Below, one piece after another: positions 1 through 64,000 of a stretch of DNA of 64,000 nucleotides. Numbering within the stretch: the stretch's first letter is position 1; each line of letters begins with the position of its first letter. Made by a program: the position numbers and the translations under genes. Source of the stretch: an uncultured virus (IMG/VR IMGVR_UViG_3300025633_000001) (Duplodnaviria > Heunggongvirae > Uroviricota > Caudoviricetes). The DNA lies in IMG/VR virus record IMGVR_UViG_3300025633_000001; one strand, given 5' to 3'. The notes below the pieces were generated by a model. The model was not told the origin of the DNA. It saw only the letters and a program-made list of their open reading frames with translations, and did not search any database.

Positions 1-5
1 CGTTG

Positions 6-506
6 CTACGCCTGGATGAGCTCGGTGAACGGCACCTGCAGCAGCGCCTCGTACTTGTTGTTCCGTGAGTCCGGCACTGGCCGCACGCTGACCCGGTAGG
101 TGAGGTCTTCCCCGATACTCTGCATCTGCGACTCGACCTCGGTGTAGGGGTCGGTGATTATCGCGGGCATCGGGTACGCGGTCCGCAGCGCCGCGTTGAT
201 CGCGTCGACCATGCCGGGGAACAGCAGAGCTGTTCCGTCATCGATGCCGGCCCAGATAAGCCAGATCTCCATCTGGTGGCCGATGGTCTTCCAGCCGCTG
301 GACGTACCGGGCCCGGTGTTCCGGGTGCTCGCGCCGAGCCTGGATTCATGTCCGTCCGCGGGCCACAGGTAGGCGGTGGGGGTGTCGCCCGGATCGGTGA
401 ACGGGTCCGGGGGTGTTATCTGGCAGGCAAGCGGCGGCGCGTTGCCGGGCATCTCGAGACCGGACAGGAGTCCTTGGACATAGGTCAGGGCAGAGGATAT
501 CGGCAC
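6..506 (-). CDS. Putative tail terminator / head-tail completion protein
   Basis: 166 aa directly downstream of the head-tail adaptor; size and position only. Confidence 0.45.
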   Translation of the reverse strand: MPISSALTYVQGLLSGLEMPGNAPPLACQITPPDPFTDPGDTPTAYLWPADGHESRLGASTRNTGPGTSSGWKTIGHQMEIWLIWAGIDDGTALLFPGMVDAINAALRTAYPMPAIITDPYTEVESQMQSIGEDLTYRVSVRPVPDSRNNKYEALLQVPFTELIQA

Positions 507-512
507 CCGCGG

Positions 513-1253
513 TCACCAGCCCAGCATCGGGGACACCATCAGCGCACCCGCGGTCTGGAGGATCGCCGCGGCCTGCGGGGCCAGCGGCGGGAAGATCTGC
601 CCCTGCGCGCTCGCCGTCCGGGTGACCTGCGTGCCCGTGGACATGTTCGTGTACCCGTACTGGCTCTTGACGTTCGCGAGGTCGTTGTTCGCCAGCATGA
701 ACTGGCACTGGGCGCAGGTGGCGCGCATGAACACGTCGATGACGCCAGGATCGACGGGCATCGTATTCGCGTCGGTGATATACACCGCGCCGATCAGTGC
801 CCGGTCAATCACCTCGGTCGCGCGCCGCAGGGCGGTCTGCACTATCGGGACCGGCGACTGCATGTCTCCCGACCAGCCCTGGTACTGCGCGACGCTTGCG
901 TAGCAGCCGGGCGCGGGAGTGAGCTGCGGTAGTGCGGCGACCGTGACGACCTGCGTGTAGCTCAGCGCACCTGACTGCCCCGTGGCCGCCCACACCGCCA
1001 GGTAGTCACTTGGCGTGATGCCGGGCGCCGGAACCCAGGTGTAGGCGAGCGAGGCGCCTGACGCCGGGACGATGCCGGCTGACGTGGGGCCGACGGCGGC
1101 CGCACCGCCTGAAGCCGGGGTGATCGTGATCGTTACCCCGGAGACCTGCTGCGGCTGACCGGATCCGCGGTAAGTCTCGAACATCTGGGTGAGGGTGACC
1201 TGCCCGCCCGGCAGGACGGCCTGATACAGGTCGGCACCGGGCGGGTAGGTCAT
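513..1253 (-). CDS. Head-to-tail adaptor with extra N-terminal beta-rich domain
   Basis: C-terminal YASVAQY...LRRATEVID...RATCAQ...LAPQAAAIL pattern of actinophage connectors; position after capsid. Confidence 0.6.
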   Translation of the reverse strand: MTYPPGADLYQAVLPGGQVTLTQMFETYRGSGQPQQVSGVTITITPASGGAAAVGPTSAGIVPASGASLAYTWVPAPGITPSDYLAVWAATGQSGALSYTQVVTVAALPQLTPAPGCYASVAQYQGWSGDMQSPVPIVQTALRRATEVIDRALIGAVYITDANTMPVDPGVIDVFMRATCAQCQFMLANNDLANVKSQYGYTNMSTGTQVTRTASAQGQIFPPLAPQAAAILQTAGALMVSPMLGW

Positions 1254-1257
1254 TGCC

Positions 1258-1866
1258 TCACAGCCCTTCGGGCTTCAGCTCGGGCGGCGTTGAGCGGTCG
1301 GCCAGCTGCTGCCGGGTCATCCCCGCGGCATCGTCAGCGCCCACGGCCCCGATAGCGACGGCGTAGTCCTGCCACGCCTTCTTCGGAGCGTTATCAGCGG
1401 GGCGCTGCGGCTCACCGGCCGCGTCGGTCATCTTCGCCGGCTGCTCTTGCGAAGTGCCCTGGCCGTCAGTGCCGGTGCCGCCGAAGACAGTCGCCGGGGT
1501 GGGCGTGCCGTTCTCGCCGTTCTCGGCAGCATCGCCGTCTTCGCGGTCGATGTCGTCCTCGCCGAGGTTGTCGTGAGGGTCGCCGCTGGTCTCCCATGAC
1601 TCCCTGTCGCGGCGCTCCAGCGCGCCGCTTACGTCGTACTCGTCGCCCTGCCAGGGCATGTCGTCGTCATCGACTCGGGATAGCTCGCCCTTGCGCCACT
1701 GGTCCTCGATCGCCTCGTGCAGCGGCAATGAGTGATCGATGACGGTTCCGGCCGCGGACCGCAGGCGGATATCGCCGCGGCGCTTCGCCTCGCGGCCGGA
1801 GTTGCTGTCGTCACCGGACTTGCGGGTGGTCTGCTGCTCGCGGAACTCGTCGCGTTCGTCAGTCAT
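1258..1866 (-). CDS. Acidic hypothetical virion-module protein with short C-terminal helical (HeH-like) motif
   Basis: GGAGG RBS; C-terminal RPADNAPKKAWQDYA...MTRQQL. Confidence 0.45.
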   Translation of the reverse strand: MTDERDEFREQQTTRKSGDDSNSGREAKRRGDIRLRSAAGTVIDHSLPLHEAIEDQWRKGELSRVDDDDMPWQGDEYDVSGALERRDRESWETSGDPHDNLGEDDIDREDGDAAENGENGTPTPATVFGGTGTDGQGTSQEQPAKMTDAAGEPQRPADNAPKKAWQDYAVAIGAVGADDAAGMTRQQLADRSTPPELKPEGL

Positions 1867-1879
1867 GGTCGCCTCCCGG

Positions 1880-2338
1880 TCAGACAAGGTTGGTCGGCAG
1901 AAGGATCACCGAGTACGTCACGGAGCTGCCCGAGGACCAGTCGATCCACAGGTCGCCGCCGTTGACGTTGTTCGGCTGGATGAACCTGTCCGTGCTCAGC
2001 GGCCCTATGTACTGGGTGGTGCCGGCCGCGACGGGGAACGAGGCGTCGCCGAGGCTTCCCTGGGTGAACACCGTGTTCGCCGGGTTCGGGAGGCTGGAGT
2101 TGGCCGCGCCGGACGCGGCGCCCCCGTAGCCGGATCCGCGCAGGATGCACGTGATGGCCGAGCCGCCGCCGTTGGTGACGGCCAGGATGACGTGGAACGG
2201 CCCGTAGGTCGGCGGGGTGTTCGTGGTGGAGAACGGGACTATGTTCCCGTTCGTGGCGTCAGCGGCCTGAGTGGTCGCAGCCGTGGCATTGTCGTAGCTC
2301 AGCGCGACGAGACCCGCGGCGATAGCAGTGCGTGCCAT
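1880..2338 (-). CDS. Putative capsid decoration/structural protein
   Basis: MARTA start, beta-rich, AGGA RBS, immediately after the major capsid gene. Confidence 0.5.
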   Translation of the reverse strand: MARTAIAAGLVALSYDNATAATTQAADATNGNIVPFSTTNTPPTYGPFHVILAVTNGGGSAITCILRGSGYGGAASGAANSSLPNPANTVFTQGSLGDASFPVAAGTTQYIGPLSTDRFIQPNNVNGGDLWIDWSSGSSVTYSVILLPTNLV

Positions 2339-2371
2339 ATCTGGCGTGTTCCTTTCTTCCGCAGGTTCTGG

Positions 2372-3289
2372 TCAGAGCCCGGCCGGGCGCTCGACGTAGG
2401 CCACGCCGATGCAGTCGGGACGGACGAGCTTCACTCCGTAGAGGTGCAAAGCCCTCACGCCGTCGGCGAAGTCGTTGATCAGGCGCATCGCCTCCGACTG
2501 GGCGATCTGCTCGGCGTAGGTCAGAGCCATCGGGTGACCGAACTGGATCCCCCACACCCCGGTGCCGCCGCCGCCCGCGACGGGCTGCGGGCAGTTGTTG
2601 GTCTTCAGGACGTTGAACGTGGAGATCTGGCCCATGAACCCGCGCTGCATAGTGCGGTTCGGGCTGCCGTCAAGGTCGATGGCCTTGATGAACCCCTCGG
2701 TCTGGGAGATCAGCGACGCGGCCCACGGCGGGGCGGTCATGTACCTGTCCTCGTCGGGAACATCGTTCTGGTCCATGATGACCTTCGCCGGCTCGAGCAC
2801 CTGGACGAAGAAGTCCGCCGGGTGCCATGTGCCGGAACCGCCGAGGCTGTACGGCGCCGGGGTCAGCGGCGAGCCGGTCGAGGCGAGCACGTTGGACTGC
2901 GCCGCGCCCGTGTACTTCGATGCGATGTACTGGTCGGCGACGTCGGCGAGCCGGTAGGCACCGCGGCCTTCGAGGTAGGGCTGCATCTTCCCGGCCGCCT
3001 GGGCGCGGTCGATGTCGTTGATCGAGAAGCTGATGTACTTGGCCTGGTCGATGACCAGGGTCAGCCCGGCGTCGGCGATCTGCTCGTAGACGATCGCGTT
3101 GGAGCCTGGCACGTACGTGTTGACCACCGGGTCACCGAACTGGGTGATGTGGACCGTGTCGCCCTTTTCGGCGATGTCACCTTCGTAGTCCTTGTTGATG
3201 ACCATCTCGGAGCCGTAGACGAGCTTCTTCTGGAGACTCGCGAGGATGGATGAATCCCACACCTCGGGAATGAAGTTGCGAAACGTCAC
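2372..3289 (-). CDS. Major capsid protein (HK97 fold)
   Basis: NFIPEVW...DYEGDIAEKGDTVHI...FADGVRALHLYGVKLVRP motifs; follows scaffold. Confidence 0.92.
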   Translation of the reverse strand: MTFRNFIPEVWDSSILASLQKKLVYGSEMVINKDYEGDIAEKGDTVHITQFGDPVVNTYVPGSNAIVYEQIADAGLTLVIDQAKYISFSINDIDRAQAAGKMQPYLEGRGAYRLADVADQYIASKYTGAAQSNVLASTGSPLTPAPYSLGGSGTWHPADFFVQVLEPAKVIMDQNDVPDEDRYMTAPPWAASLISQTEGFIKAIDLDGSPNRTMQRGFMGQISTFNVLKTNNCPQPVAGGGGTGVWGIQFGHPMALTYAEQIAQSEAMRLINDFADGVRALHLYGVKLVRPDCIGVAYVERPAGL

Positions 3290-3312
3290 TTAACGTCCCT
3301 TTCTGCGCATGG

Positions 3313-3341
3313 AAAAGCCCCGGAGTGCTGAATCCGGGGCT
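3313..3341 (-). terminator. Intrinsic terminator-like hairpin between scaffold and major capsid
   Basis: AGCCCCGGA-N8-TCCGGGGCT followed by a short T-run on the minus strand. Confidence 0.4.
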
Positions 3342-3381
3342 CGGGTTAAACCGCGCGGGACGTGCCGTTGCGCGGTGCTGT

Positions 3382-4326
3382 CTACTTGGGTGGCGGATAG
3401 CCGATATCGATCAGCAGGCCGTTCTTGATCGCCTCCTGGAGCGCCTTGGGGTCGCTCTTGGCGATGGCCTTGGCTTCCTCGACGGTCCACTGCCGGTTGC
3501 CGCCGGGATGGGTGTGCTCGCCACCGGACCGCGCCGGGGGCTTGCGCCCGCCACTGCCGTCCTTGCCGCCTGCTTCGTCCTTCGCGCCGGCCTTGTACTG
3601 CGGGCTGCTCTCGACTGCGCTCTTGATCGCCTCAGCCAGGTCGTCGCCGAACGAGTCCGACGCCGGGTCGAGCTTGCCGACCTTGGCCATGAACGACCGC
3701 GAGTCGAGCAGGGCGTCGCCGTTGGCGTCGTGCTTCCCGGCGTTGCGGAGGACGGCGAGCTCAATCTGGCTCTGCCGGATCGAGTTGTCCCGCTGGCTGA
3801 TCTCGGCCTGCGCCTTCTCCTGCGCGGCCTTCAGCTCGGCGGCCAGCTTCTCCGGGTCGGGCGGCTCGTCGCCGGACTTGAGTCCGAGCGCGACCGCCAG
3901 GGCGTCCATCTGCTTGGCCCGGTCGGCTTTGTCGGAGTCGACGGCTTCCTGGAGCTTGGCCTGCGCGGCCTTGACGGACGCAAGTTCCTTCTCTGCCGCC
4001 TGCCGCTTACCGCGCTCGGCCTTGAAGTCGTCGCGGATCGCGGCGATGGTACGGCCGGTCTTGTCCTCGTCGTCGCTTCCGGTGAACTGACCCCGGTCGT
4101 TGCGGCCAGATCCGGCATCGTCACGGCCGCCAGAGCCGTTCCCGCCTTCGCTGCCACTGTCGTTCTGGCTAGCGTTACCGCTTCCGGTCTCGCCCTGGCC
4201 TTCCGTGTTTCCGCTGTCGTTCCCGCCGTCTTCGCCGGACCCGCCGGCGATCAGGTAGAACGGGCGGCCGTTCTTCAGGTAGCCGAGCAGCGCGCCAGGC
4301 GCGTCCGGCAGGTTGTGCGTGTGCAT
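3382..4326 (-). CDS. Capsid scaffolding protein
   Basis: GYLKNGRPFYLIAGG N-terminus, acidic Gly-rich linker, coiled coil, LLDSRSF motif; GGAGGG RBS before ATG 4326. Confidence 0.85.
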   Translation of the reverse strand: MHTHNLPDAPGALLGYLKNGRPFYLIAGGSGEDGGNDSGNTEGQGETGSGNASQNDSGSEGGNGSGGRDDAGSGRNDRGQFTGSDDEDKTGRTIAAIRDDFKAERGKRQAAEKELASVKAAQAKLQEAVDSDKADRAKQMDALAVALGLKSGDEPPDPEKLAAELKAAQEKAQAEISQRDNSIRQSQIELAVLRNAGKHDANGDALLDSRSFMAKVGKLDPASDSFGDDLAEAIKSAVESSPQYKAGAKDEAGGKDGSGGRKPPARSGGEHTHPGGNRQWTVEEAKAIAKSDPKALQEAIKNGLLIDIGYPPPK

Positions 4327-4523
4327 GATTGCCCTCCAGAGGGCGTTGGTGCACCGGACCAGTCCGGCGCGTGAAACCCCCGCGTCTAGCGCGGGGTGGC
4401 TTAATATGGGCCCGCTGATTGCGTCGAAGCCGTATCGGCGGGACGGCATGCGTTGCTGGTGCAGGCCTTAAATGAAGGCGATGAACTATCCGCCGGGCCG
4501 GGGGTTCGACTCCCCTTGCGCAG

Positions 4524-5387
4524 TCAGCTGTTCAGCGGCACGAGATCATGACGGCAGTGCGGATGGCCCAGTCCGCCGCCGAGTGCGTCGTCCACGGTGC
4601 CGTCTACCTGACCGCTGGAGGCCGTGCCGCTGATGGACAGGACTGCGCCGACCCACGGAGCACACATCTGGCAGGAGCCGGCCGACGGGCCGACGACGAT
4701 AACCAGATCCGAGCCTGCCGCGGTGTAGGTGCCGAGCTGGACGCCGATGTGCAGGCTGCCCGCGGCGGCCATGACCGCCGCTCGGGCGTACGTGCCCAGA
4801 TGCCAGCTCCGCCCGGCTGTATCGGTGTAGCCGGTCAGTCCGTTCTTAGTAATCGCAGCGAGCAGGGAGCGCAGCCAGGATGACTGAGCGGCACCGGGAA
4901 TACGCCGGGGACTGCCGCCTTCCTCGCCCTCGTCGTGTTCTTGCGCGGCGCTCTGGGCGTTCTGGAGCGCCAGCAGTGAGGACCCTAGTGCCACGCCGCC
5001 GGCAGTCTCCAGCCGCGACAGCATCGCAGCCCAGCTGGCGATCAGCGCAGCGGGTTCCCCCGTGCGAGCGTGCGTGATCCCGGCTGCGGCGAGCGATACC
5101 CGTGACGAGTCCGCGGCGTCCGCCTGGATCGTGCGGCTAGCCTGCTCGAGCTCGTGGCGCGCCTTGGCCTCGGCCGCGGCGATGATGACCGCGCCGGTTC
5201 GTTTCAGGCGTCTACGGGCGACCGCTGCGGGCATGTAGCCTTCGATAACCCGCGCGGCGAGGTAGGCCGTCAGTGTCGCAAGGTGCCGTTCTGCCGCACC
5301 ATAGATGAGTGTGGCCGACGCTGCCGCCGCCTTGGCCTGATCAACGCGCCGGTCGCCGCCAGTGCGAGGTGACGCAGTGAACGGCAC
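4524..5387 (-). CDS. Phage minor capsid / head morphogenesis protein
   Basis: GYTDTAGRSWHLGTYAR, CxxC-PW and GLGHPHCRH motifs. Confidence 0.8.
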   Translation of the reverse strand: MPFTASPRTGGDRRVDQAKAAAASATLIYGAAERHLATLTAYLAARVIEGYMPAAVARRRLKRTGAVIIAAAEAKARHELEQASRTIQADAADSSRVSLAAAGITHARTGEPAALIASWAAMLSRLETAGGVALGSSLLALQNAQSAAQEHDEGEEGGSPRRIPGAAQSSWLRSLLAAITKNGLTGYTDTAGRSWHLGTYARAAVMAAAGSLHIGVQLGTYTAAGSDLVIVVGPSAGSCQMCAPWVGAVLSISGTASSGQVDGTVDDALGGGLGHPHCRHDLVPLNS

Positions 5388-5396
5388 CGCCTCAGG

Positions 5397-5612
5397 TCAC
5401 TTCTTCCTGGCGCGCTTCTTAGGCGCGGGCGCCTTCTTGGGTGCGGCAGCCGCCTTGCCGGCCGGACTCCACGGATCATCGACCTTGGCCCGGTCTCGCA
5501 CACTGCCGTTCAGTGCGCCGGAAGTGCGCGGGGGAACCTTCGCCGCCGGGGTCTTCGCCGGGCGCCCGGCTGCCGGTACCCGCTTGACCTTGGGCGCCTT
5601 CTCCTTCGCCAT
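5397..5612 (-). CDS. Small Lys/Ala/Pro-rich basic protein
   Basis: Histone-like composition; tightly packed in the head operon. Confidence 0.55.
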   Translation of the reverse strand: MAKEKAPKVKRVPAAGRPAKTPAAKVPPRTSGALNGSVRDRAKVDDPWSPAGKAAAAPKKAPAPKKRARKK

Positions 5613-5613
5613 A

Positions 5614-5814
5614 TCAGCCGTTCAGGCCGGTGTACGGCCCGAGGATGCACGCCGGGACAGGCGGAACGCTACCGGCTTGGGCCGACGCGGAACGCTGCGC
5701 GGGCGGGTTCGGGTTCGTGCCCACCGTCTGCTGTACCTGCGGCATCGGCTTGCTCGTGTCCGGGTGGAAGTTGGACTGCCGCTGGCCGCGGTCGGCCGGC
5801 CCCCGGGTCTTCAT
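5614..5814 (-). CDS. Small hypothetical protein
   Basis: AAGGAG RBS; overlaps the upstream stop. Confidence 0.45.
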   Translation of the reverse strand: MKTRGPADRGQRQSNFHPDTSKPMPQVQQTVGTNPNPPAQRSASAQAGSVPPVPACILGPYTGLNG

Positions 5815-6059
5815 CGCTTCTGCTCCTTCGGCTTGACCTCGTGAGCGCCGGTACGGTGCAGCGGCGGCGGACCCGAAGGGGTCGTGACGGGCTTACCGGT
5901 GACCGGCAGCGCGGCGGGACCGGTCACGGCGTGGGTCGGTTCGCGGGAAGGCAGGATCGCCGTGGACGCGGGCTTGGTGGAGCTTGGCGCACCGGGGACG
6001 CTGCGCTGCCCGCTCTGCGGTGCCGGAACCGGAGACGACGGCATCTTAGTCATGATCAC
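5811..6059 (-). CDS. Small Pro-rich hypothetical protein
   Basis: Translationally coupled to neighbours. Confidence 0.45.
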   Translation of the reverse strand: MIMTKMPSSPVPAPQSGQRSVPGAPSSTKPASTAILPSREPTHAVTGPAALPVTGKPVTTPSGPPPLHRTGAHEVKPKEQKR

Positions 6060-6289
6060 TTGCCCTTCTTGGCTGCGGTCTTGCGGCCCTTGGCGAGCAT
6101 GCCCGTAGCCATGTTCGCCTGCTTCTGGGCGAGCGGCCCGTGCTTGCCGGCTTTGGCTTCGGCCATCTTCGCGGCGGGGATCGGCTGGTCTTTCGGCACA
6201 CCGAGGGACTCGTGCAGGCCGCCCGGCTTCATCTTCACCGGTGCTCTGCCGCCCGATCCCTTCATGATTGTTTTCTTCCTCGCCGCCAC
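6056..6289 (-). CDS. Small basic protein (KPGGLHESLGVP family, recurrent in phage head modules)
   Basis: GGAGG RBS at portal stop; MKPGGLHESLGVPKDQPIP motif. Confidence 0.6.
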   Translation of the reverse strand: MAARKKTIMKGSGGRAPVKMKPGGLHESLGVPKDQPIPAAKMAEAKAGKHGPLAQKQANMATGMLAKGRKTAAKKGK

Positions 6290-6299
6290 GCGTGGCCTC

Positions 6300-8069
6300 C
6301 TAGTCGCTGTTGCCCTGAGCTTCGCTTTCCGCAGCCTGTTCAGCCTGCGCGGTCGCTGTAGCCGCCCCGATCGCGTCCGGGATCTCCCCGAGTTCCTGCG
6401 CCAGCGACTCGCCCGGCTGGCCGCCGAGCGCGACCCGGGCCCGGCCCAGCATGTCGATGCTGATCTCGTCGTAGATCCGCTGGACTTCCTCGGCAACCTG
6501 CTCCGGTTTCCAGTCCGGGTGCATGGTCGAGACCGCCGTCTCGACCGATGCCGCCTCGGCGCCGCGCATCGCCGCCACGGTCTGCGCGAGCTCAAGCTGG
6601 TTCGGCAGCACCGCGTCGGGCCACTCGATCTCGGGCCGTACCGGCGCGATCCCGGAACTGAACACGGTCGCGTCGATTGCCATCAGGCCGTAGATGATGT
6701 CAGCGAGACCCGGCCGCCAGTAGTTGATTTTCTTGCCGCGCGTCGTGAGGCTTTTGCGCTCGCGGGCTACGACCTCGGTAGCGGTCTGCGCGATGTCGCC
6801 CTGCAACCCGAGCGTCTGGCCGCTGTAGCCCGACTGGGTGATGATCGTCTCGATCAGGTTCTGGCACGTCTGCTGATGGGCCTGCCACCTGATGTCGAAC
6901 TGCTGCGGGAGAATCTGGTCCTTCACCGCAGCCTCGCCGGTCACCAGCCCGCTGATCGGGACCAGGACTTCTTTCTCGAGGTCCAGGAACGCGCCCTGGC
7001 CGCGGCCGAGGGACTGCAGATTAGACGGCGGCACGATGAGCCGTGCCTTGCCCAGCCTGATGTCCCGCATCCACGAGCTCAGCGTCTCGTCCAGAGCATC
7101 CATCAGGCCCTCGACGCCGCTGAAGTCCGACCGGCCGAGCGCCTCGCCCTGCGGGCCGATGCTGCGCCAGATCCGGTTCGGCAGCAGGTTGGGCACGTAC
7201 ACGACAGTGGACGCGTCGCCCGGGGCGTCGGGGAACGTGATCGCATTGCCCTGCGTCAGTGCGCTCGCGAACGGCCGGGTCTCCTCGAAGTCCGTCAGCG
7301 ACATCGGGATTCCCAGATCTTTCTGGGTGCCCTTGTAGACGCCGTGGAGGATCGCGCCCTGCCCGACGAGATGCTTCTCCAGATGCCGGACAACTACCTT
7401 GCCCTCGTCCCGGATGACGCTCCAGAACGTGACAGCCGTCAGCCTGCCGTACCGGAACTCGGGAACGGCGCAGTCCGCGGGGACTTTGTCGATCCACGGC
7501 CGGTCCGCGACGTCGGTGTCCCACACGACACGCAGGTACACCCCGCCGAGAGCGGCGGCATACTCGGCGGCTTCCATGAGCCGGGCGTGGGCGCCGTCAT
7601 CGATCAGGCCGCCGAGGTAATCCTGGGTGGCGGTGTCGCTCTCGTATTTCAGGGTGGGAGGCTGAGCGAACAGCAGACTCGCCGACGTGGAGGCGATATC
7701 CCCGGCGAGGGGGACGTGGTAGTTGGTGCGGCGCTCACCTTCGGGCGGGACGTTGCCGGCGAACCAGCGCCGGATCACGCCGAGCAGGCCCGTGCGGTGA
7801 CGTCCCGCGCCGTAACTGCCCGCCTCGCCGGTCGTCGCCGACCAGGCGCGGGCGGCCGGGGAGTTCCCGCCGTTTTCGTAGCCGTAGACCGCCGCGAGCT
7901 CGTCGGGTGACCCTGAGAGCCACGCGGACCAGATCATGTGATCGCGGGCGACGGGACTGAACCGCAGCGGCGGCCACGGCATATCACCGCCGGACGGCAG
8001 CTGGCCGTTGAAGGCGTCCACGGCCTCAAGCTCGCCCTCGAACGGGAGGATGAGGTCAGAGATCGCCAT
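6300..8069 (-). CDS. Portal protein
   Basis: HVPLAGDIA, YVPNLLPN, GRSDF, LMDALDET, TATEV motifs; follows terL. Confidence 0.92.
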   Translation of the reverse strand: MAISDLILPFEGELEAVDAFNGQLPSGGDMPWPPLRFSPVARDHMIWSAWLSGSPDELAAVYGYENGGNSPAARAWSATTGEAGSYGAGRHRTGLLGVIRRWFAGNVPPEGERRTNYHVPLAGDIASTSASLLFAQPPTLKYESDTATQDYLGGLIDDGAHARLMEAAEYAAALGGVYLRVVWDTDVADRPWIDKVPADCAVPEFRYGRLTAVTFWSVIRDEGKVVVRHLEKHLVGQGAILHGVYKGTQKDLGIPMSLTDFEETRPFASALTQGNAITFPDAPGDASTVVYVPNLLPNRIWRSIGPQGEALGRSDFSGVEGLMDALDETLSSWMRDIRLGKARLIVPPSNLQSLGRGQGAFLDLEKEVLVPISGLVTGEAAVKDQILPQQFDIRWQAHQQTCQNLIETIITQSGYSGQTLGLQGDIAQTATEVVARERKSLTTRGKKINYWRPGLADIIYGLMAIDATVFSSGIAPVRPEIEWPDAVLPNQLELAQTVAAMRGAEAASVETAVSTMHPDWKPEQVAEEVQRIYDEISIDMLGRARVALGGQPGESLAQELGEIPDAIGAATATAQAEQAAESEAQGNSD

Positions 8070-8093
8070 GGAGGCTGTCGCCTCCAGTTCGGG

Positions 8094-9410
8094 TCAGGCT
8101 GCTCGCGGAGCTCCGAGGGGGATCTGCTGGCGCCACACCGAACGGGTCGAGAAAATCCCGTAGCGCAGCGCATCGACGCCGTGGTCGGCTACCTTGATCG
8201 GCTTGTCCTCGCCGAGCTTTGCCGCCTTGTCGTCCCACGCGTAGGCCGGAAGTTCCGCGAGCAGTTCCGGGCAGTCCCGGCTTACGCGCAGCTTCCCGGC
8301 GGTCATCAGGCTCGAGACGGTACGGATGCCGTCGAGCACCTCGTTGTTCGCCGCGGCGGTGACCATGCCGTCTTGCTGAAGCTGCACCCGGAATGACGCC
8401 GCCGACGGGTCGACCACGACGTAGTGCGGGCGAACACCCCTCATGAACGAACCGTCGGCCTGACGAGACGCCGGGATCTTCACCTGGTCAATCCAGGAAC
8501 GGACGCGCTCGGAGTACTCCGCGTCGGTCAGCTGGCGCCGTTGCCGCCGCGCGTCATAGCGGTACTCATCCACCACGTACATGCGGGCGTCCGCGCCGAT
8601 GCCGATCATGAGCGCGTGCAGGGGATTCGACGTGCCGTAGTCGATTGAGCAGCACATCCACATCGTGATCGGCGGCATGATGTCCGCGATCATCGTGTCC
8701 GGATCCCACATGTCGAAGATCGCGCCCTCGGCAGCGATCCACAGGCCCTCGATGAACCGTTTCCGCCACAGGCCGGTGAACTCGGCCGACAGCGCCGAGA
8801 CGTAGGCGCTGGACAGGTGCGGGTTATCGGCGAGGCGGAATGAGAACCGGGCCAGGTCGAGCTTTGTCTCGTCCTGCGAGCGGAGCACGTTTCCGGCGTG
8901 ATCCAGCCACAGCGAAGCGCGGTCCAGGTAGTCGACCATCAGCCAGTGAGCCGGTGAGTCCGGGTTGGACGTGCCGAACGCCTTGGCGTCGTCCTCGCTG
9001 AGCCGCGACGTCAGCATCCGCCAGAACGACTCCGGCCACGTAGAGATCTCGTCGCCGTACGCACCCGCGAGGGTGAGCCCGCGGATCTTCTCCTGGCTCA
9101 GCTCGTTGTTCGCCCCGGCCGTGTAGATCCGGCGCCCGAGCAGCCACAGCTCCCCGGAGCCCTCGACGTAACGGCAGCGGGATTTCCCCAGCATTTCCGT
9201 CAGCGGGTCGATGATGTTCCGCTTCAGCGTCCGCTCGGTCTTCCCTGTCATCAGGAGGTTCCCCGGCGGACCGTGGCGGACGAACTTAAGCCACGCGATG
9301 AGGCTGCTGATTGTCTTGGACGAGCGGACCGAGCCTTCCCACAGGTTGATCCGGGCATCCGCGAGGCGGACCGATTCGAGCTGCTTGCCGACGAGAGGGG
9401 CGACCTTCAC
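8094..9410 (-). CDS. terL: Terminase large subunit
   Basis: Walker A GSVRSSKT, YGDE, NPDSPAHW, DYG, DPSA, DHGVDALRY nuclease motif. Confidence 0.96.
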   Translation of the reverse strand: MKVAPLVGKQLESVRLADARINLWEGSVRSSKTISSLIAWLKFVRHGPPGNLLMTGKTERTLKRNIIDPLTEMLGKSRCRYVEGSGELWLLGRRIYTAGANNELSQEKIRGLTLAGAYGDEISTWPESFWRMLTSRLSEDDAKAFGTSNPDSPAHWLMVDYLDRASLWLDHAGNVLRSQDETKLDLARFSFRLADNPHLSSAYVSALSAEFTGLWRKRFIEGLWIAAEGAIFDMWDPDTMIADIMPPITMWMCCSIDYGTSNPLHALMIGIGADARMYVVDEYRYDARRQRRQLTDAEYSERVRSWIDQVKIPASRQADGSFMRGVRPHYVVVDPSAASFRVQLQQDGMVTAAANNEVLDGIRTVSSLMTAGKLRVSRDCPELLAELPAYAWDDKAAKLGEDKPIKVADHGVDALRYGIFSTRSVWRQQIPLGAPRAA

Positions 9411-9417
9411 GGGTCGC

Positions 9418-9906
9418 CTAGTGACCCTCGCCGGACGTCAGCGAGTCGAGCCACTGGTCAACCGAGCTCGCGTCACCGGTATCGTCCGCGTCGTGCTTGT
9501 CGGCCGCCATGTGCTTGTCGAAGGCAATGGCCGCCGACGTAATCAGGGTCCGCTTGGCGTCGACCGGCGGCTCAGGAAACTCGTGCTCCTCGTACGTGTT
9601 GTCCTTGCCGCCGAAGTTAAAGGCGACGTGCGGCTGGTGAAGCTGATCAAGGAGCTTGTTTGTCTCGTCCAGGAACCGGCGTGACGTCGCGGCACGAACC
9701 GACCGGGCATCGGCGACGGAAGCCTCCGTAGCGCTTTTTGTCTTTGACCGGTCAAACGGGTCGGTGATTGCCTCGGCCTTGGCGATGTTCGTGACAGAGC
9801 CGGGCGAGACGCCGTGATCGCGTGCGATCTGGTTGCGGGACTTACGTCCGGCCTGTATGTCGGCGAGGATGGCGCTGCGCTTGCGGGCGCTGAGTGCCTG
9901 CGGCAT
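9418..9906 (-). CDS. terS: Terminase small subunit
   Basis: N-terminal HTH (SRNQIARDHGVSPGSVT); directly upstream of terL. Confidence 0.75.
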   Translation of the reverse strand: MPQALSARKRSAILADIQAGRKSRNQIARDHGVSPGSVTNIAKAEAITDPFDRSKTKSATEASVADARSVRAATSRRFLDETNKLLDQLHQPHVAFNFGGKDNTYEEHEFPEPPVDAKRTLITSAAIAFDKHMAADKHDADDTGDASSVDQWLDSLTSGEGH

Positions 9907-10010
9907 GGGTGGTCCTCGTCGTGCAGGCAGCCGCCAGGACTGCACTGGGGAGAGCGCTCCAGGCGCTCCGGGGTCAGCTACCTAACCGGAATACCGGTAT
10001 ACTCTTATCC

Positions 10011-10316
10011 ATGGCCAAGCCGAAGACGCCGGAAGGCAAACGCGTTACCGTCTGCACGAAGTTCAGCGAGGCCGAGGCCGAGGCGATCGACGTGGCCCGC
10101 GGGATGGCGACACGCTCGCAGTGGCTCCGCTCGGCCGCTCTCGCTGCTGCCGAGCGCCGGAGTCCGGCGATTCACCTCAACCCGCCGGTCCATGCACTCA
10201 GGCAGGTCCGCGCCGCCGAGCAGGGCGAGTGCCCGCACCCGAAGGCCAGGATCAACAAGGGGCTGTGCGGTGCATGCGGGACCAATGTGGGGACTACGAA
10301 AGCAGGGGGCAACTGA
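10011..10316 (+). CDS. Ribbon-helix-helix DNA-binding protein with C-terminal Zn finger
   Basis: RVTVCTKFSEAEAEAID...RSQWLR; CPH...CxxC; TATACT -10 just upstream (leaderless). Confidence 0.6.
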   Translation: MAKPKTPEGKRVTVCTKFSEAEAEAIDVARGMATRSQWLRSAALAAAERRSPAIHLNPPVHALRQVRAAEQGECPHPKARINKGLCGACGTNVGTTKAGGN

Positions 10317-10477
10317 TGGCGCGATCGGCATGGGATCAGGCGAGACGCGATCTCTACCTAGCGCAGAGGGCCATGGGGGACGCAAGTGCCGCACGCCGGG
10401 GAATGCTGGTGCAGCGTCTCGCCCGGCGTGACCTCACCCGCGTGTTCTTCCGGGTGCTGAGGAACTTCGGGAAGTGA
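10316..10477 (+). CDS. Small hypothetical phage protein
   Basis: TGATG coupling; LYLAQRAMGDASAARRG motif. Confidence 0.5.
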   Translation: MARSAWDQARRDLYLAQRAMGDASAARRGMLVQRLARRDLTRVFFRVLRNFGK

Positions 10478-11521
10478 CGATGCCACGGCGGCTCAAGCGT
10501 GCGCTGTACCGGCTGTTCTGGCGCTTCCCGGCCGAACTGTGCCTGTGGTGCGGGGCTGACGTGGAGATGGACGCGCCGCTGAGGATGTCGCGGGGTGAGG
10601 TGTGGGCGCAGCACGGAGAGCGGCACGCCGAGCAGCTAGCGGCGGAACTCGTTGCCGGGCGCGGCCGGGCATGACCCGATCACCAGAACGAGCAGCGGGT
10701 GGGCTCGTCCTGCGTGATCTCGGTGCGGTACGGGCTTGGCGTCGGGTCCGGATCGAAGTAAGGCCAGCCGTCCCGTACCACGATCCGGCCGCCGATAGCG
10801 GGCGGGAGCGCGCAGGTGCAGCCTTCCCCGTGACGCTCAAAGTCGTCGCAGTAGGTGTACGGGCCGTCCTGGTAAATCTGCCCGCGCATCTGGCTCACGG
10901 TCGCATCCGTTCAGCCGGGGTGCACTCGGCCTTGATCAGGTCGGCGATGCGCCCGCCGAGGCCGGCTCTCTGTGCGTACGGCCACGAGCGGGACGGGTCG
11001 GTGAGGCTGCCCTCCACGACGACCTTGATCTCGAGGAAGAACACGTCGTCGCCGTCTCTGGCCTGATGCACGTCGTGGACGATCAACGTCTTGCTGGCAA
11101 CGTGGACGCGGTCGGGCTCAGCGATTTCGCTCATGCGGGCTTCCCGTCGCGTACCAGCAGGTCAAGCTGCCCCTGAGGCCCGAACGCGTCCCGTGCGCCC
11201 GTCCGCAGGGCGTCGATCAGCTCCTGGACGTCACCCCAGCACCCGAAGTGCTGCCACGCCCGGACTGTCCAGGGGCCGCCGGCAGCGGGAACGGCGCCGA
11301 GGTCGATCTCCGTGGACACCAGGAGCTGCATGCCCCCGCCCGTCCCTGACCGGACCTCCAGGTGGGCGGTGTCGCCGGGCTTGGGGTCAATGTGGGTGAC
11401 GGTCACGGGGCGTCGTCCGGGGAGCGGAACGGGATCTCGCGCCAGGGCTCGGGGCTGTCGTCGTCGGGCTCGCAGATGCACTCGCGGAGCTGTTCGAGGC
11501 AGCGAGGGCAGGTGCGGGGCG

Positions 11522-11842
11522 TCAAGTTCCGACCTGGATTTCGGTGTCGTGGCCGTCATCGCCGGTCCAGGTGAACTCGGCGACGGGCCGGTGCATGCGG
11601 CAGCCGCAGCAGTAAGTGGAACCGTAGAACTGCGGGTCGCGGGCGTAGGTCTCGCACAGCGGGAGGCCCATCGTGGTGACAGTGCCGCACGTCTTGTGGA
11701 TGTAGGCGCGGTACAGCGGCCGGACGAAGCCCTTGGCGCGTTCCTCGGCCGACAGCACGAGGTAGGCGTCGTTCTGGGGGGCCGGAGCGGCGTCGCTGCC
11801 GTGGCCGAGGCGGGGGTCGGACGGATCTGCGGTAAGGCTCAT
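11522..11842 (-). CDS. Conserved Zn-binding phage hypothetical protein
   Basis: YLVLSAEERAKGFVRP...HKTCG...ETYARDP...TYCxxC. Confidence 0.65.
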   Translation of the reverse strand: MSLTADPSDPRLGHGSDAAPAPQNDAYLVLSAEERAKGFVRPLYRAYIHKTCGTVTTMGLPLCETYARDPQFYGSTYCCGCRMHRPVAEFTWTGDDGHDTEIQVGT

Positions 11843-12081
11843 CAGCCCTCCACGCGCTCCGGCCAATGCCACGAGCCGCCCTTGCGCTCGCCGGCCAGGT
11901 CGTCGTCATCGAAGACGACGCCCCGGTTGAGGAACAGGCCAGTGGGGTTGAGGACGCACAGGCCGACGGTGTGATCGTCCTCGACTTCGGTCACGATCGC
12001 GGCGCGGCATTCCTTGCCGTACTCGCCGCCGGGGGTGCCGTGGCTGGTGTAGTGCACCGTACGGCCGACAGAGGGCTTCAC
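11842..12081 (-). CDS. Conserved phage hypothetical protein
   Basis: KPSVGRTVHY...AAIVTEV...WHWPER motif; GAAGGAG RBS. Confidence 0.65.
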   Translation of the reverse strand: MKPSVGRTVHYTSHGTPGGEYGKECRAAIVTEVEDDHTVGLCVLNPTGLFLNRGVVFDDDDLAGERKGGSWHWPERVEG

Positions 12082-12119
12082 GCGGCGTGCTCCTTCGGGT
12101 CTTGGGCGATTGCGGGCCA

Positions 12120-12380
12120 TCAGGCAGCCTCTTCAAGTACCGGGACGGAACTCCTGAGCTGCCGCGGGTCGATACCGGACGCCCGGATCCCGGCTTCGCG
12201 GGCCTGCTGCTCTGCCGCCCGGACTGCCTGCCGCGAGTGCAGCGGGTAGCCGTGCTCATCGAGGCCCTGCGGGACGAGGTAGCCGAGCATGCGCCAGCGG
12301 CGGATCGTGGGGGGCTTGACGCCGGCCAGCCTCGCGGACTCGCGGGTGGTGAGATAGCCGTCTCCGCGAGTGGGGCGCAT
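12120..12380 (-). CDS. MerR-type HTH protein
   Basis: LTTRESARLAGVKPPTIRRWRMLGYL. Confidence 0.7.
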   Translation of the reverse strand: MRPTRGDGYLTTRESARLAGVKPPTIRRWRMLGYLVPQGLDEHGYPLHSRQAVRAAEQQAREAGIRASGIDPRQLRSSVPVLEEAA

Positions 12381-12484
12381 GGACACCGCCCCGGAAATGC
12401 AAGACGCCCCGGGCGCGTGAGCGCTCCAGGGCATGGCTGTTACAGGTGATTCACATGTTAGGGGGTCGCGATGATCCAGGCAAG

Positions 12485-13687
12485 TCACGCCGCGGCGCGG
12501 CGGCGGGGATGTTCTCCCTGCTCGCATGCGCAGTGGGCCCAGCAGCATTCAGCGTGCCGGGCAACGCGCTTCTCTTCGGTCTCGGCAGATTCGGCGAGCT
12601 GGCAGCGACGGCACTTCTGGATCGCGCTGCGGGCCCACGAAACGTAGGTGTCGGCCCACTGCGCGAACGTCTCCCGGTCCATCTCGTCCCCGCATTCGGG
12701 GCAGCGGGAATGGTTGGCGGGCAGAGACGGGTCGGACGGAGGTTCGGCACGCTCCAGCGTCATCGCCTCGCACGCGCGGCACGGGATACCGTCAAAGGTT
12801 TCCGGCTTGGCCTTAGTCTCGCCGAGAATCCGCCGGGCATCCCAGTGCAGGCCGAGGATCTCGTTTCCGGCTTCGCCGCCGTCGAGCTCGTCCATGACGG
12901 TGACCCAGCCGTCGCCCTGGCGGACGATCTCCCGGTCCCCGATCAGCTCGAGGAGGTGCGCGGGGATCACATCGGCCTTGCCTGCGGTTTTTCCCGGCGC
13001 GGGCTCGTGGGCGCAGGCGGCGACGGGGCCGGTCACCTTCCCGGCCAGCCACCACCGGGTCCGGCCGCGGACATGGCGCCGCTCATCGCCGGTGCCGGTG
13101 GTGATGCGCAGCCCGCAGTGACGGCAGGTGGCCTCCGGGGGTTCTTCCGCGGCGGGCGGGAACATGTAGGTCCGCGCCGTCCAGCCGTCTTGCAGCGCCA
13201 GCAGCGGGTCCGGATGTGCCGCGAGGACATCGCACGCTTCGGCGATGCCTTCGCGGGTGTCGGGCAGATGCTCCGGCGGCGAAAGCTCGAGGCCGGGGAC
13301 GGAGCGGACGCGGGCGGCCCAGCCGGCCAGGACCGCGGACATGGAGCGCATCTGGGCGTCGATGTCTGCGCGGATGAGCACCGAGGGGCCGAACGGGACG
13401 CGGACCGCGTGGTCCGTGCGCTTAACCGGGTTGCCGATCTCGTCCTGTAGCCGCTCGTAAGCGGAAGTCAGTTCGCGGAGGCATCCTATGATCCGGTCCT
13501 GGCATGGCTGGCAGAACGCCCGCGGGGTGCGGGCAGGTTCCCGTCGCGTGGTGCCGTCATCCTGGACGGCCATGCGGGCGCCGTCGCACAGCTCGGGCGG
13601 CTGCCGGGAACAGGGCTGGCCTGCTTTCTCCTGGCCGCCGGGATCGGAGTAGCCAGGACCGCGCAAAACTGCTTTCCCCCTGCTCAT
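12485..13687 (-). CDS. Multi-CxxC protein, possible late-gene regulator
   Basis: Several CxxC pairs; lies with an HTH gene upstream of the terminase block, a common actinophage arrangement. Confidence 0.5.
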   Translation of the reverse strand: MSRGKAVLRGPGYSDPGGQEKAGQPCSRQPPELCDGARMAVQDDGTTRREPARTPRAFCQPCQDRIIGCLRELTSAYERLQDEIGNPVKRTDHAVRVPFGPSVLIRADIDAQMRSMSAVLAGWAARVRSVPGLELSPPEHLPDTREGIAEACDVLAAHPDPLLALQDGWTARTYMFPPAAEEPPEATCRHCGLRITTGTGDERRHVRGRTRWWLAGKVTGPVAACAHEPAPGKTAGKADVIPAHLLELIGDREIVRQGDGWVTVMDELDGGEAGNEILGLHWDARRILGETKAKPETFDGIPCRACEAMTLERAEPPSDPSLPANHSRCPECGDEMDRETFAQWADTYVSWARSAIQKCRRCQLAESAETEEKRVARHAECCWAHCACEQGEHPRRRAAA

Positions 13688-14160
13688 GCGGCAATTGTGC
13701 GTTACCGGGGCTAGTGGTGCAAACACCGGAACCGGGGATCACGCCGCGAGCCGCATCTGCGCCGGGTCGCGGTCCTTGCTGCCGTCCTGCTCCTGGGTGA
13801 CGGAGTTGTCAGGCAGGTCGTCACCCGCCAGGAAGCGGAGCGCTACGGGGAGTACGAGGAAGACGCAGGCAAGGATGATCCACAGCAGCACAGAGATACC
13901 GATCGGGCCGGATACGGACAGGTCAGACGGCCGAACGGCCACGCTGTCTAGCTTAGTGGGAGTCTGCCCGCCGATCTCCCGTGGCCCCGGCACATTACCC
14001 GCCAAACACCAGTCCAGGGCTCCCCTACTCCGATTACGGCGTCCAGTCTGGTACGTCGAACATGCCGTTGTCGTGCATGTCCGCGAGAGCCGCTTCTACC
14101 GAGTCGTCGTCCATGCCCTGATCGCGTAGCTGGTCGCGTACCTCGGCCTCGAGGATCTCG

Positions 14161-14568
14161 TCATGTATCGCTGCCATCCTGAACCTCCATGTCGCTGGTG
14201 ATGGCCGATGCGTTGTCGAACTCAGCCTGCAACAACCCGGCCATCATCGCAGCCGGCTTCTCCAGGAAGTAGGCAGCGGCGAGGATCGAGGCATCCGGGT
14301 TCTCATAGTCCCCGGCCAGCGTGATCGTCCCGGCTGCATGCTCGGTCCTGATCCACGCCGCGATCTGGCTGGTGAGCTGCGGGAGGCGGGCTACCGCGGA
14401 TGACAGTTCCCGGATGACCCGGTCGGCGTCGGACGGCTCGCCGAGCGCCTCATGGTGGCGGGTCAGGTGGTTGAGAACCTTGACCGCCTCGGCGATGGCC
14501 TCGGCCACTTCCAGGACGTACAGCGGGTCACAGGGGCCTTCGGTGGTGAGGGTGACGCTGTAGCTCAT
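14161..14568 (-). CDS. Hypothetical protein
   Basis: AAGGAG RBS; helical ORF. Confidence 0.55.
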   Translation of the reverse strand: MSYSVTLTTEGPCDPLYVLEVAEAIAEAVKVLNHLTRHHEALGEPSDADRVIRELSSAVARLPQLTSQIAAWIRTEHAAGTITLAGDYENPDASILAAAYFLEKPAAMMAGLLQAEFDNASAITSDMEVQDGSDT

Positions 14569-14823
14569 GGGTCTTCTCCTTCGTGCGTTCAGGATGCCCG
14601 TGGCGGGAGACGGCCCGCCAGCCGTTCCGCGGCGATGAACTCGGCGGCGACCCCTGGAGCGCGGATGACCTTGAGACCGTGGAAGGTGGCTATCTCGTCC
14701 GGGTGGGTGGCAGTGACGGCGTTCCAGCAGATGGCCGGGACACCGGAGGCCTCGATCGCATCAGCGAGGGAGGCGAAGGGCCGCGGGGTCTCGCCGCCGC
14801 GGTGCAGTTCGTAGATCACGGGG

Positions 14824-15297
14824 CTAGTCCGCCGGTCCTGCGGCGGCGATGGCAGCCGCCCACAGCCAGGCGACGTGGAATGCCTGGTCGAGCAGTGCGG
14901 CGCCCGTGCCGAGGCACGGATTGTCGTCGCGGCCGGGCCGGGGAGCGCCGAGACGGTAGAACTCGCCCTTGCCGGGACTTACCGTGGCGTCGAGCCGGCC
15001 GGCGAGCGCCGCGAGCGTAGTGCGGCGGTCGGCCCAGTAGTGACTGGCCGCGTCAGCGGCGAGGGCCGCCGACGCGCGGCGCCAGGAGATACGCCGGCCA
15101 GACGCGTGCAGGACGCCGAGCGAGAGCGCCTTGCACGCGGTCATCGTCGCGACGTGCCTTCCGCATGCCATCCGGCCGGATCGGCCGGGAGCTCCCTTGC
15201 CTGCTGCCTGCCGGGCGGTCTGCACCCAGTAGTCGCCGACATTATGGGCGGCGAAGAGGGCGGCGAAAATGTCGCCGGGAGTTGCGCGGGTGCTCAT
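14824..15297 (-). CDS. DUF3307-family membrane protein
   Basis: AHNVGDYWVQT, SHYWADRR, DQAFH motifs. Confidence 0.8.
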   Translation of the reverse strand: MSTRATPGDIFAALFAAHNVGDYWVQTARQAAGKGAPGRSGRMACGRHVATMTACKALSLGVLHASGRRISWRRASAALAADAASHYWADRRTTLAALAGRLDATVSPGKGEFYRLGAPRPGRDDNPCLGTGAALLDQAFHVAWLWAAAIAAAGPAD

Positions 15298-15325
15298 GGT
15301 GCTCCTGTCGCGGTGTGCGGAGAGT

Positions 15326-15652
15326 TCACGACGGTTCTGGCTTCACGTTGACGAGACGGGTTCCAGTCGGCGCATCGATCGACAGCATCGCGCTGTAGCC
15401 GGGAGTAGCCGGGTCCATCGCCGGGGCCTGCGTTATGGTGATCGGCCAGGGCGGAAGCGGATTGTCTTCGATGACCTGACCGACACCGACCTGCCAGCAG
15501 CCGTCATCGTCGTACCAGCAGTGAATGCGCATCTGCTCAGCCTCGCCGGGCGGTGCGAGATCGCCCTGCCAGTGGTCGGCGTTGAACTCGCGGGCACCTT
15601 CGCAGCCGCTGACCTCAACCAGGTCGTCGCTTGCTCCGTAGATGGTGATCAT
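15326..15652 (-). CDS. Hypothetical phage protein
   Basis: ITIYGASDDLVEV motif; AGGAG RBS. Confidence 0.6.
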   Translation of the reverse strand: MITIYGASDDLVEVSGCEGAREFNADHWQGDLAPPGEAEQMRIHCWYDDDGCWQVGVGQVIEDNPLPPWPITITQAPAMDPATPGYSAMLSIDAPTGTRLVNVKPEPS

Positions 15653-15688
15653 GGTGTTGCTCCTGTTCGTTGAGACGGGGGGGCTGTG

Positions 15689-17005
15689 TCAGCCTTGCGC
15701 GACGTGAAGGTGGCGGGGCATCTCGCGGCGGATCCGGGCGGCGGTGCGCTCACTGACGCCGCTCTGGCGGACGAGGTCGACGTTGGAGATACGCGGGTCG
15801 GCGCGCAGCAGGCGTTCGGCTTCGGCGCGCTTTTCGGAGGGGGTCGACAGCGCCTTCTGGCGTTTCGCAGCGGGGATCTTCGGCTTGCTGTTTGGCAGGC
15901 TGGCCGGGACCGTTTTGGCAGGCGCGGACGGCGCTGTTTTGGCAGGGGGGCAGGATGTCGTTTTGGCAGTCGCGGCGGGCACCGGGATGGCAGTCTGCAC
16001 CGGGGACAATTGGCGTGCCGCTGGCGGCTCGACGGAGACGGCTTCACGGGCTTTCGGCAGGAAGGCCACAGGGCGAACTGGCGGCGCCGCGAACACGGAA
16101 TGCCAGCTGCGGTAAGCCGCCACAGCCGCGGCCGCCTGCACGTCGAGCAGCAGCGTGGCCGCCGGTTCGGCGGTACCGGGGAGGACCATCGGCCACGGCA
16201 GCCAGACGGGCGAAGGGGTCACCGGTTCGAGGCGGGCGCGGCCATGACGGCGGCCGAGCGTGAACGCGCCAGGGCGGATCCGCACCCGCGCATTCCCGTC
16301 CGCGTCGAGGCTAGCTATGGCACCTCGCAGGGCGATGCGGCGGAAGGCCTGCGCGCGGCGCTCGGCAGCTCGTTTGAGCCGTGCCGCCGCGCGGTCAGCG
16401 CGGGTCCGCCGCGGGCCCAGGTTGACGATCTGGTGGGCGACCAGCCCGGCTGCCGAGATGATCGCCATCACCGCGCCGACCGTCACGCCGTGGGGGTGGC
16501 CGGGGATGACCGTGATGCCGTGCAGGAAGTTAAGTCCGGCGCCGATCGCGGCGAACACCAGCGCGCCGAGCATGAAGTGCCACACCGGGCGCTCCGGGTG
16601 ATGCCGCGCCGTCCACGTCGCCGTCGCCTCGAACGCCCACATGCCGCCCTCGCTGAACGCGGGGAGCGCGTAGCCGACCACGCCGAACAGGTCGTGGCCG
16701 TAGGCGGCCATCGCCGACCAGGCCAGCGTGCCGGGCACGAGGATCACAGGGACGAACAGCAGGTCGGTCACGTGGGAGCGCAGCCACGCCGTCCGAGCTG
16801 CCCAGCGTGCGGCACGCTGCCTGCGGGCTGCTTTCGCGTCCGCGGCCCGCGCCAGGTCCCGCTCGCGCTTCAGCCGGGCCCGCGCCTCCGACGCAGCAAC
16901 GCTAGCGTGCATCGCCGCTGCGGCGTCGTCGCGGGCGATCTGCGCTTCGTGCTCCCGGTCGCGGCGGCGCTCCTCGCGCCAGCTCGTCGGCTGCATGGTC
17001 GTCAT
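15689..17005 (-). CDS. SpdA/DUF2637-like spread membrane protein with C-terminal HTH
   Basis: N-terminal coiled coil, about 4 TM segments, Pro/Ala-rich linker, C-terminal HTH (LVRQSGVSERTAARIR). Confidence 0.6.
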   Translation of the reverse strand: MTTMQPTSWREERRRDREHEAQIARDDAAAAMHASVAASEARARLKRERDLARAADAKAARRQRAARWAARTAWLRSHVTDLLFVPVILVPGTLAWSAMAAYGHDLFGVVGYALPAFSEGGMWAFEATATWTARHHPERPVWHFMLGALVFAAIGAGLNFLHGITVIPGHPHGVTVGAVMAIISAAGLVAHQIVNLGPRRTRADRAAARLKRAAERRAQAFRRIALRGAIASLDADGNARVRIRPGAFTLGRRHGRARLEPVTPSPVWLPWPMVLPGTAEPAATLLLDVQAAAAVAAYRSWHSVFAAPPVRPVAFLPKAREAVSVEPPAARQLSPVQTAIPVPAATAKTTSCPPAKTAPSAPAKTVPASLPNSKPKIPAAKRQKALSTPSEKRAEAERLLRADPRISNVDLVRQSGVSERTAARIRREMPRHLHVAQG

Positions 17006-17094
17006 CGTGCCCTTCGGCGTAGATCTTCTGGGTCGAATGCGCGAGGTGTCCCGTCAGCCGCACAGGGGAAGCGCACGGCTGACGGGACTTGGGG

Positions 17095-17409
17095 TTAAGC
17101 CGCGAACTCCAGCTCCAGCGCCTCCCGCTGGTTCGGGCCGAGACCCTTGACGCGGCGGGTGTCCGCGATACCGAGCCGCTCCATGATCTGGATGCGGCGG
17201 GCCTTCCCGACGCCCGGCATGGCCTCGATCAGCGCGGACACCTTCATCTTGGCCAGTGCGTCGTCTTCGGCGGCGTCGGCCAGGACGGCGGTGATAGTGG
17301 TGGTGCCCCGCTTGAGCAGGTGCTTGACCTCGGCTCGCCTGGTGCGGACCTGGGCGGCCTTAGCCAGGGCGTCGGCGCGCTGCTCGGGGGTCATGATCGG
17401 TAGTGCCAT
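17095..17409 (-). CDS. mihF: Actinobacterial integration host factor (mIHF/sIHF)
   Basis: MALPxxTPEQRADALAKAAxxR...KMKVSALIEAMPGVGK...RRVKGLGPNQ. Confidence 0.93.
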   Translation of the reverse strand: MALPIMTPEQRADALAKAAQVRTRRAEVKHLLKRGTTTITAVLADAAEDDALAKMKVSALIEAMPGVGKARRIQIMERLGIADTRRVKGLGPNQREALELEFAA

Positions 17410-17470
17410 GATGTTTCTCCTTGTGGGTGCGCTCGCCCCTGATGGGCGCTCGCGGTTGAGTCGGGAAGTC

Positions 17471-17608
17471 TTAGAACCTTCGGCTGATGCGTGTCCCGAA
17501 CGGTCCGGGTATGGATGCCCAGACGGACAGGCCGCGACGGCGGCGCTTGTGGTAGTGGTGGCCGTGGAACAGCAGGTAGAGGACTCCGAGAACGATGAGG
17601 ATGACCAT
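17471..17608 (-). CDS. Small single-TM protein (not in ORF track)
   Basis: MVILIVLGVLYLLFHGHHYHKRRRRG..., 45 aa, right after the FtsK-like stop. Confidence 0.5.
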   Translation of the reverse strand: MVILIVLGVLYLLFHGHHYHKRRRRGLSVWASIPGPFGTRISRRF

Positions 17609-17609
17609 G

Positions 17610-19547
17610 TCAGGCTGCCTGTCTTTCGGTTGAGGTTTCTCGTTCGATGAAGTCGGCTAGTTCCACCGCGTCGTAGACGGCCCGGTTGCCCTGCATGGCC
17701 TTGACCTCGGGCACCGTGCGTCCCGCCTTCTTGGCGCGGTTCTTGAGCGTCCCGAACGCGCCGCTGGGGTTCTTCCAGGTGACCGGGATAAGCCCCGCGT
17801 CCCTGGCCTGCCGGATGGTCATCCAGTTCTGCACCGGGGGCGAAAGCGCAGGCGCCGGGGTCACGATCACCGCGGTGCCGTCACCGCCGCCCGTCACCGT
17901 GCCCTGCGGGACGGGATCGGCCACGTGGCCGGGCGCGAACACGGTCAGGTGCCGAAGCTTCGACGGGACACGGCCCGTGCCCGACTCGGCGAACTGGCGG
18001 GTCTGCTCGTGCGTGAAGAACGCCACCTGAACCGCCGTCACCCCGTCGCGGCCCTTCACGTACACCTGGATCCGGCCCGCGTGCTTAGACGACGAGGGCA
18101 TCGGCACGCCCTTCCCCACGAGCATCTTCCACGTGTCGTCGTCGTAGCCGGCGAGCATCCGGATACCCGCGTTCATCCGCACCGCCGCGCCCTTCGACCC
18201 ACCGCCGGCCGCCTCCGCGGTGAACCGCTGCGCCACGAACACCAGGTGGATCTTCAGCTCCCGGCCCGCGTACGACGCCGCCTCGAAACCGCGGATCGCC
18301 GGGGACACCGACGGCAGGTTCTCCCGGTCCTCCTTCGGCAGCGCCTTGTCCTCCGCGAGCCGCTCCGCCCAGTAGGCACGGAGCCGGTTCATCATCAGGT
18401 TCTGCTCCTCCAGGAACACCACCAGCCGCGGGCCGGGGCTGCCGGTCAGCTGGCCGAGCAGGTCGGTGTGGGACCGGACGAACTCCCCGCGGCGGGTGAT
18501 CTCCTTGTCCAGCCACACCAGGAAGTCGTGGATCTTCTCGATGTCATCCGCATAGGCGACGTTCGGCAGCCCCCGCAGCGACGGGTGGGAGACCAGCTTG
18601 TTGTCCAGCAGTGCGGCGATACCGCCCCGGAACAGCACCTGCGACGCCAGGCACCGGACCGTGACCGACTTCCCGCCGCCGGAGTCGATCGACAGCACGA
18701 TGTGCGGGGAATCGTTGGACAGGCTGACCTTGACGATGTTCCCGTCCTGGCCGATCCCCAGCACCAGGTCATCCACGCCCGCCTCGCGGATCGCCCGCAG
18801 GATCACGTCATCCGGCAGGTCAGGGTGACGGGGGGAACCCCACTCGATCCGGTCCAGGAACACCCACTTCGGCGCCGGGACGGGCGGGGTGAGCCGCAGC
18901 CCGATCCGCGGGCCCGTGAACTGCCACGACGCTTTCGCGCCCGACATCCCCAGCGTGGACGCCGCCGTGGCCGCGATCGCCTGCCGGTCCTGCGGCTTGG
19001 GCAGCGCCGCGCCCTTCGGCCACGTCAGCGCCGCATACGACAGGTCACGGGGGATGTCCAGCCACGACTCCGGGCTGTTCGCCACGGGGATGCCCGCGTC
19101 GGCGGCGAGACGGATGTGCAGCGGCCTGACGTAATTCTTGCGGTGCCCGTACCCCTCCAGCCACGACCGGCTGCGCCACGCCCCGTAAGCCGTCCCCGCG
19201 GCGACGGTGACGCCCAGGTACTCCAGCGTGGGACGGAACCGGAACAGCAGGCCAGCGAGGACGAGCATGGCCGTGGCGGTGTTGCGGATCCGCCACAGGG
19301 CGTGCTGCCAGCCGGGCAGGTACCAGCGGCGGTGCGCATGCCCGGTCGGGGTGAGCGCCTTCGTGCCGGGACGGAACCAGCCGCGGTTGGTGACGTTCTT
19401 GCCCGCCCAGTTCTGGTGGGCGGTCAGCCAGCGGAACACGAGCGCGTGGATGCCGTGGCGCCGGATGCGGCTGTCGTAGTGGCCCGCGACACCTGAGAAG
19501 GCGAACACCGCGAGGACCACGATGATCAGGCCGATGAGGTCTGTCAT
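17610..19547 (-). CDS. TraB/FtsK-SpoIIIE-like DNA translocase
   Basis: N-terminal TMs, Walker A-like HIVLSIDSGGGKS, Walker B VVFLEEQN, RELKIHLVFVAQR, C-terminal HTH-like tail. Confidence 0.78.
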   Translation of the reverse strand: MTDLIGLIIVVLAVFAFSGVAGHYDSRIRRHGIHALVFRWLTAHQNWAGKNVTNRGWFRPGTKALTPTGHAHRRWYLPGWQHALWRIRNTATAMLVLAGLLFRFRPTLEYLGVTVAAGTAYGAWRSRSWLEGYGHRKNYVRPLHIRLAADAGIPVANSPESWLDIPRDLSYAALTWPKGAALPKPQDRQAIAATAASTLGMSGAKASWQFTGPRIGLRLTPPVPAPKWVFLDRIEWGSPRHPDLPDDVILRAIREAGVDDLVLGIGQDGNIVKVSLSNDSPHIVLSIDSGGGKSVTVRCLASQVLFRGGIAALLDNKLVSHPSLRGLPNVAYADDIEKIHDFLVWLDKEITRRGEFVRSHTDLLGQLTGSPGPRLVVFLEEQNLMMNRLRAYWAERLAEDKALPKEDRENLPSVSPAIRGFEAASYAGRELKIHLVFVAQRFTAEAAGGGSKGAAVRMNAGIRMLAGYDDDTWKMLVGKGVPMPSSSKHAGRIQVYVKGRDGVTAVQVAFFTHEQTRQFAESGTGRVPSKLRHLTVFAPGHVADPVPQGTVTGGGDGTAVIVTPAPALSPPVQNWMTIRQARDAGLIPVTWKNPSGAFGTLKNRAKKAGRTVPEVKAMQGNRAVYDAVELADFIERETSTERQAA

Positions 19548-20182
19548 CGGGAGACCCTCCGGGAACGGAGAGACCGGAGGGTCTGAGGGTTGAGGGATGA
19601 AAAAAAGGACGGACAGATGAATGGAAGAGGGAACCTTCCTGTGCCGTGCGGACGGTCACTGGTGACAAAGAGCTGTGACAGACCGCGGAATCTGACCGCA
19701 CCCCACCTGACCTGGAGTTTATGACAGAGATAGGGGTCCGGTGACAGATCCCCGGCCCGCTCTGTCACAGCCCGCTCCAGGCGGTGCCGGGCCATGTCTT
19801 CCAGGTTCGCCTCGCGGGTATCCCAGCGGATCCTGGCGAGGTGGTTGTCGGTGCGGATCCCGTCGTTGTGGCACGCCTCGTAGCCGGGGCCGGGCCGCTG
19901 GCTGCGGTGGGCCTCGAGCACGAGCACGGCGACGGCGGCCTTGCGCCTGCGCTGGCCGTCCCGCAGGGTCACGTACAGGTAGCCCTTGCCGGGCCGCTTG
20001 TCCGGGTGCTGCGGGAGCATCTGACCGAGCCGCAGGCGACCGGCCGCGTCCAGGTAGTCGAGCATCCGGACCTGGCCGCAGCTGCTCGCCTCATGATGCG
20101 GCCACGCCGGGACTAGCTTCCATTCCTCGTCATCGCAGCAGCCAGCGATGCCGTTCAGCTCGAGGACGCTAGGCGCGCTCAA
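19544..20182 (-). CDS. NUMOD4-HNH endonuclease
   Basis: EEWKxV...EASSCGQVR, GYLYVTL, CHNDGIRTDNHLARIRW; AGGAG RBS before TTG. Confidence 0.75.
   Translation of the reverse strand: MSAPSVLELNGIAGCCDDEEWKLVPAWPHHEASSCGQVRMLDYLDAAGRLRLGQMLPQHPDKRPGKGYLYVTLRDGQRRRKAAVAVLVLEAHRSQRPGPGYEACHNDGIRTDNHLARIRWDTREANLEDMARHRLERAVTERAGDLSPDPYLCHKLQVRWGAVRFRGLSQLFVTSDRPHGTGRFPLPFICPSFFSSLNPQTLRSLRSRRVSR
19661..19768. repeat. Cluster of 8-mer RTGACARA repeats
   Basis: Direct copies at 19662, 19675, 19721, 19741; inverted copy at 19761. Confidence 0.6.
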
Positions 20183-20411
20183 TGGTTGCTCCTGTCTTCC
20201 TGGTCCGGTGCAGCCTGCCCGCGAGGGAGGTGGCCGCCGTCGTCGCCCGTGTCCGCAGTCCGCCGCCCCATCGCAGTCCTGCGAGAGCCGCCCCAAGCGC
20301 GGTGGCGGGGGCGGCCAGGCCGGCGGGGAGCGGCCAGCCGGCGAGAATCAGGGCGATCCCGGCCAGCCAGCCGATGGTGACGGCGGCACGGACGATGACG
20401 GCGGTCTTCAC
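20169..20411 (-). CDS. Small two-TM membrane protein
   Basis: Hydrophobic ORF within the transfer-like operon. Confidence 0.45.
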   Translation of the reverse strand: MKTAVIVRAAVTIGWLAGIALILAGWPLPAGLAAPATALGAALAGLRWGGGLRTRATTAATSLAGRLHRTRKTGATIERA

Positions 20412-20424
20412 GGTTCCCCTTAGG

Positions 20425-21081
20425 TCAGGTGCGGGCAGGCGGGGTGCGGCGGGGGCGGGCGGCGGGGGCAGGTCCGGGCAGCGGGTCGTCCCACCCGGCC
20501 GCGGGGTCGCGGCGAATCTCCGCGAGCATCTCCGGCGTCCGCGAGAGCCAGTGCTCGCCATTGCTGATCGGCTTGTGAACGACACCGGGTGCACGGGTGC
20601 CGGACCTGGGCGTGCGGGTCTGCCCGCTTGCACGGGCCGCCGGGCGGGGGGTACGGGCGGGCGCGGACGGTGCCGGACGTGCGGGCGTCCATCCCGGCGC
20701 ACTGCCGGACCACGGACTGCTGGACCGACGTCGCCGGCGGCGGGTCGGCTTCAGTCCCTTGACCCGGTCGGCCACGCGCTTCCGGCCTTTCCCCATCTCG
20801 ACGACGAGTTCCTTGACGAGACGGCGCTGGACCGCCCATACCTTGGTGCGGCGCAACTGGGTCAGCAGGCTCTTGGCGCGGCGGTTCAGCGGGCGCCAGT
20901 GTCCCGCCTGGGGGCGTCCGGGTGGGGTGGACGGGGCTGCCCGCTTCCACCGGGAGCGGTGGATCTCGTTGACCAGCTCACCGACCATGACGTGCTGCAC
21001 GGATGCGTGCTTGGTGCGGCGAAGGCGGTGTATCAGGTGCCTTCCCCTGCGGCTCAGCCTCTTGTAGTCGCGTTGTGCCAT
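20425..21081 (-). CDS. Very basic hypothetical protein with internal duplication
   Basis: LSRRGRHLIHRLRRTK...VGELVNE repeated as LNRRAKSLLTQLRRTK...VKELVVE; GAGGAGG RBS. Confidence 0.5.
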   Translation of the reverse strand: MAQRDYKRLSRRGRHLIHRLRRTKHASVQHVMVGELVNEIHRSRWKRAAPSTPPGRPQAGHWRPLNRRAKSLLTQLRRTKVWAVQRRLVKELVVEMGKGRKRVADRVKGLKPTRRRRRRSSSPWSGSAPGWTPARPAPSAPARTPRPAARASGQTRTPRSGTRAPGVVHKPISNGEHWLSRTPEMLAEIRRDPAAGWDDPLPGPAPAARPRRTPPART

Positions 21082-22883
21082 GCGGGTACTGCCTCCTCGG
21101 GGGCGTAATCAGGTGTCGCGGTGGCGGACCCGGACCCGGACAGGGCCGGGACGGGAGGCTTCTGCGTGACGGCGGACGGCGGGGCCGGGGGCATCGGGAT
21201 CGGCTCGCGGCGGGGCGCGGCGATCGCAGGCTGCACCTGCCCGCGGGCGGCGGCGTCCTGGCCGGGGAGTTCCGCCTGCCGGTAGCCAGGCAGGTCCCAG
21301 ACGGGCGTCATGACCGCCTCGACGGGGCGGGTGTTGCGGTGGATCACCAGCATGTGCCACTTCGCCAGCATCCGGATCCGCTCCGGGGGGAACAGGCGTT
21401 CCTGCCGGGGGGTGCGGGTCTTGGAGCCGTCCGGGTTCCTGGTGTGATCCCAGGTGTCCCGCATCCCGCACACCGACGACAGGGATTCCAGTTCGGTCTC
21501 GTCGGTGAAACCCCCGCCGATGACCTTGACGGTGAAGTTGGTCTTGATGGTTTTCGCGTCATGCTCGCCCCACCGGGCAGTCAGCTGGGACAGCGCCTGG
21601 ATCCCGGCGATGACCGTGATGTTGTAGCCCGCGGCCACGCTGGTCCACTTGTGCAGCGGGACGGGCACGATGGTGGCGACCTCATCGAGCGCGAGCATGA
21701 GCGGGCGGGCGAGCCGTCCGCCGTTCGCGGCTGCTGCCTGCTTGGCTGCCTCGAACAGCTCGTCCGTGAACGCGGCGAAGTACGGGGCGAGCGAGCCGTG
21801 CTCACGGTCCGAGCCGATCATGTAAACGGTGCCGAAACCGACGTCGGCGAACAGCCGGCAGTCGAAACCGCCACCGGGGACAGGGCAGGCGGTCGACGCC
21901 ATCTCCGGATCGTCCATCCAGCGCAGCGCGCCCGCGGCGCCCGCGGCGACGTGGCCTAGCTGCTCGTCGTTCGCGCACAGGGCCTCCAGCGCCTGCGCCC
22001 AGCCCGGCGCGGCGTACTCGCTGGCCAGGATCGCGGCGGGGGCGGGGGCGGACGGGTCACGGACCCACGCGGTGACATCGCGCATGGTGGCCCCGGCGAG
22101 CGCCCCGGCGTGCAGCATCAGGCGGAGCAGGTCGGCGCCCTTGGCGTCCCAGTAGGCGTCTTTCCCGCCCTTGTCGGACGGCGCGGCGGCCATCAGCGCG
22201 CCCGCCCGTCGGATCGCGGTGCGGGGATCCTGGCAGCCCTCCAGCGGCGACCACGCGAGCGTCGACAGGATGCCGCCGTCCCCGTCCGGGTTCAGCACCC
22301 AGACCGGGCCCGCGGCCTCGCGGGCGGCGATGGTGTGGAGGTACAGGTCAACCCGCGAGGAGGTGGCCAGCAGCGAGCCGGGGGCGTTCATCGCCCACCC
22401 GGCGATCAGCGCGGTCTTCATGGTGCGAGGAGGAGCTATGACGAGGTAGGAGTCTTCAAGCGAACCGGCGAGATCCTGGCCTCTAGCGCGGCCGAGCGAA
22501 ACGGCGGCCGCGGACGGGATGAGGCCGGGGCAGGTGCGGCGGGCGTGGCGGGCGGCCGTCTCCGGGGACAGCTTGGCGCGCAGTTCCCGGCGGGTCGCGG
22601 TGCCCTGGTACTTCCGGCGGGCGCGCATGGCGGCCTTGCCGCCGGAGCGGTGCCAGGCGCGGTCCTCCCACAGCTTCAGCCCGGCGTGCATCAGCCCGGC
22701 GGCGGCGACGGCGACGGGAAGCGGGGCCAGCGGCGGGACGTGACCGGCGTAGTCGGCGACCCCGGAGGCAGCAAGGGCGGTGCCGTAGGTCAGGACGTAC
22801 GGAGCGGAGGCCCTGGCCATCACGGTCCGCTTCAGCTCGGCAGCACGGCGGATCCTGCCGGGAGACCTCGCGGTTGCGGTCAT
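21054..22883 (-). CDS. TraG/TraD/VirD4-like coupling-protein ATPase
   Basis: N-terminal TMs, APPRTMKT, WSPLEGC, LALDEVATI, QALSQLTARWG motifs. Confidence 0.85.
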   Translation of the reverse strand: MTATARSPGRIRRAAELKRTVMARASAPYVLTYGTALAASGVADYAGHVPPLAPLPVAVAAAGLMHAGLKLWEDRAWHRSGGKAAMRARRKYQGTATRRELRAKLSPETAARHARRTCPGLIPSAAAVSLGRARGQDLAGSLEDSYLVIAPPRTMKTALIAGWAMNAPGSLLATSSRVDLYLHTIAAREAAGPVWVLNPDGDGGILSTLAWSPLEGCQDPRTAIRRAGALMAAAPSDKGGKDAYWDAKGADLLRLMLHAGALAGATMRDVTAWVRDPSAPAPAAILASEYAAPGWAQALEALCANDEQLGHVAAGAAGALRWMDDPEMASTACPVPGGGFDCRLFADVGFGTVYMIGSDREHGSLAPYFAAFTDELFEAAKQAAAANGGRLARPLMLALDEVATIVPVPLHKWTSVAAGYNITVIAGIQALSQLTARWGEHDAKTIKTNFTVKVIGGGFTDETELESLSSVCGMRDTWDHTRNPDGSKTRTPRQERLFPPERIRMLAKWHMLVIHRNTRPVEAVMTPVWDLPGYRQAELPGQDAAARGQVQPAIAAPRREPIPMPPAPPSAVTQKPPVPALSGSGSATATPDYAPEEAVPAWHNATTRG

Positions 22884-23716
22884 GACCGTGACCTCCTTCT
22901 CCGCTGCGGTGGCCGCCCGGACGGGTCGTGCTCGGGATTACGGATGCCGGGCCGGTCGCGCGGCGCCCGGTCCCAGACCGGATCACGGCCCGGCGTCGGC
23001 CTGACCGACGCGATGTGGTTCGGGAGATGCGACTCCCCGGCGTGAGCGGCACGGCGGTGGTCGCGACTCCACGCCTCGCCCTCAGCGCTTTCCAGCCACT
23101 CGACAGCCGGGTCTTTCGGCCTGGTCACCGTGACCTCCTCGGGGCGCGCTGCGCCCGCTCCTGCCGGTCCGACTCCCGCTGGAGGCGGATCAGGTCCTGC
23201 TCGGCGTCGACCCGCTGGAAGTGCCACCAGCGCTGGACCGGGCTCAGCGGGCGCTCGGCTTCCAGTACCCGGCCGTTGAGGTCGTCGCAGGGAGGGGTCT
23301 CCTCGCGGATGCCCGCGCGGCGCTCGTACAGGGCCTGCGTGTGCAGGTCGCGCACCGCCTTGCGGAACGCCGCGGCCTGCTCGGCGGTCCCGGTGCGGAT
23401 GCCTGGGAACCAGCGGCCCATCAGTTCCTCCCCCGGCGGCCCTGGACGCGGGCCTGCACCCGCCGGAACTGCTCCCGCTCCCGGCGCCCGCGCTTGCACG
23501 TCTCGCGAAAGGCCCGGAGGCGGCTCGCATCGTCATACAGCCCCAGCGCGGACGCGTCGGCGAAGGTCCGCCCGATCGCGGGGTCGACCCGGCGCGGCTG
23601 GAAGTCCGCGCGGATCCGGGCGGACAGGTTGTCGGCCTTGATCTGCTCCTCGCGGCGGCGCTCCTGCTGCATCCGCTCGGCCTCGCGGTCCTGGCCGAAT
23701 CCGGGCCACTTGAGCA

Positions 23717-23998
23717 TCAGGCCGCCCTCCGCTGCTGCCGCTTGACCAGCGCGTGACGCATCGCCGAACGCTCGTCCCCGTCGAACCCGGCCCACACGTC
23801 GTCATCCCGCTGCCGTTCGAAGCTGAGACGGAAGTCCAGGCACGGCCCGGTGACCTCGCACGACGCGCACACGGCCTTGGCCTGCGCTTCCCGGACCTCA
23901 CGGGCGGCAGGCGACTCGCCGTCGGGCGAAAAGAACAGCTCGGGATCTTCGCCGCGGCAGGCTGCGCTGTACCGCCAGCTGAGGGCCGTGACGCTCAT
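23717..23998 (-). CDS. WhiB-family transcription factor
   Basis: WRYSAACRGEDPELFF...AKAVCASCEVTGPCL...VWAG; four Cys. Confidence 0.9.
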   Translation of the reverse strand: MSVTALSWRYSAACRGEDPELFFSPDGESPAAREVREAQAKAVCASCEVTGPCLDFRLSFERQRDDDVWAGFDGDERSAMRHALVKRQQRRAA

Positions 23999-24591
23999 GA
24001 CGCCACCCCGGCTGGCAGTCCGCCCGCCAGTGCGTCCCAGAGCAGATCGTTGCGGCCCCATTCGGGATCGATGATCGTGACCTGCCACGCACCGCACAGG
24101 GACCTCACGGCCTCCTTGCGGCAGATCCCGTAGCCGACGACGGGGCTGCGGATGTCACGGCGCGGACGGGCAGCGCCGAACCATGTCGCGTCATCGCCGC
24201 GGTAGCGGGTCACCGGGACTGCGTCGTCGTAACGGACGCGGCGGCGGGGCATCATCGACGGCGGGTAGGCGACGACACGCAAGGCCGCGCGCTGCGCAGT
24301 GCCGATCAGCCTCAGCGCGGTGCCTTGCGCGGCGAAACCCTCCACGGCTGCGCGCTGATCAGACTTCTCGTCGCCGATGCGGTAGCCGGGCTGGCTGCCG
24401 GACGTCAGGTACCCGGCGCGGTTCATCTGTGCCAGGACGGGGATCAGGCGCTCGGTCTCGGGGTCCGGGCCGCAGCCGGCTTGATAGGCCGGCTGCGAGG
24501 CCAGGTCGCCTTCCAGCCAGCGGGCGGTCAGCTCGCCGAGGTCGGCCAGGGTGCGGGCAGCTGCCCACTGCTCGCGGTCGGCGCGGTTCAT
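23995..24591 (-). CDS. DUF6919-like protein
   Basis: WAAARTLADLGELTARWLEG...GYLTSGSQPG...QRAAVEGF...DPEWGRN. Confidence 0.65.
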   Translation of the reverse strand: MNRADREQWAAARTLADLGELTARWLEGDLASQPAYQAGCGPDPETERLIPVLAQMNRAGYLTSGSQPGYRIGDEKSDQRAAVEGFAAQGTALRLIGTAQRAALRVVAYPPSMMPRRRVRYDDAVPVTRYRGDDATWFGAARPRRDIRSPVVGYGICRKEAVRSLCGAWQVTIIDPEWGRNDLLWDALAGGLPAGVAS

Positions 24592-25118
24592 GACGCCGCC
24601 TTAGCGCAGGCGCCGTACTCGCGGTAGCGGCGCTTCTCGTCCCCGCCGCGGGCAGGGAGTCCCGCGTTCCACCGCTCCCACGCGGTCAGGCCGGATGCGT
24701 GCTCGCCGCCGAGGACGATCCCCGCGCCGAACGCGGTGCGCTCGTCCAGCGCCACGGCGGCGTAGTCGGCTTCGCTGATCAGTCCCCGGCGGAAGGCCCG
24801 GTGGAAGCGGGCGACGTGCATGCCTCCCGGTCCGGCGTTCGCGCACGGCTGGCCGGGACCGGACCAGCACCGGCCGCAGGTGGCCCGGAGGGCGGTCTCG
24901 GCGATCTCCGCCAGGGTGCGCGCGGGGGTCGCGTCCTGCCCGATGGCATCGAGGATGACCGCGAAGGCGTCGGCCTCGCGGGACGGCACAGGGAAGGCCA
25001 GCGCCGCGCGGGCCAGGCTGACGAGCCGGGCGGCGGACCCACGGTCCCCCTCTTTCGCTACGCAGGCGGCGGCGGAGGCGTGGTCCAGGGCCTTGCTCAG
25101 GGCGGCGATGTCCGTCAC
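24588..25118 (-). CDS. Zn-finger hypothetical protein
   Basis: CGRCWSGPGQPC...HVARF; start uncertain. Confidence 0.45.
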   Translation of the reverse strand: MTDIAALSKALDHASAAACVAKEGDRGSAARLVSLARAALAFPVPSREADAFAVILDAIGQDATPARTLAEIAETALRATCGRCWSGPGQPCANAGPGGMHVARFHRAFRRGLISEADYAAVALDERTAFGAGIVLGGEHASGLTAWERWNAGLPARGGDEKRRYREYGACAKAAS

Positions 25119-25509
25119 CGGGACGCCTGCCGGATCGCGTCGTCGCACAGGGACGCGTAGATCGCCATCGCCATCGCCGTCTCCTGCGGGGTCTCCGGGT
25201 ACAGGGCGGGACGGCGGGACTGGGTACGGGGGGTCAAGGGGATTACGGGTGCTATCGTGTCGGGCATCGGTCAGGTACCTTTCCGGCAGGCTAGGGATTT
25301 GGCTTTTCGCGGGGCCGCATTGCAGTGCGGCCCCGCTTTCGTATGTCTGGGTGCGGTTCACCGGGCACCGCTGTTCACGAAGGCGGTCCAGCCGCCGGCG
25401 CAGATCCGGCCGACAGCAGCACGCACCTCCCGGTCGGTGAGGGCGGCGGGGTCGTGGTCGTCGTGGAGGTCGGAGAGCCACTCGCGGGCTGCGGCGTAAA
25501 GGTCGGACA

Positions 25510-25716
25510 TCAGGCCGCCGCCCGCTCAGGTTCGGTGCCGAGGGCGCGAACCTTCGACTCGCGGTAGCGTCTGTGTCCGCCTGGGGTCTTCTCGGCGTCG
25601 AGGAGGCCGCAGGCGTTCCAGTAGCGCAGGCTCCTCGGGGAGACGCGGCGAAGCGCTGCGGCCTCAGCAGGCGTAAGCAGCCGGTCCTCCGCGTCTCGTT
25701 CCGAAGCAGTGTCCAC
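25510..25716 (-). CDS. BldC/MerR-like (excisionase-type) HTH protein
   Basis: LLTPAEAAALRRVSPRSLRYW...KTPGGHRRYRESKV. Confidence 0.8.
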   Translation of the reverse strand: MDTASERDAEDRLLTPAEAAALRRVSPRSLRYWNACGLLDAEKTPGGHRRYRESKVRALGTEPERAAA

Positions 25717-25762
25717 GTTCTCCGTCCTTCTAGCCGGTCTGGCCCGGCTTGCCGTTTTGGCC

Positions 25763-25840
25763 GTCTACCCCTTAACGTATAGACCTAGACGACAGTCGTC
25801 AAGTCCTAGACGATCGAAACGGGTCTAGAGCTATACGCTT
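25763..25840. promoter_or_regulatory. Divergent promoter region with TAGAC operator-like repeats
   Basis: CCTAGACGA at 25784 and 25805 (21 bp apart), inverted GTCTAG at 25823, TACGCT -10 at 25834. Confidence 0.55.
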
Positions 25841-25845
25841 GGAAG

Positions 25846-26184
25846 GTGGATAATGCCCCGCTCGCAGATGAGGCCGCTAGCGCGCTCGCCGTGCTGCGCA
25901 AGTTGCTCGACCGCATCGACGCGATGGACGGATCTGACGCGAGGACGACCGCGATACGCGAGCTGGCCGAGGCGATCCAGGAGCTCTACAACCGGGCGGC
26001 CGAGATCCGCAAGAACGAGATGTTCCGCATCAGGGAACGTGAGCAGTTGTCACTAGCCAAACTCGCCGACAAGGTGGGGATCAGCAAGGCTCGCGCCGAC
26101 CAGCTCATCAAGGCCCGAGAGAAGGAGGACGGCAATGCTAGAGCCGATGACGGTGCGGGTGGAGGTCTGGCCAGTCGTTGCTGA
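25846..26184 (+). CDS. HTH regulator
   Basis: LSLAKLADKVGISKARADQLI. Confidence 0.7.
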   Translation: MDNAPLADEAASALAVLRKLLDRIDAMDGSDARTTAIRELAEAIQELYNRAAEIRKNEMFRIREREQLSLAKLADKVGISKARADQLIKAREKEDGNARADDGAGGGLASRC

Positions 26185-26647
26185 TGAAGTCGGACTATGG
26201 CTGATCAGCGGCGACGATGCCTGGCGGTCAGACAACGTGATGGCGGACAGCGACCTGCATTTCGAGGTTGAGTTCCTTCTCGGGGGCTACGGGATCACCG
26301 AGACGAACGCCCTGCACTCCACATCGTGGAGGCCTCAGGGAACGGCAGTCATCCTGACCTACATGGCGGCGATGGAAGTCGGCGGGTTCGCCCGCGACTA
26401 CTGGCCTTCCGCTCAGCCGATCACGCCGGCGCTCGCCGAAGCAGTCGGCAAGCCCCCGACGCATGCGCCGACAGAACCGCCCGTACCGCGGTTCATTGAC
26501 GTCCTGTTCCACGGGCTGCGGCACCTGCACTACCTGATGGACAACGACGCGACCAACGCCACCGCGTTGGGTGACCTGTGGCAACGGCACCTCGAACCGT
26601 TCCGGCCCGCGCTCGCCGGCATGTACTCCGAGAGGCATGTGGCATGA
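26135..26647 (+). CDS. Degenerate Nudix-fold protein
   Basis: HSTSWR...VILTY...DVLFHGLRHL; canonical Nudix box absent. Confidence 0.5.
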   Translation: MLEPMTVRVEVWPVVADEVGLWLISGDDAWRSDNVMADSDLHFEVEFLLGGYGITETNALHSTSWRPQGTAVILTYMAAMEVGGFARDYWPSAQPITPALAEAVGKPPTHAPTEPPVPRFIDVLFHGLRHLHYLMDNDATNATALGDLWQRHLEPFRPALAGMYSERHVA

Positions 26648-27023
26648 CGACGCCGCTTTCCGAATGGACCTGCTACCACTGCGGCGAGAAGTGCGGCGGC
26701 CGGTCGCCGCGCGGATACGCGGGCCTTACCAGCCTCAGCGAGCCGCTGCACGCCACGTGCAGCCCCGACGACGCGAACCTGTACCCGGACTGCCATCGCA
26801 GGATTACCGAGTTCGGCGAGCCGACCGGGGCGCTGCGGAACGTTGACCCTAAGCCGGTCGGGATCGAGGGCATCGTTCACAGCAGCTAGCCCGGACACAG
26901 CAAAGGCCGGGCGTTCTAGCGCCCGGCCAGAGCTGATCATCAGCGAGTAGCCGACGAATCCACCAGTGCCCATCGTAAGGCACTACCTCGCCGACCTCGC
27001 GTTGAGCATGCGCGAACGGAGGG

Positions 27024-27719
27024 GTGTGCTTGGCCTGCAACGCGCCGCAACGCCAGTGTCTTGAGTGGCACGTCAAGCCGCACCTAGACGACCCCGAGTT
27101 CTACAAAGGGGACCTGGCCAAGGGTTTCGATGATGGCTACAGCGCACGTTGCCCGGCTCACGACGACAGGCACCGCTCGTTCACGGTCAACCCCGGCAAG
27201 CACCGTATCTGGTACCAGTGCCACGCCGGATGCGACCAGCTGGCAGTCCGGGCCGAACTCATCGCCAAGGGCGTACCTGATGAGTGCCTGCCCATCTCGA
27301 AGCAGCGACAGGAGGACTTGATCGAACAGCTGAACCGGCTGCTCACCACCGCAGGCATGGAGGACGGCCACAAGGTACTGCTGGCGCTGGCCCACGTGCG
27401 CGGGATGAGCGAGTTGCCCAGAGGGAAGAAGCTTGAGGCGCTGGCCGCCGACGCGAGCACGATCTCTAACGCCAGTGCGTACCGTTACAAGAGGGCCGGA
27501 GCGCGGGGGCAAGACCCGACTTCTGGAAGTTACCCCACTAGTCAAGCCGAAAGCAAGAACCAAAGGTCACCTCGGTGTTTCCCCGCATCAGAAAACTCTC
27601 ACGGTGCGAGTAGCTCTCACGGTGATAGCTCCAAAACTCTCACGGTGAGAGTTGGCGGCAATGCTAATAACAGGACGACCAATTCTCGAACCGAGAAAAC
27701 GGGAGATGAGGCAGCATGA
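27024..27719 (+). CDS. Primase-type Zn-finger + HTH-like protein (copy 1)
   Basis: RCPAHDDRHRS...CHAGC; no TOPRIM or helicase domain seen; paralog at 59811-60302. Confidence 0.7.
   Translation: MCLACNAPQRQCLEWHVKPHLDDPEFYKGDLAKGFDDGYSARCPAHDDRHRSFTVNPGKHRIWYQCHAGCDQLAVRAELIAKGVPDECLPISKQRQEDLIEQLNRLLTTAGMEDGHKVLLALAHVRGMSELPRGKKLEALAADASTISNASAYRYKRAGARGQDPTSGSYPTSQAESKNQRSPRCFPASENSHGASSSHGDSSKTLTVRVGGNANNRTTNSRTEKTGDEAA
27596..27653. repeat. Three CTCTCACGGTG palindromic boxes
   Basis: Copies at 27596, 27614, 27637; third is perfect AACTCTCAC-G-GTGAGAGTT. Confidence 0.85.
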
Positions 27720-28105
27720 TTAGTCCCGAGGTCATCCCCTTCGGCAAGTACAAGGGGCAGTCCGTCGAGGTCGTGGCCGCCGACACGGACTACTGCGAGT
27801 GGCTCACTGCGCAGAAGTGGTTCAAGGGCAAATACCAGAGTCTCTACAGGACGCTAACCAGCCACGGGACCGAGCCGACAGCCAGTACGGCCCCGCCGCT
27901 TCCCGTCTTCATCGGTGAGACCGAACCTGCATCCGCTATCTCGGAGACCGCCGAATACTGGCCGCCATGGGAGCCGCCCCCGGTGCCCGGCTGTCTGGCC
28001 GAGTCGGGAATCCCGGTGACCGGGCTTGTGTGGTGCCCGGTGCACGAGGAGTACGAGGAGCTGTGCGACGGTGCGTCGGCCGTTCGCCTTGCGGGCACTC
28101 GATGA
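27716..28105 (+). CDS. PFGKYKG-domain (DUF3820/ExoX C-terminal-like) protein
   Basis: IPFGKYKGQSV...YCEWL. Confidence 0.65.
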   Translation: MISPEVIPFGKYKGQSVEVVAADTDYCEWLTAQKWFKGKYQSLYRTLTSHGTEPTASTAPPLPVFIGETEPASAISETAEYWPPWEPPPVPGCLAESGIPVTGLVWCPVHEEYEELCDGASAVRLAGTR

Positions 28106-29683
28106 CTGCTACCGCTGCGGAACGGCCCGCCACGGATAGCTGGCCGCAACCAGGATCACCAGCCCGTAGACGCCGCACCAGATGGCGACCTCGTAGCTGC
28201 CCGGGTTGCCCATCACCCTCGCCGCCGCCCTGGCCCATCCGGTGAGCCACAGGACCAGGCCAGAAAAGATCCAGATGGCAAGGTAGGCCGCGATGAAAAG
28301 CATGAGTCCCCCCGTATTACTTGCTGTAGCGAGTCAGACGCTTACGGTAGCGCAGCAACCGGCGTCCGGGGTGGCCCTTGTCACTTCCAAGGTCACAACC
28401 CCCAGCGAACGGAGACACGCGATGACGATCGAAGAGGCTGAGGCTCACATCGGCGATGGAGTGGTGTACGCGCCTGCCTACGGCGAGCGGGAAGACGGCG
28501 TGATCACCAGTGTCACCCGCACGCATGTGTTCGTGATGTACGCCGGGGACCTGCACTCCAAGGCGACCAGCCCGGGCGACCTGTTCTTGCTCGCCGCCGC
28601 TTTGGCCCCAACGAACGGAGACACGACACCATGACCGAGACTGAACGCCCCCGGAAGGGTGAACCGCATACTGCCTTCGAGATTGAGCGCAGTGAGGACG
28701 GCCCCCGCATCAAGCTCTGCCGGATGGAGCACTCGTTCACTTTGGAGGAAATGCGGCGCTACGCCAGCTTCCTGCAGACCATGGTTGACAAGATCGAGTC
28801 CGCACCGCAGGATTCCCGGCCGCCCGAGCCCGCCGGTGACAAGTACCTAGTATGGCTAGACGAGCGGATTCGCTCTATCGGTGCCTCATCATGGGGCGAC
28901 GAATCGAACAAGCAGGGCGTGCTGAGCGGATTCCTCGCCGCCCGTGAGACTTACGTGCACCTATGGAGCCGTCATGCCTGACTGTGATCGCGACGGAGGG
29001 CTGACACCACGACCGGCCTCCGGGTAAGCGGCTGCTGCCGAGACGGCTTGCTGGTCTGCGGAGACACGACGCAGTACTGGATCTGCCGCAACTGCGGTAA
29101 GCCATGTGACGCGATACGGAATCCCCCGATCGACCAGCCGGAGGGGCTGACGCCATGACCGAGGACACCGAATCTGCCGCACGGAGGGCTCCCAGTGGTC
29201 CCGGCTGGCCCCTGGAATCCCCGCCGCCAGGACGCGGGGACCACACCGACGGAGCTGGCCGCGAGTGGCAGATGGATACTGACGGCCGCTGGTGGATAAA
29301 GGCCGGCGACCTGTGGTATCCGTCATTCCCCGAGACAATGCCCGGCGCTGCCGAGACGACGGGAGACTAGACGACGTGGGCGACAAGATGACGTGTCCAG
29401 GCTGCGGCGCCCACACGTCCAATGTGCTGGCCGCGGTCTGTAATGGCGAGCCCTGCCCGTACTGCGGGCTGTCGGCCGACGCCATCGGTGAGATCAGCGA
29501 TGTCCGCCGTAAGCGCGCCGATGAGGAGCTGAAAGAGCGGCTGGAGAAAGCGCTGACCGAGCGGGACCGCGCGCTGTCAGAGGCGGCGAAGCACCGGCAG
29601 GCAGTAGAAGACGCCCGGCGCGCGCTCGGCTGCACGCATCCTTACGCACCACACACCGCACCAGGATGGGGAGACGAGACACC

Positions 29684-30100
29684 ATGACCGGACCGGCGAC
29701 AAGAACTCCGAACACAGAGGATTCCGTCTACGGGGACCTCGACGGCACGGTCGCGTTCCTGGACGCGCCGGAGGGCATCATCCCGCCGCCTTACATCGGG
29801 CGCCTGATCTATCTCGGCAGCGTGTACGACGTGGTGACGATCGCCGTGAACAGGCTGCGCGAGGAACACGCAGCACCGGGGCGCAAGCCGTCGGCTCAGC
29901 GCGCTCTGGCCGACCTGCTGGGCGAGAGAAGCCAGCAGGTGGTCTCACGCTGGGTGAATGCTCAGTCAGCGCCCAGGCTGACGGACGAGCAATGGACCAA
30001 GCTGATTTTGCTGGTCGTGCAAGCGCCTCTTGCAAAGGAGGCACTGGAGCTGGCCGAGCTGGCGCTTCCCGTGGCGATGGAGTGCTGGCCTGAAGGCTAG
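29684..30100 (+). CDS. HTH protein
   Basis: AQRALADLLGERSQQVVSRWVN. Confidence 0.5.
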   Translation: MTGPATRTPNTEDSVYGDLDGTVAFLDAPEGIIPPPYIGRLIYLGSVYDVVTIAVNRLREEHAAPGRKPSAQRALADLLGERSQQVVSRWVNAQSAPRLTDEQWTKLILLVVQAPLAKEALELAELALPVAMECWPEG

Positions 30101-31105
30101 GTCTCTGTCACCTGCGGCTTTTGTCTTGTGATTCTCAAATTGTGAGAGTACCGTCCCTTTGCATTCAGGGTTCATCCAGCTATCTGGAAGGTTCCGGGCA
30201 TGGCGGCAAGGGGAGAAGCCGCGGGGGCGGAAACGTTCGGACCGCTCGCGGCGTTGCGCAGGGAATTCACCAGGTGGCAGATCTTCCGGTCGGACACCGG
30301 GCGGTTCTGGGCCACGAGGATCGGCGGGGCATGGCGGCGCCCGCCTGCCAACCCGCCCGTCTGGTGGGCGATGACAGTGTCCGGTGATAACCCGGAGCAG
30401 CTGCGCAGGGAGCTGGCCGTCCAGGCTGGCAGCGTACCGGGCTAGGCCTCAGGCTTCACGGCGGCAGTGGGCGGCCGTTCTGACCCCCGGAGCGCCCAGG
30501 GAGAGAGTCGCCGCCGTGCAAGAAGGGACCGCGCCGGTCCCGCTCCCGCACACCCGTCCGGCGCGGTCCCGCACGATGACGTGCACCAGAACGATCGGCG
30601 GCGCCGGGGTGAAGGGGCGGTCAGCGCTGGCCCTTGACGATCCTCATCAGGGGGAGACCCGGCGCGGGGGCGTCAGGCGGCGCGCTGATGGCCGTGCACA
30701 TCATCGCCGACCGGATCTCCTCCTCGAGGGCGGCCAGCCGGACCCCGTTGAGCATCAGCTCCGTGAGCTCCCCGCGCTGGCGGATGTCCTGCCGGAGCAG
30801 CTCCCGGTTCTCCGTGATCCCCGCGAGTGCCGCGGACATGAGCGCTTCAAGCCGCCGTCCCCGGTCCGGTCCCGGTGTCGCTGCCGCATCACCCATAGCT
30901 GTCATTCCTCCCCAGTGCCCTTTCCGGGCACCCGTGCTAACGCAGCCTCCGCGGCTATCGTCGTGCGGCCTGATGCTCCCCAGCACCAGGCGCGCCGACT
31001 CCACAAGACGCGGCATTCAGGCCGTTTGCCACGTGTAGGCCACATTGTTACAGCGGCGTCACAGTTTGCGCAATCGCGCGGGAGGGAATCGCGTACAGCG
31101 CCCGG

Positions 31106-31738
31106 CTAGCGGGCCTCCGCGTAACCGTCATCGTCGCCGCGCTGACGGTGGATGACCCTCGCCACGGCAACGGCCATCGCCCGCTGCCACAAGGTCCACC
31201 CGAGGTCTGTGAAGGAATCCCACCGGGCTGCGTCGTTGCCGTCGCCGAACACCCACCGGCCCCGCAGCCGCGTCTCCGGGTGCTCCCCCAGGGCGGAGAT
31301 GACGAGCGGCTCGATGTCCTCGTACTCGCGGTCGACGTCGGGCTGGATGGCCGGGTCGATGCGGGGGAAGATGTCGCCGTTGCGCTCCAGTGCGCCCGAT
31401 CGGCTGACCGGCAGGGCGGGCAGTGAGGCCGGGCCGTGGTCCGGCATCCCGCTCAGGATCTCGCGCAGGATCCCGGCGGCGTCGGGGCGCTGGCCTTCGG
31501 TCTCCATCTGCTCGGGCGTGATGCCGGTGACGGCGGCCATCTTCGCGAGTGTCCTGGCCGGGGCGCGGACGGCGGCGATGTTGCCGGGGGAGACGTTCTG
31601 GTAGCCGGTGACGATCTGGCGCCAGCGTCCGTAGCTGATGCCAGCGCGGCGGGCTGCCTCCCGGATCGAGAGGCTCATGCGGTCGGCGGCGGCTGCGATG
31701 AGCTTGCCTTCGGGGGGTGGTTCCGGGCGTTCTTGCAT
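31106..31738 (-). CDS. cI-like XRE repressor
   Basis: LSIREAARRAGISYGRWRQIVTG; divergent from cro-like gene. Confidence 0.78.
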   Translation of the reverse strand: MQERPEPPPEGKLIAAAADRMSLSIREAARRAGISYGRWRQIVTGYQNVSPGNIAAVRAPARTLAKMAAVTGITPEQMETEGQRPDAAGILREILSGMPDHGPASLPALPVSRSGALERNGDIFPRIDPAIQPDVDREYEDIEPLVISALGEHPETRLRGRWVFGDGNDAARWDSFTDLGWTLWQRAMAVAVARVIHRQRGDDDGYAEAR

Positions 31739-31744
31739 AACGAA

Positions 31745-31905
31745 ACCTTCACACATATTCACGACGGCTGTCCATTCAGCGCATTTACCCGGCCCCCGCG
31801 CCGCGAACGCTAACACGGTTGTATACAACCGTGAAGGCCCAAATATTTTCGTGAAGGTTGCGTCAGAGGCTTGCATGTAACACACCTTCACACTAGGTTG
31901 GCTTC
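31745..31905. promoter_or_regulatory. Immunity switch with operators
   Basis: Perfect 20-bp palindrome CACGGTTGTATACAACCGTG (31814-31833); ACCTTCAC/GTGAAGG boxes at 31745, 31831, 31851, 31884. Confidence 0.7.
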
Positions 31906-32199
31906 ATGGGCAAGACAAGCGCACCCCCCCTGGACGGTGAAGCCATCCAGAAGGCACGTCTCGGCAAGTTCCTCACCCAGGCCGAAGTCGCCGGCGCAGT
32001 GCACGAACAGGTCGGGGCGTTCGGCCTCAAGTTCGACCGGTCGAGCCTGTCGCTGATCGAAAGCGGCCGGGTCAAGCGCCCGTCGCTGAAGGTCGTGCCC
32101 GTCCTCGCCGCCGTGCTCGGGCTCGAGACCGAGCAGATGTTCAAGGCCGAAGACGAAACCGGCGATGAGGACGACGAGCCGGAAGAGGTCGCCGCATGA
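31906..32199 (+). CDS. Cro-like XRE regulator
   Basis: LTQAEVA...DRSSLSLIESGRVKRPS. Confidence 0.78.
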   Translation: MGKTSAPPLDGEAIQKARLGKFLTQAEVAGAVHEQVGAFGLKFDRSSLSLIESGRVKRPSLKVVPVLAAVLGLETEQMFKAEDETGDEDDEPEEVAA

Positions 32200-32610
32200 G
32201 TGCCCGCACATAAAAAAGCCCGCAGGTGGCACTGCGGGCTATCCGGAAACGGATGACGAAAGCATAACAGGCGATACCGGAAACGGAGAAACAAGCCCAG
32301 TGACCACCATCTCCGCCCCTCCCGAAGCGGACATCGCGTCCGACTTTGAGGCCGCCGGGGCGTTCCTCAGGGCGAACCCGGACCTGAGCCGGCGCATACC
32401 AGCCAGGAACATCAACATCCCCCTCAAGGGCACCACGACCGAGGAGCGGCTGGCCGAGCTTGAGGCCATCGCCCGTGAGATGGGTACCGCCGTGGTGCCG
32501 CGCGATGGCATGCAGGTCGCTGCCGTCAAGTTCGGCCGCGTCACGTTTGAGGCCCACCACAGTCCGTCCAGCTTCCTGATCGTGCAGGGCGCGCAGCGTA
32601 AGGCGGCGGC

Positions 32611-32820
32611 ATGAGCAACACCACAAGCTCGTCATCCTCAGGCGGCATCGGCTTCGTCGGCCTGCTGACCATCGCCTTCATCGTGCTCAAGCTCCTGCAC
32701 AAGATCGCGTGGAGCTGGTGGTGGGTCGTGTCGCCGCTGTGGATCAGCGCCGCCCTCGTGATGGCCATCCTCCTCGTCGCCGGCCTCGTGTTCCTCGTCG
32801 TCGCGGCGGTGAAGCGGTGA
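32611..32820 (+). CDS. Small two-TM phage membrane protein
   Basis: GIGFVGLLTIAFIVLKL...WSWWWVVSPLWI motif. Confidence 0.75.
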   Translation: MSNTTSSSSSGGIGFVGLLTIAFIVLKLLHKIAWSWWWVVSPLWISAALVMAILLVAGLVFLVVAAVKR

Positions 32821-34531
32821 CCGGCCGCCACGGCGATCCCGTCCCCCTGGACCCGGAAACCGACTACGACACCGGGGCCTACTTCGCCGGGTACGCCGCG
32901 CGCGAGGCAGAGGCAGCGGGCACCGTCCGCGGCCACGCTAGGCCCCGAGCGCCCCGGTCCGGCATCCTCGCCCGGCTGCGGCGCAGGAACACCCCCGCGC
33001 CCGCCGTCGAGGCAGAGGACCCCCTGACCGCCTCGCGGCTGCTGGACCTCGCCGACATCAGCGAGCCCGGCGAGTTCACCCAGGCCGTCAACCGGTACGC
33101 GGAAGTCAGCCCTGCCCTGCCGCCAGAGGCCTTTGCCCGGCCTGCCGCGCAAGAACCTCGCGAGAACGAGGCCGCCGCGCGGATCCTCACCGAGCGGGCG
33201 GACCTGGCCCGCATGTACGCCCCGGCCGCCGTCCCCGCGACGCCGTGGGGGGCATGGGACGGCCCGGAAAACCGCGAGCCCCTCGCCCCGTACCGCTGGG
33301 ACCACCGGGCCGACTTCCGCGACCTGCCCCTGTTCCGGTCCACCGTCCGCGCTGCCTGCAAGGCGGGCCTGCGCGCACTCGGGACGCGGGGAGTTCACCC
33401 CATCCCGCCGCCCCCGGATTACGAGCTGGACAGGTTCACCGTCGAGCCGGACGGCATCGACCTCGGGCCCGAGTTCGACCTGATCGAGGCGCGCGCCGGG
33501 AACGGCTTCTACCGGGCCAGCCGCATGTTCCACAGTGCGGACGCGGCCGGCTTCAAGCGGGTGGCAGCATGAAGAATCCCCTGAGCTTCGGCCGCGCCCC
33601 CGGGAAGGCGCAGGAGCCCACCCCGCTCCCGGAGTCCGCCCTCGGCTCCGTCCTGCCGGACGGGAAGCGGATCATCGCGGAGCTGACCGGCTCCCCCCGC
33701 CACGAGGGATACGAGGACGTCGAAGGCGTCCGGTACGGACTGATGCACCTCGGGACGATCTCGGACAAGGCCGGGTTCTCCGTCGAGTCCCACCTCATGA
33801 CCGAGACGTACTGCGCCAAGCTCCTCGGCGAGCTTTACGAGATGTACGTAGGGTTCTCCCCTCTTCCCCCCGCGCTGGCCGACGGTCAGCCGGCCCCGTT
33901 TCTGACGGCCAGGGGGCAGGCATGACCGGCCTCGAGTTCGCCGCCGTCGCCATCATCGGCGTCCTGGTCGGCCGGTTCCTACCGAACCGCCGCAAGGGGC
34001 CTAAGGCGCCGCAGCCCGTCAAGCCTGTCTGCGGGTGCAGCCACCACCACAGCTTCCACGATCCGGCCACAGGCAAGTGCGGCTTCGCCAGGGCTCACAG
34101 CCTGGGCATCAACGCGACCGGCCTCTCTCAGTACGAGACCCGGCACTGCACCTGCCTCACCTACAGCGGCCCGGTCCCGATGCCTGAGTACTACGCACCC
34201 GAGATGGCCGGGGGGCAGGCATGACCGCCATCGCGACCGAGGCCGAGGCTCCGGCCTACGACGCCGAACTGGCCGCCGAAGCGCAGGCTGCCTACAGCGC
34301 GGCCCGCGAGGCCGGATGGCCTGGGGAGACAGCTGCCCTGGCCATGCCCGCGGCTGCGGCGCTCAAGGAGTACCGGGACCTGGTGCACGGGATCGTGCCC
34401 GCGTGGTTCCCCGGCATCAAGGCCGGACCGGAGGGATTCCGTCGCGCGCTCTACGCCGCAGCGGAGAACGCGTTCGAGAAGGCCGAGGAGCTGGCCCGCC
34501 TGCTCCCGGCAGCGGCAGAGGAGGGCGGACG

Positions 34532-35488
34532 GTGAGCGCCATCCTGATTCCGACGCAGGACGAGGCCGCTTGGCTCGCTGCCCGCAACGAGGGAATCACG
34601 GCGTCTGAGATCGCGGTCGTGATGGGACTGAGCCCGTTCGAGTCGCCGTTCGCGCTGTGGCACCGCAAGCGCGGCGACCTGGCCGGCATGGAAGACAGCA
34701 TTGACCTGCGGGTCGGCCGCCACTTCGAGTCGCTGGTCTGCGAGATGTTCGCCGAGCAGCGCCCTGAGTTCATTCTCGGCGGCGACGGACGCAGCCTGTA
34801 CTTCCATCCGTCCCGTCCGTGGCAGATGGCCACACCCGACCGGCTGATATGGGAACGGGGTAACGACCGGTTCTGGGCCGGCGGCGACTTCCAGGTCATC
34901 CCCGACGCCACGTTCGAGGCCAAGACCTCATCTACCTACGACGAGTGGGGCGAGGACGGCACCGACGAGATCCCCGTGCACTACCGCTGCCAGAAGCTCT
35001 GGCAGATGGACGTCATGGGCGTCGAGACCGGTTTTCTCGCCTGCCTGTTCCTGCATTCCCGCAAGCTCCGCGTCTACGAGCTGGCCATGGACGACGACGC
35101 ACGCGGCGATCTCAAGCTGATGCGCGACGAGGCCGCCCTGTTCATGAAAAGCATCAAGGACGGCGAGCCGCCCGAGGTCGACTGGCGCCCGTCTACGGGT
35201 GACGCCCTCAAGCGGCTACACCCGTCCCTCGAAGACACCGACATCACCATCGGCAAGACGCTCGCCGAGCAGTACCGGGCCGCCTGCGCCGCCGTCAAGA
35301 AAGCCGACCGGCGCAAGAGCCTCGCCGAGAACCGCATCCGCGCCCGCCTCGGCGACGGTCGTCGCGTGCTCGGCCCGGACGGCCAGCCCGTCGCCACCCG
35401 GCAGGTCTACGACGTGAAAGAGCACGTCCGCAAGGCCTGCACCGTCAACAAGCTCGTTCCGGCTCGTACCGCAGGGGGATCACGATGA
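34532..35488 (+). CDS. YqaJ-family viral exonuclease
   Basis: WLAARNEGITASE, ATPDR, FEAKT, IPVHYRCQ. Confidence 0.9.
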   Translation: MSAILIPTQDEAAWLAARNEGITASEIAVVMGLSPFESPFALWHRKRGDLAGMEDSIDLRVGRHFESLVCEMFAEQRPEFILGGDGRSLYFHPSRPWQMATPDRLIWERGNDRFWAGGDFQVIPDATFEAKTSSTYDEWGEDGTDEIPVHYRCQKLWQMDVMGVETGFLACLFLHSRKLRVYELAMDDDARGDLKLMRDEAALFMKSIKDGEPPEVDWRPSTGDALKRLHPSLEDTDITIGKTLAEQYRAACAAVKKADRRKSLAENRIRARLGDGRRVLGPDGQPVATRQVYDVKEHVRKACTVNKLVPARTAGGSR

Positions 35489-36435
35489 CTGCCCAGACCA
35501 TCACCAGGGCGCTGGCCAAGCGCGATGAAGGCGTCGACAAGCTGATGTGGGCCAAGGCCCGCCACCTGGAGACGATCCTTCCGGACCACGTGGACGTCAA
35601 GAGTTTCCTCGGCACCGCGTGGGCCGCGCTGCTTGCCAGCGACAAGCTGATGCAGAATGCGATCGCCAAGCCGGACACGCTGCTCGTCGCGCTGTACCGC
35701 TGCGCCGCCAAGGGGCACCAGCCGGGGACCGAGGAGTTCTACCTGACCCCCCGCGACGGGGGAATCCTCGGCATCGAGGGATACCGGGGCGTCATCGAGC
35801 GCATGTACCGCTCCGGTGCGGTCGGCAAGGTGATCGTCCGCGAGGTCTGCACCAAGGACTACTTCCGGTACATCGAGAACGAGGACGAGAAGCCCGTCCA
35901 CGACTTCTCCGCCAAGCGCGGCGGCACGAGCGGTGCGGACTTCTTCGGTGATGACGGCGACCCGGACCGCGGGGCCATGGTCGGGGTGTATGCGGTGGCC
36001 AAGTTCCTGACCGGGGACTGGTCCCGGCCGGTGCTGCTGAACCGGAACGACGTCTTCGCAGCCCGCGCCTCGGGCGGCTGGAAGGCGGACGACAAGTACA
36101 GCCCGTGGAACCGCATGGACGCCGGCGCTAGCCACCCCGAGTTCCAGGGGCGCTCCATGTGGTTTAAGACGGCGGCTAAGCGGCTCGAGCCCTGGGTTCC
36201 CACATCCGCCGAGTACCGCCGCGAGCAGCTACGTGCCGTCGCGTCCGCGTCCGCCGCGACCGGGAACGGCATCCCGGAAGCAGCGCAGGATCGCGAGATT
36301 CTCGACGCTGAGATCGTCGAGCCGCAGGCCATCCCCGCACCTGACGAGAAGCCTGCCGGGAACGGCCAGTCCGCCGAAGATCCCGCATGGCCAGCGGCCG
36401 CCAAGCCGGGCACCGGTCGGCCGATGGGGAACTGA
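35485..36435 (+). CDS. recT: RecT-family ssDNA annealing protein
   Basis: EFYLTP, GYRGVIERMYRSG, SPW, MWFKT; paired with YqaJ. Confidence 0.88.
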   Translation: MTAQTITRALAKRDEGVDKLMWAKARHLETILPDHVDVKSFLGTAWAALLASDKLMQNAIAKPDTLLVALYRCAAKGHQPGTEEFYLTPRDGGILGIEGYRGVIERMYRSGAVGKVIVREVCTKDYFRYIENEDEKPVHDFSAKRGGTSGADFFGDDGDPDRGAMVGVYAVAKFLTGDWSRPVLLNRNDVFAARASGGWKADDKYSPWNRMDAGASHPEFQGRSMWFKTAAKRLEPWVPTSAEYRREQLRAVASASAATGNGIPEAAQDREILDAEIVEPQAIPAPDEKPAGNGQSAEDPAWPAAAKPGTGRPMGN

Positions 36436-36436
36436 A

Positions 36437-37096
36437 GTGACCCGCACCACGGCTCACAACTCCCGCCTGGCCCGGACACCGTTCGCACCGGGCGCCTGGT
36501 CGACGATCGCGCCGGGGTCCGCCCCGCTGCGCAGGACGCCCCTGGCCGCCACCCCGCGGGCCCGGACCGTCCCCGGTATCACCACGGGGACGGTACCGGG
36601 AGTCAAGAGCGCAGCGGCGAAGGAGAGCAGCGCCACGGGCAGCTTCGTCCCGCCCGGCCCGTCCGAGTTCACGCCGAAGGTCAAGCTGCTGGTCCGCAAG
36701 AGGGCCGGGCGGGGCGACGTCGCCGATGCCTGCTGTGAAGGCTGCGGAGTCTGGCTTGGCGAGAAGGGCGGCCAGGTCCACCACCGGGCCGGCCGGGGCA
36801 GCGGCGGATGCCGGGACGAGGTGGTCAACTCGTGCGCGAACGCGCTGCTGCTCTGCGGTGACCCGTTCACCGGATGCCACGGCGCGGCGACGAGGTTCGA
36901 GCTGCACCTAAGGGACGACGCGGCCGGGTTCTGGATCCGCCACGGCACCACGCCGGAGTTCGACCCCCGCAACGTCGGGGTCATGCTCCACGCCCTCGGA
37001 GCCGGAGAGATCACCCTGTGGCTCGCTGCTGACGGCCTGGGCCCGGACGGGACCGGCTACCTGCTCCAGCGGCCGGAACTGGCGGCAGCGTCATGA
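36437..37096 (+). CDS. HNH-type nuclease
   Basis: CEGCG...VHHR...NALLLCG...GCH. Confidence 0.65.
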   Translation: MTRTTAHNSRLARTPFAPGAWSTIAPGSAPLRRTPLAATPRARTVPGITTGTVPGVKSAAAKESSATGSFVPPGPSEFTPKVKLLVRKRAGRGDVADACCEGCGVWLGEKGGQVHHRAGRGSGGCRDEVVNSCANALLLCGDPFTGCHGAATRFELHLRDDAAGFWIRHGTTPEFDPRNVGVMLHALGAGEITLWLAADGLGPDGTGYLLQRPELAAAS

Positions 37097-37447
37097 CGGA
37101 GTGGCTGGCAACCCTCGCCATCGAGCTGCTCATTCTCGGCGGCATCGCCGTTTCGGAGATCCGCCAGGGACTCCAGCGCCGCCGCAGCGACCGCGCGGCC
37201 CGAGAGGCGGCCAGGAACAGCACCCCCGAGGACGTATCCCAGTGGACCCTCCCGGCCAGCCAGAGGAGCACCCGGTGAGCCGCCGCCTCGTCCTCGTCGC
37301 ATCCGTGACCGGAACCGGCATGAAGGTGACCCGCGCACCGGGCTTCGGGTCGGCAAAGGGTGACAGGGCGCTCATCGACGCGGTGATGAAGCCCCGACGG
37401 GAACGGCGTGAGGCCGCCGCGAAAGCAGCAGCGAGGGAGACGGGATT

Positions 37448-37531
37448 GTGAGCGACACCAGCAAGATCGAATGGACGTCGGCCACCTGGAACTGGGCGTT
37501 TCCTCTCGCTGCTGAGCCGGTGACGGCATGA
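37448..37531 (+). pseudogene. Collapsed DUF5131 (Gp37/Gp68) remnant
   Basis: MSDTSKIEWTSATWN, the family N-terminus, followed by only 12 residues. Confidence 0.6.
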
Positions 37532-37781
37532 GCATGCTCGCTGTCATCGCCGCCGTCGAAGCCGTGGCCATCGCCGCCTTCCTCGCCGCGTCCTGGCGCT
37601 CGGCCACCCGCGTGAGGCTCGCCCCGCTGCCCCCGTCACCCGCCCCGCTTCCCCCCTCGCCTGACGAGGTAGCCGGCCTGGTCGCCGTCCTCACCGCAGC
37701 CGCCAGGCCGGGAGTGCCCATGACGGACATCGCGCTGGCCGTGCTCGATGCGGGCTACCGCAAGCAGCAAGGGTGCGCACG

Positions 37782-38558
37782 GTGAACCGCCCCGCAACGC
37801 CTTCCCCGGACCGCACGGCCGGGTCGGCCCCCCCGCCCGGCCGTGCCGCGAGTGCCCTCCCTCCCGGAACCGAGGGCACTCGCCTAGCTTCCCGAACGTC
37901 CCCGCTGCGCACCGCACCGTCCGCAGCAGGGGCTATCCCGTCGCTGCGTTCTGTTGCGGATCAGCCAGCGGCGGGGAACCCGTCCCCGGCAGGAGAGGCG
38001 CACCCGGACCGTGCAGCCGCCATCGCCCGGGGACGGGCAGGCTTCCCGGCTGAAGGCGCGAGTGCGAGCCTCGCGCCTTCAGCCGGGTTCACAGCGGGGG
38101 TGGACTGGTGGCTGCGGCCACCAGCGCGTGAGGACATCTACGTCCGGATGACGCTGGACCTCGAGCCCGTGCCGAAAGACCGGCACCGGACGAGTGCCGC
38201 CGAGTACACCGAGATCGCCGGCCAGCGGGTCAGGACCAAGAAGGCGCACAGCTACACGACCAAGCGCCTAGCGCAGTACGAGGAGAAGGTCGGCTGGCTG
38301 CTGCTGCGCGCCGGGGTCAAACGCAACGAAAGCGATGACCTCGGTGTCCGGGCCGTCTTCCACGTCCGGAGCGAGACAGCCGATCTCGATAACCTGTCCA
38401 AGTCACTTTTCGACGCCTGTAATTCGGTGGCTTGGCACGACGATCGCCAGGTAACGCAGCTAGTCGCCGATGTGGTCCGCGGCAGCAGTAGCCCGCGGAT
38501 CGAGCTGACGATCTACGTGGTGCGCCGGGCTAACGGGCTGACGGCAGGTACCGCGTGA
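37782..38558 (+). CDS. rusA: RusA-like Holliday junction resolvase
   Basis: PVPK, DLDNLSKSLFDA...WHDDRQV. Confidence 0.82.
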   Translation: MNRPATPSPDRTAGSAPPPGRAASALPPGTEGTRLASRTSPLRTAPSAAGAIPSLRSVADQPAAGNPSPAGEAHPDRAAAIARGRAGFPAEGASASLAPSAGFTAGVDWWLRPPAREDIYVRMTLDLEPVPKDRHRTSAAEYTEIAGQRVRTKKAHSYTTKRLAQYEEKVGWLLLRAGVKRNESDDLGVRAVFHVRSETADLDNLSKSLFDACNSVAWHDDRQVTQLVADVVRGSSSPRIELTIYVVRRANGLTAGTA

Positions 38559-39691
38559 ACGGCATCACTCTCGGCACCTTCGCCGGGCCGGGCGGCTGGG
38601 CAGTCGCCGCCGAAGCGCTGGGCATCCCCGAGGTGGGGATAGAGCTCGACGTCGCGGCCTGCCTGACCCGCGCCGCGGCAGGACACAAGACGATCCGCGC
38701 CGACGTGGCGACTTATCCGCTCGGGCAGCTGGCCGGGAAAGTCTCCGGTTTCATCTCCTCGCCGCCCTGTACGACGTTCAGTGCCGCGGGCAAGCGCGCC
38801 GGGACCGCGGTCACCGACGTGCTCGAGGCGATGATCCTTGACGCCTTCGAGGGCGCGAAGACACGCGCCCCCCATCGCCGCGAGATGGCCCGGATGCTGC
38901 GGAAAGCGTGGTGGCCGAACGCTAAGTGGACCCGCGCCGAGCGGTCCGCGGCCATCTGGAAGGCCGTGCGGTCCGCTTCGCTGGTGGCCGAGCCCGCGCG
39001 CTACATATACGCCTGCCGTCCCGAGTGGATCGCCATGGAGCAGGTCGCCGCGGTGCTGCCCTTGTGGCAGGTGTACGCCGCGGAGCTGCGCAGGATGGGC
39101 TACAGCGCGTGGGCGGGTGTCCTGAACGCTGCGGACTATGGCGTGGCCCAGGTCCGCGAGCGTGCGTTCCTGATCGCCTCCAGCGCCCGTCAGGCGAGCC
39201 GACCGGAAGCCACGCATTACGACCAGCGCAAGGGCTGCCGGCTCTGGGGTACGCCGTGGGTGACGATGGCGGACGCGCTCGGCTGGGGCATGACGGACCG
39301 TCCGTACTTCACGCTGGCCACCGCGGGAGGCAACCGCGGCGGGGCTGACGAGCAGGTCGGCGGTTCCGGCGCCAGGAAGGCGCTTTACGCGGAACGGGAC
39401 AGCGGTCGCTGGGTTTTCGAGCGCCCGGCCACGACCGTCCTGGCGGACCCTCGACTTGGCAGGCCGGGCCACAAGGGACGCGAGCGCGGCGGTGAGGCCC
39501 ACTTCGCCGTGGGGTCGGTACGGCTCACGCCGGCGCAGGCTGCGGCGCTCCAGTCGTTCCCGCCCGGCTATCCGTTCTCGGGTTCGGCGACCAAGGCTCA
39601 TCAGCAGATCGGCAACGCCGTCCCGCCCCTTCTCGCTGAGCATGTTCTCGCCATGGCTACGGGGATCAGGCGGATGGATGTGGCCGCATGA
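38555..39691 (+). CDS. DNA (cytosine-5) methyltransferase
   Basis: FAGPGG, SPPC, EQV, QxRxR, QIGNAVPP. Confidence 0.9.
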   Translation: MNGITLGTFAGPGGWAVAAEALGIPEVGIELDVAACLTRAAAGHKTIRADVATYPLGQLAGKVSGFISSPPCTTFSAAGKRAGTAVTDVLEAMILDAFEGAKTRAPHRREMARMLRKAWWPNAKWTRAERSAAIWKAVRSASLVAEPARYIYACRPEWIAMEQVAAVLPLWQVYAAELRRMGYSAWAGVLNAADYGVAQVRERAFLIASSARQASRPEATHYDQRKGCRLWGTPWVTMADALGWGMTDRPYFTLATAGGNRGGADEQVGGSGARKALYAERDSGRWVFERPATTVLADPRLGRPGHKGRERGGEAHFAVGSVRLTPAQAAALQSFPPGYPFSGSATKAHQQIGNAVPPLLAEHVLAMATGIRRMDVAA

Positions 39692-40035
39692 TGCCCGGCC
39701 CGGTGCCCGGCCCCTGCGGGATCTGCGGCGGACCGCTGCGCAGCGACAACCGCGAGGGCGTCTGCGTCAGGACTCGCGCATGCAGGACGGAGCGCAGGCG
39801 GCGGGAGGAGCTTCGTTCCGCCGCTACGCCCCGCTGCCGGTGCAGCCACCGAGAGCTTGACCACCCCCGAGGCGAGTGCATGAGGGCTCTCTGCGGGTGC
39901 CGGGAGTACCGGCCGGGAGCAGTTCAGGACAGCAAGAGCGCAGCGACGGAGAGGGCCGGGTGACGTCTTGAGCACGACATGGGGGGCGGGTGCCGTCCGG
40001 GGTGAGCCCGGACGGCTTCGGCGTACCGGGGGAAG

Positions 40036-40329
40036 TCAGGAGCGCGAGGTCCGTCGCGTGCGCTTCCGGGGCGGCTTCCCGCCGAGGTGGGGCGTGGTCT
40101 TCCGGCTGATAGTCGCGCGGTCGAGGTACTTGCCGATCATTTCCTCGAGCTCACCGATGCCGAGTTCTTCGCCTCGCTGGCGGCGCACCTCAACAAGTAG
40201 GTCGATGACGCGCTGGTGGTCCCGCTCATGGGCGGTCTTGCTCGCCCGCGCGGTCTCTACCGCTTGCAGAAGGTCGTCCACCACGTCGGTCACATCTCCA
40301 TCATCGGTGATTTGCACGCACGACTTCAA
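40036..40329 (-). CDS. Small HTH-like regulator
   Basis: IGELEEMIGKYLDRATISRK; divergent from the initiator gene. Confidence 0.45.
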   Translation of the reverse strand: MKSCVQITDDGDVTDVVDDLLQAVETARASKTAHERDHQRVIDLLVEVRRQRGEELGIGELEEMIGKYLDRATISRKTTPHLGGKPPRKRTRRTSRS

Positions 40330-40549
40330 GTCATGCGTGACCTCATGCTAACACGCATGACCTGTGAGCACGACCAACTAGCATGTGTTCTTAACATGAT
40401 GTAGTGTCATGCTTGCACTGAACGCAGCTAGCCAGAACGGGAACGGCAAGATGGTGGGGACTAGTGGCAATCGGCATCACCATCTGGATTCAGGCCCTCT
40501 CGGAGCCTGTGCACGGCCAGCACTCCGCACGCGCGGAGGTGGTGCGGTT

Positions 40550-41428
40550 ATGGGCATCAGGCTCGTCTGCGAGGTGCTTGACCACTACCACGGCCCGGAC
40601 GGGCACAAGCTCTGGCTCATCGCCTGGGCCGAGAAAGCCAACGACCGGACCCGCGCCGGCTGGCCGACGAGAGAAGTTCTCGCCCATCGCACAGGCAGGT
40701 CCCAGGTCCGCGTGTCGAACATCTCTACGGAACTGTGTGCCGAGGGAATCCTCAAGCGCGACGGCGGCGGCCATCGCGGCGCCCCGGCGCGGTTCATCAT
40801 GCTCCCGCTCACGACCGAAAGTAAGGGTTCGGAGCTGGAGAACCCTAAAGGCGACGTTGAGGGTTCGGAGCTAGCGAACCCTACTAACGCCGATTTGGGT
40901 TCGGAATCAGCGAACCCTAAACCGGAGGTAAAGGGTTCGGAATCGGCGAGAAAGGGTTCGGAATCGGCGAGAAAGGGTTCGGAGCCGAGTCCTGGACCTG
41001 CGGAAACAGGCTCACTACCCCTCATTATCCCCTCAGTACAACAACCCTCATCCTTCGAGGCGGACGCTGACGCGCCCACCGCGCCGACAGCCCAAACCAT
41101 CCTTGCCAGCTTTATCGACTGGGTGCGCGGCAACGGCGGCGACCTTACCGACCAGACCAAGGGCAAGCTCGCCCGCCAGATCGGCAAGCTCGTCGCCGAG
41201 GGCAGGGACGACCGGCATATCCGCAAAGGGCTTGCCGACTGGTTCCTCGCCAGCAAGAACACATCCCTGCTCGATGACTTCGTGAACGACGCCATCAACG
41301 CAGACGCGCGGAACCGCCTCGCGCAGAACGGGCACGGCCCGAAGAAACCGCAACGCGACTACTCCCGCGGCGGTGCGGGCGACCCGCTTACTGATCAGGT
41401 CTACGGCAAAGGAAAGACCCGCATATGA
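40550..41428 (+). CDS. Replication initiator (wHTH, internal iterons)
   Basis: WPTREVLAHRTGRS wHTH; internal repeats; upstream of DnaC-like and DnaB genes. Confidence 0.78.
   Translation: MGIRLVCEVLDHYHGPDGHKLWLIAWAEKANDRTRAGWPTREVLAHRTGRSQVRVSNISTELCAEGILKRDGGGHRGAPARFIMLPLTTESKGSELENPKGDVEGSELANPTNADLGSESANPKPEVKGSESARKGSESARKGSEPSPGPAETGSLPLIIPSVQQPSSFEADADAPTAPTAQTILASFIDWVRGNGGDLTDQTKGKLARQIGKLVAEGRDDRHIRKGLADWFLASKNTSLLDDFVNDAINADARNRLAQNGHGPKKPQRDYSRGGAGDPLTDQVYGKGKTRI
40824..40983. repeat. Iteron cluster / probable replication origin
   Basis: Six GGGTTCGGA, three paired with inverted GAACCCT; 21-bp tandem AAAGGGTTCGGAATCGGCGAG. Confidence 0.8.
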
Positions 41429-42000
41429 CACCCGACGACATCAACGCCGAGGCCGCTGCCATCTGGCTGGCCGAACGACGGCAGCGCCTCATGGCCAACC
41501 TGCTGGCACACCGGCCGGTCGCGTTCACTGCCCCTGGCGAACTCCACTCGGATCTTGGGGACTGGGCGCAGGATCTAGCCAAGGGCAAGTCCCGGAACCT
41601 GGTCCTGACCGGGCCGGTCGGCGTCGGCAAGACCTGGGCTATCTGGAAGGCCGCCGAACTGGCCGTCATGTCCGGCTATGAAGGCTCCGTCGTCATCACC
41701 TCCGCGGCCAGGCTGCGGCGCTACCTCGCCCCGGCAACAGCCGACCCGGCCGCATTCACCCGCTGCCGTGACGCCAACCTGCTGGCGATCGATGACCTCG
41801 GCGCGTTCCGCTTGTCTGAATGGGACCTGGACAACCTCGGCGAACTGGCCGACACCCGGTGGGGGGCGCAAGCCCCGACCGTCATTTCGTCCAACACCAC
41901 CGACCTGGAAAAGCTGCTCGGCCCGCGGATCTCCAGCCGGCTCGCCGACGGTGCCCTGATCGTGGAGATGGACGGCCCGGACCGCAGGAGGCAGCCGTGA
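41425..42000 (+). CDS. DnaC/IstB-like helicase loader
   Basis: GPVGVGKT, LLAIDDLG, SSN, RISSRL, GPDRR. Confidence 0.9.
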   Translation: MTPDDINAEAAAIWLAERRQRLMANLLAHRPVAFTAPGELHSDLGDWAQDLAKGKSRNLVLTGPVGVGKTWAIWKAAELAVMSGYEGSVVITSAARLRRYLAPATADPAAFTRCRDANLLAIDDLGAFRLSEWDLDNLGELADTRWGAQAPTVISSNTTDLEKLLGPRISSRLADGALIVEMDGPDRRRQP

Positions 42001-43421
42001 CCGACCTCGCCGACGAGATCCTGGCGCCGGGCCGGACCGATGACGTGGTGTACGCCGAGAAGGCCGTGCTCGGCTCGATGATCGCCTACCGGAACGCCGC
42101 CGAGCAGGTGCTCGAGGTGCTGGACCGGGACGACTGCTTCAGCGTCACCGCGCACCGCGGCGTGTACGCAGCGGTGCGCCACCTCACCGAGGGGGGCCAC
42201 CTCACCAAGCGCGGCAGCCTGGCCGGGGACGGCAGCGAGGCCGCGGCGGGCGCGGTGCAATCCCGGCTCGCCGCGGTCCTGACCCGCTTGGTCGCCGCCG
42301 AGCAGGGGATCTGGCGCACCAGCCAGGCCGGCCTGATCCTCGCCGACCTGTACGCCCACGCGACCGGCGCCTACATGACCAGCGCCGTGACGGTCCAGCG
42401 CGCCGCCCGGCAGCGGTGGCTCCTGGACGCCCTGTCCGCCGCCCGGCAGGCCGCGGCCGGACCGGGGTTCGACGCCGACGAGCAGGGTGACATGATCCGC
42501 AAGCTGGTCGATGACGCGCTCGCCGTCCCGTCGGCCTCCCGCACGGACGCCGTGACCGCCGCGGACCTGTACATGTCCACGCTGGAGCGGCTGGAATCCC
42601 CGGACCCGCCCGGCATGATCCGGTTCCCGTACGCCGAGCTGCGCCGGCTGATCCCGTGGCTGCGCCCCGGCCAGCTGGTGACGGTCGCCGCCCGCCCCAG
42701 CCTGGGCAAGTCCGTGGTGGTCCAGGATCTCGCCCGGTACACGGGCCTGCGCCGCCAGATCCCCTGCATCCTGTTCACGCTCGAGCAGATCCGCGACGAG
42801 GTAGGCGACCGCCTCCTCGCCGCGGAGTCGGGGGTCTCGCTCAGCCACATCACCGAGAAGACCCTCAGCGAGGACGACTGGGACCGGATCGCCGCCGCGC
42901 AGTCGCGGTTCGCGGCTTCGGCGCTGGTGATCGATGACGCGCCGAAGATCACCCCGGCGCATATCCGGGCCCGCTTGCGCGGCATGGCCCGCACCGCTCC
43001 CGCGCAACTCGCGATTGTCGACTACGTGCAGCTCATGGAAGGAGCGCCGGGCGCGGAGAACCGCCAGCGGGAAGTGACCAAGCTGGTTTCCGATCTCAAG
43101 GAGATCGCCCGCGAGTTCCGCCTCCCGATGGTGATGGCCTGCCAGCTCAACCGGGGCCCGGAACACCGGCAGGACAAGCGGCCGGCCCTGTCCGACGCCC
43201 GCGAGACCGGATCGATCGAGAACGATTCCGACGTAGCGGTCCTGATCCACCGCCCCGACTTCTACGACCCCGAGTCACCGCGGGCGGGTGAAGCGGACTT
43301 CCTGGTCGACAAAAACCGCAACGGTGCCCGCGGCGTGGCCACGGTCGGCTTCCAGGGCCGGTTCGCCCGGTTCGTAGACCCCACATGGACCCCCTCATCT
43401 GTCGTTGGAGGCTTCGAATGA
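41997..43421 (+). CDS. dnaB: Replicative DNA helicase
   Basis: AARPSLGKS, IVDYVQL, CQLNR, DARETGSIENDSD, KNRNG. Confidence 0.95.
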   Translation: MTDLADEILAPGRTDDVVYAEKAVLGSMIAYRNAAEQVLEVLDRDDCFSVTAHRGVYAAVRHLTEGGHLTKRGSLAGDGSEAAAGAVQSRLAAVLTRLVAAEQGIWRTSQAGLILADLYAHATGAYMTSAVTVQRAARQRWLLDALSAARQAAAGPGFDADEQGDMIRKLVDDALAVPSASRTDAVTAADLYMSTLERLESPDPPGMIRFPYAELRRLIPWLRPGQLVTVAARPSLGKSVVVQDLARYTGLRRQIPCILFTLEQIRDEVGDRLLAAESGVSLSHITEKTLSEDDWDRIAAAQSRFAASALVIDDAPKITPAHIRARLRGMARTAPAQLAIVDYVQLMEGAPGAENRQREVTKLVSDLKEIAREFRLPMVMACQLNRGPEHRQDKRPALSDARETGSIENDSDVAVLIHRPDFYDPESPRAGEADFLVDKNRNGARGVATVGFQGRFARFVDPTWTPSSVVGGFE

Positions 43422-44121
43422 GCGACAAATCCCCGCTGGCCGACTGCTGCCAGAAGCACAACCCGATGACGGCACCTGCCGTGCGCCCCTACGGGGCCAC
43501 CCTGGACGGCGACAACCTGCGCGCTGAGTACCGCTGCGCCTGCGGCAACGACTGGTCGTGCTGGTGGAGTGCTCGTGGCGCGGGCTGGACCGCCGAGGAC
43601 GTGCATGAGCTGAACCTTTCGACGGCCCGGATCGATACGGGGCCTGTCGTGAGCGAGTGGTACCACCGCGGACCGTGCCATCGCTGCTCAGCCTGCGACG
43701 GCAGCGAGTGCTATGTCCGGAGCGACGGCATCAACCCCGAGCTTCACATCTGCGCAAAGGGCTGCGACGGGACGCCGCCCGCGATGGAGCGTGCCGCATG
43801 ATCCCCAACGATCTCCCCGACCTCCGGGACGCCTGTCCCGCCTGCCCGCCCGGCGACGCACCCGCGGCCCTTCCCGTCACCCCCGCCGCCGAGATCAACG
43901 GCCACCGGGTCGCCGACTACCAGTGCACGGCCTGCGAGACCGCGTGGACCGCGGCGTTCGACCGCTACGGCTGGCCTGTCGAGCGGCTGATTGCCCCGGT
44001 CGCGCCAGAGCAGGCCGCCCGTCACCGTGACGAGCTCGCCGCGGAACTGAGGGCAGCAGCGTGAACGAGACCACCGTAACCCCCTGACCCGAGACCATCC
44101 CGACCGAGAGGACCAGGACCG

Positions 44122-44526
44122 ATGAGCACCACCACCGAGACCATGACCAGCCCAGAGCAGATGCTGCGCGAGTTCCACGCCTCCAAGGCCATCCACAACG
44201 GCCTGATGCCCAAGACCCCGACCGCCGGCATCCCTGACTGGGTGCGCGACCTGCGCATGGCCCTGCTGGACGAGGAGGTTGAGGAGCTGCGGGAGGCCAT
44301 CGCCGAGGGCGACATCGTGAAGATCGCCGACGCGCTCGGGGACATCGAGCACGTCACGCGGGGAACCGCCGTGGCCTATGGCATCCCGTCCGACGCCGTG
44401 TTCGCCGAGATCTTCCGCTCCAACATGACCAAGGACAACAGCCCGGCCGAGGGCAAGCTGGTCAAGGGGCCCGGTTACGAGGAGCCGCAGATTGCGCGCG
44501 TGCTCGGCCTCGGGGGTGCGGCCTGA
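44122..44526 (+). CDS. MazG/PRA-PH-like NTP pyrophosphohydrolase
   Basis: LLDEEVEEL...IADALGD...SNMTK...GKLVKG. Confidence 0.85.
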   Translation: MSTTTETMTSPEQMLREFHASKAIHNGLMPKTPTAGIPDWVRDLRMALLDEEVEELREAIAEGDIVKIADALGDIEHVTRGTAVAYGIPSDAVFAEIFRSNMTKDNSPAEGKLVKGPGYEEPQIARVLGLGGAA

Positions 44527-45107
44527 TGAGCACCACCGACGAGACCGGCGGCCCGCGTCCGTGCGACTGCGGACCTGACGAGCGCTGTTTCGAGTGCGCG
44601 ACCGATGACGAGTTGCTTGCATCGATCCCGCCCGCGCAACTCGGACTCGACGCCGCTGGAAACTGGGAGCCCCGGTGACCTCCACCCCCGAGAGCATCAC
44701 CGAGGCCGAACTGGCGACGTACTACGAGCAGCGCGGCGACGTGCTCGATCCCAAGGCGGCGGCTAGTGCCGCGTTCGGCGTCATCGGCGCCACCCGTGAG
44801 CCCGAGTACGAGCCGGGCGAGATTTACCGGGACGTGCACGGCGACGTCTTCAAGTACTGCAATGAGCTTGCAGGCGACACCCCGTGGCTCGGCTTCACCG
44901 GCGAACTGTACGAGCCAAGTCACCCGGCAAAACCCCTCCGCAAGATGGTCCCCGAAGGCCAGCACGAGCAAGCCGCGGTTCTCGTGGCCGAATGGCGCAG
45001 GCTGGGCGAGCGGGACGGTGCCGTGCCGCCGTGGGGGGACGGCTACCGGGCCGCGCTCCGTAAATGCGCGGACGAACTTGAATACGCACTCAAGTCCGGA
45101 GGTAGCG

Positions 45108-45848
45108 GTGACTGAGCAGCCGGAAGCCCCGGCACTGGCCCGGCAGCTGACCGAAGCCGCGGACAGGCACCGGGAGAACCTCCTCTACACCGCCCCGGAG
45201 TTCTACGGCGAGCGATGGGATCAGTTCCGCGAGCAGCTGCGGGACATCGCCGACGACTTCGAGCCCGCACCTGCACCCGCCGAGGCGGGAGCGGCCGGGC
45301 AACTGCGCCAGCGCCCGGGCGACCAGCAGCTCCCCGTCCCGAACGACGGCCCGTCGATGCACGACCTCGCGGCCGAGGATGTCCGCCGCCGTCATCCCGG
45401 CGGACGGGCCCCCGAGATCCACGCCGTCGTCCGTGACCTCGCGGCCCGCAAGCAGCTGGGCCTAGACCGCTACGGCAACCTCTTGCAGGCTCACAACGGC
45501 CGGGATGTGCTACGTGACCTGTCCGAGGAACTGCTCGACGCCATCGTCTACTGCAAGCAGTGGCTTGAGGAAGCCGGCGAGGAGCACCCGTACGCCGTCG
45601 TGATGCGGCGGGAGTACCAGAACCTGCTGACTGGCGTCCTGACGGTCCGGCGGGTCATCGGCACCGGGGAAGAGGCTCCACTCCCGCCGGCCAACGCCGC
45701 CGCAAAGGTGACGGTGAGTCTCGAATGCGGCCACGAGGGCTGGATCTACAGCGACGAGACCGCCTGCAAGCTCGCCTGGTGCGGTGCATGCGAGACACTC
45801 CGGGCATTCACTCCAGCACGCGAGGTCGGGACCGGGGAGAAGTCATGA
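45108..45848 (+). CDS. Protein with MazG-like all-alpha NTP-PPase domain
   Basis: RKQLGLDRYG...NGRD...EELLDAIVY. Confidence 0.55.
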   Translation: MTEQPEAPALARQLTEAADRHRENLLYTAPEFYGERWDQFREQLRDIADDFEPAPAPAEAGAAGQLRQRPGDQQLPVPNDGPSMHDLAAEDVRRRHPGGRAPEIHAVVRDLAARKQLGLDRYGNLLQAHNGRDVLRDLSEELLDAIVYCKQWLEEAGEEHPYAVVMRREYQNLLTGVLTVRRVIGTGEEAPLPPANAAAKVTVSLECGHEGWIYSDETACKLAWCGACETLRAFTPAREVGTGEKS

Positions 45849-46189
45849 CCGCAGGCCCCTACAGCATCGGAAGCGACCGCTGGCCCGGACTGGCCAAGAT
45901 GGCCGAGGAGTGCGCCGAGGCGATCCAGGTCGCCATGAAGATCGTCGCCGCGAACGGGGAATCCGCCTACTGGGACGGATCGGACCTGCGGCAGCGGCTG
46001 GAAGACGAGATCGCCGATGTCTGCGCCGCCGTTGACTTCCTGATCCTCGCGAACGGACTGGACCAGGACCGCATCCGCCACCGCGCCGGCGGCAAGCTCG
46101 CTCTTTTCCAGGGCTGGCACCGCGAGCACGGCGACGGGAGCATCACGGGAACCATTACCGGCACCGAGGGGGATGGCGACCATGACTGA
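45845..46189 (+). CDS. MazG-like protein
   Basis: MAEECAEAIQ...LEDEIADV. Confidence 0.7.
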   Translation: MTAGPYSIGSDRWPGLAKMAEECAEAIQVAMKIVAANGESAYWDGSDLRQRLEDEIADVCAAVDFLILANGLDQDRIRHRAGGKLALFQGWHREHGDGSITGTITGTEGDGDHD

Positions 46190-46554
46190 GCACGGACTCA
46201 GCAAGGACCGGATGACTCTAGTGATCGCGAGCCGCGAACCAGGCGGTCGGCGCGTCGTCACCCTGCACCGTCAGCCGCAGGCCGGGCCGTTCACCGACGC
46301 GGACGTGGCCGCCGCGCTCAGCCGGGTTCCTTCGTCCGGGAAAATGCAGCCCGGCCAGCGGAACCGCACCCGCCGCACCGAGACCAGCCTTGGCACCGTA
46401 TGGACGCACCTGATGCTCGGACCGCCTACCTGGTGGCTGCCGAAGCTGCGGCGCGAGCAGGACGGCACCGTCATGGCCGGCTGGCTCCGCCTCGCAGTGG
46501 CGATCAGGATAGACCGGTACCGGGCCATCGGCACCGAGGGGGATAGCGACCATG
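46159..46554 (+). repeat. 26-bp direct repeat flanking gene 46182-46559
   Basis: CGGCACCGAGGGGGAT(G/A)GCGACCATG at 46159-46184 and 46529-46554. Confidence 0.85.
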
Positions 46555-47903
46555 GCTAGCAGCGACCTCCCGCCCGGCGTAATCGCGGCGATCGAAGCGG
46601 CGGCACTGGAGCGGTTCGGGGACATCATCGCTCGCGGCGTGGATGCGCAGATGGCCGACCGGATGCCTGTGATCGAGGCCGCGGTGCGCGCCGATGAGCG
46701 GAAGCGCATCCGCCGTGGCGTCCTGGCCCGCGAGATGGTCTTGCAGCACCCCGTGGACGGCGACCGCGTAGCAGTACTCACGCTCGACCTGGAGCAGATC
46801 ATCGGCGCAGAGGATGGTTCCTGATGAGCTGGGAGTCCCGCGCCGACCTCGCCGAGTCCATGGTCGGCCCCGCCTGCGACCTCGCGGGCCTGGTCCACGA
46901 CGGCGACGCGGACGGCATCGCCCGGTTCCTCGCACGGTACGGCCTGGCCGATGCCCCGCCCGGGACCAAGGCCCTGGTGGTCGTTCTCGCCGCCATGGTG
47001 CCCGTGGACGAACGCTCGGACGCGGAGTTGCTCGCGTGGGTCGGAGGGGGTCCGCTCACGGTCCTGCCGCAGCTGAGGGCTGTCGAGGCCGAGCCCGAAC
47101 CGGAGCCGGAAGGGCACACCGCGCAGGAGCTGAAGGATGCCGTCGCGGAGGCGACGCGGCTCAGGCGGGCCGGGCGGGAAGTGCCGGCCGATGTCGCGAA
47201 GCTGGCGGCGGCGTACAGCTCGTGGCGCAGGCAGGTGCAGGAAGCGCGGAAGATGGCCGGGCCGAAACCGGCAGCAGCGACGGAGGCCGAGGCGGCATGA
47301 CCGGCTTGCTCATCTGCGCCCTGACGCCGCTGCCGAACGGATTCCTGCTGTCCCGGATAGCACCCCTGATTTGGCGGTTCCACGGCGGCTGGGGCGCCAC
47401 GGGCTTCGTGCTGGCCGTCACTTCCGCGAGTTCCGGCGAGTGGGCCTGGGCTGCGGCCGGTGCCGCTAACGCCGCCCTCGCCGCAATCTGCTGGTGGCTG
47501 TCCCGTCGTAAGCGCAGGCACGTCGCGAAGCTCATCGGAGCCACGTCCCGCGCTCTCCTCGCTGCTGTCGTGGCCCGCATGAAAGATGCCCTCAAGCCGC
47601 GGACGGTCCTGCGGCCGGTTCCGGGCGGCGCGTCGTGGTCGTGAGCATGCGGGCCGACTCGCCTTGCACCCTGTGCGGCTACCGCATCCGCCTGGTCATG
47701 GTCGGCACCGCCCGCGTGAATAAGCGATCGATGCGGGTGTCGTCAACTCTGGGGGCCTGGCAGTACAACGACTGCCCGGAGTGCGGTACTCCCGTCGCCC
47801 GTGGCTCTGCGGCTCCTGTGACGGCATGGGTACTGATGCCGGGGGATGCGGCGAAGGTGGCGGAGTACCGGGAGCGCCGGTTCGGGGTGGCGGCGTGAGG
47901 GCG

Positions 47904-48119
47904 CTACTCGGCGGGAGGCTCGACCTCGGGCAGCCGGCCATGATCGCGGGCCCACGCTTCTACGGCGGGCCGCCTCCATACCTTGCCCATGTGCAGTACG
48001 TCGTAGGGCTTAGGGAAGTCCTTGTGCGCCACGATTTGCTGCGCCCGTTGCCTGCTGACGCTCAGCATCTCGGCGATCTCGTGGGTGCCGACGAGTCGGC
48101 GTGCGAACATCATGACCAT
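47904..48119 (-). CDS. AlpA-like HTH regulator
   Basis: LVGTHEIAEMLSVSRQRAQQI...DFPKP...VW. Confidence 0.75.
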   Translation of the reverse strand: MVMMFARRLVGTHEIAEMLSVSRQRAQQIVAHKDFPKPYDVLHMGKVWRRPAVEAWARDHGRLPEVEPPAE

Positions 48120-48170
48120 GATCTTACATTGCAGTTGACTACTTGGCACTTGACTAGTAGTGTCACAGGC

Positions 48171-48557
48171 ATGGAAACAACCGCTGACCAGCCCGCCGAG
48201 TGCCGTCGCTGCCATCGCAAGGTTCTGCGGTCGGCCACCTCTCGCGCCGCTGGCATCGGCCCCCGCTGCGCCGCCATCGAGGCCGCGTTCGCCGGTCTCA
48301 GCGACAAGCAGCGCGCCAAGGCTGACCAGCTCATCACCGACAAGGGCATCGTCAAGGTCCGCACCGGGATCTACCGGGCGGCGGGCGAGGACGGCCACGC
48401 TGAGCACATCGCGTCCGTGAACGGCAATTGCACGTGCGAGTGGGGGCGGCGCCGGGTGAGCGCCACCACGAAGACCTGTTACGTCGTGGCCGTGGCCCGG
48501 CTGATGGCAAAGCCGCGCCGCACCGTGCGGCGCTCCGATCTAGCGAAAGCGGCCTGA
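48171..48557 (+). CDS. DUF6011 + SWIM-like Zn-finger protein
   Basis: CRRCHR...SRAAGIGPRC; CTC...C. Confidence 0.65.
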   Translation: METTADQPAECRRCHRKVLRSATSRAAGIGPRCAAIEAAFAGLSDKQRAKADQLITDKGIVKVRTGIYRAAGEDGHAEHIASVNGNCTCEWGRRRVSATTKTCYVVAVARLMAKPRRTVRRSDLAKAA

Positions 48558-48693
48558 CCGATGGCTCTCACCGCCCGCGACATCCTCATGGACGCCGACC
48601 TGTTCCGCCGCGCCTACCCGTCGTGGCCGTCTTCGCCTGACGAGACCTGCCTGTCCTGCGGCCACCCCGAAGGCTGCCCGTGCACCTGCTGTT

Positions 48694-49383
48694 ACCCGGA
48701 GGCCTGAGATGGCCCTGCTAGCCGAGATCCGCGAGACCGTCACCCGCCCGCGCATCACCCGGTCCGGACTCACCAGGCCCGAGTGCTGGGGAGCCGAGAC
48801 CGCTGACGGCGCCTGGGGCTTCGAGCGCGAGGAGTCCTCCGGCACCCCGTGGCTGGTTTACCACCGGCCCAGCGTCGCGGACGGCTCGTACACGATGCCG
48901 GTCCTGCACTGCGGAACCCTGCGCGAGTGCCGGGCGCTCGTGGCCGGCGGCACGGCCGGGCAGGAACTGACCCGGCGCAAATCCGACCCCGATGCGATCA
49001 GGCTGGCCGCCCTGCTCGCCGCGCTCACCCCGAACCCGGAGGCCTGAAGCATGACCACCACCGACACCAAGCTCACCCGAGCCGAAGCCGCCTACGCCCA
49101 CCTCGCCAGCTTCAAGCGCGGCGACACCGTAGACGTCGGCGGCCGGTCGTTCTTCCAGCCCGGTACCGTCACCGCGCCGCAGAAGACGGGGGAGCGCCCC
49201 GAGTGCGCCCGCCGTATCGAGTGCGCTTACCTCACCGTCGAGGGCTGCGGTGTCGAGACCAGGGTCACCGTCACTTCGCTGCTGTCCGGCAAGCACACCA
49301 TCACCAGCCGGGCCGACGCTAAGGCCGGGAACGTCCGGTACTTCGACGCGGCCGGGTATGCGCACCAGAACCCGGAGGCCTAG
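48694..49383 (+). repeat. Three gene-boundary repeats ACCCGGAGGCCT(GA/AG)
   Basis: At 48694, 49034 and 49370; each contains RBS plus stop, just before the next ATG. Confidence 0.75.
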
Positions 49384-51054
49384 CCATGTGCACCCGCACC
49401 CACCGCTACACCGCCGCCATCCCCGGCCAGCTATCCCGCTACTCCGGCCCTGACGAGGCACCCGCCATCGAGGCCCTGCTGAGTACCGGCACCGACGGCG
49501 GCGAAGAGGGCTACGTCACGGCTGAGCACGAGGACGGCACCACCTGCCCGGCCGAAGGGGACCGGATCGCGGACGCGGCCGAAGCGGTCCTGGCCGAGCG
49601 TGACGCGCTGGCGGCTCAGGGGTTGCCCGTGTCCATGGCGTCCGAATCCCCGAGGAAGGCTGACCGATGACCACCTCCGAGACCAAGCGCATCCGCTGGG
49701 AAGATCAGCCCGAGCCTGGAGGGGCCATCGGCTACGTCGGAACGCAGGACAGCCGGGCGTTCACCATCTGGCCTCCGCTGACCGACGAGGACGAGTGGCT
49801 GCTGTCCTGCGCGTTCAGTCACATGGCGACCGAGCGCTGTTTCGGCAGCGACCGCGGCGAGCTTGAGGCCAAGGCCGAAAGCTGGCTGGCGGAATTCGTC
49901 ACCTCCATCGGCGCGGTCTTCAAGGCCCCCGACCTGCCACCGCCGAACCGTGGCCCGATGCGAGACCTCACGTGCGGGGCTTGCGGTGAGGAGTTCGGGA
50001 CCAACTTCGACGTGGACAAGATCGACTGCCCGAGGTGCGAGGCGCGCCGGTGCCCGTGCTGCGGTGATTGGTTCGGAGCCGAGTGGTGAGCACCGAAACC
50101 CGCTTCGCCGAAGGCGACCGGGTAGAAGCCGTCGAGCACATTGACTCCACCCGCCAGCCGAAGCCAGGCGGGGAGATCGTGCCCGGCACGGTGATCGCCG
50201 CCAGCGAGGCATACGCGAAGGCCCGGTTCGATGACGGGCGCACCGCCTCGTTCTGGCAGGGGTCCGGGTGGACCGCGTGGGACGGCTGGTTCCGCTGGCG
50301 CCTGAGACTCGCAGACACGACATCCGCCATCACGGCGGGGGAGGACTAGACCATGGACACCGAGGGCCACAACCCCGATAACCTCTGCAACTGCGAACCG
50401 GGCAGCATCGACGCCTGCGAGTACCGGATGCTCGCTGACGCCGTAGTCGAGCATCTCGGCCCGCGTGACGGCGACGAAGCCGAGGTCGCGCTCTGCATCA
50501 CCGCGGTCGAGCGGGCCGGGAAGTTCATCGCCTCGCTGCCGTGTACCTGCAAGCCCGGCTATGACGATGATCCGTGCGGGCGTTGCTCCGTGCTCGGCCA
50601 GTGGCATGGCGAGGGGACGGGCGGCTAAATGCCTGACACCCTACTGAAGCTAGCGGATGACTTGGATGCCGAGTCAAAGAGGCTGCTTGCCGTGGCCGCG
50701 AGACTTAAAACCGGTGCCGCGGGGACGCGGAATCGGGCCTGGGCTCACCGGGACTGCGCCGACGCCCTCCGCGAGGGCATCACCCGCGAGCTGACCAAGG
50801 GGGAGGCGACTCCGTGAGCTTCGTAACCATGTCCGGAGACGCATCGGACCCGCGCGCCGGCCACACCTGGCGATCAGAAGACGGGACCATCAACGGCATC
50901 ATGCGATTCGGGGACCGGAGCTGGCCGTATCTTGCGTTCTATTCCTCCGCCGAGGCCCGCGCTCACGCTGCTGCCGCCATCGAGATCGCCGAGGCGATGG
51001 AACGGCTCGAAGCGGAGACCGCGGTTCTCCCGGCCAAGGGGGAGGGCGGCACCG

Positions 51055-51525
51055 ATGGGTGAGCCGATGCGGGCGCTTTCTGTCCGGCAACCCTGGGCAT
51101 GGGCCATCTGCCACGGGAAAGACGTGGAGAACCGCAGCCGGGGCACGAGGCACCGCGGCCTGCTAGCCATCCACGCGAGCAAAAGCGCGCCGTTCAAGGC
51201 GGATCTGGATGACCTCCGCATCGCCGACCTGATCGTCGTGAACGGCTTCCGGCTGGATGACCCGCCGTCCGCACAGGGCACCGTCGTCGCCGTGGCTGAG
51301 CTGACCGGCTGTCATCGCGCGGATGAGTGCATGCGCCCTGCCGTGTCCCTCCCTCCCGGCTGCTCGCCGTGGGCTGCTAGCGGTCAATGGCACTGGCAGC
51401 TGGCCAGCGTCAGCCCGCTTCCCGATCCCGTCCCCTGCAGGGGAGCACTCGGCCTGTGGCGTCTCCCTGATGACGTGGAGAAGCTGGTACGGGAGCAACT
51501 GGAGGCGACCGATGGACATTCCTAA
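51055..51525 (+). CDS. ASCH-domain protein
   Basis: ALSVRQPWAWAI..GKDVENR...RGLLAIHA...CRGALGLW. Confidence 0.88.
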   Translation: MGEPMRALSVRQPWAWAICHGKDVENRSRGTRHRGLLAIHASKSAPFKADLDDLRIADLIVVNGFRLDDPPSAQGTVVAVAELTGCHRADECMRPAVSLPPGCSPWAASGQWHWQLASVSPLPDPVPCRGALGLWRLPDDVEKLVREQLEATDGHS

Positions 51526-52152
51526 GGCCGCCATCGATGCTGTCTCCGAAGCGATAGGACTGGATGAGTTCGACGCACGGGCAGCCATGGAAGCAGCCTC
51601 ACCGATCCTGGCCGAGGCGTGGGGAGTGACTGCCGAGCGCAAGCCCGGCGCCACCCGTGATCCGCGAGCCCGGATTCCCTGCCGTCGCTGCGAAGCGCAG
51701 CCAGGCCGGCACTGTGTCACGTCATCGGGAACCAGGGCGCCCGTGGTGCATGCCGAGCGCCGCAACGACTGGCGCCGGGCCGAAGGTCAGACGGCCGGAA
51801 TGATGGAGGCCGAGGGCACGCAGATGGACCGCTTCCCGCCTGCCCCGGAGGTGTCCGGTGCCTGACTCGAACCGCATCTACCTCGATCCCGGCTCCCGCA
51901 TGTCCGGACGCTACGACCCTCCCCGCCGCTGCGTCCTTATAACCCCTCAGGGTCCGGTAATCCTTGCCTCGCGCTACCCAGAGGGAGCGGGATTCCTGGC
52001 GGTCCGGTGGCGGCGCGGCGAGTCGCCCCGGAGCGCACCGGCCAACGTCGCGGTCCGCTACCTGGACGATGAAACCGAGGCGGTGATCCCGGCAAGGGGT
52101 CGGCTGCGGCGGCTACCGGAGAATGACCCCGCATCCCGGTAAGATGATCAGC

Positions 52153-52227
<75 letters not shown>

Positions 52228-52228
52228 C

Positions 52229-52287
52229 GGTTGCGGGTTCGAGTCCCGCCGTTCGGCTCGTCCGGGCGTAGCTCAATCGGTAGAGCA
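52229..52287 (+). ncRNA. Circularly permuted, anticodon-less tRNA-like RNA (YrlA-like topology)
   Basis: T arm GCGGG-TTCGAGT-CCCGC, then acceptor hairpin CGTTCGG-CTCGT-CCGGGCG, then TA + D arm GCTC-AATCGGTA-GAGC. Confidence 0.7.
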
Positions 52288-52291
52288 GGGG

Positions 52292-52323
52292 AACGCGCGT
52301 TCAGGGCAACCTGGGCGCGCGTT
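52292..52323 (+). terminator. Strong GNRA-capped hairpin ending the tRNA unit
   Basis: AACGCGCGTTCAGG-GCAA-CCTGGGCGCGCGTT. Confidence 0.55.
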
Positions 52324-52686
52324 GCCTATTGCGCCCCCACGCCTCTTCCCTCGCTGCCGCTCTAACTCCCAGCTAACGCTGGGACTTGGACTTCGCCCGC
52401 TGCTGTCCGGGTCCGGCCGGAGCCGGGGAAGGTGTCGAGCATGAGACCAGTCTCCTCCGGGCGGCTCCCCCAGGCCTCTGGCGGACCCGGAGGTCGTGCG
52501 TTGCTCCTTTCGAACGGTTCTCGAAGCAGCGGCGCAGGCCTCGCGGTCTGTTTTCCGCGCTCTCCGTCATGGGATCAGTTCCGGGGACAATACCTGCGCG
52601 ATCGCAGTAGTTCACGGTGGTATAGATAGTGCCTTTTACCTGCACGTATATACGCCTAGGACCCTCTGCATACTCCGGGTAAGCGA

Positions 52687-52730
52687 ACTCGTAATGCGTA
52701 GGTCATCGGTTCGATTCCGATAGGCGGCTC
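52687..52730 (+). other. attP core = 3' half of tRNA-Thr(CGT)
   Basis: CTCGTAA loop, TGCGT, AGGTC, ATCGG-TTCGATT-CCGAT, AGGCGGCT with no 5' half; next to integrase stop; arm-like TGGGA(T/C)CA at 52570 and 52779. Confidence 0.85.
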
Positions 52731-52761
52731 GATCTGACCAGCAGATATACCACCAGAATCG

Positions 52762-54195
52762 TTAACGATCCTGGCCTGTGGGACCATTCTTGGTTCCAGT
52801 TATTCTTTTGTTATCAAAAGCGTAGAGGTCCCCGACGCGGTCCGCGGCGTCCTCGAGGAGCCCTTCGGAGGCGTGGCTGTACCGGCTCGTGATCCGGATG
52901 TCGGAGTGGCCGAGCGCCTGCATCACGACCGCGATGGCCACGCCGCGTTCGAGCATGATGGTCGCCGCCGTGTGCCGCATGATGTGCAGCCGCTGGCGCG
53001 ACATCCCGGCTGACTCGAGGATGGACTGCCACTCGCCCCAGTCGCGGCGAGGGTCGACCGGCCGGCCGTTCCACTGGGTGAAGACGAGCTCGTTCTCCTC
53101 CCACTCGGCGTCGGCTGTGAGCCGCTGGAGATACTGCGCGTCCCGGTGGGCCTTCAGGGCGGGCAGGAGCTCGCGGGGGAGCTTCACCCGCTTGCGCCGC
53201 TTCTCCTTGATCGGCCGCAGCACCAGCCCCCCGGATATCTCAGTGCACCCGCGGGGGAGCTTGCGCTTCGGGCAGTACTGGGCATGGGCGGTGCAATCGC
53301 GCTCGCACAGTTTCCCCCTCGTCCCGGACGCGCTCCGGGCCGTGTCGCCGCCGTCCTGCGGGCAGACATGCTTGCGGCCCTGCTTCCTGGCTGCCTTCGG
53401 GCACGGCTTCGGGCAGGGCAACCGGTGGTGCCTCATACCGCAGGCGTGCGGGTCATCGCAGCCGTGTTCCCACGCGAGCCGCTGGAGCTGGTACCAGATC
53501 CGCATCCATCCCGTCTCGAGGTCGATGAAGGACCAGCGGAGCCCGAGCGCCTCACCCTGCCGCAGGCCGGTAGCGAGGCCCACCGACCACCGGACGCCGT
53601 TCGGGCGCCCCATCGCGATGGCCGCGATGTTCTGCGCCTGGGCCTGCGTCAGTGCGGTGATGTCGGGTTCGTCGGCGGACGGTGCCTGGACATGCTCGAG
53701 CGGGTTCCGCTTGACGATGCCGCTCTTGACGAGTTCCTCGTACGCGCTGGACAGGATCGCGTGGACCTTGCGGACATGGCTCGGGGCGTGCTTCTCCAGC
53801 ATCTCGGCGAAGCCGTCCTCGATCTGGTCGCGCCGCAGCCGGTCGGTTCGCATGCCGCCCCACCGCGGGTAGATGTCGTTCTTGCACTTGGAGCGGTAGT
53901 CGGCGATGGTCCGCGGCGCCCGGCCGCGACCTGGCAGGACAACGGCCAGGTGCCGTTCGAGCATCTCCCGGACCGTCGGTGCCTTGCCCGCCTTGGTGAC
54001 GCGGCCCTCATCGCGCTGCGCTTCTAGTTCCTTGACCCTGGCCCGGACATCCTTGAGCGTCTTGCGCTGGATGTGCCGGCGGTCGGGGGAGCCGTCGCCC
54101 TTGGTTCCCATCCACACCTTGGCCTCGTAGTACCCCTGTACATTCGGAGCGCTGCTTATCCACGAGTCAAGGTTGGCCTTCCGGGGCCCGGTCAT
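52762..54195 (-). CDS. int: Tyrosine integrase
   Basis: GLRQGE, HxxRH (LHIMRH), LGHS, RY catalytic motifs; Cys/His-rich insert. Confidence 0.95.
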   Translation of the reverse strand: MTGPRKANLDSWISSAPNVQGYYEAKVWMGTKGDGSPDRRHIQRKTLKDVRARVKELEAQRDEGRVTKAGKAPTVREMLERHLAVVLPGRGRAPRTIADYRSKCKNDIYPRWGGMRTDRLRRDQIEDGFAEMLEKHAPSHVRKVHAILSSAYEELVKSGIVKRNPLEHVQAPSADEPDITALTQAQAQNIAAIAMGRPNGVRWSVGLATGLRQGEALGLRWSFIDLETGWMRIWYQLQRLAWEHGCDDPHACGMRHHRLPCPKPCPKAARKQGRKHVCPQDGGDTARSASGTRGKLCERDCTAHAQYCPKRKLPRGCTEISGGLVLRPIKEKRRKRVKLPRELLPALKAHRDAQYLQRLTADAEWEENELVFTQWNGRPVDPRRDWGEWQSILESAGMSRQRLHIMRHTAATIMLERGVAIAVVMQALGHSDIRITSRYSHASEGLLEDAADRVGDLYAFDNKRITGTKNGPTGQDR

Positions 54196-54713
54196 CGCTG
54201 CCCCCCGCGCCCTGTCCGGTTCTCCGGGTCCTCGTGTTCCTCGTACCGCCTGACCCCTTCGGCGACCGCAGCGTCCAGGGTGTGCCTGCCCAGCCGGACG
54301 GCGGCCTCGGCGCGCAGCGCCTGGACACGCGGCGACTGCCCAGCGTCCGTGTCAGCGAGCACCTTCGCCGCTCTCTCCCGGGCAGTCAGCAGGGCGTGCA
54401 CGAACCTGGCCACGTACCCGGCCGACGCCTCCAGGTCCGCCCCGGCGCTGATCACCATTTCCATCGCGTCCGATTCCGGTGAGGACAGGGTGAGCCGATC
54501 CAGGGTGACCCCGAGGACATCGGCGAGGATGACGGCCTCGGCGAGCTTGACCTTCTGCTGGCCGCTCTCGATGCGCCCGACTGTCTGCTGATGCCACGGG
54601 ACGCCGCGCGCCCTCATCGCCGCCGCGAGGACATCCTGCGACATGGCGCCCCGCAGTGACTGCACATTCATGGCGAGGCGGCGGTCCAGCTCCTCCGCGT
54701 TGCTGTCATTCAT
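54192..54713 (-). CDS. XRE-family repressor coupled to int
   Basis: MSQDVLAAAM...WHQQTVGRIESG. Confidence 0.8.
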   Translation of the reverse strand: MNDSNAEELDRRLAMNVQSLRGAMSQDVLAAAMRARGVPWHQQTVGRIESGQQKVKLAEAVILADVLGVTLDRLTLSSPESDAMEMVISAGADLEASAGYVARFVHALLTARERAAKVLADTDAGQSPRVQALRAEAAVRLGRHTLDAAVAEGVRRYEEHEDPENRTGRGGQR

Positions 54714-54778
54714 ACTCCCGGAGACTACAACATACTGTTGTGGTTGCACACGTACGGATCATGTGACATATTTCCGTT

Positions 54779-55024
54779 GTGGCAGAAGACAGCAAGACCA
54801 TGTTGCTCAAACCCGCCGAGGCGATGACAGAACTGCGCATCAGCAGGGCGACCCTGTGGAAGCTGCTGGGCCTGGGCAAAACCGGCGAGGCACCGGAGAT
54901 CGAGTCGTTCCTGATCGCGCCGAACGCCAGGCGCATCCCGCGGACCTCGATCGAGGCTTACGTAGCCCGGAAGCTCGGCAATGCCGCGTCTCCGGCCTCC
55001 GCCGATCAGGCTGACGCCGCATGA
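54779..55024 (+). CDS. Excisionase-like HTH
   Basis: LLKPAEAMTELRISRATLWKLL...RRIPRTSIEAY. Confidence 0.78.
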   Translation: MAEDSKTMLLKPAEAMTELRISRATLWKLLGLGKTGEAPEIESFLIAPNARRIPRTSIEAYVARKLGNAASPASADQADAA

Positions 55025-55067
55025 GCGCGGCAGGCGAGCGGGTAGCTGCCTACCGGGAGGCGTCCTG

Positions 55068-55862
55068 ATGAGGCTCGACAGCGACGTTCTGGCCGTCCTT
55101 GCGGCGGCTGAGACCACCGGCAACGTCCTCAAGCTGACCGGCCAGCTCGACCGCGCGCTGTACGTCAAGGTCGGCAAAGCGATCGAGACGGCTGGCGGGA
55201 AGTGGAACCGCAAGGCCGGGGTGCACATCTTCAGCACCGACGCGGCTACGGTTGTCGCGGGGATGCTCGATGCCGGGACGGTGACGTCCGAGCGGACCAC
55301 GCAGCAGTTCTTCCCGACACCGCCCGAGGTGGTGGCCCGGCTCATCACCGCAGCGGCTCTCAGTCCGTCCCATCTGGTGCTGGAGCCTTCGGCGGGACAC
55401 GGTGCGATAGCCGGCCCGGTCGCGGCGAGGGTCCGTGCCGTGGACTGCATCGAACTCCACGAGCAGCATGCCGCCGTGATCCGCAGTGCCGGATACGCGC
55501 GCAACGTCACGACCGCCGACTTTCTCGCCGTCGCGCCCGAGCCCGTCTATGACCGGGTGATCATGAACCCGCCGTTCGCAGGGAAGGCCGACGTCGCTCA
55601 CGTGCAGCACGCCTTGCAATTCGTCAAGCCGGGCGGCGTGCTGGTGTCGGTGATGTCCAGCGGGGTCACCTTCCGGGCCGACCGGGCGACCGCCGGACTT
55701 CGCGAGGCAATCGCCGGGGCGGGCGGCGCGATCGAGACACTGCCGCTCCGCGCCTTCGCCGAATCCGGCACCGACGTGGGAGCGGTCATCGTGATGATCC
55801 CGAATCCGGCCGTCGTCGCCGCTGTCGCCGAGCAGCTTGACCTGTTCGGGAGCGTCGCCTAA
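55068..55862 (+). CDS. SAM-dependent amino (N6A/N4C)-type methyltransferase
   Basis: FFPTP, LEPSAGHG, DF, IMNPPF. Confidence 0.82.
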   Translation: MRLDSDVLAVLAAAETTGNVLKLTGQLDRALYVKVGKAIETAGGKWNRKAGVHIFSTDAATVVAGMLDAGTVTSERTTQQFFPTPPEVVARLITAAALSPSHLVLEPSAGHGAIAGPVAARVRAVDCIELHEQHAAVIRSAGYARNVTTADFLAVAPEPVYDRVIMNPPFAGKADVAHVQHALQFVKPGGVLVSVMSSGVTFRADRATAGLREAIAGAGGAIETLPLRAFAESGTDVGAVIVMIPNPAVVAAVAEQLDLFGSVA

Positions 55863-55948
55863 CCACCACATACTCCCGCCCCGCGTAACACCGGGGCGAT
55901 GAGCGGCCGGGCGCAGGGTCCGGCCGATGCACAACAGCAAGGAACTCA

Positions 55949-56752
55949 ATGTCCAACCTCAAGTCCAAGGTCTTCGCCGCTACTGCGGCCCTAACCCTCA
56001 TCGGCGGCGTCGGCGCGGTAGCCGCCACCTCCGCCAGTGCAGCCACCCCGTCGTGCGGGGCGTCGTGCATCGACCTGTTCTCCAAGAGCTTCGGCACCTA
56101 TCACAATCCCCAGTTCGTGATGGACGTGTACAAGCAGGGCGAGCACGTAGGACAGAAGATCATCCTGTTCCGCGAGGCCAACTCCGACCCGGCCGAGGAC
56201 TTCACCGTCTCCGAGGAAGGGCAGGTGTCGGACTTCTACCAGGCTGGTCTCGTCACGGCGCAGCTGAACCTGCATTACGGGTGCAACTTCAACCTGAACA
56301 CGGGCAAGTGCGCGGACGGGAAGAAGCCCGCGAACACGACCCTGACGGATGACTACGCGTTCGAGGTGCAGTACTCGCCGTTCGGCGTGGACTCGGGCCT
56401 GTGCGCGGGGGTTGCCGGCACCGCGACGGCGGGCGAGGGCGTCACCCTCCAGCCGTGCGGCGTCACCAGCAAGACAGTGTGGGTGGTGGACACGGAGGAT
56501 TCCTGCCTGTCCAACCCGCTGTACTCCAACGAGCTGCCCGTGATCAACGGGTCGGACACGAACTTCTCGGAGCCGTTCGTGCTCAACTACCCCGCGGCGG
56601 CTTATCCGACGGATGCCACCCGCCCGCAGCTGACCACAGTCAACCTGAACGGGTTCTCGCAGACCGGGAACGGCCTGTGCGGCGGCACGGGGCTGGTGAC
56701 CGGCGTCAACAGCAACGAGCTGTGGGCCGCCGACGCTGGCGTCCTGCCGTAG
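55949..56752 (+). CDS. Secreted Cys-containing protein, possibly ricin-B/beta-trefoil-like
   Basis: Sec signal ending ASA-A; LCAGV...GVTLQPC...VW pattern; AAGGA RBS; downstream hairpin. Confidence 0.6.
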   Translation: MSNLKSKVFAATAALTLIGGVGAVAATSASAATPSCGASCIDLFSKSFGTYHNPQFVMDVYKQGEHVGQKIILFREANSDPAEDFTVSEEGQVSDFYQAGLVTAQLNLHYGCNFNLNTGKCADGKKPANTTLTDDYAFEVQYSPFGVDSGLCAGVAGTATAGEGVTLQPCGVTSKTVWVVDTEDSCLSNPLYSNELPVINGSDTNFSEPFVLNYPAAAYPTDATRPQLTTVNLNGFSQTGNGLCGGTGLVTGVNSNELWAADAGVLP

Positions 56753-56768
56753 CCAGCTAGATGTTCAC

Positions 56769-56803
56769 GGCCGGGCGGTTCCGGGAAGCCGGGCCGCCCG
56801 GTC
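56769..56803 (+). terminator. GC-rich hairpin terminator
   Basis: GGCCGGGCGG..CCGG-GAAG-CCGG.CCGCCCGGTC. Confidence 0.5.
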
Positions 56804-56945
56804 TGGGACATAAGAAAAAAGCCCCCCCCCATTACGGGAGGGGAATGCACCTCAAGGCACTAATTTCGTGTCCGTTTTCGGTACAATTGAATATCGGCCC
56901 CTCGGACCTGTTAGCGCAGGTCCGAGGGGTAAAACATCGACCTGA

Positions 56946-57632
56946 ATGGACCAGGGCGACATGTCAGAGGTTACGTTTGGCGACCCGCCAACGAGAGGCC
57001 GGGGTGACGTTTCCGTCGCAGGGCTGGAGGAATTCACCTTCCTGCCGGTGCCCGGAACATCAGCGACGTTCGCCGCAAGGGTGTTCAGCAAGATCGATGC
57101 TTCCGGCGACTGCTGGGAGTGGCTGGGTGCGACCAACAAGGGCTACGGCGTCGTCGGCCGCGGCGGTCGTGGGGCCGGCCTCATGCCGGCCCACTGTGCC
57201 GTATGGGAGTTGCTCGTCGGCCCGATCGAGGATGGCCTGCAATATGACCACCTGTGCCGGAATCACGGGTGCGTGAACCCGGCTCACGGGGATCCAGTCC
57301 CAGATTTCATCAACAAGGAGCGCGGCTTCAGTCTGACCGTCCTCTACTCCAAGCGCGAGACGTGCGAGTTCGGTCACCTTCTCGACGGCCGGCTCGGCGG
57401 TCGCGGTGGCAGAGCGAGGCACCGCTACTGCAAGACGTGTGCCCGGATCAGGCAGGCGGCGATCAACGCGCTCAAGCCAGCCAAGCCGCCGCGCACTCAC
57501 TGCAACAGCGGCCTGCACCCGTGGATCGAAGAGAACATCTACGTCCACCCGAAACGAGGTACGGGCACATGCAAGATCTGCAAGGCCGAGCGCCAAAGCG
57601 CCGCCAAAGAAGCGCTCAGGCAGGCCGCTTAG
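56946..57632 (+). CDS. HNH endonuclease with two C-terminal Zn-finger repeats
   Basis: DCWEW, GYG, DHLCRN.GCVNPAH; TCEFGH..CKTC and THCNSGLH..CKIC; flanked by 13-bp hairpins. Confidence 0.82.
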   Translation: MDQGDMSEVTFGDPPTRGRGDVSVAGLEEFTFLPVPGTSATFAARVFSKIDASGDCWEWLGATNKGYGVVGRGGRGAGLMPAHCAVWELLVGPIEDGLQYDHLCRNHGCVNPAHGDPVPDFINKERGFSLTVLYSKRETCEFGHLLDGRLGGRGGRARHRYCKTCARIRQAAINALKPAKPPRTHCNSGLHPWIEENIYVHPKRGTGTCKICKAERQSAAKEALRQAA

Positions 57633-57752
57633 TCCGATCCCCTCTCGGATGTCCGCAACATCCGAGAGGGCCAAATGAGTACCGCTATAACCGCAGAAAG
57701 AATCATATCCCCAGGTCAGCGTCCTGGGGCTACAACTGGGAGGGTACAGCAA

Positions 57753-58175
57753 ATGCCGTCAGACCTGGAGTATGAGAAGTTGCTGACGCCGGCGGAATGT
57801 GCCGCACTATGGCGCGTGGATCCGAAAACGGTGACCCGATGGGAGAAGGCGGGGAAGCTGTCCTCTATCCGCACGCTGGGCGGTCACCGCAGGTACAAGG
57901 AAGCGGAGGTCCGGGCGCTGCTCGCGGGCGGTGCGCGGGTGACGGACCCGCTGGCCGCGCCGCTCCACACGCTGTGGCCTGCCGACGTCACGTCGGCCGT
58001 GCGGAGCCGGCTCACGGGCAAGGGTGTCGCGACCGTGGGGAAGCTCGCGGCCCTGGACGCGGCCGGGCTGAGGGGGCTGGGATTCCGGCCGGCGCAGGTG
58101 GATGAGATCCGGCTGGTGCTGTTCCGCAAGGGGCTGGCACTGCGCGGGGAAGTCGTGGACAGCAAGGCCGCGTGA
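57753..58175 (+). CDS. BldC-like HTH fused to RNAP alphaCTD-like domain
   Basis: LLTPAE...RVDPKTVTRW.KAGKL.SIRTLGGHRRY.EAEVRALLAG, then ~70-aa L..KGV.TVG.L...DEI...L...GL.L. Confidence 0.8.
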   Translation: MPSDLEYEKLLTPAECAALWRVDPKTVTRWEKAGKLSSIRTLGGHRRYKEAEVRALLAGGARVTDPLAAPLHTLWPADVTSAVRSRLTGKGVATVGKLAALDAAGLRGLGFRPAQVDEIRLVLFRKGLALRGEVVDSKAA

Positions 58176-58220
58176 CCGGTCCCGAGCAGCAACAAACAAG
58201 TAATCTTCTCCCGCAACGCC

Positions 58221-58269
58221 AAAAGCGGCCCCCGCCTCCAGCCCGAAGGCTAGAAGCGGGGGCCGCTCT
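58221..58269. terminator. Hairpin between convergent transcription units
   Basis: AGCGGCCCCCGC...GCGGGGGCCGCT with adjacent A-run. Confidence 0.7.
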
Positions 58270-58296
58270 GTGTGCGCCGTAGCGCTACAGCATCAG

Positions 58297-58650
58297 CTAG
58301 GCCGAAGGCGTAACCGGCGCCGGGTTCGCCGCAGCGGTCAGCGCCGCCACGGTGGAGTCGTCGGCACCCTGGGCGGTCAGCAGATCCGCGACCGCCTGCC
58401 GCAGCTTGGTTGTGTCCGCGCCCGCCTGCTCCAGGGCCAGGATCTGGGTCACGACACCCTGGATGGCGGTGTCCTTGGTCCCGAGGTCCGAGACCTCGCC
58501 CTCGATGGTACTGGTGGCGCTGTCGATGTCGCCCTGCTCGGTGCTCTGGTTGCTCATGATCTTGTCCAGCTTCCTGTCGATGCGGCGTAGCCGCTGGTTG
58601 ATTTGCGCGAGTGCCTGCCGGGTTGACTGGCACCAGGGGTTGAGGCACAT
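58297..58650 (-). CDS. Small coiled-coil hypothetical protein
   Basis: End of lysis-side operon; start uncertain. Confidence 0.5.
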   Translation of the reverse strand: MCLNPWCQSTRQALAQINQRLRRIDRKLDKIMSNQSTEQGDIDSATSTIEGEVSDLGTKDTAIQGVVTQILALEQAGADTTKLRQAVADLLTAQGADDSTVAALTAAANPAPVTPSA

Positions 58651-58653
58651 GGG

Positions 58654-58905
58654 TTACAGGTCTTCGCCGATGAGCTTGCCGAGGGCGGACACAGCAGCGG
58701 CGACGACGGCCTGAACGGCAGCCTGAACGCTCGGCCCGGCCGCCTCGATGGCCTTCGCGGCGTCGGCTTCGAGCTGGTCCTTGACCTTGCCGACCTCGGT
58801 CTTCAGGTCCGTGATGGCCTGCTCGGCGTCACGGCGGGCCTCGCCGGACAGCTCCGACCAATCGGCGCGGACAGCGGCTTCGATCTTCTCGAATGCAGCG
58901 AACAT
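58654..58905 (-). CDS. Small helical hypothetical protein
   Basis: GAAGGG RBS; amphipathic. Confidence 0.5.
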   Translation of the reverse strand: MFAAFEKIEAAVRADWSELSGEARRDAEQAITDLKTEVGKVKDQLEADAAKAIEAAGPSVQAAVQAVVAAAVSALGKLIGEDL

Positions 58906-58932
58906 GACAGTTCCCTTCGTGGTTGGTGCGGA

Positions 58933-59670
58933 TCAGGCGGCGAGGGCGGGCAGGTCGGCCTTGAGCGCGGCGAGGTTGATCCCGTGGCCGTCGTCGCCAG
59001 CCTTGACCAGTTCCTCGGGCAGAACGGCCCACGCTTCGTCGGACATCTGGTGCCAGGCCGGGTAGGCGATGCGGATGGTCGAACCCCACGTCACGCCGTA
59101 CAGCCAGTTCGAGTCGTAGCCCGCCAGGATGATGCAGTGGCCGCCTGCCGCTCCGCCGCCGAGGTCATCGAGCGTCCATGTCCACGGGCCGTTGCTGCCT
59201 TGAACGGCGGACATCATGTCGTTGCTGACGGTGATCCCGACGTAGGCCGAGTCGTAGGCGTCGATGGCGTAGGTCAGCGTGGGCACGTCATGGACGGCCA
59301 CGGGAGCGTAGGCGGTCACCTTGTGCTTGTAGAAGGCGTGCTTGCGGACGTAGGCCAGGAAGTCGGCCAGGACCACACCCGAGTCCTGGCCGCCCGTGTA
59401 CCGCATGTAGTACTTCACGACCTGCTCGGCGGTCGGGAAGGCCTCAGTCTCGCCGGCGTCGGCAGCAGCGGCCTTGAACAGGTGGTCTAGTCCCGCCACG
59501 CCGCAATCGCCGTAAGTATCGTTTCCGTCCATATTCCAGTCAGCGACGGACGGTACGGCGACACTCGCCGGAGCGGCCGGGAGCTTGCCGGCGGCGTAGT
59601 AGGTCAGGTCATGCAGGCCTACCGGGATCTGGCCCGGAAGGCGGCCGAGTTTGAAACTGGTCGAGGTCAT
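58933..59670 (-). CDS. Papain-like cysteine peptidase
   Basis: GNDTYGDCGVAG (Cys), GGHCIILAGYD (His), TWG. Confidence 0.72.
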   Translation of the reverse strand: MTSTSFKLGRLPGQIPVGLHDLTYYAAGKLPAAPASVAVPSVADWNMDGNDTYGDCGVAGLDHLFKAAAADAGETEAFPTAEQVVKYYMRYTGGQDSGVVLADFLAYVRKHAFYKHKVTAYAPVAVHDVPTLTYAIDAYDSAYVGITVSNDMMSAVQGSNGPWTWTLDDLGGGAAGGHCIILAGYDSNWLYGVTWGSTIRIAYPAWHQMSDEAWAVLPEELVKAGDDGHGINLAALKADLPALAA

Positions 59671-59691
59671 ACGGATTGCCTCCTATGCCTG

Positions 59692-59749
59692 TTTCTCATC
59701 ACGAGAAAAACCTGCTTCTCATCATGAGAATGTTTGTCACCTTGAGAAA
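59692..59749. repeat. Three TCTCA-N3-TGAGA-type palindromic boxes
   Basis: TTTCTCATCACGAGAAA, TTCTCATCATGAGAA, TTTGTCACCTTGAGAAA. Confidence 0.85.
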
Positions 59750-59810
59750 TTCGCCGAGCCTATGACCTGCTGATTTGACAGGCTTTCGGGCTGAGGGCTA
59801 GGAACTGGTG

Positions 59811-60302
59811 TTAGCGGTCTTGACCGGATCCCCGCGCCTTCAGCGCTCGGTAGGCTGAGGCCAGCGCGACATGGCCTAGCTTCGAGATCCGGGCAAGCTC
59901 GCCGCCCCGAGGCAAATCCGGGTAACCCTCTAGTGCTGCGAGCGCCCGCACCCTGACCTCAGCGTGGTCGCCCGTGTCTGCGGTGAGGATGTCCGCGAGC
60001 CGGTCGAGGATGTCATGCTTCTCTTTCGACGGGATCGGCAGGCATCCCGGGGTGATGCTGTACTCGCGAATCAGTGCTAGCCGTACTTTCGCGTTGTTCT
60101 CGCAGGCGAAGCAGTTGAGCTTGATCCGGTCACCGTCAACTGAGATGCCGAGCGAGGGATTGCGGTCGGCGTGGGCGGGGCACCTGACGCGAACGCTGTA
60201 CGGATCGCGCTGCCCGTCGTCGCTGATTTTGTGCTTCGCGCCGGGGAGCTTTGGCAGCACGTGCCACGTGAAGCACTCGCGAGCCGGGGAGCCGCACCCC
60301 AT
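59811..60302 (-). CDS. Primase-type Zn-finger + HTH-like protein (copy 2)
   Basis: RCPAHADRNPSL...CFAC; shares C..WHV.P.L, CLPI, LPRG, ASAYR and GQD with 27024-27719. Confidence 0.72.
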   Translation of the reverse strand: MGCGSPARECFTWHVLPKLPGAKHKISDDGQRDPYSVRVRCPAHADRNPSLGISVDGDRIKLNCFACENNAKVRLALIREYSITPGCLPIPSKEKHDILDRLADILTADTGDHAEVRVRALAALEGYPDLPRGGELARISKLGHVALASAYRALKARGSGQDR

Positions 60303-60556
60303 CAGGCCGCCGCGAGGGGGGGAGCGGGGTACGCAGAGCGCACCCACGTAAGATTGGGCATTGTCATCCTGGTCGCTTCAGGGTGGCTGCCCTCGGTTCA
60401 GAACAACGATGCGTCCAACATCGCTGAGCCGGGGGCGTTCTATTCGGTTATCGCTTACATTCTAGCGTTCCGCCAGCTCAATACCGTTAGGCGAACACAG
60501 GAACGTCGTCGGCGTGTTGCGTGCCCGCCGCAGCGTTGCAAGGTAAGGTAGTAGGC

Positions 60557-60805
60557 ATGAGTGACCTATCCAGCCATGTGCTTGACATAAGGGCCCTCGC
60601 TGCCGCTATCACGACCGTGGCCCGGCACCGAGATATCTCCTTGCGAACCGTGGCCGCAGAGACCGGCCTGAGCGCGTCCACGATCACGCGGCTTACGCAA
60701 GGCCAGAAGCCCGACGCCGATGCGCTCGTGTCGCTGCTGGCGTGGCTCAAGGCCGACGTGTCGGCGTTCGCGATCCCGCGCCCGGCAGGAAACGAGGAAA
60801 AGTGA
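60557..60805 (+). CDS. XRE HTH protein
   Basis: ISLRTVAAETGLSASTITRLTQGQKPD. Confidence 0.8.
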   Translation: MSDLSSHVLDIRALAAAITTVARHRDISLRTVAAETGLSASTITRLTQGQKPDADALVSLLAWLKADVSAFAIPRPAGNEEK

Positions 60806-61209
60806 GCCGACGCGAGTACCGCAGTACCTTCACCTGCGCCGAACCCGGCTGTCGGGAAATACAATGCCTGGTCCATGACCTGCGCGCTGACCAGGCCGCC
60901 GCCTATAAGCGCCAGCAGGAACGCCCGTTCAAGTGCAGCCGCCACGAGCACCCTGAGCGCAACCTGAAGCCCGGCAACGAGACCACGGCCTACACCGTCG
61001 TGGCCAGCCGGGTCCGCAGCCGGTTCCGGGATTCCGAGTGGGCCCCCGGCCTGTACTGGCTGCCTGAAGGTGCGACGACGGGAAGCGGGTACACGTTCGG
61101 TCCCGGCTTCAACGCTCATGCCGACGACTTCCCCGAGGGAACCCGCCTGACCGTTACGGCACAGGTCGAGATGCCTGCCGCGTCGGCTGGCGAAGGCAGG
61201 GCGGCATGA
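60802..61209 (+). CDS. Hypothetical Zn-binding protein
   Basis: CAEPGC...CSRH; coupled to neighbours. Confidence 0.5.
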   Translation: MSRREYRSTFTCAEPGCREIQCLVHDLRADQAAAYKRQQERPFKCSRHEHPERNLKPGNETTAYTVVASRVRSRFRDSEWAPGLYWLPEGATTGSGYTFGPGFNAHADDFPEGTRLTVTAQVEMPAASAGEGRAA

Positions 61210-61673
61210 CCAACGACCTGGCCGAGGCACGGCGGCGGCGACAGGAACGAGCTACCAGGCGGGGCACCGGCACGCGAGGACTGAAAGGTTCGAAGCTGGC
61301 GAGGGCCGACCTCGTGCTCTCCAGGATCGACGCGGCCGAGGAGAAGCGCGACCCGGCCGCCTTCTATGCCGGCCAGTTCCCCACCCCGCAGCGGATCACG
61401 ACGGCCCTTGACATGCGCGAGCTGTACGGCCCCGAGGTAGACCGGGCGCTCGGCGGCGAGGAACCGATGGTGGACGAGTGGGAATCCGGCAAGCGGGTGC
61501 CGACCTTCGAGCAGGTGCAAAGGCTGGCGCTGCTGACGGACTTCCCCGTCAGGTTCTTCTACCTGCCGCCGATGGCGCCGATCGAGGGTGGGTGGATCTG
61601 CGGTTCCGATGGCTGCCGCCCACTAGGCGTGACTGAAGAACACGAGTGCCCGACGTGCGGCAAGCCCCGCTAG
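61206..61673 (+). CDS. XRE-like HTH protein with C-terminal Cys motifs
   Basis: VDEWESGKRVPT...LALLTDFPVRFF. Confidence 0.6.
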   Translation: MTNDLAEARRRRQERATRRGTGTRGLKGSKLARADLVLSRIDAAEEKRDPAAFYAGQFPTPQRITTALDMRELYGPEVDRALGGEEPMVDEWESGKRVPTFEQVQRLALLTDFPVRFFYLPPMAPIEGGWICGSDGCRPLGVTEEHECPTCGKPR

Positions 61674-61825
61674 AACCAGAACCGCCGTCCCCCCATAGAG
61701 TGCCCGAGACCCCCGGCCAGCAGCAGGACAGCGCCGACCACAAGCAGGATCACCCCGAGGTAGAGGATGATGGCGATGCCGGTCAGCCAGCCGAGCAGGG
61801 CCAAGACGATGCCGGCGATGAGCAA
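61670..61825 (-). CDS. DUF6131-like small membrane protein (not in ORF track)
   Basis: MLIAGIVLALLGW...GHSMGGRRFWF; AGGAG RBS. Confidence 0.65.
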   Translation of the reverse strand: MLIAGIVLALLGWLTGIAIILYLGVILLVVGAVLLLAGGLGHSMGGRRFWF

Positions 61826-61833
61826 GGGGTCTC

Positions 61834-62073
61834 CTAGGGGGACGTGTCAGGCAGCAGCGCGGCCTGCTTAGCTTCAGCCGCCTGCTCACAGGACGCGAAC
61901 GTGGCGACCAGTGCATAGTTGGACACGACGGCGAGATACACGATCGAGATGCGGCCCCAGAGCGCCGGGAACCAGATGTCAGCGACGACCACGGCGAGGG
62001 TGAGGCCGGTCCAGAGCCACTTCTCCAGCCTGAACCGGAGCGGCGAGCCCTTGAAGCCGGACGGGAAGATCAC
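61834..62073 (-). CDS. Small two-TM protein (holin candidate)
   Basis: Two hydrophobic segments; downstream of endolysin. Confidence 0.4.
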   Translation of the reverse strand: MIFPSGFKGSPLRFRLEKWLWTGLTLAVVVADIWFPALWGRISIVYLAVVSNYALVATFASCEQAAEAKQAALLPDTSP

Positions 62074-62423
62074 GCGGGGACTAGCTCGCCGTCACGTATC
62101 CAGCCGTGCCAGTGGGAGCCGTCACGGTACGGCGTGCCGTCCGGCCCGGTGCGCCAGCACTCCACGTCGATCGATGGACTCACGGTGATGGCCGGAACCG
62201 TGCCGGTCACCTCCCACATCTCATGCGGAGGTGCCGACGCCCGGTCGGTGGTGCGCCAGCTGATTTCCGACGGCAAGCCGGGCTCAACGGGCTTGGTGTT
62301 CGGCAGGATGATCCACCAGCACTCCCGGCCGGCCTCGTCATCGTCCGGGCAGCGCCACATCATGCCCGGTTCCGGGTCACTCTCGGGAGGTGCGGCGAGA
62401 ACGCGCAGCGGGATGCCGGTCAC
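62070..62423 (-). CDS. Hypothetical protein
   Basis: ITVSPSI...WHGWIRDG motif. Confidence 0.5.
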   Translation of the reverse strand: MTGIPLRVLAAPPESDPEPGMMWRCPDDDEAGRECWWIILPNTKPVEPGLPSEISWRTTDRASAPPHEMWEVTGTVPAITVSPSIDVECWRTGPDGTPYRDGSHWHGWIRDGELVPA

Positions 62424-63247
62424 GCGGACGGCAGGTACAGGACGAGATCCTTCGGCATCGGCTTAGCCGGGCTGATTGTCCCGCCGAACACCCCGCCGAG
62501 ATACGACGCCACCCCGGCCGGGTAAACCCCGCCGGGGCTGTGCGCGGCCGTGAGAGCGAGGATGACGGCCGGGGTCGTGTGCTGCTGGCTGGCAAGCTGC
62601 TCGAGCGAGCTCATGCCGGCAGTGACCCACTGGCGGACTGCTGGGGGTGTCACGGTGCCTCCCTGGCGGATAGCGATGGCGAGAGCAACGATCTGCGGGC
62701 GCTGGACCTTGCGGACGTCACCGGGGCAGTCGGGGTGGCCCCCGAAAGCCCCGCCGCCCATCCCGTGCCAGCCGAGCCCTTCGGTGGTCGGGCTGTCGCT
62801 GATCTGTATCGGGAATCGGCCGACGTCATCGCGGCTCAGCAACTCGAGCAACTGCGCACCCGCCGCGATCTGAGCCGGGGTGAGCGGGTTCGACGGATTG
62901 CCGGCATCGGCGAACTCGCACCCGAACCAATGCGGGTTGCCATCAGCGGCGTGCCACGCCTTCCACCCGTTGACGGGACCGAACTGCCAGATCTCGCCGG
63001 CCTGCGAGACACCGAAATGGGCGCTGGCCTGCGAGGCGCTGTTGTTGAACCATGCGACGGTTCCCGGCTGGAGGTCGCCGACCATCGTGTGAACCAGCAT
63101 CCCGGTCACGCCGGACGGGACGCTCATGCCCCCGCTGTCCCCGTTCCGGCACGGCCACGACGGGCTGTTGTGCTGCACGGGCTGGCCGCTCGGGGAGGTG
63201 CCTGTTACCCGTCCGCCGGCATCGACGGAAAGTTTCTGTACCTGCAT
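62420..63247 (-). CDS. Endolysin, N-acetylmuramoyl-L-alanine amidase (Amidase_2) with LysM-like tail
   Basis: LVHT, SAHF, KAWHA, GCEF, H...HPDCPG. Confidence 0.88.
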   Translation of the reverse strand: MQVQKLSVDAGGRVTGTSPSGQPVQHNSPSWPCRNGDSGGMSVPSGVTGMLVHTMVGDLQPGTVAWFNNSASQASAHFGVSQAGEIWQFGPVNGWKAWHAADGNPHWFGCEFADAGNPSNPLTPAQIAAGAQLLELLSRDDVGRFPIQISDSPTTEGLGWHGMGGGAFGGHPDCPGDVRKVQRPQIVALAIAIRQGGTVTPPAVRQWVTAGMSSLEQLASQQHTTPAVILALTAAHSPGGVYPAGVASYLGGVFGGTISPAKPMPKDLVLYLPSA

Positions 63248-63452
63248 GTCAGTTGTCCTCTTCGCATGCTGAGCTGTTCTTCGCGTGAATGAACGCGATT
63301 CGCCCCCTGGTCAGATGTCCGCCGGGATGCGCCGGATGGCAGCGGCGGCACAAACGCCAGACGAGTCCGGTCCGCTCGTCAGTGCCGGTGTGGACGGCTA
63401 GCCAGTGCTGGAGGAGGTGCCACCAGTGCACAATGCCCACCTCCTGGCGGGG

Positions 63453-63527
63453 TCAGCGGCGCTGCAGGAACACGACAAGGATGACCAGGACGATGATGAC
63501 CAGCAGGACGCCGGCGCCGATATACAT
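63453..63527 (-). CDS. 24-aa single-TM peptide
   Basis: MYIGAGVLLVIIVLVILVVFLQRR; TGATG-coupled to the upstream peptide. Confidence 0.5.
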   Translation of the reverse strand: MYIGAGVLLVIIVLVILVVFLQRR

Positions 63528-63619
63528 CAGGCCACCCGGCCCCGGAACAGGCCGACGAGGTAGGCCAGCGCGATGATGCCGACCTCTACGATCAGGACCC
63601 ACGCTTGGACAGCAGTCAT
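63527..63619 (-). CDS. 30-aa single-TM peptide
   Basis: MTAVQAWVLIVEVGIIALAYLVGLFRGRVA; GGAGG RBS. Confidence 0.55.
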   Translation of the reverse strand: MTAVQAWVLIVEVGIIALAYLVGLFRGRVA

Positions 63620-63668
63620 GGTTTGCCTCCGTTAGGTTGTGCCGGCGGCAGGGGTTGCCGCGGGCCGC

Positions 63669-64000
63669 TTAGCGTTTCGTCGCGTACAGGATCACGCTGA
63701 TGATCGCGACCAGTACCGCAGCCGCAGCGATGACCTGGCTGATGTTGAGGCGCTGCTCGGTACGCTGCCCCGCCTGCCCCAGGTCGGTGCCCTCACCGCG
63801 GTCCAGCCGCGATGTCAGCCGCAGCTCCAGCGCCGCCACCCGGTCCGCGTTCCCGGCCACCCGTTCGGACAGTGCGCTATGCCCCGCGGCGTATTCGGCG
63901 CGGGGGAGGAACGTGGCGGTCTGGTCGGCGAGTGTCTGCCGGAATTCGTTAACGCTGTCGAACCTGCGCTCAGACGCTGTTTCCGCTTTAGTGACGGCCT
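63669..64000 (-). CDS. Coiled-coil protein with C-terminal TM (5' end outside window)
   Basis: Frame stays open to the window edge; ends with a hydrophobic segment and KR. Confidence 0.55.
   Translation of the reverse strand, partial: AVTKAETASERRFDSVNEFRQTLADQTATFLPRAEYAAGHSALSERVAGNADRVAALELRLTSRLDRGEGTDLGQAGQRTEQRLNISQVIAAAAVLVAIISVILYATKR

Follow-up and report, generated by a model that had tools for sequence, protein, structure and literature searches.

AICEs such as pSAM2 are built as int-xis-rep-tra-spd-pif, and a VirD4-type coupling protein (T4CP), which normally requires a relaxase and a T4SS, is to our knowledge no part of them. The Streptomyces element pZL12/phiZL12 is reportedly a tailed phage that also carries a conjugal transfer locus, and we know of no T4CP in it either. 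The temperate Streptomyces phages phiC31 and VWB carry SpdB2 homologues (PMC4447253, its refs 34, 35), and virulent Streptomyces phages are reported to have FtsK-like genes, for which passages of the respective publications propose a part in replication or development (PMC11536984, PMC13587820, PMC10117723). Here we describe a phage block which is best explained as an inherited accessory of a temperate actinobacterial siphophage lineage, a plasmid-type DNA-translocation apparatus that has no relaxase.

Results

The window, that is the whole stretch of 64,000 nucleotides that was analysed, comes from peat soil and represents one temperate tailed phage, a siphophage with head genes, an immunity switch, RecET/DnaB replication genes, a tRNA-Met with an integrase, and lysis genes; genes were called on third-position GC (GC3), and the reading frames of all of them are intact. 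The block lies between the immunity region (HTH pair, 31106-32199) and the head genes (TerL, 8094-9410), where an earlier sequence-only reading had placed it, and is co-oriented as stated there, occupying the minus strand between 25716 and 10680 and continuing into terS/TerL; that its conserved part extends left of 14824 had been overlooked. The absence of an own integrase or att was also rightly noted, as no integrase was found within the block (the tyrosine integrase of the phage is outside of it, at 52762-54195) and no direct repeats of at least 18 nt were found flanking it. Equally in line with that reading, a Pfam search of the window found neither relaxase nor VirB4; it found no plasmid partition gene, and no Rep or own integrase of the module was found. 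The block and its divergent neighbours comprise the following features.

26135..26647, plus strand: 170-aa Nudix-fold protein without a Nudix box (AF2 model and Foldseek)
25846..26184, plus strand: divergent 112-aa HTH-like protein (phrog_686 4e-5)
25510..25716, minus strand: BldC-like MerR-type HTH protein, first gene of the block (PF00376 6.1e-9, MerR_1 9e-8)
24588..25481, minus strand: 297-aa ORF of no known family, start uncertain
23995..24591, minus strand: DUF6919 protein (PF21897 3.5e-48)
23125..23795, minus strand: two small Arg-rich, non-membrane ORFs (hydropathy)
21054..22883, minus strand: VirD4/TraG-type coupling ATPase (T4CP) with variant P-loop APPRTMKT (Pfam)
20425..21081, minus strand: 218-aa conserved partner (p218), downstream of the T4CP (conservation)
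19544..20296, minus strand: HNH endonuclease of homing-endonuclease type (phrog_1492 3.5e-24)
17610..19547, minus strand: membrane-anchored FtsK/TcpA/TraB-like dsDNA translocase (the pump) with a small C-terminal DNA-binding-like domain (profile, AF2/Foldseek)
17471..17608, minus strand: 45-aa peptide with one TM helix (GC3 call; hydropathy 1.7 over residues 1-19)
17095..17409, minus strand: actinobacterial integration host factor (IHF), mIHF/sIHF type (NF041260 4.3e-37, above cut-off; H2TH_5 1.9e-29)
15689..17005, minus strand: 438-aa membrane protein of SpdB2/DUF2637-like build (architecture, position)
15891..15969, minus strand: array of four direct copies of CTGCCAAA, 23-24 bp apart, within the 438-aa gene (repeat search)
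15326..15652, minus strand: 108-aa phage protein (phrog_10666 2.7e-11)
14824..15297, minus strand: 157-aa protein, 'membrane protein' in PHROGs (phrog_2470 4.7e-13)
13739-14005, minus strand: TM peptide (hydropathy)
12120..13726, minus strand: Cys-rich DNA-binding protein and MerR-like regulator, between the module and the terminase (phrog_1568 2.4e-9, phrog_2474 3.5e-12)

The sequence is metagenomic and one IMG/VR record (G001) begins within the T4CP gene, so that a joining of a phage with a plasmid or AICE in assembly, against which the sequence-only reading itself had cautioned, was considered; for practical purposes it is refuted. Record G001 is identical to positions 21211-43437 of the window (0 mismatches) and crosses the right junction. 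In run X1, possibly the source sample, one contig of 37,830 bp matches 9001-29000 without a single difference, and its depth there is uniform at about 25. The second sample, X2, from a separate study, gave identical pieces from within and outside the block, one of them (25579-25891) over its right boundary, and the left junction, from the module to TerL, is seen again in the phage contigs G002, G003 and L022. The block is real and no assembly artefact.

ATPases and their neighbours

The T4CP was correctly recognised as TraG/VirD4-like: three Pfam domains match above cut-off (TraG-D_C 9.6e-22, T4SS-DNA_transf 2e-12, TrwB_AAD_bind 2.7e-7), and TrwB is matched in the PDB (8e-5). Replacement of the P-loop glycine, which occurs in 53 of 111 aligned members, is a conserved feature of its clade, with K-[ST] and the Walker B DE retained. 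The nearest relatives are found on Streptomyces plasmids (33-35% identity, E down to 3e-54) and belong to MobF-relaxase systems, not to TraB/Spd ones; a single MobF query had relatives in none of 31 metagenome loci. The 218-aa partner, for which no family match was obtained, follows the T4CP in 12 of these loci at 34-67% identity, and also in G002 and G003. Between the two ATPases lies the HNH gene that the first reading missed (PADLOC HEase 3e-5); it has the same place in 10/31 loci, and it adjoins the pump gene in L019, L023 and L024.

For the pump the Pfam FtsK match is below cut-off (E=0.005), and it is the profile of its 30-sequence family, compared with the PDB (TcpA 6e-10, FtsK 5e-5), together with the AF2 model (pLDDT 83; Foldseek: TcpA 1.5e-15, FtsK motors about 1e-14), that vindicates the suggested TraB/FtsK-like ATPase. 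Walker A residues G290/G292/K293/S294 and the acidic pair E380/E381 are invariant in the 30 sequences, and a hydrophobic N-terminal helix occupies residues 4-22. Inteins are present in P0045, P0165 and L085. The pump matches 59 plasmids, 56 of them from Streptomyces, with the annotations pRL2-11, DUF87 or 'Tra protein' (pFRL6); its nearest named kin are these Streptomyces plasmid 'Tra'/pRL2-11 proteins, at 30-34% identity. Pairwise comparison with SCP2 TraA gave no similarity beyond the P-loop. In a tblastn search of 50,697 phage records the only match of the pump was phage Dagobah, and the T4CP had none.

Membrane protein, IHF and repeat array

Identification of the IHF, already named mIHF in the first reading, is firm, and its gene follows the pump in 6/31 metagenome loci. 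The 438-aa protein has been called SpdA/DUF2637-like, of which architecture and position stand: a charged N-terminus, 3-4 TM helices (segments near 82-100, 149-167 and 176-194), a linker and a C-terminal HTH (HTH_24, weak, 0.0022). Homology to DUF2637 proper did not come out, with no Pfam match, a BLASTP E of 4.5 against a plasmid DUF2637 protein and an hhalign probability of 3%. The gene at the equivalent position is a true DUF2637 gene in G003 (1.1e-16), L060 and L065, and the only plasmid relative of the 438-aa protein is encoded on pXL100, directly upstream of an FtsK gene.

Copies of CTGCCAAA stand in two reading frames, so the array is frame-independent, and arrays of this type arose in 0 of 100 simulated windows. 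Analogous arrays occupy the same position in G002 and L062, making three lineages with the window, and in about 392 kb of related loci only three arrays were found, two of them at that position within the membrane-protein gene. The 8-mer varies with the membrane protein and not with the pump. The simple model in which a TraB tail reads clt does not fit, because the pumps of the window and L062 share 88% identity in their C-terminal domain although the arrays are unrelated.

Of the small membrane proteins proposed earlier, the ORFs at 23125..23795 have no TM segment by hydropathy and no match in Pfam or PHROGs, and TM peptides were recognised at 17471-17608 and 13739-14005 instead. The name DUF3307 for the 157-aa protein was not sustained (E=0.032; 14.7 bits, where the cut-off is 23).

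Regulators and divergent genes

The BldC/MerR-type HTH was well named, though its match to NCBIfam NF033787 HTH_BldC (5.6e-15, 54.9 bits) is below the cut-off of 77; a BldC-like gene stands upstream of the T4CP in 4/31 metagenome loci. WhiB had to be dropped: no block ORF matches Whib at E<=0.01, nor does the 297-aa ORF at E<=1, and the latter has no matches in Pfam, PHROGs, NCBIfam or PADLOC. The adjacent DUF6919 gene was overlooked before; G003 has a gene upstream of its T4CP whose product is 50% identical. The pair of Cys-rich and MerR-like proteins is likewise upstream of TerL in G002, G003 and L022. In L062 and L085 there are upstream GntR regulators encoded on the other strand, and the same regulator type is represented by TraR in the traB-traR kil-kor pair (PMC4447253).

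The divergent HTH-like protein is only weakly related to Pfam HTH families (E about 0.09). Its neighbour was described as Nudix-like, which is true of the fold (pLDDT 97; Foldseek: AraR 1e-4, 2fml 3e-3, NrtR 6e-3, also NadQ and NudC) and not of the sequence, where Pfam NUDIX finds no match and the Nudix box is present in 0/45 members of a family of 286 representatives. The analogy to Pif fails on this missing box.

Recurrence in phages and plasmids

The order T4CP, p218, HNH, FtsK-like, (IHF), membrane protein is met in three further IMG/VR phage contigs, whose TerL, portal and MCP differ from those of the window, and in 14/31 metagenome loci, where the pump follows the T4CP; 16 of the remaining 17 have less than 1.5 kb beyond the T4CP. 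Gene order is retained across lineages with a pump identity of only 30-65%, and IS200/IS605 insertions are seen within the module in L062 and L076. In L019, L023, L024, L028 and L039 the pump gene adjoins the integrase/immunity cassette. Phage genomes thus carry the module repeatedly and as an integral part.

On plasmids pRL2 and pFRL6 a pump-type gene adjoins a DUF2637 gene, and the DUF2637 relative SCP2.27c is located in the tra region of SCP2. A pump is paired with a DUF2637-type membrane protein in phages as well (G003, L019/L023/L024, L060/L065), and the protein from G003 matches gp24 of VWB (1e-16, 40% identity), itself a DUF2637 protein (1.2e-35), which we infer to be the published SpdB2 homologue. 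As the first reading had it, homologues of both ATPases and of the membrane partner are found among the transfer genes of Streptomyces plasmids.

Discussion

From the sequence comparisons described above it would be logical to suggest, tentatively and with a probability of about 0.4, that the module is a conjugation-like apparatus moving phage dsDNA across septa or between hyphae of a presumably mycelial host. It would consist of the membrane-anchored, hexameric FtsK/TraB-like pump, the polytopic SpdB2/DUF2637-like partner with its C-terminal HTH, the VirD4-type ATPase and the phage IHF, and would most likely carry phage DNA, with no capsid involved, through septal cross-walls or from one hypha to another in contact with it. 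An excised circle or replicating DNA may be tethered at the membrane if the membrane protein, through its HTH, binds the 8-mer array that lies within the gene for it; bending of the DNA would be the task of the IHF, and translocation that of the pump, possibly assisted by the T4CP. If so, the phage may spread without virus particles.

This reading is favoured by the FtsK/TcpA family pump with invariant catalytic residues and its nearest named kin on plasmids, the pump–DUF2637-type pairing common to plasmids and phages, the module order conserved among contigs with differing head genes, the VWB gp24 match, the frame-independent arrays at one position in three lineages and the opposite-strand GntR regulators, comparable with TraR. 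Against it count the T4CP with a non-canonical P-loop and without relaxase in the window, or MobF relative in the 31 loci, as well as the roles suggested for FtsK-like genes in parts of the papers on virulent phages, and the HNH homing endonuclease and inteins, of a kind that genes required for lytic growth typically carry. In the window the packaging genes follow the module directly and in the same orientation, an arrangement that points to expression as the cell nears lysis.

These last points would also suit an intracellular handling of phage DNA, with no transfer, as host FtsK does on the chromosome: segregating or clearing phage DNA at closing septa, delivering an episomal or replicating genome to daughter compartments or spores, or assisting the resolution of concatemers before packaging. 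The pump is FtsK-like, the place upstream of terS/TerL fits, and an array that changes together with a membrane-tethered HTH protein is reminiscent of a centromere or anchor. We consider such a role rather doubtful, as the nearest named relatives of the pump are plasmid transfer proteins and not chromosomal FtsK, no segregation role is known for a VirD4-type T4CP, and distant relatives carry the module by the integrase and not by packaging genes. That latter location, a frequent site of prophage defence genes, brings up an exclusion or defence device expressed by the prophage, in which a membrane ATPase complex with a nuclease blocks or expels incoming plasmid, AICE or phage DNA, or disturbs the TraB of a rival element. 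The HNH nuclease is indeed a constant neighbour, and an HTH protein and a regulator-like Nudix-fold protein face the operon, but PADLOC matched only the HNH ('homing endonuclease', 3e-5) and HTH (mad1) proteins of the block, and we know of no defence system using a T4CP and an FtsK-like pair, which makes this explanation unlikely.

Still more improbable is a decaying or selfish passenger, left over from a plasmid or ICE that an ancestral phage once took up, and without a present function for the phage. The relaxase, VirB4, Rep and own integrase that were not found, the unusual P-loop of the window T4CP and the IS200/IS605 insertions could be taken as signs of decay; against this, the order is kept despite the divergence of pumps and head genes, the pump catalytic residues are invariant, the variant P-loop is shared by the clade with K-[ST] and DE in place, and all window genes have open frames.

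Comparison with known systems

Taking the apparatus as conjugation-like, the pSVH1-type TraB/SpdB2/clt system (Thoma et al. 2015, PMC4447253) resembles it: an FtsK-like membrane pump has a DNA-binding part at its C-terminus, its polytopic partner begins with a charged stretch and has about four TM helices, and direct 8-bp repeats serve as candidate cis site. It differs in that the phage pump is kin to the pRL2-11/pFRL6 'Tra' clade, the phage repeats vary with the membrane protein and not the pump, and the phage module has no Spd operon and has an extra T4CP, HNH and IHF. Among solved structures the pump is matched best, in profile and in fold alike, by TcpA (PDB 6o1w), an FtsK-like coupling protein from the Clostridium perfringens plasmid pCW3; TcpA is only about 16% identical, and belongs to a separate conjugation system of Firmicutes. 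The nearest relatives of the T4CP are in plasmid modules of MobF relaxase, T4CP and DUF2637 (NZ_CP149448.1, where the DUF2637 gene adjoins the T4CP, and NZ_CP109138.1), but their MobF relaxase of about 1600 aa has no relative in the window or, by one MobF query, in the 31 metagenome loci.

What the module shares with AICEs such as pSAM2 is one FtsK-like translocase with a membrane partner, and a Nudix-fold protein close by; the AICE-like make-up proposed earlier is nevertheless not upheld, since the module has no int, xis or rep of its own and no Spd set, its Nudix-fold protein has no Nudix box, and its T4CP points to MobF-relaxase plasmids. The likeness to phiC31 and VWB is that of temperate actinophages with a plasmid spread-type membrane protein, although in VWB relatives of the pump or T4CP were undetected by tblastn of the 50,697 phage records. 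From pZL12, by the title of its paper (Zhong et al. 2010, J Bacteriol 192:3747) an autonomous plasmid, the phage is set apart by its tyrosine integrase. Precedents thus exist in pZL12 and in the SpdB2-like genes of phiC31 and VWB, and the added T4CP is the notable difference of the phage described here.

Genome context and integrity of the module

At 68% G+C most of the ORFs listed for the window are spurious, and the analysis is based on 108 genes called by third-position GC and scanned against Pfam, PHROGs and NCBIfam. By its gene content the entire window reads as one temperate siphophage, in which the module under study is a block of minus-strand genes.

Features of the phage genome and of the module
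513-9410, minus: TerL, portal, minor head protein, major head protein, head-tail connectors
25716 to 10680, minus: long co-oriented gene block
15689-17005, minus: 438-aa membrane protein with C-terminal HTH
17095-17409, minus: IHF
17610-19547, minus: FtsK/TcpA/TraB-like ATPase (the pump)
19544-20296, minus: HNH endonuclease
20425-21081, minus: p218, a 218-aa protein
21054-22883, minus: VirD4/TraG-type coupling ATPase (T4CP)
23995-24591, minus: DUF6919 protein
26135-26647, plus: 170-aa Nudix-fold protein
31106-32199: divergent HTH pair, probably the immunity switch
34316-44526, plus: early operon (RecE/RecT, RusA, C5 methylase, replication initiator, DnaB, MazG)
52153-52228: tRNA-Met
52762-54195: tyrosine integrase
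about 61.7-63.2 kb, minus: lysis genes

The left end of the window cuts through head-tail connector genes (1-2000), the right end (61600-64000) consists of lysis genes, and no tail genes were found among the called genes of the 64 kb. Databases list window proteins on a contig of up to 87,206 bp, which leaves about 23 kb outside the window; from this we infer that the genome measures about 87 kb, is circularly permuted, and has its tail genes beyond the window. A distance of 534 bp separates the complete tRNA-Met from the 3' end of the tyrosine integrase gene, where the plus-strand early operon ends, and 52153-54195 is likely the attP region. No match to ParA/ParB or to a plasmid Rep, such as a phage-plasmid would carry, was found in the window, which has the tyrosine integrase instead. 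Six copies of AGGGTTCGG(A), with spacings of 36 and 21 bp, occupy 40824-40982 within a replication-initiator-like gene (40409-41428; phrog_270/391, about 3e-6), and probably serve as iterons of the phage origin. An AT-richer intergenic stretch (27592-27652) has two 20-nt direct repeats, AAAACTCTCACGGTG(C/A)GAGT, 41 bp apart and each partly palindromic, which look like operators. A promoter and terminator scan was uninformative (no sigma-70-like sites; 9 terminator-like sites against 6.3 expected).

The sequence-only reading had regarded the block as a phage-AICE hybrid without integrase or att of its own. The latter part is borne out, with no integrase or Rep within 10.7-26.9 kb and no flanking direct repeats of at least 18 nt, and the base composition of the block is that of its flanks. 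An AICE would bring its own integrase/excisionase, a replication gene and flanking att; the block appears to have no AICE-type integrase, Rep or flanking repeats, and in its make-up it is not AICE-like.

A further question was whether an assembly break separates the block from the phage. The IMG/VR contig G001 is identical to window 21211-43437 with 0 mismatches, and thus spans the right junction; in sequencing run X1, possibly the source sample of the window, a single 37.8-kb contig covers 9001-29000 with 0 differences and an even depth of about 25; run X2, from another sample and study, gave identical low-depth pieces inside and outside the block, one of which crosses the right boundary. Apparent joints in the read mapping whose sides were no longer than 21 letters were put down to spurious GC-rich matches. 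On the left, the junction of module and terminase is found again in other phages. Assemblies and reads from X1, X2 and G001 show the block to be contiguous with the phage, and an assembly chimera is practically impossible.

Recurrence in phages and metagenomes

Two further IMG/VR contigs, G003 (44 kb) and G002 (20 kb), carry the T4CP at 59-66% and the pump at 65% identity, in the order DUF6919, T4CP, p218, HNH, pump, membrane protein, phrog_1568 DNA-binding protein, MerR-like regulator and TerL, while their TerL, portal, capsid and tape-measure proteins belong to families other than those of the window. Co-occurrence with terL and head genes, for which the sequence-only reading had suggested a check, is seen here, the module lying next to packaging genes in phages with differing head genes. 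A pump profile found kin at 33 IMG/VR loci, three of which also have a T4CP (L017, which is G003, L018, which is G002, and L022). Among seven diverse pump loci that were annotated, six have packaging, tail or lysis genes within 10 kb, the exception being L023 with only integrases, a repressor and HNH genes; an integrase is present at five of the seven, and L019, L023 and L024 share the order DUF2637, HNH, pump and adjoining integrase.

Scanning metagenomes with a T4CP profile gave 31 loci, and in 14 of them the T4CP is succeeded by a pump gene of the same strand; the independent lineages are fewer than 14, since L066 and G002 are one contig and L059-L062 seem to be near-duplicates. The other 17 loci have less than 1.5 kb after the T4CP match in 16 cases and 2.1 kb, with no pump, in one (L069). 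Across the 31 loci we counted p218 at 12, HNH at 10, IHF after the pump at 6 and a BldC-like gene upstream at 4, and no relative of a single MobF query. True DUF2637 genes follow the pump in L060 and L065, and L060 ends at a GH25 lysin. At least 12 T4CP matches share the same longest-contig value with pump matches, which suggests that the two genes are on shared contigs there. A genome-contig scan with the pump profile gave one locus, in a Streptosporangiaceae MAG, in a search that depends on a peptide pattern, so that a missing hit says nothing about absence. In 50,697 isolated phage records nothing matched the block by megablast, or the T4CP and the 438-aa protein by tblastn.

LAGLIDADG domains occur in the pump P0045 (987 aa), in a 986-aa gene of L085 (12974-15931) and in the T4CP P0165 (950 aa), which suggests that inteins interrupt these pump and T4CP genes. 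Genes for IS605-type TnpB (OrfB_IS605 plus Cas12f1-like TNB) and for IS200 transposase have inserted within or next to the module at L062 (6011-7762) and L076 (9570-10208).

The two ATPases

The TraG/VirD4-like ATPase of the sequence-only reading is confirmed at 21054-22883 by TraG-D_C, T4SS-DNA_transf and TrwB_AAD_bind, with scores of 77.7, 47.2 and 30.2 bits against cut-offs of 22, 20.1 and 20.5, and by a match to TrwB in PDB. Its remark that relaxase and VirB4 are missing also holds, as neither these nor AAA_10 is found among the 108 ORFs of the window. Kin of the T4CP occur on 447 actinobacterial plasmids, at no more than about 36% identity among the 25 matches listed; two plasmid contexts both contain a giant MobF relaxase, and one of them a DUF2637 protein as well. 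The open-access literature searched offered nothing relevant on phage-encoded T4CP/VirD4 in Actinobacteria.

The second ATPase had been called TraB/FtsK-like, a call that is weak by Pfam alone (FtsK, E=0.005) and becomes firm through an alignment of the family that shows no variation in Walker A (GxGKS) or Walker B (EE), the family profile (TcpA, the pCW3 coupling protein, 6e-10; FtsK 5e-5), and an AF2 model (pLDDT 83) that Foldseek matches to TcpA (1.5e-15) and to the motor domains of FtsK (about 1e-14), with 400-440 columns covered. An N-terminal membrane anchor is predicted from a hydropathy of 2.67 over residues 4-22 and long modelled N-terminal helices. At the C-terminus, where a TraB-type translocase has a wHTH domain for DNA recognition, residues 575-645 form, in the model, a small helix/beta-hairpin domain after a disordered linker; it has no match in a Pfam search, and a copy of it is present in the HNH protein of G002 (L013, 16878-17774; 42% identity, E=9e-15) and absent from the HNH of the window. 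The HNH and pump of G002 may address the same DNA target, or the copy may be a trace of homing.

Pump kin are found on 59 plasmids, 56 of them from Streptomyces, at 30-34% identity (E down to 1e-47), under the annotations pRL2-11, DUF87, FtsK or 'Tra protein' (pFRL6). On pRL2 and pFRL6 a DUF2637 gene stands immediately upstream of the pump relative, and on pFRL6 a 'conjugal transfer protein' immediately downstream. Similarity of the pump to SCP2 TraA or to the FtsK of pXL100 is limited to the P-loop.

The membrane protein and its repeat array

The 438-aa protein had been assigned to SpdA/DUF2637, and this membership could not be upheld: Pfam, BLASTP and hhalign gave no significant match (PF10935, none at E<=1; hhalign against the DUF2637 alignment, probability 3%). 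In sequence and hydropathy its build is nevertheless SpdB2/DUF2637-like, with a charged or coiled N-terminus, about four TM helices and a C-terminal domain; its gene stands beside the translocase gene, and proteins at the same position in G003, L019, L023, L024, L060 and L065 do match DUF2637. Neither the 438-aa protein nor p218 gave a BLASTP match among plasmid neighbours. The sole plasmid relative of the 438-aa protein (48% identity over the TM domain, 1e-29) is from Amycolatopsis pXL100, where it lies directly upstream of an FtsK gene with WhiB and NUDIX genes nearby. The DUF2637 protein of G003 has kin on 296 plasmids (281 from Streptomyces), one of them being SCP2.27c in the tra region of SCP2, and by sequence we link DUF2637 to VWB gp24. 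A complex prediction for the pump N-terminus and the 438-aa membrane region scored 0.00, which counts neither for nor against binding. The literature search, again confined to open-access papers, gave nothing relevant on DUF2637 in Streptomyces. The family phrog_733 matches proteins that Pfam assigns to DUF2637 (about 1e-9; L019 8347-8925, L023 8778-9548), and its label 'excisionase' could mislead phage annotation.

Defining an array as at least four copies of an 8-mer within 120 bp, we found two in the window and none in 100 simulated windows; one consists of the AGGGTTCGG iterons inside the replication-initiator gene, and the other belongs to the module.

15891-15969: CTGCCAAA x4, with a spacing of 23-24 bp, in the 3' portion of the 438-aa gene, immediately ahead of the HTH-encoding region

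Two reading frames are represented among the CTGCCAAA copies, and the codons CCT and AAA that they use are in the minority in the window (10% and 14%). G002 carries GCCTCAAA x5 at the corresponding place, again in two frames, and L062 about nine copies of CGGAACC in all three frames; about 392 kb of related loci contained three arrays, two of them at this position. An 'array' of G003 (GCGGCGAA) was rejected as a chance GC-rich match.

Like clt, the direct 8-bp repeats read by TraB (PMC4447253), the array is made of direct 8-mer repeats, but its motif varies with the HTH of the membrane protein and not with the pump tail. Window and L062 share 88% identity in the C-terminal domain of the pump though their motifs are unrelated, and a clt read by the pump tail was set aside on this ground; the membrane-protein HTH is 53% identical between the window and G002, which have related motifs, and that of L062 is unrelated. 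Because the motif tracks the HTH, we regard the array as a candidate binding site of the membrane protein's own HTH, which would tether DNA to the membrane.

Other proteins of the block

Of the smaller genes in the sequence-only reading, mIHF is secure (NCBIfam finds IHF in the block), and the BldC/MerR regulator stands as a MerR/BldC-like HTH but falls below the NCBIfam BldC cut-off; no block ORF matches WhiB (PF02467), and DUF3307 is a sub-threshold match only. The HNH endonuclease between the two ATPases and the DUF6919 protein had been overlooked. A true WhiB-domain protein (1.3e-18) is encoded upstream of the T4CP at L067 (4148-4786).

The ORF at 26135-26647 had been described as Nudix-like, which is right for its fold: the AF2 model (pLDDT 97; family of 286 representatives at 50% clustering) matches, among the Foldseek hits listed, Nudix-fold proteins with E from 1e-4 to 5e-2 and a best TM of about 0.5, led by the Nudix-related regulators AraR and NrtR. 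A database look-up reached Nudix families only at 0.85, a lead and not evidence. The Pfam NUDIX match is absent, however, and the catalytic Nudix box, GX5EX7REUXEEXGU, was found by strict or loose pattern in none of 45 family members, so that the fold would serve a non-hydrolytic role, perhaps ligand sensing. The analogy with Pif in pSAM2 conjugal immunity fails at the same point, the fold being shared and the catalytic box missing. The family has a conserved HSTSWR motif and no Pfam family.

Discussion

What the module consists of, its relatives on plasmids and its conservation all speak for an apparatus that carries double-stranded DNA through a membrane. Going by the kinship of pump, DUF2637 and T4CP, the phage module combines TraB-type and relaxase/T4CP-type plasmid parts around a shared kind of membrane partner, with no relaxase. 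In the mechanism that we propose, the TraB-like pump and the VirD4-like coupling protein would form a two-ATPase, relaxase-less apparatus for phage dsDNA, the SpdB2-like membrane adaptor would be bound to its own repeat array, the phage IHF would also take part, and the DNA would be moved from one hyphal compartment or cell to another. The best-supported use is the passage of phage DNA, without a capsid, through cross-walls or from hypha to hypha, at a probability of roughly 0.4; the wider proposition, that integrative temperate phages are also self-transmissible without virions by such an apparatus, is doubtful.

Against transfer it counts that the module sits with late genes in this phage, and that we know of no mechanism for a T4CP without a relaxase. 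So does the presence of FtsK-like genes in virulent Streptomyces phages, as described in PMC11536984, PMC13587820 and PMC10117723. A use of the same proteins in intracellular segregation or DNA handling we hold, set beside the plasmid kinship of the parts, to be unlikely. Exclusion or defence is rather improbable; a search of the block proteins with PADLOC defence models gave just two matches, homing endonuclease for the HNH and mad1 for the HTH. A passenger relic might be suspected from the T4CP of the window, where the canonical P-loop G-K-[ST] is replaced by T-M-K-T. Among 111 aligned members of its clade the residue before the lysine is glycine in 58 and another, mostly L, M or F, in 53, while K-[ST] and the Walker B DE are retained, and the T-M-K-T loop is therefore a conserved variant and not a lesion; a relic is highly improbable.

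Phages and conjugative elements are usually viewed as separate routes of gene flow. In mycelial actinomycetes cross-walls shut off a genome that enters one compartment, and a phage with its own DNA pump could therefore lysogenise or exploit the whole mycelium. If capsid-free movement is true, phage DNA could reach neighbours without lysis, models of phage host range, soil spread and gene transfer in antibiotic producers would change, and a T4CP would be acting on double-stranded DNA without a relaxase. The relaxase-less T4CP with its variant P-loop and the membrane-protein gene holding the candidate array offer handles on substrate finding in Streptomyces-type dsDNA transfer.

Comparison with known systems

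The idea of capsid-free movement was raised earlier for the SpdB2 homologues of phiC31 and VWB (Thoma et al., PMC4447253), and together with these genes the plasmid-phage pZL12, as presented in PMC3583192, and the FtsK-like genes of isolated Streptomyces phages are the known precedents. What is new here is a conserved VirD4-type T4CP, for which no kin were found in the 50,697 phage records, joined to a TraB-like pump in integrative phages, together with the relaxase-less make-up, the clade with a variant P-loop, a phage IHF as a member of the module, and an array that varies with the membrane adaptor.

Follow-up and report, generated by a model that had tools for sequence, protein, structure and literature searches.

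Two paralogous genes and their palindromic boxes

The stretch of DNA analysed here, referred to as the window, comprises 64,000 nucleotides of an uncultured tailed virus (IMG/VR record IMGVR_UViG_3300025633_000001). It includes two paralogous genes, copy 1 and copy 2, each accompanied by three palindromic boxes. The open reading frame of copy 1 is listed as 27024..27719 on the plus strand, but TTG at 27030 fits better as the start than GTG at 27024, judging by the family N-terminus 'MAC..P', and the gene is taken as 27030..27719. Its product contains a Zn ribbon with the signature CPAHDD...CHAGC, a helical region, a helix-turn-helix (HTH) and a tail of about 75 codons. The ASAYR codons (27471..27485, plus strand) form the start of the predicted recognition helix. 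The preliminary description had the protein ending in ASAYR; the motif is indeed present in both copies, but the copy 1 frame goes on for the length of the tail, through the boxes. The stop codon TGA overlaps the ATG (27716) of the next gene and, because of this overlap, the copy 1 array lies inside an operon. The next gene (27716..28105, plus strand) encodes 129 aa with an N-terminal FGKYKG motif and an ExoX-like_C match below the Pfam cut-off.

The tail-coding part of copy 1 contains a stretch at 27547..27569 (plus strand) that begins with CCGAAAGC (27547-27554), ends with AGGTCA (27564-27569) and is translated within the tail motif 'PTSGSY...QRS'. It is followed by box 1 (27596..27610, CTCTCA-CGG-TGCGAG, centre 27603) and box 2 (27614..27628, CTCTCA-CGG-TGATAG, centre 27621), each with five of six arm pairs symmetric, and by the fully symmetric (6/6) box 3 (27637..27651, CTCTCA-CGG-TGAGAG, centre 27644). 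A fourth perfect palindrome, TTCTCGAACCGAGAA (TTCTCG-AAC-CGAGAA, 27683..27697), which is missing from the preliminary description, lies 46 bp past box 3, directly ahead of the ribosome-binding site of the next gene. On the other side, a terminator-like scan detected a GC-rich hairpin with a 9-bp stem (26905..26928) between the upstream gene and copy 1, which sets copy 1 apart as a unit of its own.

Copy 2 (59811..60302, minus strand, stop codon TAA) encodes 163 aa, with the Zn ribbon at residues ~1-88, a helical dimer region at ~92-124 and the HTH at ~133-161. The zinc domain described earlier as CPAHxD...CxxxC was found in this form in copy 1, but copy 2 has CPAHAD...CFAC, i.e. CxxC. The ASAYR codons of copy 2 (59847..59861, minus strand) use TCA for serine where copy 1 uses AGT, and this difference indicates that the copies have not undergone gene conversion recently. 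A 22-mer, ACCGCTAACACCAGTTCCTAGC (59797..59818, minus strand), spans the stop codon; it is the best-conserved stretch in the copy-2 clade, its reading frame varies among relatives, and it is absent from copy 1. Further on, an untranslated stretch CCGAAAGC-CTGTCAA-...-AGGTCA (59763..59789, minus strand; CCGAAAGC at 59789-59782 and AGGTCA at 59768-59763) is the counterpart of the 'KPVKPRRS' tail in long-tail relatives. The boxes follow at 59734..59748 (box 1, TTCTCA-AGG-TGACAA, 5/6 symmetric, centre 59741), 59716..59730 (box 2, TTCTCA-TGA-TGAGAA, 6/6, centre 59723) and 59693..59707 (box 3, TTCTCG-TGA-TGAGAA, 5/6, centre 59700). The next gene (58936..59670, minus strand, 245 aa, phrog_19005) starts so close to the array, with its ATG 30 nt past the centre of box 3, that a separate promoter would not fit between them. 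Cys/His motifs suggest that this gene encodes a papain-like peptidase. A small gene of XRE-type HTH (60556..60802, plus strand) adjoins copy 2 divergently, in a setting that resembles an immunity region.

The genes, the boxes and their centres thus agree with what had been reported, as does the spacing of 18 and then 23 bp in both copies. The paralogy also holds: the proteins, encoded 32 kb apart on opposite strands, are 35% identical over 165 residues (E 6e-25). The order of motifs, claimed to be common to both copies, is the same (CCGAAAGC, AGGTCA, boxes), but CCGAAAGC and AGGTCA are offset by 17 nt in copy 1 and 21 nt in copy 2. Hairpin-rich leaders, attributed to both genes, were found in copy 1, where the leader folds better than shuffles (z -3.67), mainly by means of the GC hairpin mentioned above. 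The copy 2 leader (60303..60458, minus strand) does not fold better than shuffles (z -1.23), though it is highly conserved in the related locus L003 (90-97% identity, while the proteins are merely 65% identical), and a structured 5' UTR is possible there.

The comparison with L003 also outlines the unit. Identity is 90-97% from a candidate -10 hexamer (TAGAAT, 60459..60464, minus strand, read by eye; TAAGAT in L003), which is the left edge of the common block, through the leader and the 5' part of the coding sequence, and 35-50% in the helix and boxes. The flanks are unrelated, and this pattern marks a cassette of ~800 bp. Neighbouring genes vary between loci while gene and boxes travel together. 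No flanking inverted or direct repeats of a mobile element were seen by eye. Among sequencing runs, no RNA run is listed as containing this DNA; at the cassette, contigs of two peat-metagenome DNA runs, one of them probably the source, contained neither a variant nor a joint nor an empty site. A scan limited to one promoter type, sigma-70, returned none in 26800-27800 or 59600-60650. Two by-eye promoter candidates, TTGACA-N18-TAAGAA on the strand opposite the 22-mer and AATGCT after box 3 of copy 1, were rejected as unconserved or lacking the final T of the -10 element. At the arrays, the sense strand yielded no terminator call, and no T-run follows the boxes. In Rfam 15, the window gave only tRNA-Met at the gathering threshold, and loci L002-L005 gave nothing at E<=1.

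Array geometry and co-variation with the recognition helix

The pattern TCTCA-N3-TGAGA with at most one mismatch was searched over the whole window, with 100 shuffles as a control. Eight matches were obtained against 0.97 expected, a number reached by 0/100 shuffles, and six of the eight belong to the two arrays. Outside them, the window contains one to three weak box-like sites (27683, 30132, 34125), so that the unit is not a genome-wide repressor. In all six loci for which DNA is available, the gene is followed by three dyads of 15 bp, which lie ~95-130 bp past the part encoding the HTH, at the gene's own 3' end. The first spacing is 18 bp in 6/6 loci and the second is 22-24 bp, so that boxes 1 and 2 abut while box 3 stands two helical turns on. 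Arms are symmetric at 95 of 108 positions (33/36 in box 1, 27/36 in box 2 and 35/36 in box 3), the middle box usually being the weakest. By our own count, only one of the 13 asymmetric arm pairs is G.T. The degenerate middle box and the rarity of G.T pairs support the action of the boxes as double-stranded DNA rather than RNA.

The preliminary description had proposed that homologs be examined for boxes and spacing, and both were present, not only in the six loci but also as peptide repeats at 6 and 8 residues in the tails of relatives. The arrays are translated in all 16 long copy-1-type reading frames. Fourteen of 51 tails have repeats spaced 6 aa apart (shuffle mean 0.33, maximum 3 in 1000 shuffles), and 12 of 51 have them at a distance of 8 aa; other distances give 0-2. 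The triple of 6 and then 8 was found in 9/51 tails against a shuffle mean of 0.005, which indicates the same array geometry in these read-through relatives. Repeated back-translated palindromes were present in 15 of the 51 tails, a count made without a shuffle control; single ones are far too common to carry meaning and were not used.

The half-site differs between loci together with the recognition helix. The half-site TCTCA is found with the helix ASAYR (copy 1, copy 2 and L002), GTCCAC with GAAWQ (L003), CTGCCC/CTCCCC with GKAYS (L004) and GTCCCC with GKAYA (L005). Among copy-1-type tails, 13/16 combine SHG.../L[TM]VR peptides, the translation of TCTCAC..GTGAGA, with a helix of the form x[ST]A[YFC]R, while two others with SDGRT repeats have the helix SRAFDY. 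One of these two, P0190, is the second-closest relative of copy 1 (67% identity). In the 73-row family alignment, ASAYR itself is confined to three rows, the window's own two copies being among them. Co-variation of the predicted sites with the recognition helix is thus supported at the level of sequence. The link between protein and boxes is drawn from adjacency and co-variation in the six loci with DNA, plus the peptides back-read from relatives. Within one fold and a fixed geometry, the three inner bases of the half-site vary along with a few recognition-helix residues, and the family would represent a natural set of orthogonal protein–DNA pairs with a readable recognition code.

The protein family and its predicted structure

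A profile search yielded 309 representatives with E<=1e-3; at the stricter limit of E<=1e-10 there are 96 cluster representatives. The family is unannotated and known from metagenomes only; its members are stand-alone proteins of ~160 aa, mostly 150-300 aa. The AF2 model of copy 2 (pLDDT 95.1, pTM 0.85) consists of an alpha/beta domain with the Zn ribbon, helices at 92-124 and an HTH at 133-161. Zn_ribbon_DnaG was matched in 24 of 73 members, each time below the Pfam cut-off, along with assorted HTH models; PF01807 gave E 1.2e-4 for copy 1 and 2e-3 for copy 2, both under the 24.9-bit cut-off. The Zn ribbon also matched PDB entry 1d0q (E 3.8e-4) and the T4 primosome chain 8dvf_H (Z 4.8, rmsd 3.7 over 77 residues), and hhalign with the N-terminus of a Microbacterium phage primase gave a probability of 94.7% over 52 columns. 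These ~52 Zn-ribbon columns are all that the family shares with the phage primase. A second conserved Cys/His set (C3, C10, H14, C87) lies outside the primase domain.

As proposed earlier, the proteins have no catalytic primase or helicase part. Pfam matches to a Toprim or AEP catalytic domain were absent from copy 1, copy 2 and the 73 members, and no catalytic primase, helicase or HUH domain was matched in the two proteins. Derivation as truncated fragments of a primase-helicase, which the preliminary description had named as one way to overturn its proposal, was ruled out in a comparison covering 401 genomes and 79 viral loci: the family is stand-alone, and primases match only the Zn-ribbon part of the profile. 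In the relative P0034, a GIY-YIG nuclease domain takes the place of the Zn ribbon.

Modelling with ESMFold2 gave the homodimer a score of 0.71 against 0.28 for the best of three controls. That mark was attained by 20 of 30 proteins whose solved structure is a pair of one chain and by one of 23 with a single-chain structure. At least 90% of contacts agree between runs, the partner pLDDT is at least 78, and the interface is symmetric, formed by residues 90-124 and 142-145. The protein is predicted to be a sequence-specific DNA-binding dimer, dimerisation being a result of the model. Foldseek found nothing in the PDB at E<=1e-3; the best BFVD matches were Toprim/primase proteins and phiC31 ORF8 (E 5e-3 to 8e-3). 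The best VIA-wide Z value (5.7) belonged to KA1 domains, a match judged meaningless.

In isolated phages and plasmids, tblastn found no match for copy 2 and only primase Zn ribbons in three records for copy 1, and blastn with 26000-29000 found nothing. A first alignment search of viral contigs gave no relative, and the 22-mer pattern had 0 matches there. A later alignment gave 234 relatives; among the best 80 of these, hmmsearch matched at full length only L036, the window's own near-identical record, and the other 79 shared the Zn ribbon only, being mostly primases of 500-950 aa. In Actinomycetota genomes, 22 of 401 matched, at profile positions up to 108 only and mostly in primase-sized reading frames. 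A weak genome match of 19 residues (L007) was rejected as a family member. In the part of the literature accessible to us, no description was found of a stand-alone protein of primase Zn ribbon and HTH with such sites. The protein family is unnamed.

As for the rest of the window, the region 40.4-43.4 kb encodes an O-like initiator along with a loader and a helicase that resemble DnaC and DnaB, respectively. PHROG families of O-like proteins and initiators match the reading frame 40400-41425 and neither copy 1 nor copy 2. No primase gene was found among the 138 reading frames of the window, and ParB, ParA and ParM had no match among these 138 (Pfam) or among 89 (PHROGs). TerS/TerL candidates occupy 8.1-10 kb, and an integrase is encoded at 52.8-54.4 kb; neither cassette has a recombinase or terminase domain in it or beside it. 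Other HTH genes lie near copy 1, and no conserved partner gene accompanies genes of this type. The GC and AT skew tracks gene orientation and is uninformative on an origin of replication.

Possible role of the units and comparison with known systems

That protein and boxes form a cognate unit under selection, as first proposed, is well supported by the sequences: boxes and spacing are retained in 6/6 loci, boxes co-vary with the helix, and the copy 2 and L003 boundaries are cassette-like. As to its role, the best explanation of the whole seems to be that the array at the gene's 3' end acts as a transcriptional gate, a reading that we favour tentatively and hold to be somewhat short of probable. 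As a dimer, the protein would bind to the three dyads of its own array; the gene would be transcribed from its own promoter, and the accumulating protein would then fill the array. The filled array would control, most simply block, RNA polymerase entering the downstream phage genes, presumably the 24-kb early operon after copy 1 and the peptidase operon after copy 2. Since both paralogs would read the half-site TCTCA, each should see both arrays, coupling the two regions in the way that a single operator set may serve a pair of regulators. Paralogs that are only 35% identical yet keep one sequence suggest a two-protein, two-site circuit. The gate appears at least as likely as the roles proposed earlier (mini-origin, selfish mobile cassette, recombination or partition site) and, if correct, would be a new type of phage timing switch, located at the 3' end of its own gene. 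Against it, regulators usually have operators at promoters, and the scan gave no sigma-70-like promoter at the two arrays; the L002 cassette is turned towards convergent genes, and since nothing co-directional follows its boxes, a gate there would have no obvious target; and the conserved 22-mer beside the boxes has no role in it.

The main rival to the gate is an origin or priming module, which we regard as doubtful. Its HTH would occupy iteron-like boxes, and its Zn ribbon would engage the adjacent motif or recruit priming or helicase proteins. A site located within the protein's own gene, or at its 3' end, is more characteristic of replication initiators, ParB-type centromeres and small terminases than of regulators, and here the sites are translated in all 16 copy-1-type tails. 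Homology of the Zn ribbon to primase Zn-binding domains (24/73 members in Pfam below threshold, 1d0q, 8dvf_H and hhalign) points to DNA replication rather than transcription, and the GIY-YIG swap in P0034 suggests that the N-terminal domain acts on DNA. The co-variation of specificity is of the initiator style, a family-wide motif beside variable boxes could be read by the conserved Zn ribbon, and the window has no primase gene among its 138 reading frames. However, the phage already possesses the O-like initiator, loader and helicase genes named above, the protein has none of the catalytic domains mentioned above, and two such units per genome would be redundant. By eye, the arrays lie in DNA richer in AT than the genome as a whole (68% GC), but no consistent AT-rich unwinding element is apparent, the flank past box 3 being AT-rich in copy 1 and L003 and GC-rich in L002 and L005. 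It is unlikely, though conceivable, that the unit is a bipartite cis-acting initiation module of an undescribed kind, in which the HTH would anchor the dimer on the boxes of the locus and the Zn ribbon would read the conserved motif and nucleate priming or replication (nicking in the GIY-YIG variant). Two cassettes of the same specificity on opposite strands would then be a matched pair of start sites.

An architectural site, serving partition, packaging, recombination or the pairing of arrays 32 kb apart by bridging or looping, appears improbable. Two arrays of the same half-site per genome stand beside paralogs that keep ASAYR with differing Ser codons, the motif being rare in the family outside the window, and the order of gene and palindromic sites resembles sopB-sopC or parB-parS. 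Copy-2-type genes also follow lysis or tail genes, as partition or integration cassettes do in some actinophages. Nevertheless, no ParA/ParM-type NTPase, ParB, recombinase or terminase domain lies in or beside the cassettes, the terminase candidates and the integrase gene lie elsewhere, and flanking repeats were not seen. It is very improbable that the boxes are bound by a different protein, such as a host factor or the product of the neighbouring XRE-type gene, and that the Zn-ribbon/HTH protein has its targets elsewhere. The XRE gene divergent to copy 2 and the HTH genes near copy 1 could supply such a binder, but flanking genes differ between loci while gene and boxes stay together, and, in the six loci and the copy-1-type relatives, changes in this protein's recognition helix are mirrored in the boxes. 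That the boxes act as RNA or single-strand hairpins, for example in a terminator or attenuator, in a structured 3' UTR or as a boxB-like protein site, is scarcely credible. Each perfect box can form a hairpin of 5-6 bp, single-stranded arrays fold better than shuffles in three of four cases (z -5.1, -6.9 and -5.1; -1.5 in copy 2), and RNAalifold found pairs with changes on both sides. Good folds, however, follow trivially from repeated palindromes, and one sequence common to the three boxes of a locus is needless for pure structure. Moreover, with 3-4 of 6 pairs, the middle box of L003-L005 is unable to form a hairpin, G.T accounts for just one of the 13 asymmetric pairs, and the arrays have no T-run, sense-strand terminator or Rfam match.

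Whichever role applies, the family gives a direct handle on a primase Zn ribbon detached from the primase and, if the unit starts replication or priming, it would be a new minimal initiator. DnaG-type and phage primases (PF01807; 1d0q, 2au3; T4 gp61 in 8dvf) share with it the CHC2 Zn ribbon CPAH.D...C..C, and the profile matches primase N-termini; in contrast to them, the family has no Toprim/AEP and no helicase part and possesses an HTH fusion and the extra Cys/His set. MqsA antitoxins are likewise small proteins with an N-terminal Zn ribbon, a C-terminal dimeric HTH and short palindromes, but their Zn ribbon is of the C4 type, they have a toxin partner, whereas no conserved partner gene exists here, and their sites lie in their own promoter.

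Among replication initiators, λ O has its origin inside its own gene, SPP1 G38P has two origins (oriL in gene 38 and a second, oriR), and the Rep proteins of ColE2 and SaPI have the origin just downstream. As in λ O and SPP1 G38P, the palindromic sites here fall within the gene of their presumed binding protein or at its end and appear in translation as a linker or tail, domain and site co-vary between phages, and two sites of one specificity occur per genome. The differences are that there is no homology, that the window encodes a separate O-like protein (40400-41425), that no consistent AT-rich region is apparent, and that there are three sites with fixed 18/22-24 spacing. Compared with λ CI and Cro, the arrays lie downstream of or inside their own gene instead of between divergent promoters, no promoter was found at the arrays, the Zn ribbon is of the primase type, and no sequence relation to CI/Cro exists. 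At the same time, λ CI/Cro resemble the units described here in the predicted dimeric HTH, in the two arrays of three imperfect dyads per genome, in centre spacings of about two helical turns and in two proteins that would recognise the same sites. Like the λ regulators, copy 2 adjoins a divergent XRE-type gene and, as between heteroimmune phages, recognition helix and operators change together.

Two paralogous genes and their box arrays

The window (68% GC) contains two distant genes that, as had been claimed in the preliminary description, encode paralogs with a primase-type zinc motif CPAH.D...C..C and the pentapeptide ASAYR; an alignment of the two over 165 residues shows 35% identity (E 6e-25). 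The copy 1 ORF occupies positions 27024..27719 (plus strand), where TTG at 27030, matching the family N-terminus, would fit as the start codon. The copy 2 gene (60302..59811, minus strand) encodes 163 amino acids. Three TCTCA-N3-TGAGA-like boxes are centred at 27603, 27621 and 27644 in copy 1 and at 59741, 59723 and 59700 in copy 2, which confirms the previously noticed identical spacing of 18 and then 23 bp. At one mismatch or fewer, the box motif has eight matches in the window (0.97 expected; 0/100 shuffles reach eight), and six of them constitute the two arrays; at two mismatches there are 10 box-like matches against 4.06 expected. The reading frame of copy 1, where a fourth perfect palindrome was found at 27683-27697, runs on through the boxes. 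A box-like intergenic site, TTCTCAAATTGTGAGAG (30132-30148), with a perfect copy 1-type half-site on the reverse strand, lies just upstream of a gene starting near 30200 and may represent one additional site or have arisen by chance.

The geometry of the arrays was compared in the DNA of both copies and four metagenome relatives of copy 2 (loci L002-L005); L001 and L036 have the same sequence as copy 1. All six loci retain three 15-bp dyads 3' of the gene, with centres 18 bp apart in 6/6 and then 22-24 bp apart, so that both boxes and spacing are kept by the homologs. Arm positions are symmetric in 95/108 cases (33/36 in box 1, 27/36 in box 2 and 35/36 in box 3). The array is also visible as peptide repeats, because the ORFs of many relatives read through it. 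Among 51 tails of at least 20 residues, taken from 73 aligned proteins, near-repeats occur six residues apart in 14 (shuffle mean 0.33, maximum 3 in 1000) and eight residues apart in 12, with 0-2 at distances of 3-5, 7 and 9-11; nine tails contain the 6-then-8 triple (shuffle mean 0.005). In DNA, six and eight residues equal 18 and 24 nt. Back-translated, 15/51 tails can hold the same perfect palindrome twice at a distance of 17-20 nt, a count without shuffle control, with the third palindrome at +23-25 in ten, at +44 in two and missing in three; single potential palindromes of this kind are meaningless. In the alignment of copy 1-type relatives, 10/13 members of the TCTCAC class have seven residues (21 nt, two helical turns) more than copy 1 between boxes 2 and 3; the distance differs and the helical phase is kept.

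Copy 2 and L003 encode proteins 65% identical to each other, and the identity of their DNA varies along the locus. It is highest (90-97%) over the stretch that starts with the TAGAAT/TAAGAT hexamer (60464-60459), spans the leader of 150 nt and takes in ~100 nt at the start of the coding sequence; the remaining coding sequence has 57-80%. The recognition helix (37-50%) and the boxes (33-47%) are the least alike, and between them a 22-mer that spans the stop codon has about 80%; the flanks outside both ends are unrelated. The neighbouring genes vary from locus to locus, and in L002 the family gene stands alone on the plus strand, flanked by minus strand genes. This profile and the differing neighbours indicate that the putative promoter, leader, gene, motif and boxes are one unit of ~800 bp. 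The copy 2 leader (60303-60458 versus 1893-2053 of L003) is more conserved than the coding part; a few compensatory changes are present in L004, and its fold is no better than those of shuffles (z -1.23).

The 22-mer, ACCGCTAACACCAGTTCCTAGC (59818-59797), occurs once in the window and is better conserved in the copy 2 clade than any other stretch, with a mean pairwise identity of 0.89 versus about 0.65-0.75 in the coding sequence. It is read as '..DR-stop' in copy 2 and L002-L004, as 'KTANPSS-stop' in L005 and the protein P0008, and as the tail '..NP[GS]SY..KPVKPRRS' in many relatives; the corresponding place in copy 1-type proteins reads 'PTSGSY...QRS'. Such conservation in different reading frames argues for a role at the DNA level. 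It is conceivable that the conserved zinc ribbon recognises the 22-mer, leaving the variable boxes to the variable HTH.

Protein family and predicted structure

A set of 5.8 billion proteins contains 34 relatives of copy 2 at E<=1e-3, all metagenomic and with no name beyond 'hypothetical protein'. A 19-member profile found 309 cluster representatives at E<=1e-3 (96 at <=1e-10, 14 at <=1e-30), mostly of 150-300 aa; ten clusters looked up had no informative name, one being labelled 'biotin operon repressor'. Pfam yielded sub-threshold primase zinc ribbon matches in 24/73 members and scattered HTH models, and NCBIfam weak dnaG matches alone (18/73). Thus, no named family in these sources covers the two proteins; no member of their family turned up in 50,697 phage and 72,556 plasmid records, and no description of such a protein was found in those parts of the literature reached by a full-text search.

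The AlphaFold2 model built from the 73-row alignment (pLDDT 95.1, pTM 0.85) comprises an alpha/beta zinc ribbon (residues ~1-88), helices (92-124) and an HTH (133-161). The CHC2 set consists of C41, H44, C64 and C67; C3, C10, H14 and C87, nearly invariant in the family (copy 2 numbering) and located outside the CHC2 ribbon, possibly form a second metal site. Fold searches gave no match along the full length, but each half has its resemblances: the N-terminal one to primase zinc-binding domains (T4 primosome 8dvf_H, Z 4.8, rmsd 3.7 over 77 residues; 1d0q and 2au3, Z 3.9), the C-terminal one to winged-helix/HTH domains (all Z < 6). A Microbacterium phage primase (828 aa) has 52 zinc ribbon columns in common with the family and nothing more (hhalign 94.7%); it possesses Toprim and D5_N domains, whereas the family has neither. 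This indicates that the family members are not truncated primase-helicase fragments, an origin considered in the preliminary description. The homodimer model scored 0.71 (0.28 for the best of three controls), a mark reached by 20/30 proteins solved as one-chain pairs and 1/23 solved as single chains. The runs had at least 90% contact agreement and a partner pLDDT of at least 78, and the modelled interface is symmetric (residues 90-124 and 142-145), which supports, but does not show, a dimer.

Several relatives have a different domain composition. In P0034 (metagenome, 163-kb contig), a GIY-YIG nuclease domain (GIY_YIG_2, 23.7 bits, cut-off 22.4) replaces the zinc ribbon and is fused to the helical and HTH part of the family. 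In the longer P0067, P0068, P0100 and P0108, the reading frame continues across the array and takes in a second small HTH (HTH_23/HTH_7/HTH_38-like), and P0073, P0075, P0083 and P0084 carry a zinc ribbon-like CxxC...RxKAxR motif at the C-terminal end.

Co-variation of the recognition helix and the half-site

The recognition helix (residues 148-152 of copy 2) was compared with the half-site. Helix ASAYR accompanies TCTCA in copy 1, copy 2 and L002, GAAWQ accompanies GTCCAC in L003, GKAYS accompanies CTGCCC/CTCCCC in L004, and GKAYA accompanies GTCCCC in L005. Counted from the centre, the C and T of arm positions 4 and 5 hardly vary between loci, the differences falling in positions 1-3. The copy 1 subfamily includes 18 rows, counting the window; long tails are present in 16. 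Thirteen of these tails contain SHG.. twice and L[TM]VR, the translation of TCTCAC..GTGAGA, with helix x[ST]A[YFC]R; two contain SDGRT repeats with helix SRAFDY, and one is of unclear class. P0190, the second-closest relative of copy 1 (67% identical), belongs to the SDGRT class, while eleven more distant relatives (54-59%) retain the class of copy 1. This indicates that specificity switches independently of overall divergence, as would be expected if helix and boxes co-evolve.

ASAYR occurs in three of the 73 rows of the family alignment, two being the window copies. Its Ser codon is AGT in copy 1 and TCA in copy 2, which excludes recent gene conversion between them. Both arrays use TCTCA and close relatives of copy 2 have other specificities, so the common specificity of two 35%-identical proteins in one genome looks selected; each protein should recognise both arrays. 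The helix/box co-variation and the conserved geometry support the earlier suggestion that the protein and its predicted cognate sites form a unit under selection.

Genomic setting and possible role

The window, part of a peat metagenome contig of ~87 kb, looks like DNA of a temperate actinophage, with head genes, portal and terminase at 0.5-10 kb (minus strand), an early operon at 25.8-51.5 kb (plus strand) and an endolysin gene at 62423-63310. The operon includes RecE/RecT-like genes, a C5 methylase, an O-like initiator, a DnaC-like loader and a DnaB-like helicase. Upstream, the divergent intergenic region 25716-25846, between a MerR/Xis-like gene (minus) and the first early gene (plus), contains repeated CCTAGAC/GTCTAG motifs in dyad arrangement with TATAG/CTATA flanks, probably operators of another regulator. 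A TraG/VirD4-type coupling protein gene (21057-22937, minus strand; TraG-D_C, E 1e-21), adjoined by WhiB and DUF6919 genes in otherwise phage-like surroundings, may point to a phage-conjugative hybrid, or else to two elements in the window. A tyrosine integrase gene (52765-54351) on the opposite strand directly follows tRNA-Met (52153), and this pair (52153-54351) may mark the attachment site of a second integrated element, which would then contain copy 2. The gene 3' of copy 2 (58936-59670, minus strand) has GDCG and GGHC motifs resembling those of a papain-fold cysteine peptidase; it has no Pfam match, its sole match being phrog_19005 (unknown function).

Copy 1 is gene 4 of the early operon, located 3' of a terminator-like hairpin (26905-26928); a small XRE-type gene is divergent from copy 2. 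The arrays lie inside operons, because only 30 nt separate box 3 of copy 2 from the next ATG and the stop codon of copy 1 overlaps the following start; scans for sigma-70-type promoters came up empty at both arrays. It is proposed tentatively that the array acts as a transcriptional gate, which is favoured by this arrangement, by the position of copy 1 between four immediate-early genes and the 24-kb early operon and by the immunity-like surroundings of copy 2. An origin or priming site, as the main rival, seems rather unlikely: the primase-type domain, the placement of the sites within the gene of the protein itself or at its 3' end, the GIY-YIG variant and the failure to find a primase gene in the window speak for it, but it is weakened by a separate O/DnaC/DnaB module, by the fact that no AT-rich element occurs consistently and by there being two copies. 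An architectural or partition role is improbable, and binding of the boxes by a different protein slightly more so.

The boxes appear to be double-stranded sites rather than RNA hairpins, the least probable reading of all. One sequence is common to all three boxes of a locus, the middle box is unable to pair in L003-L005 (3-4/6 positions), G.T accounts for just 1/13 asymmetric pairs, and Rfam gave no family match; the good single-strand folds and RNAalifold pairs follow from the palindromes being repeated. Copies 1 and 2 would belong to a kind already known, site-specific DNA-binding proteins with a cognate site array; what is unusual in these units is the domain make-up, the placement of the sites and the fixed geometry.
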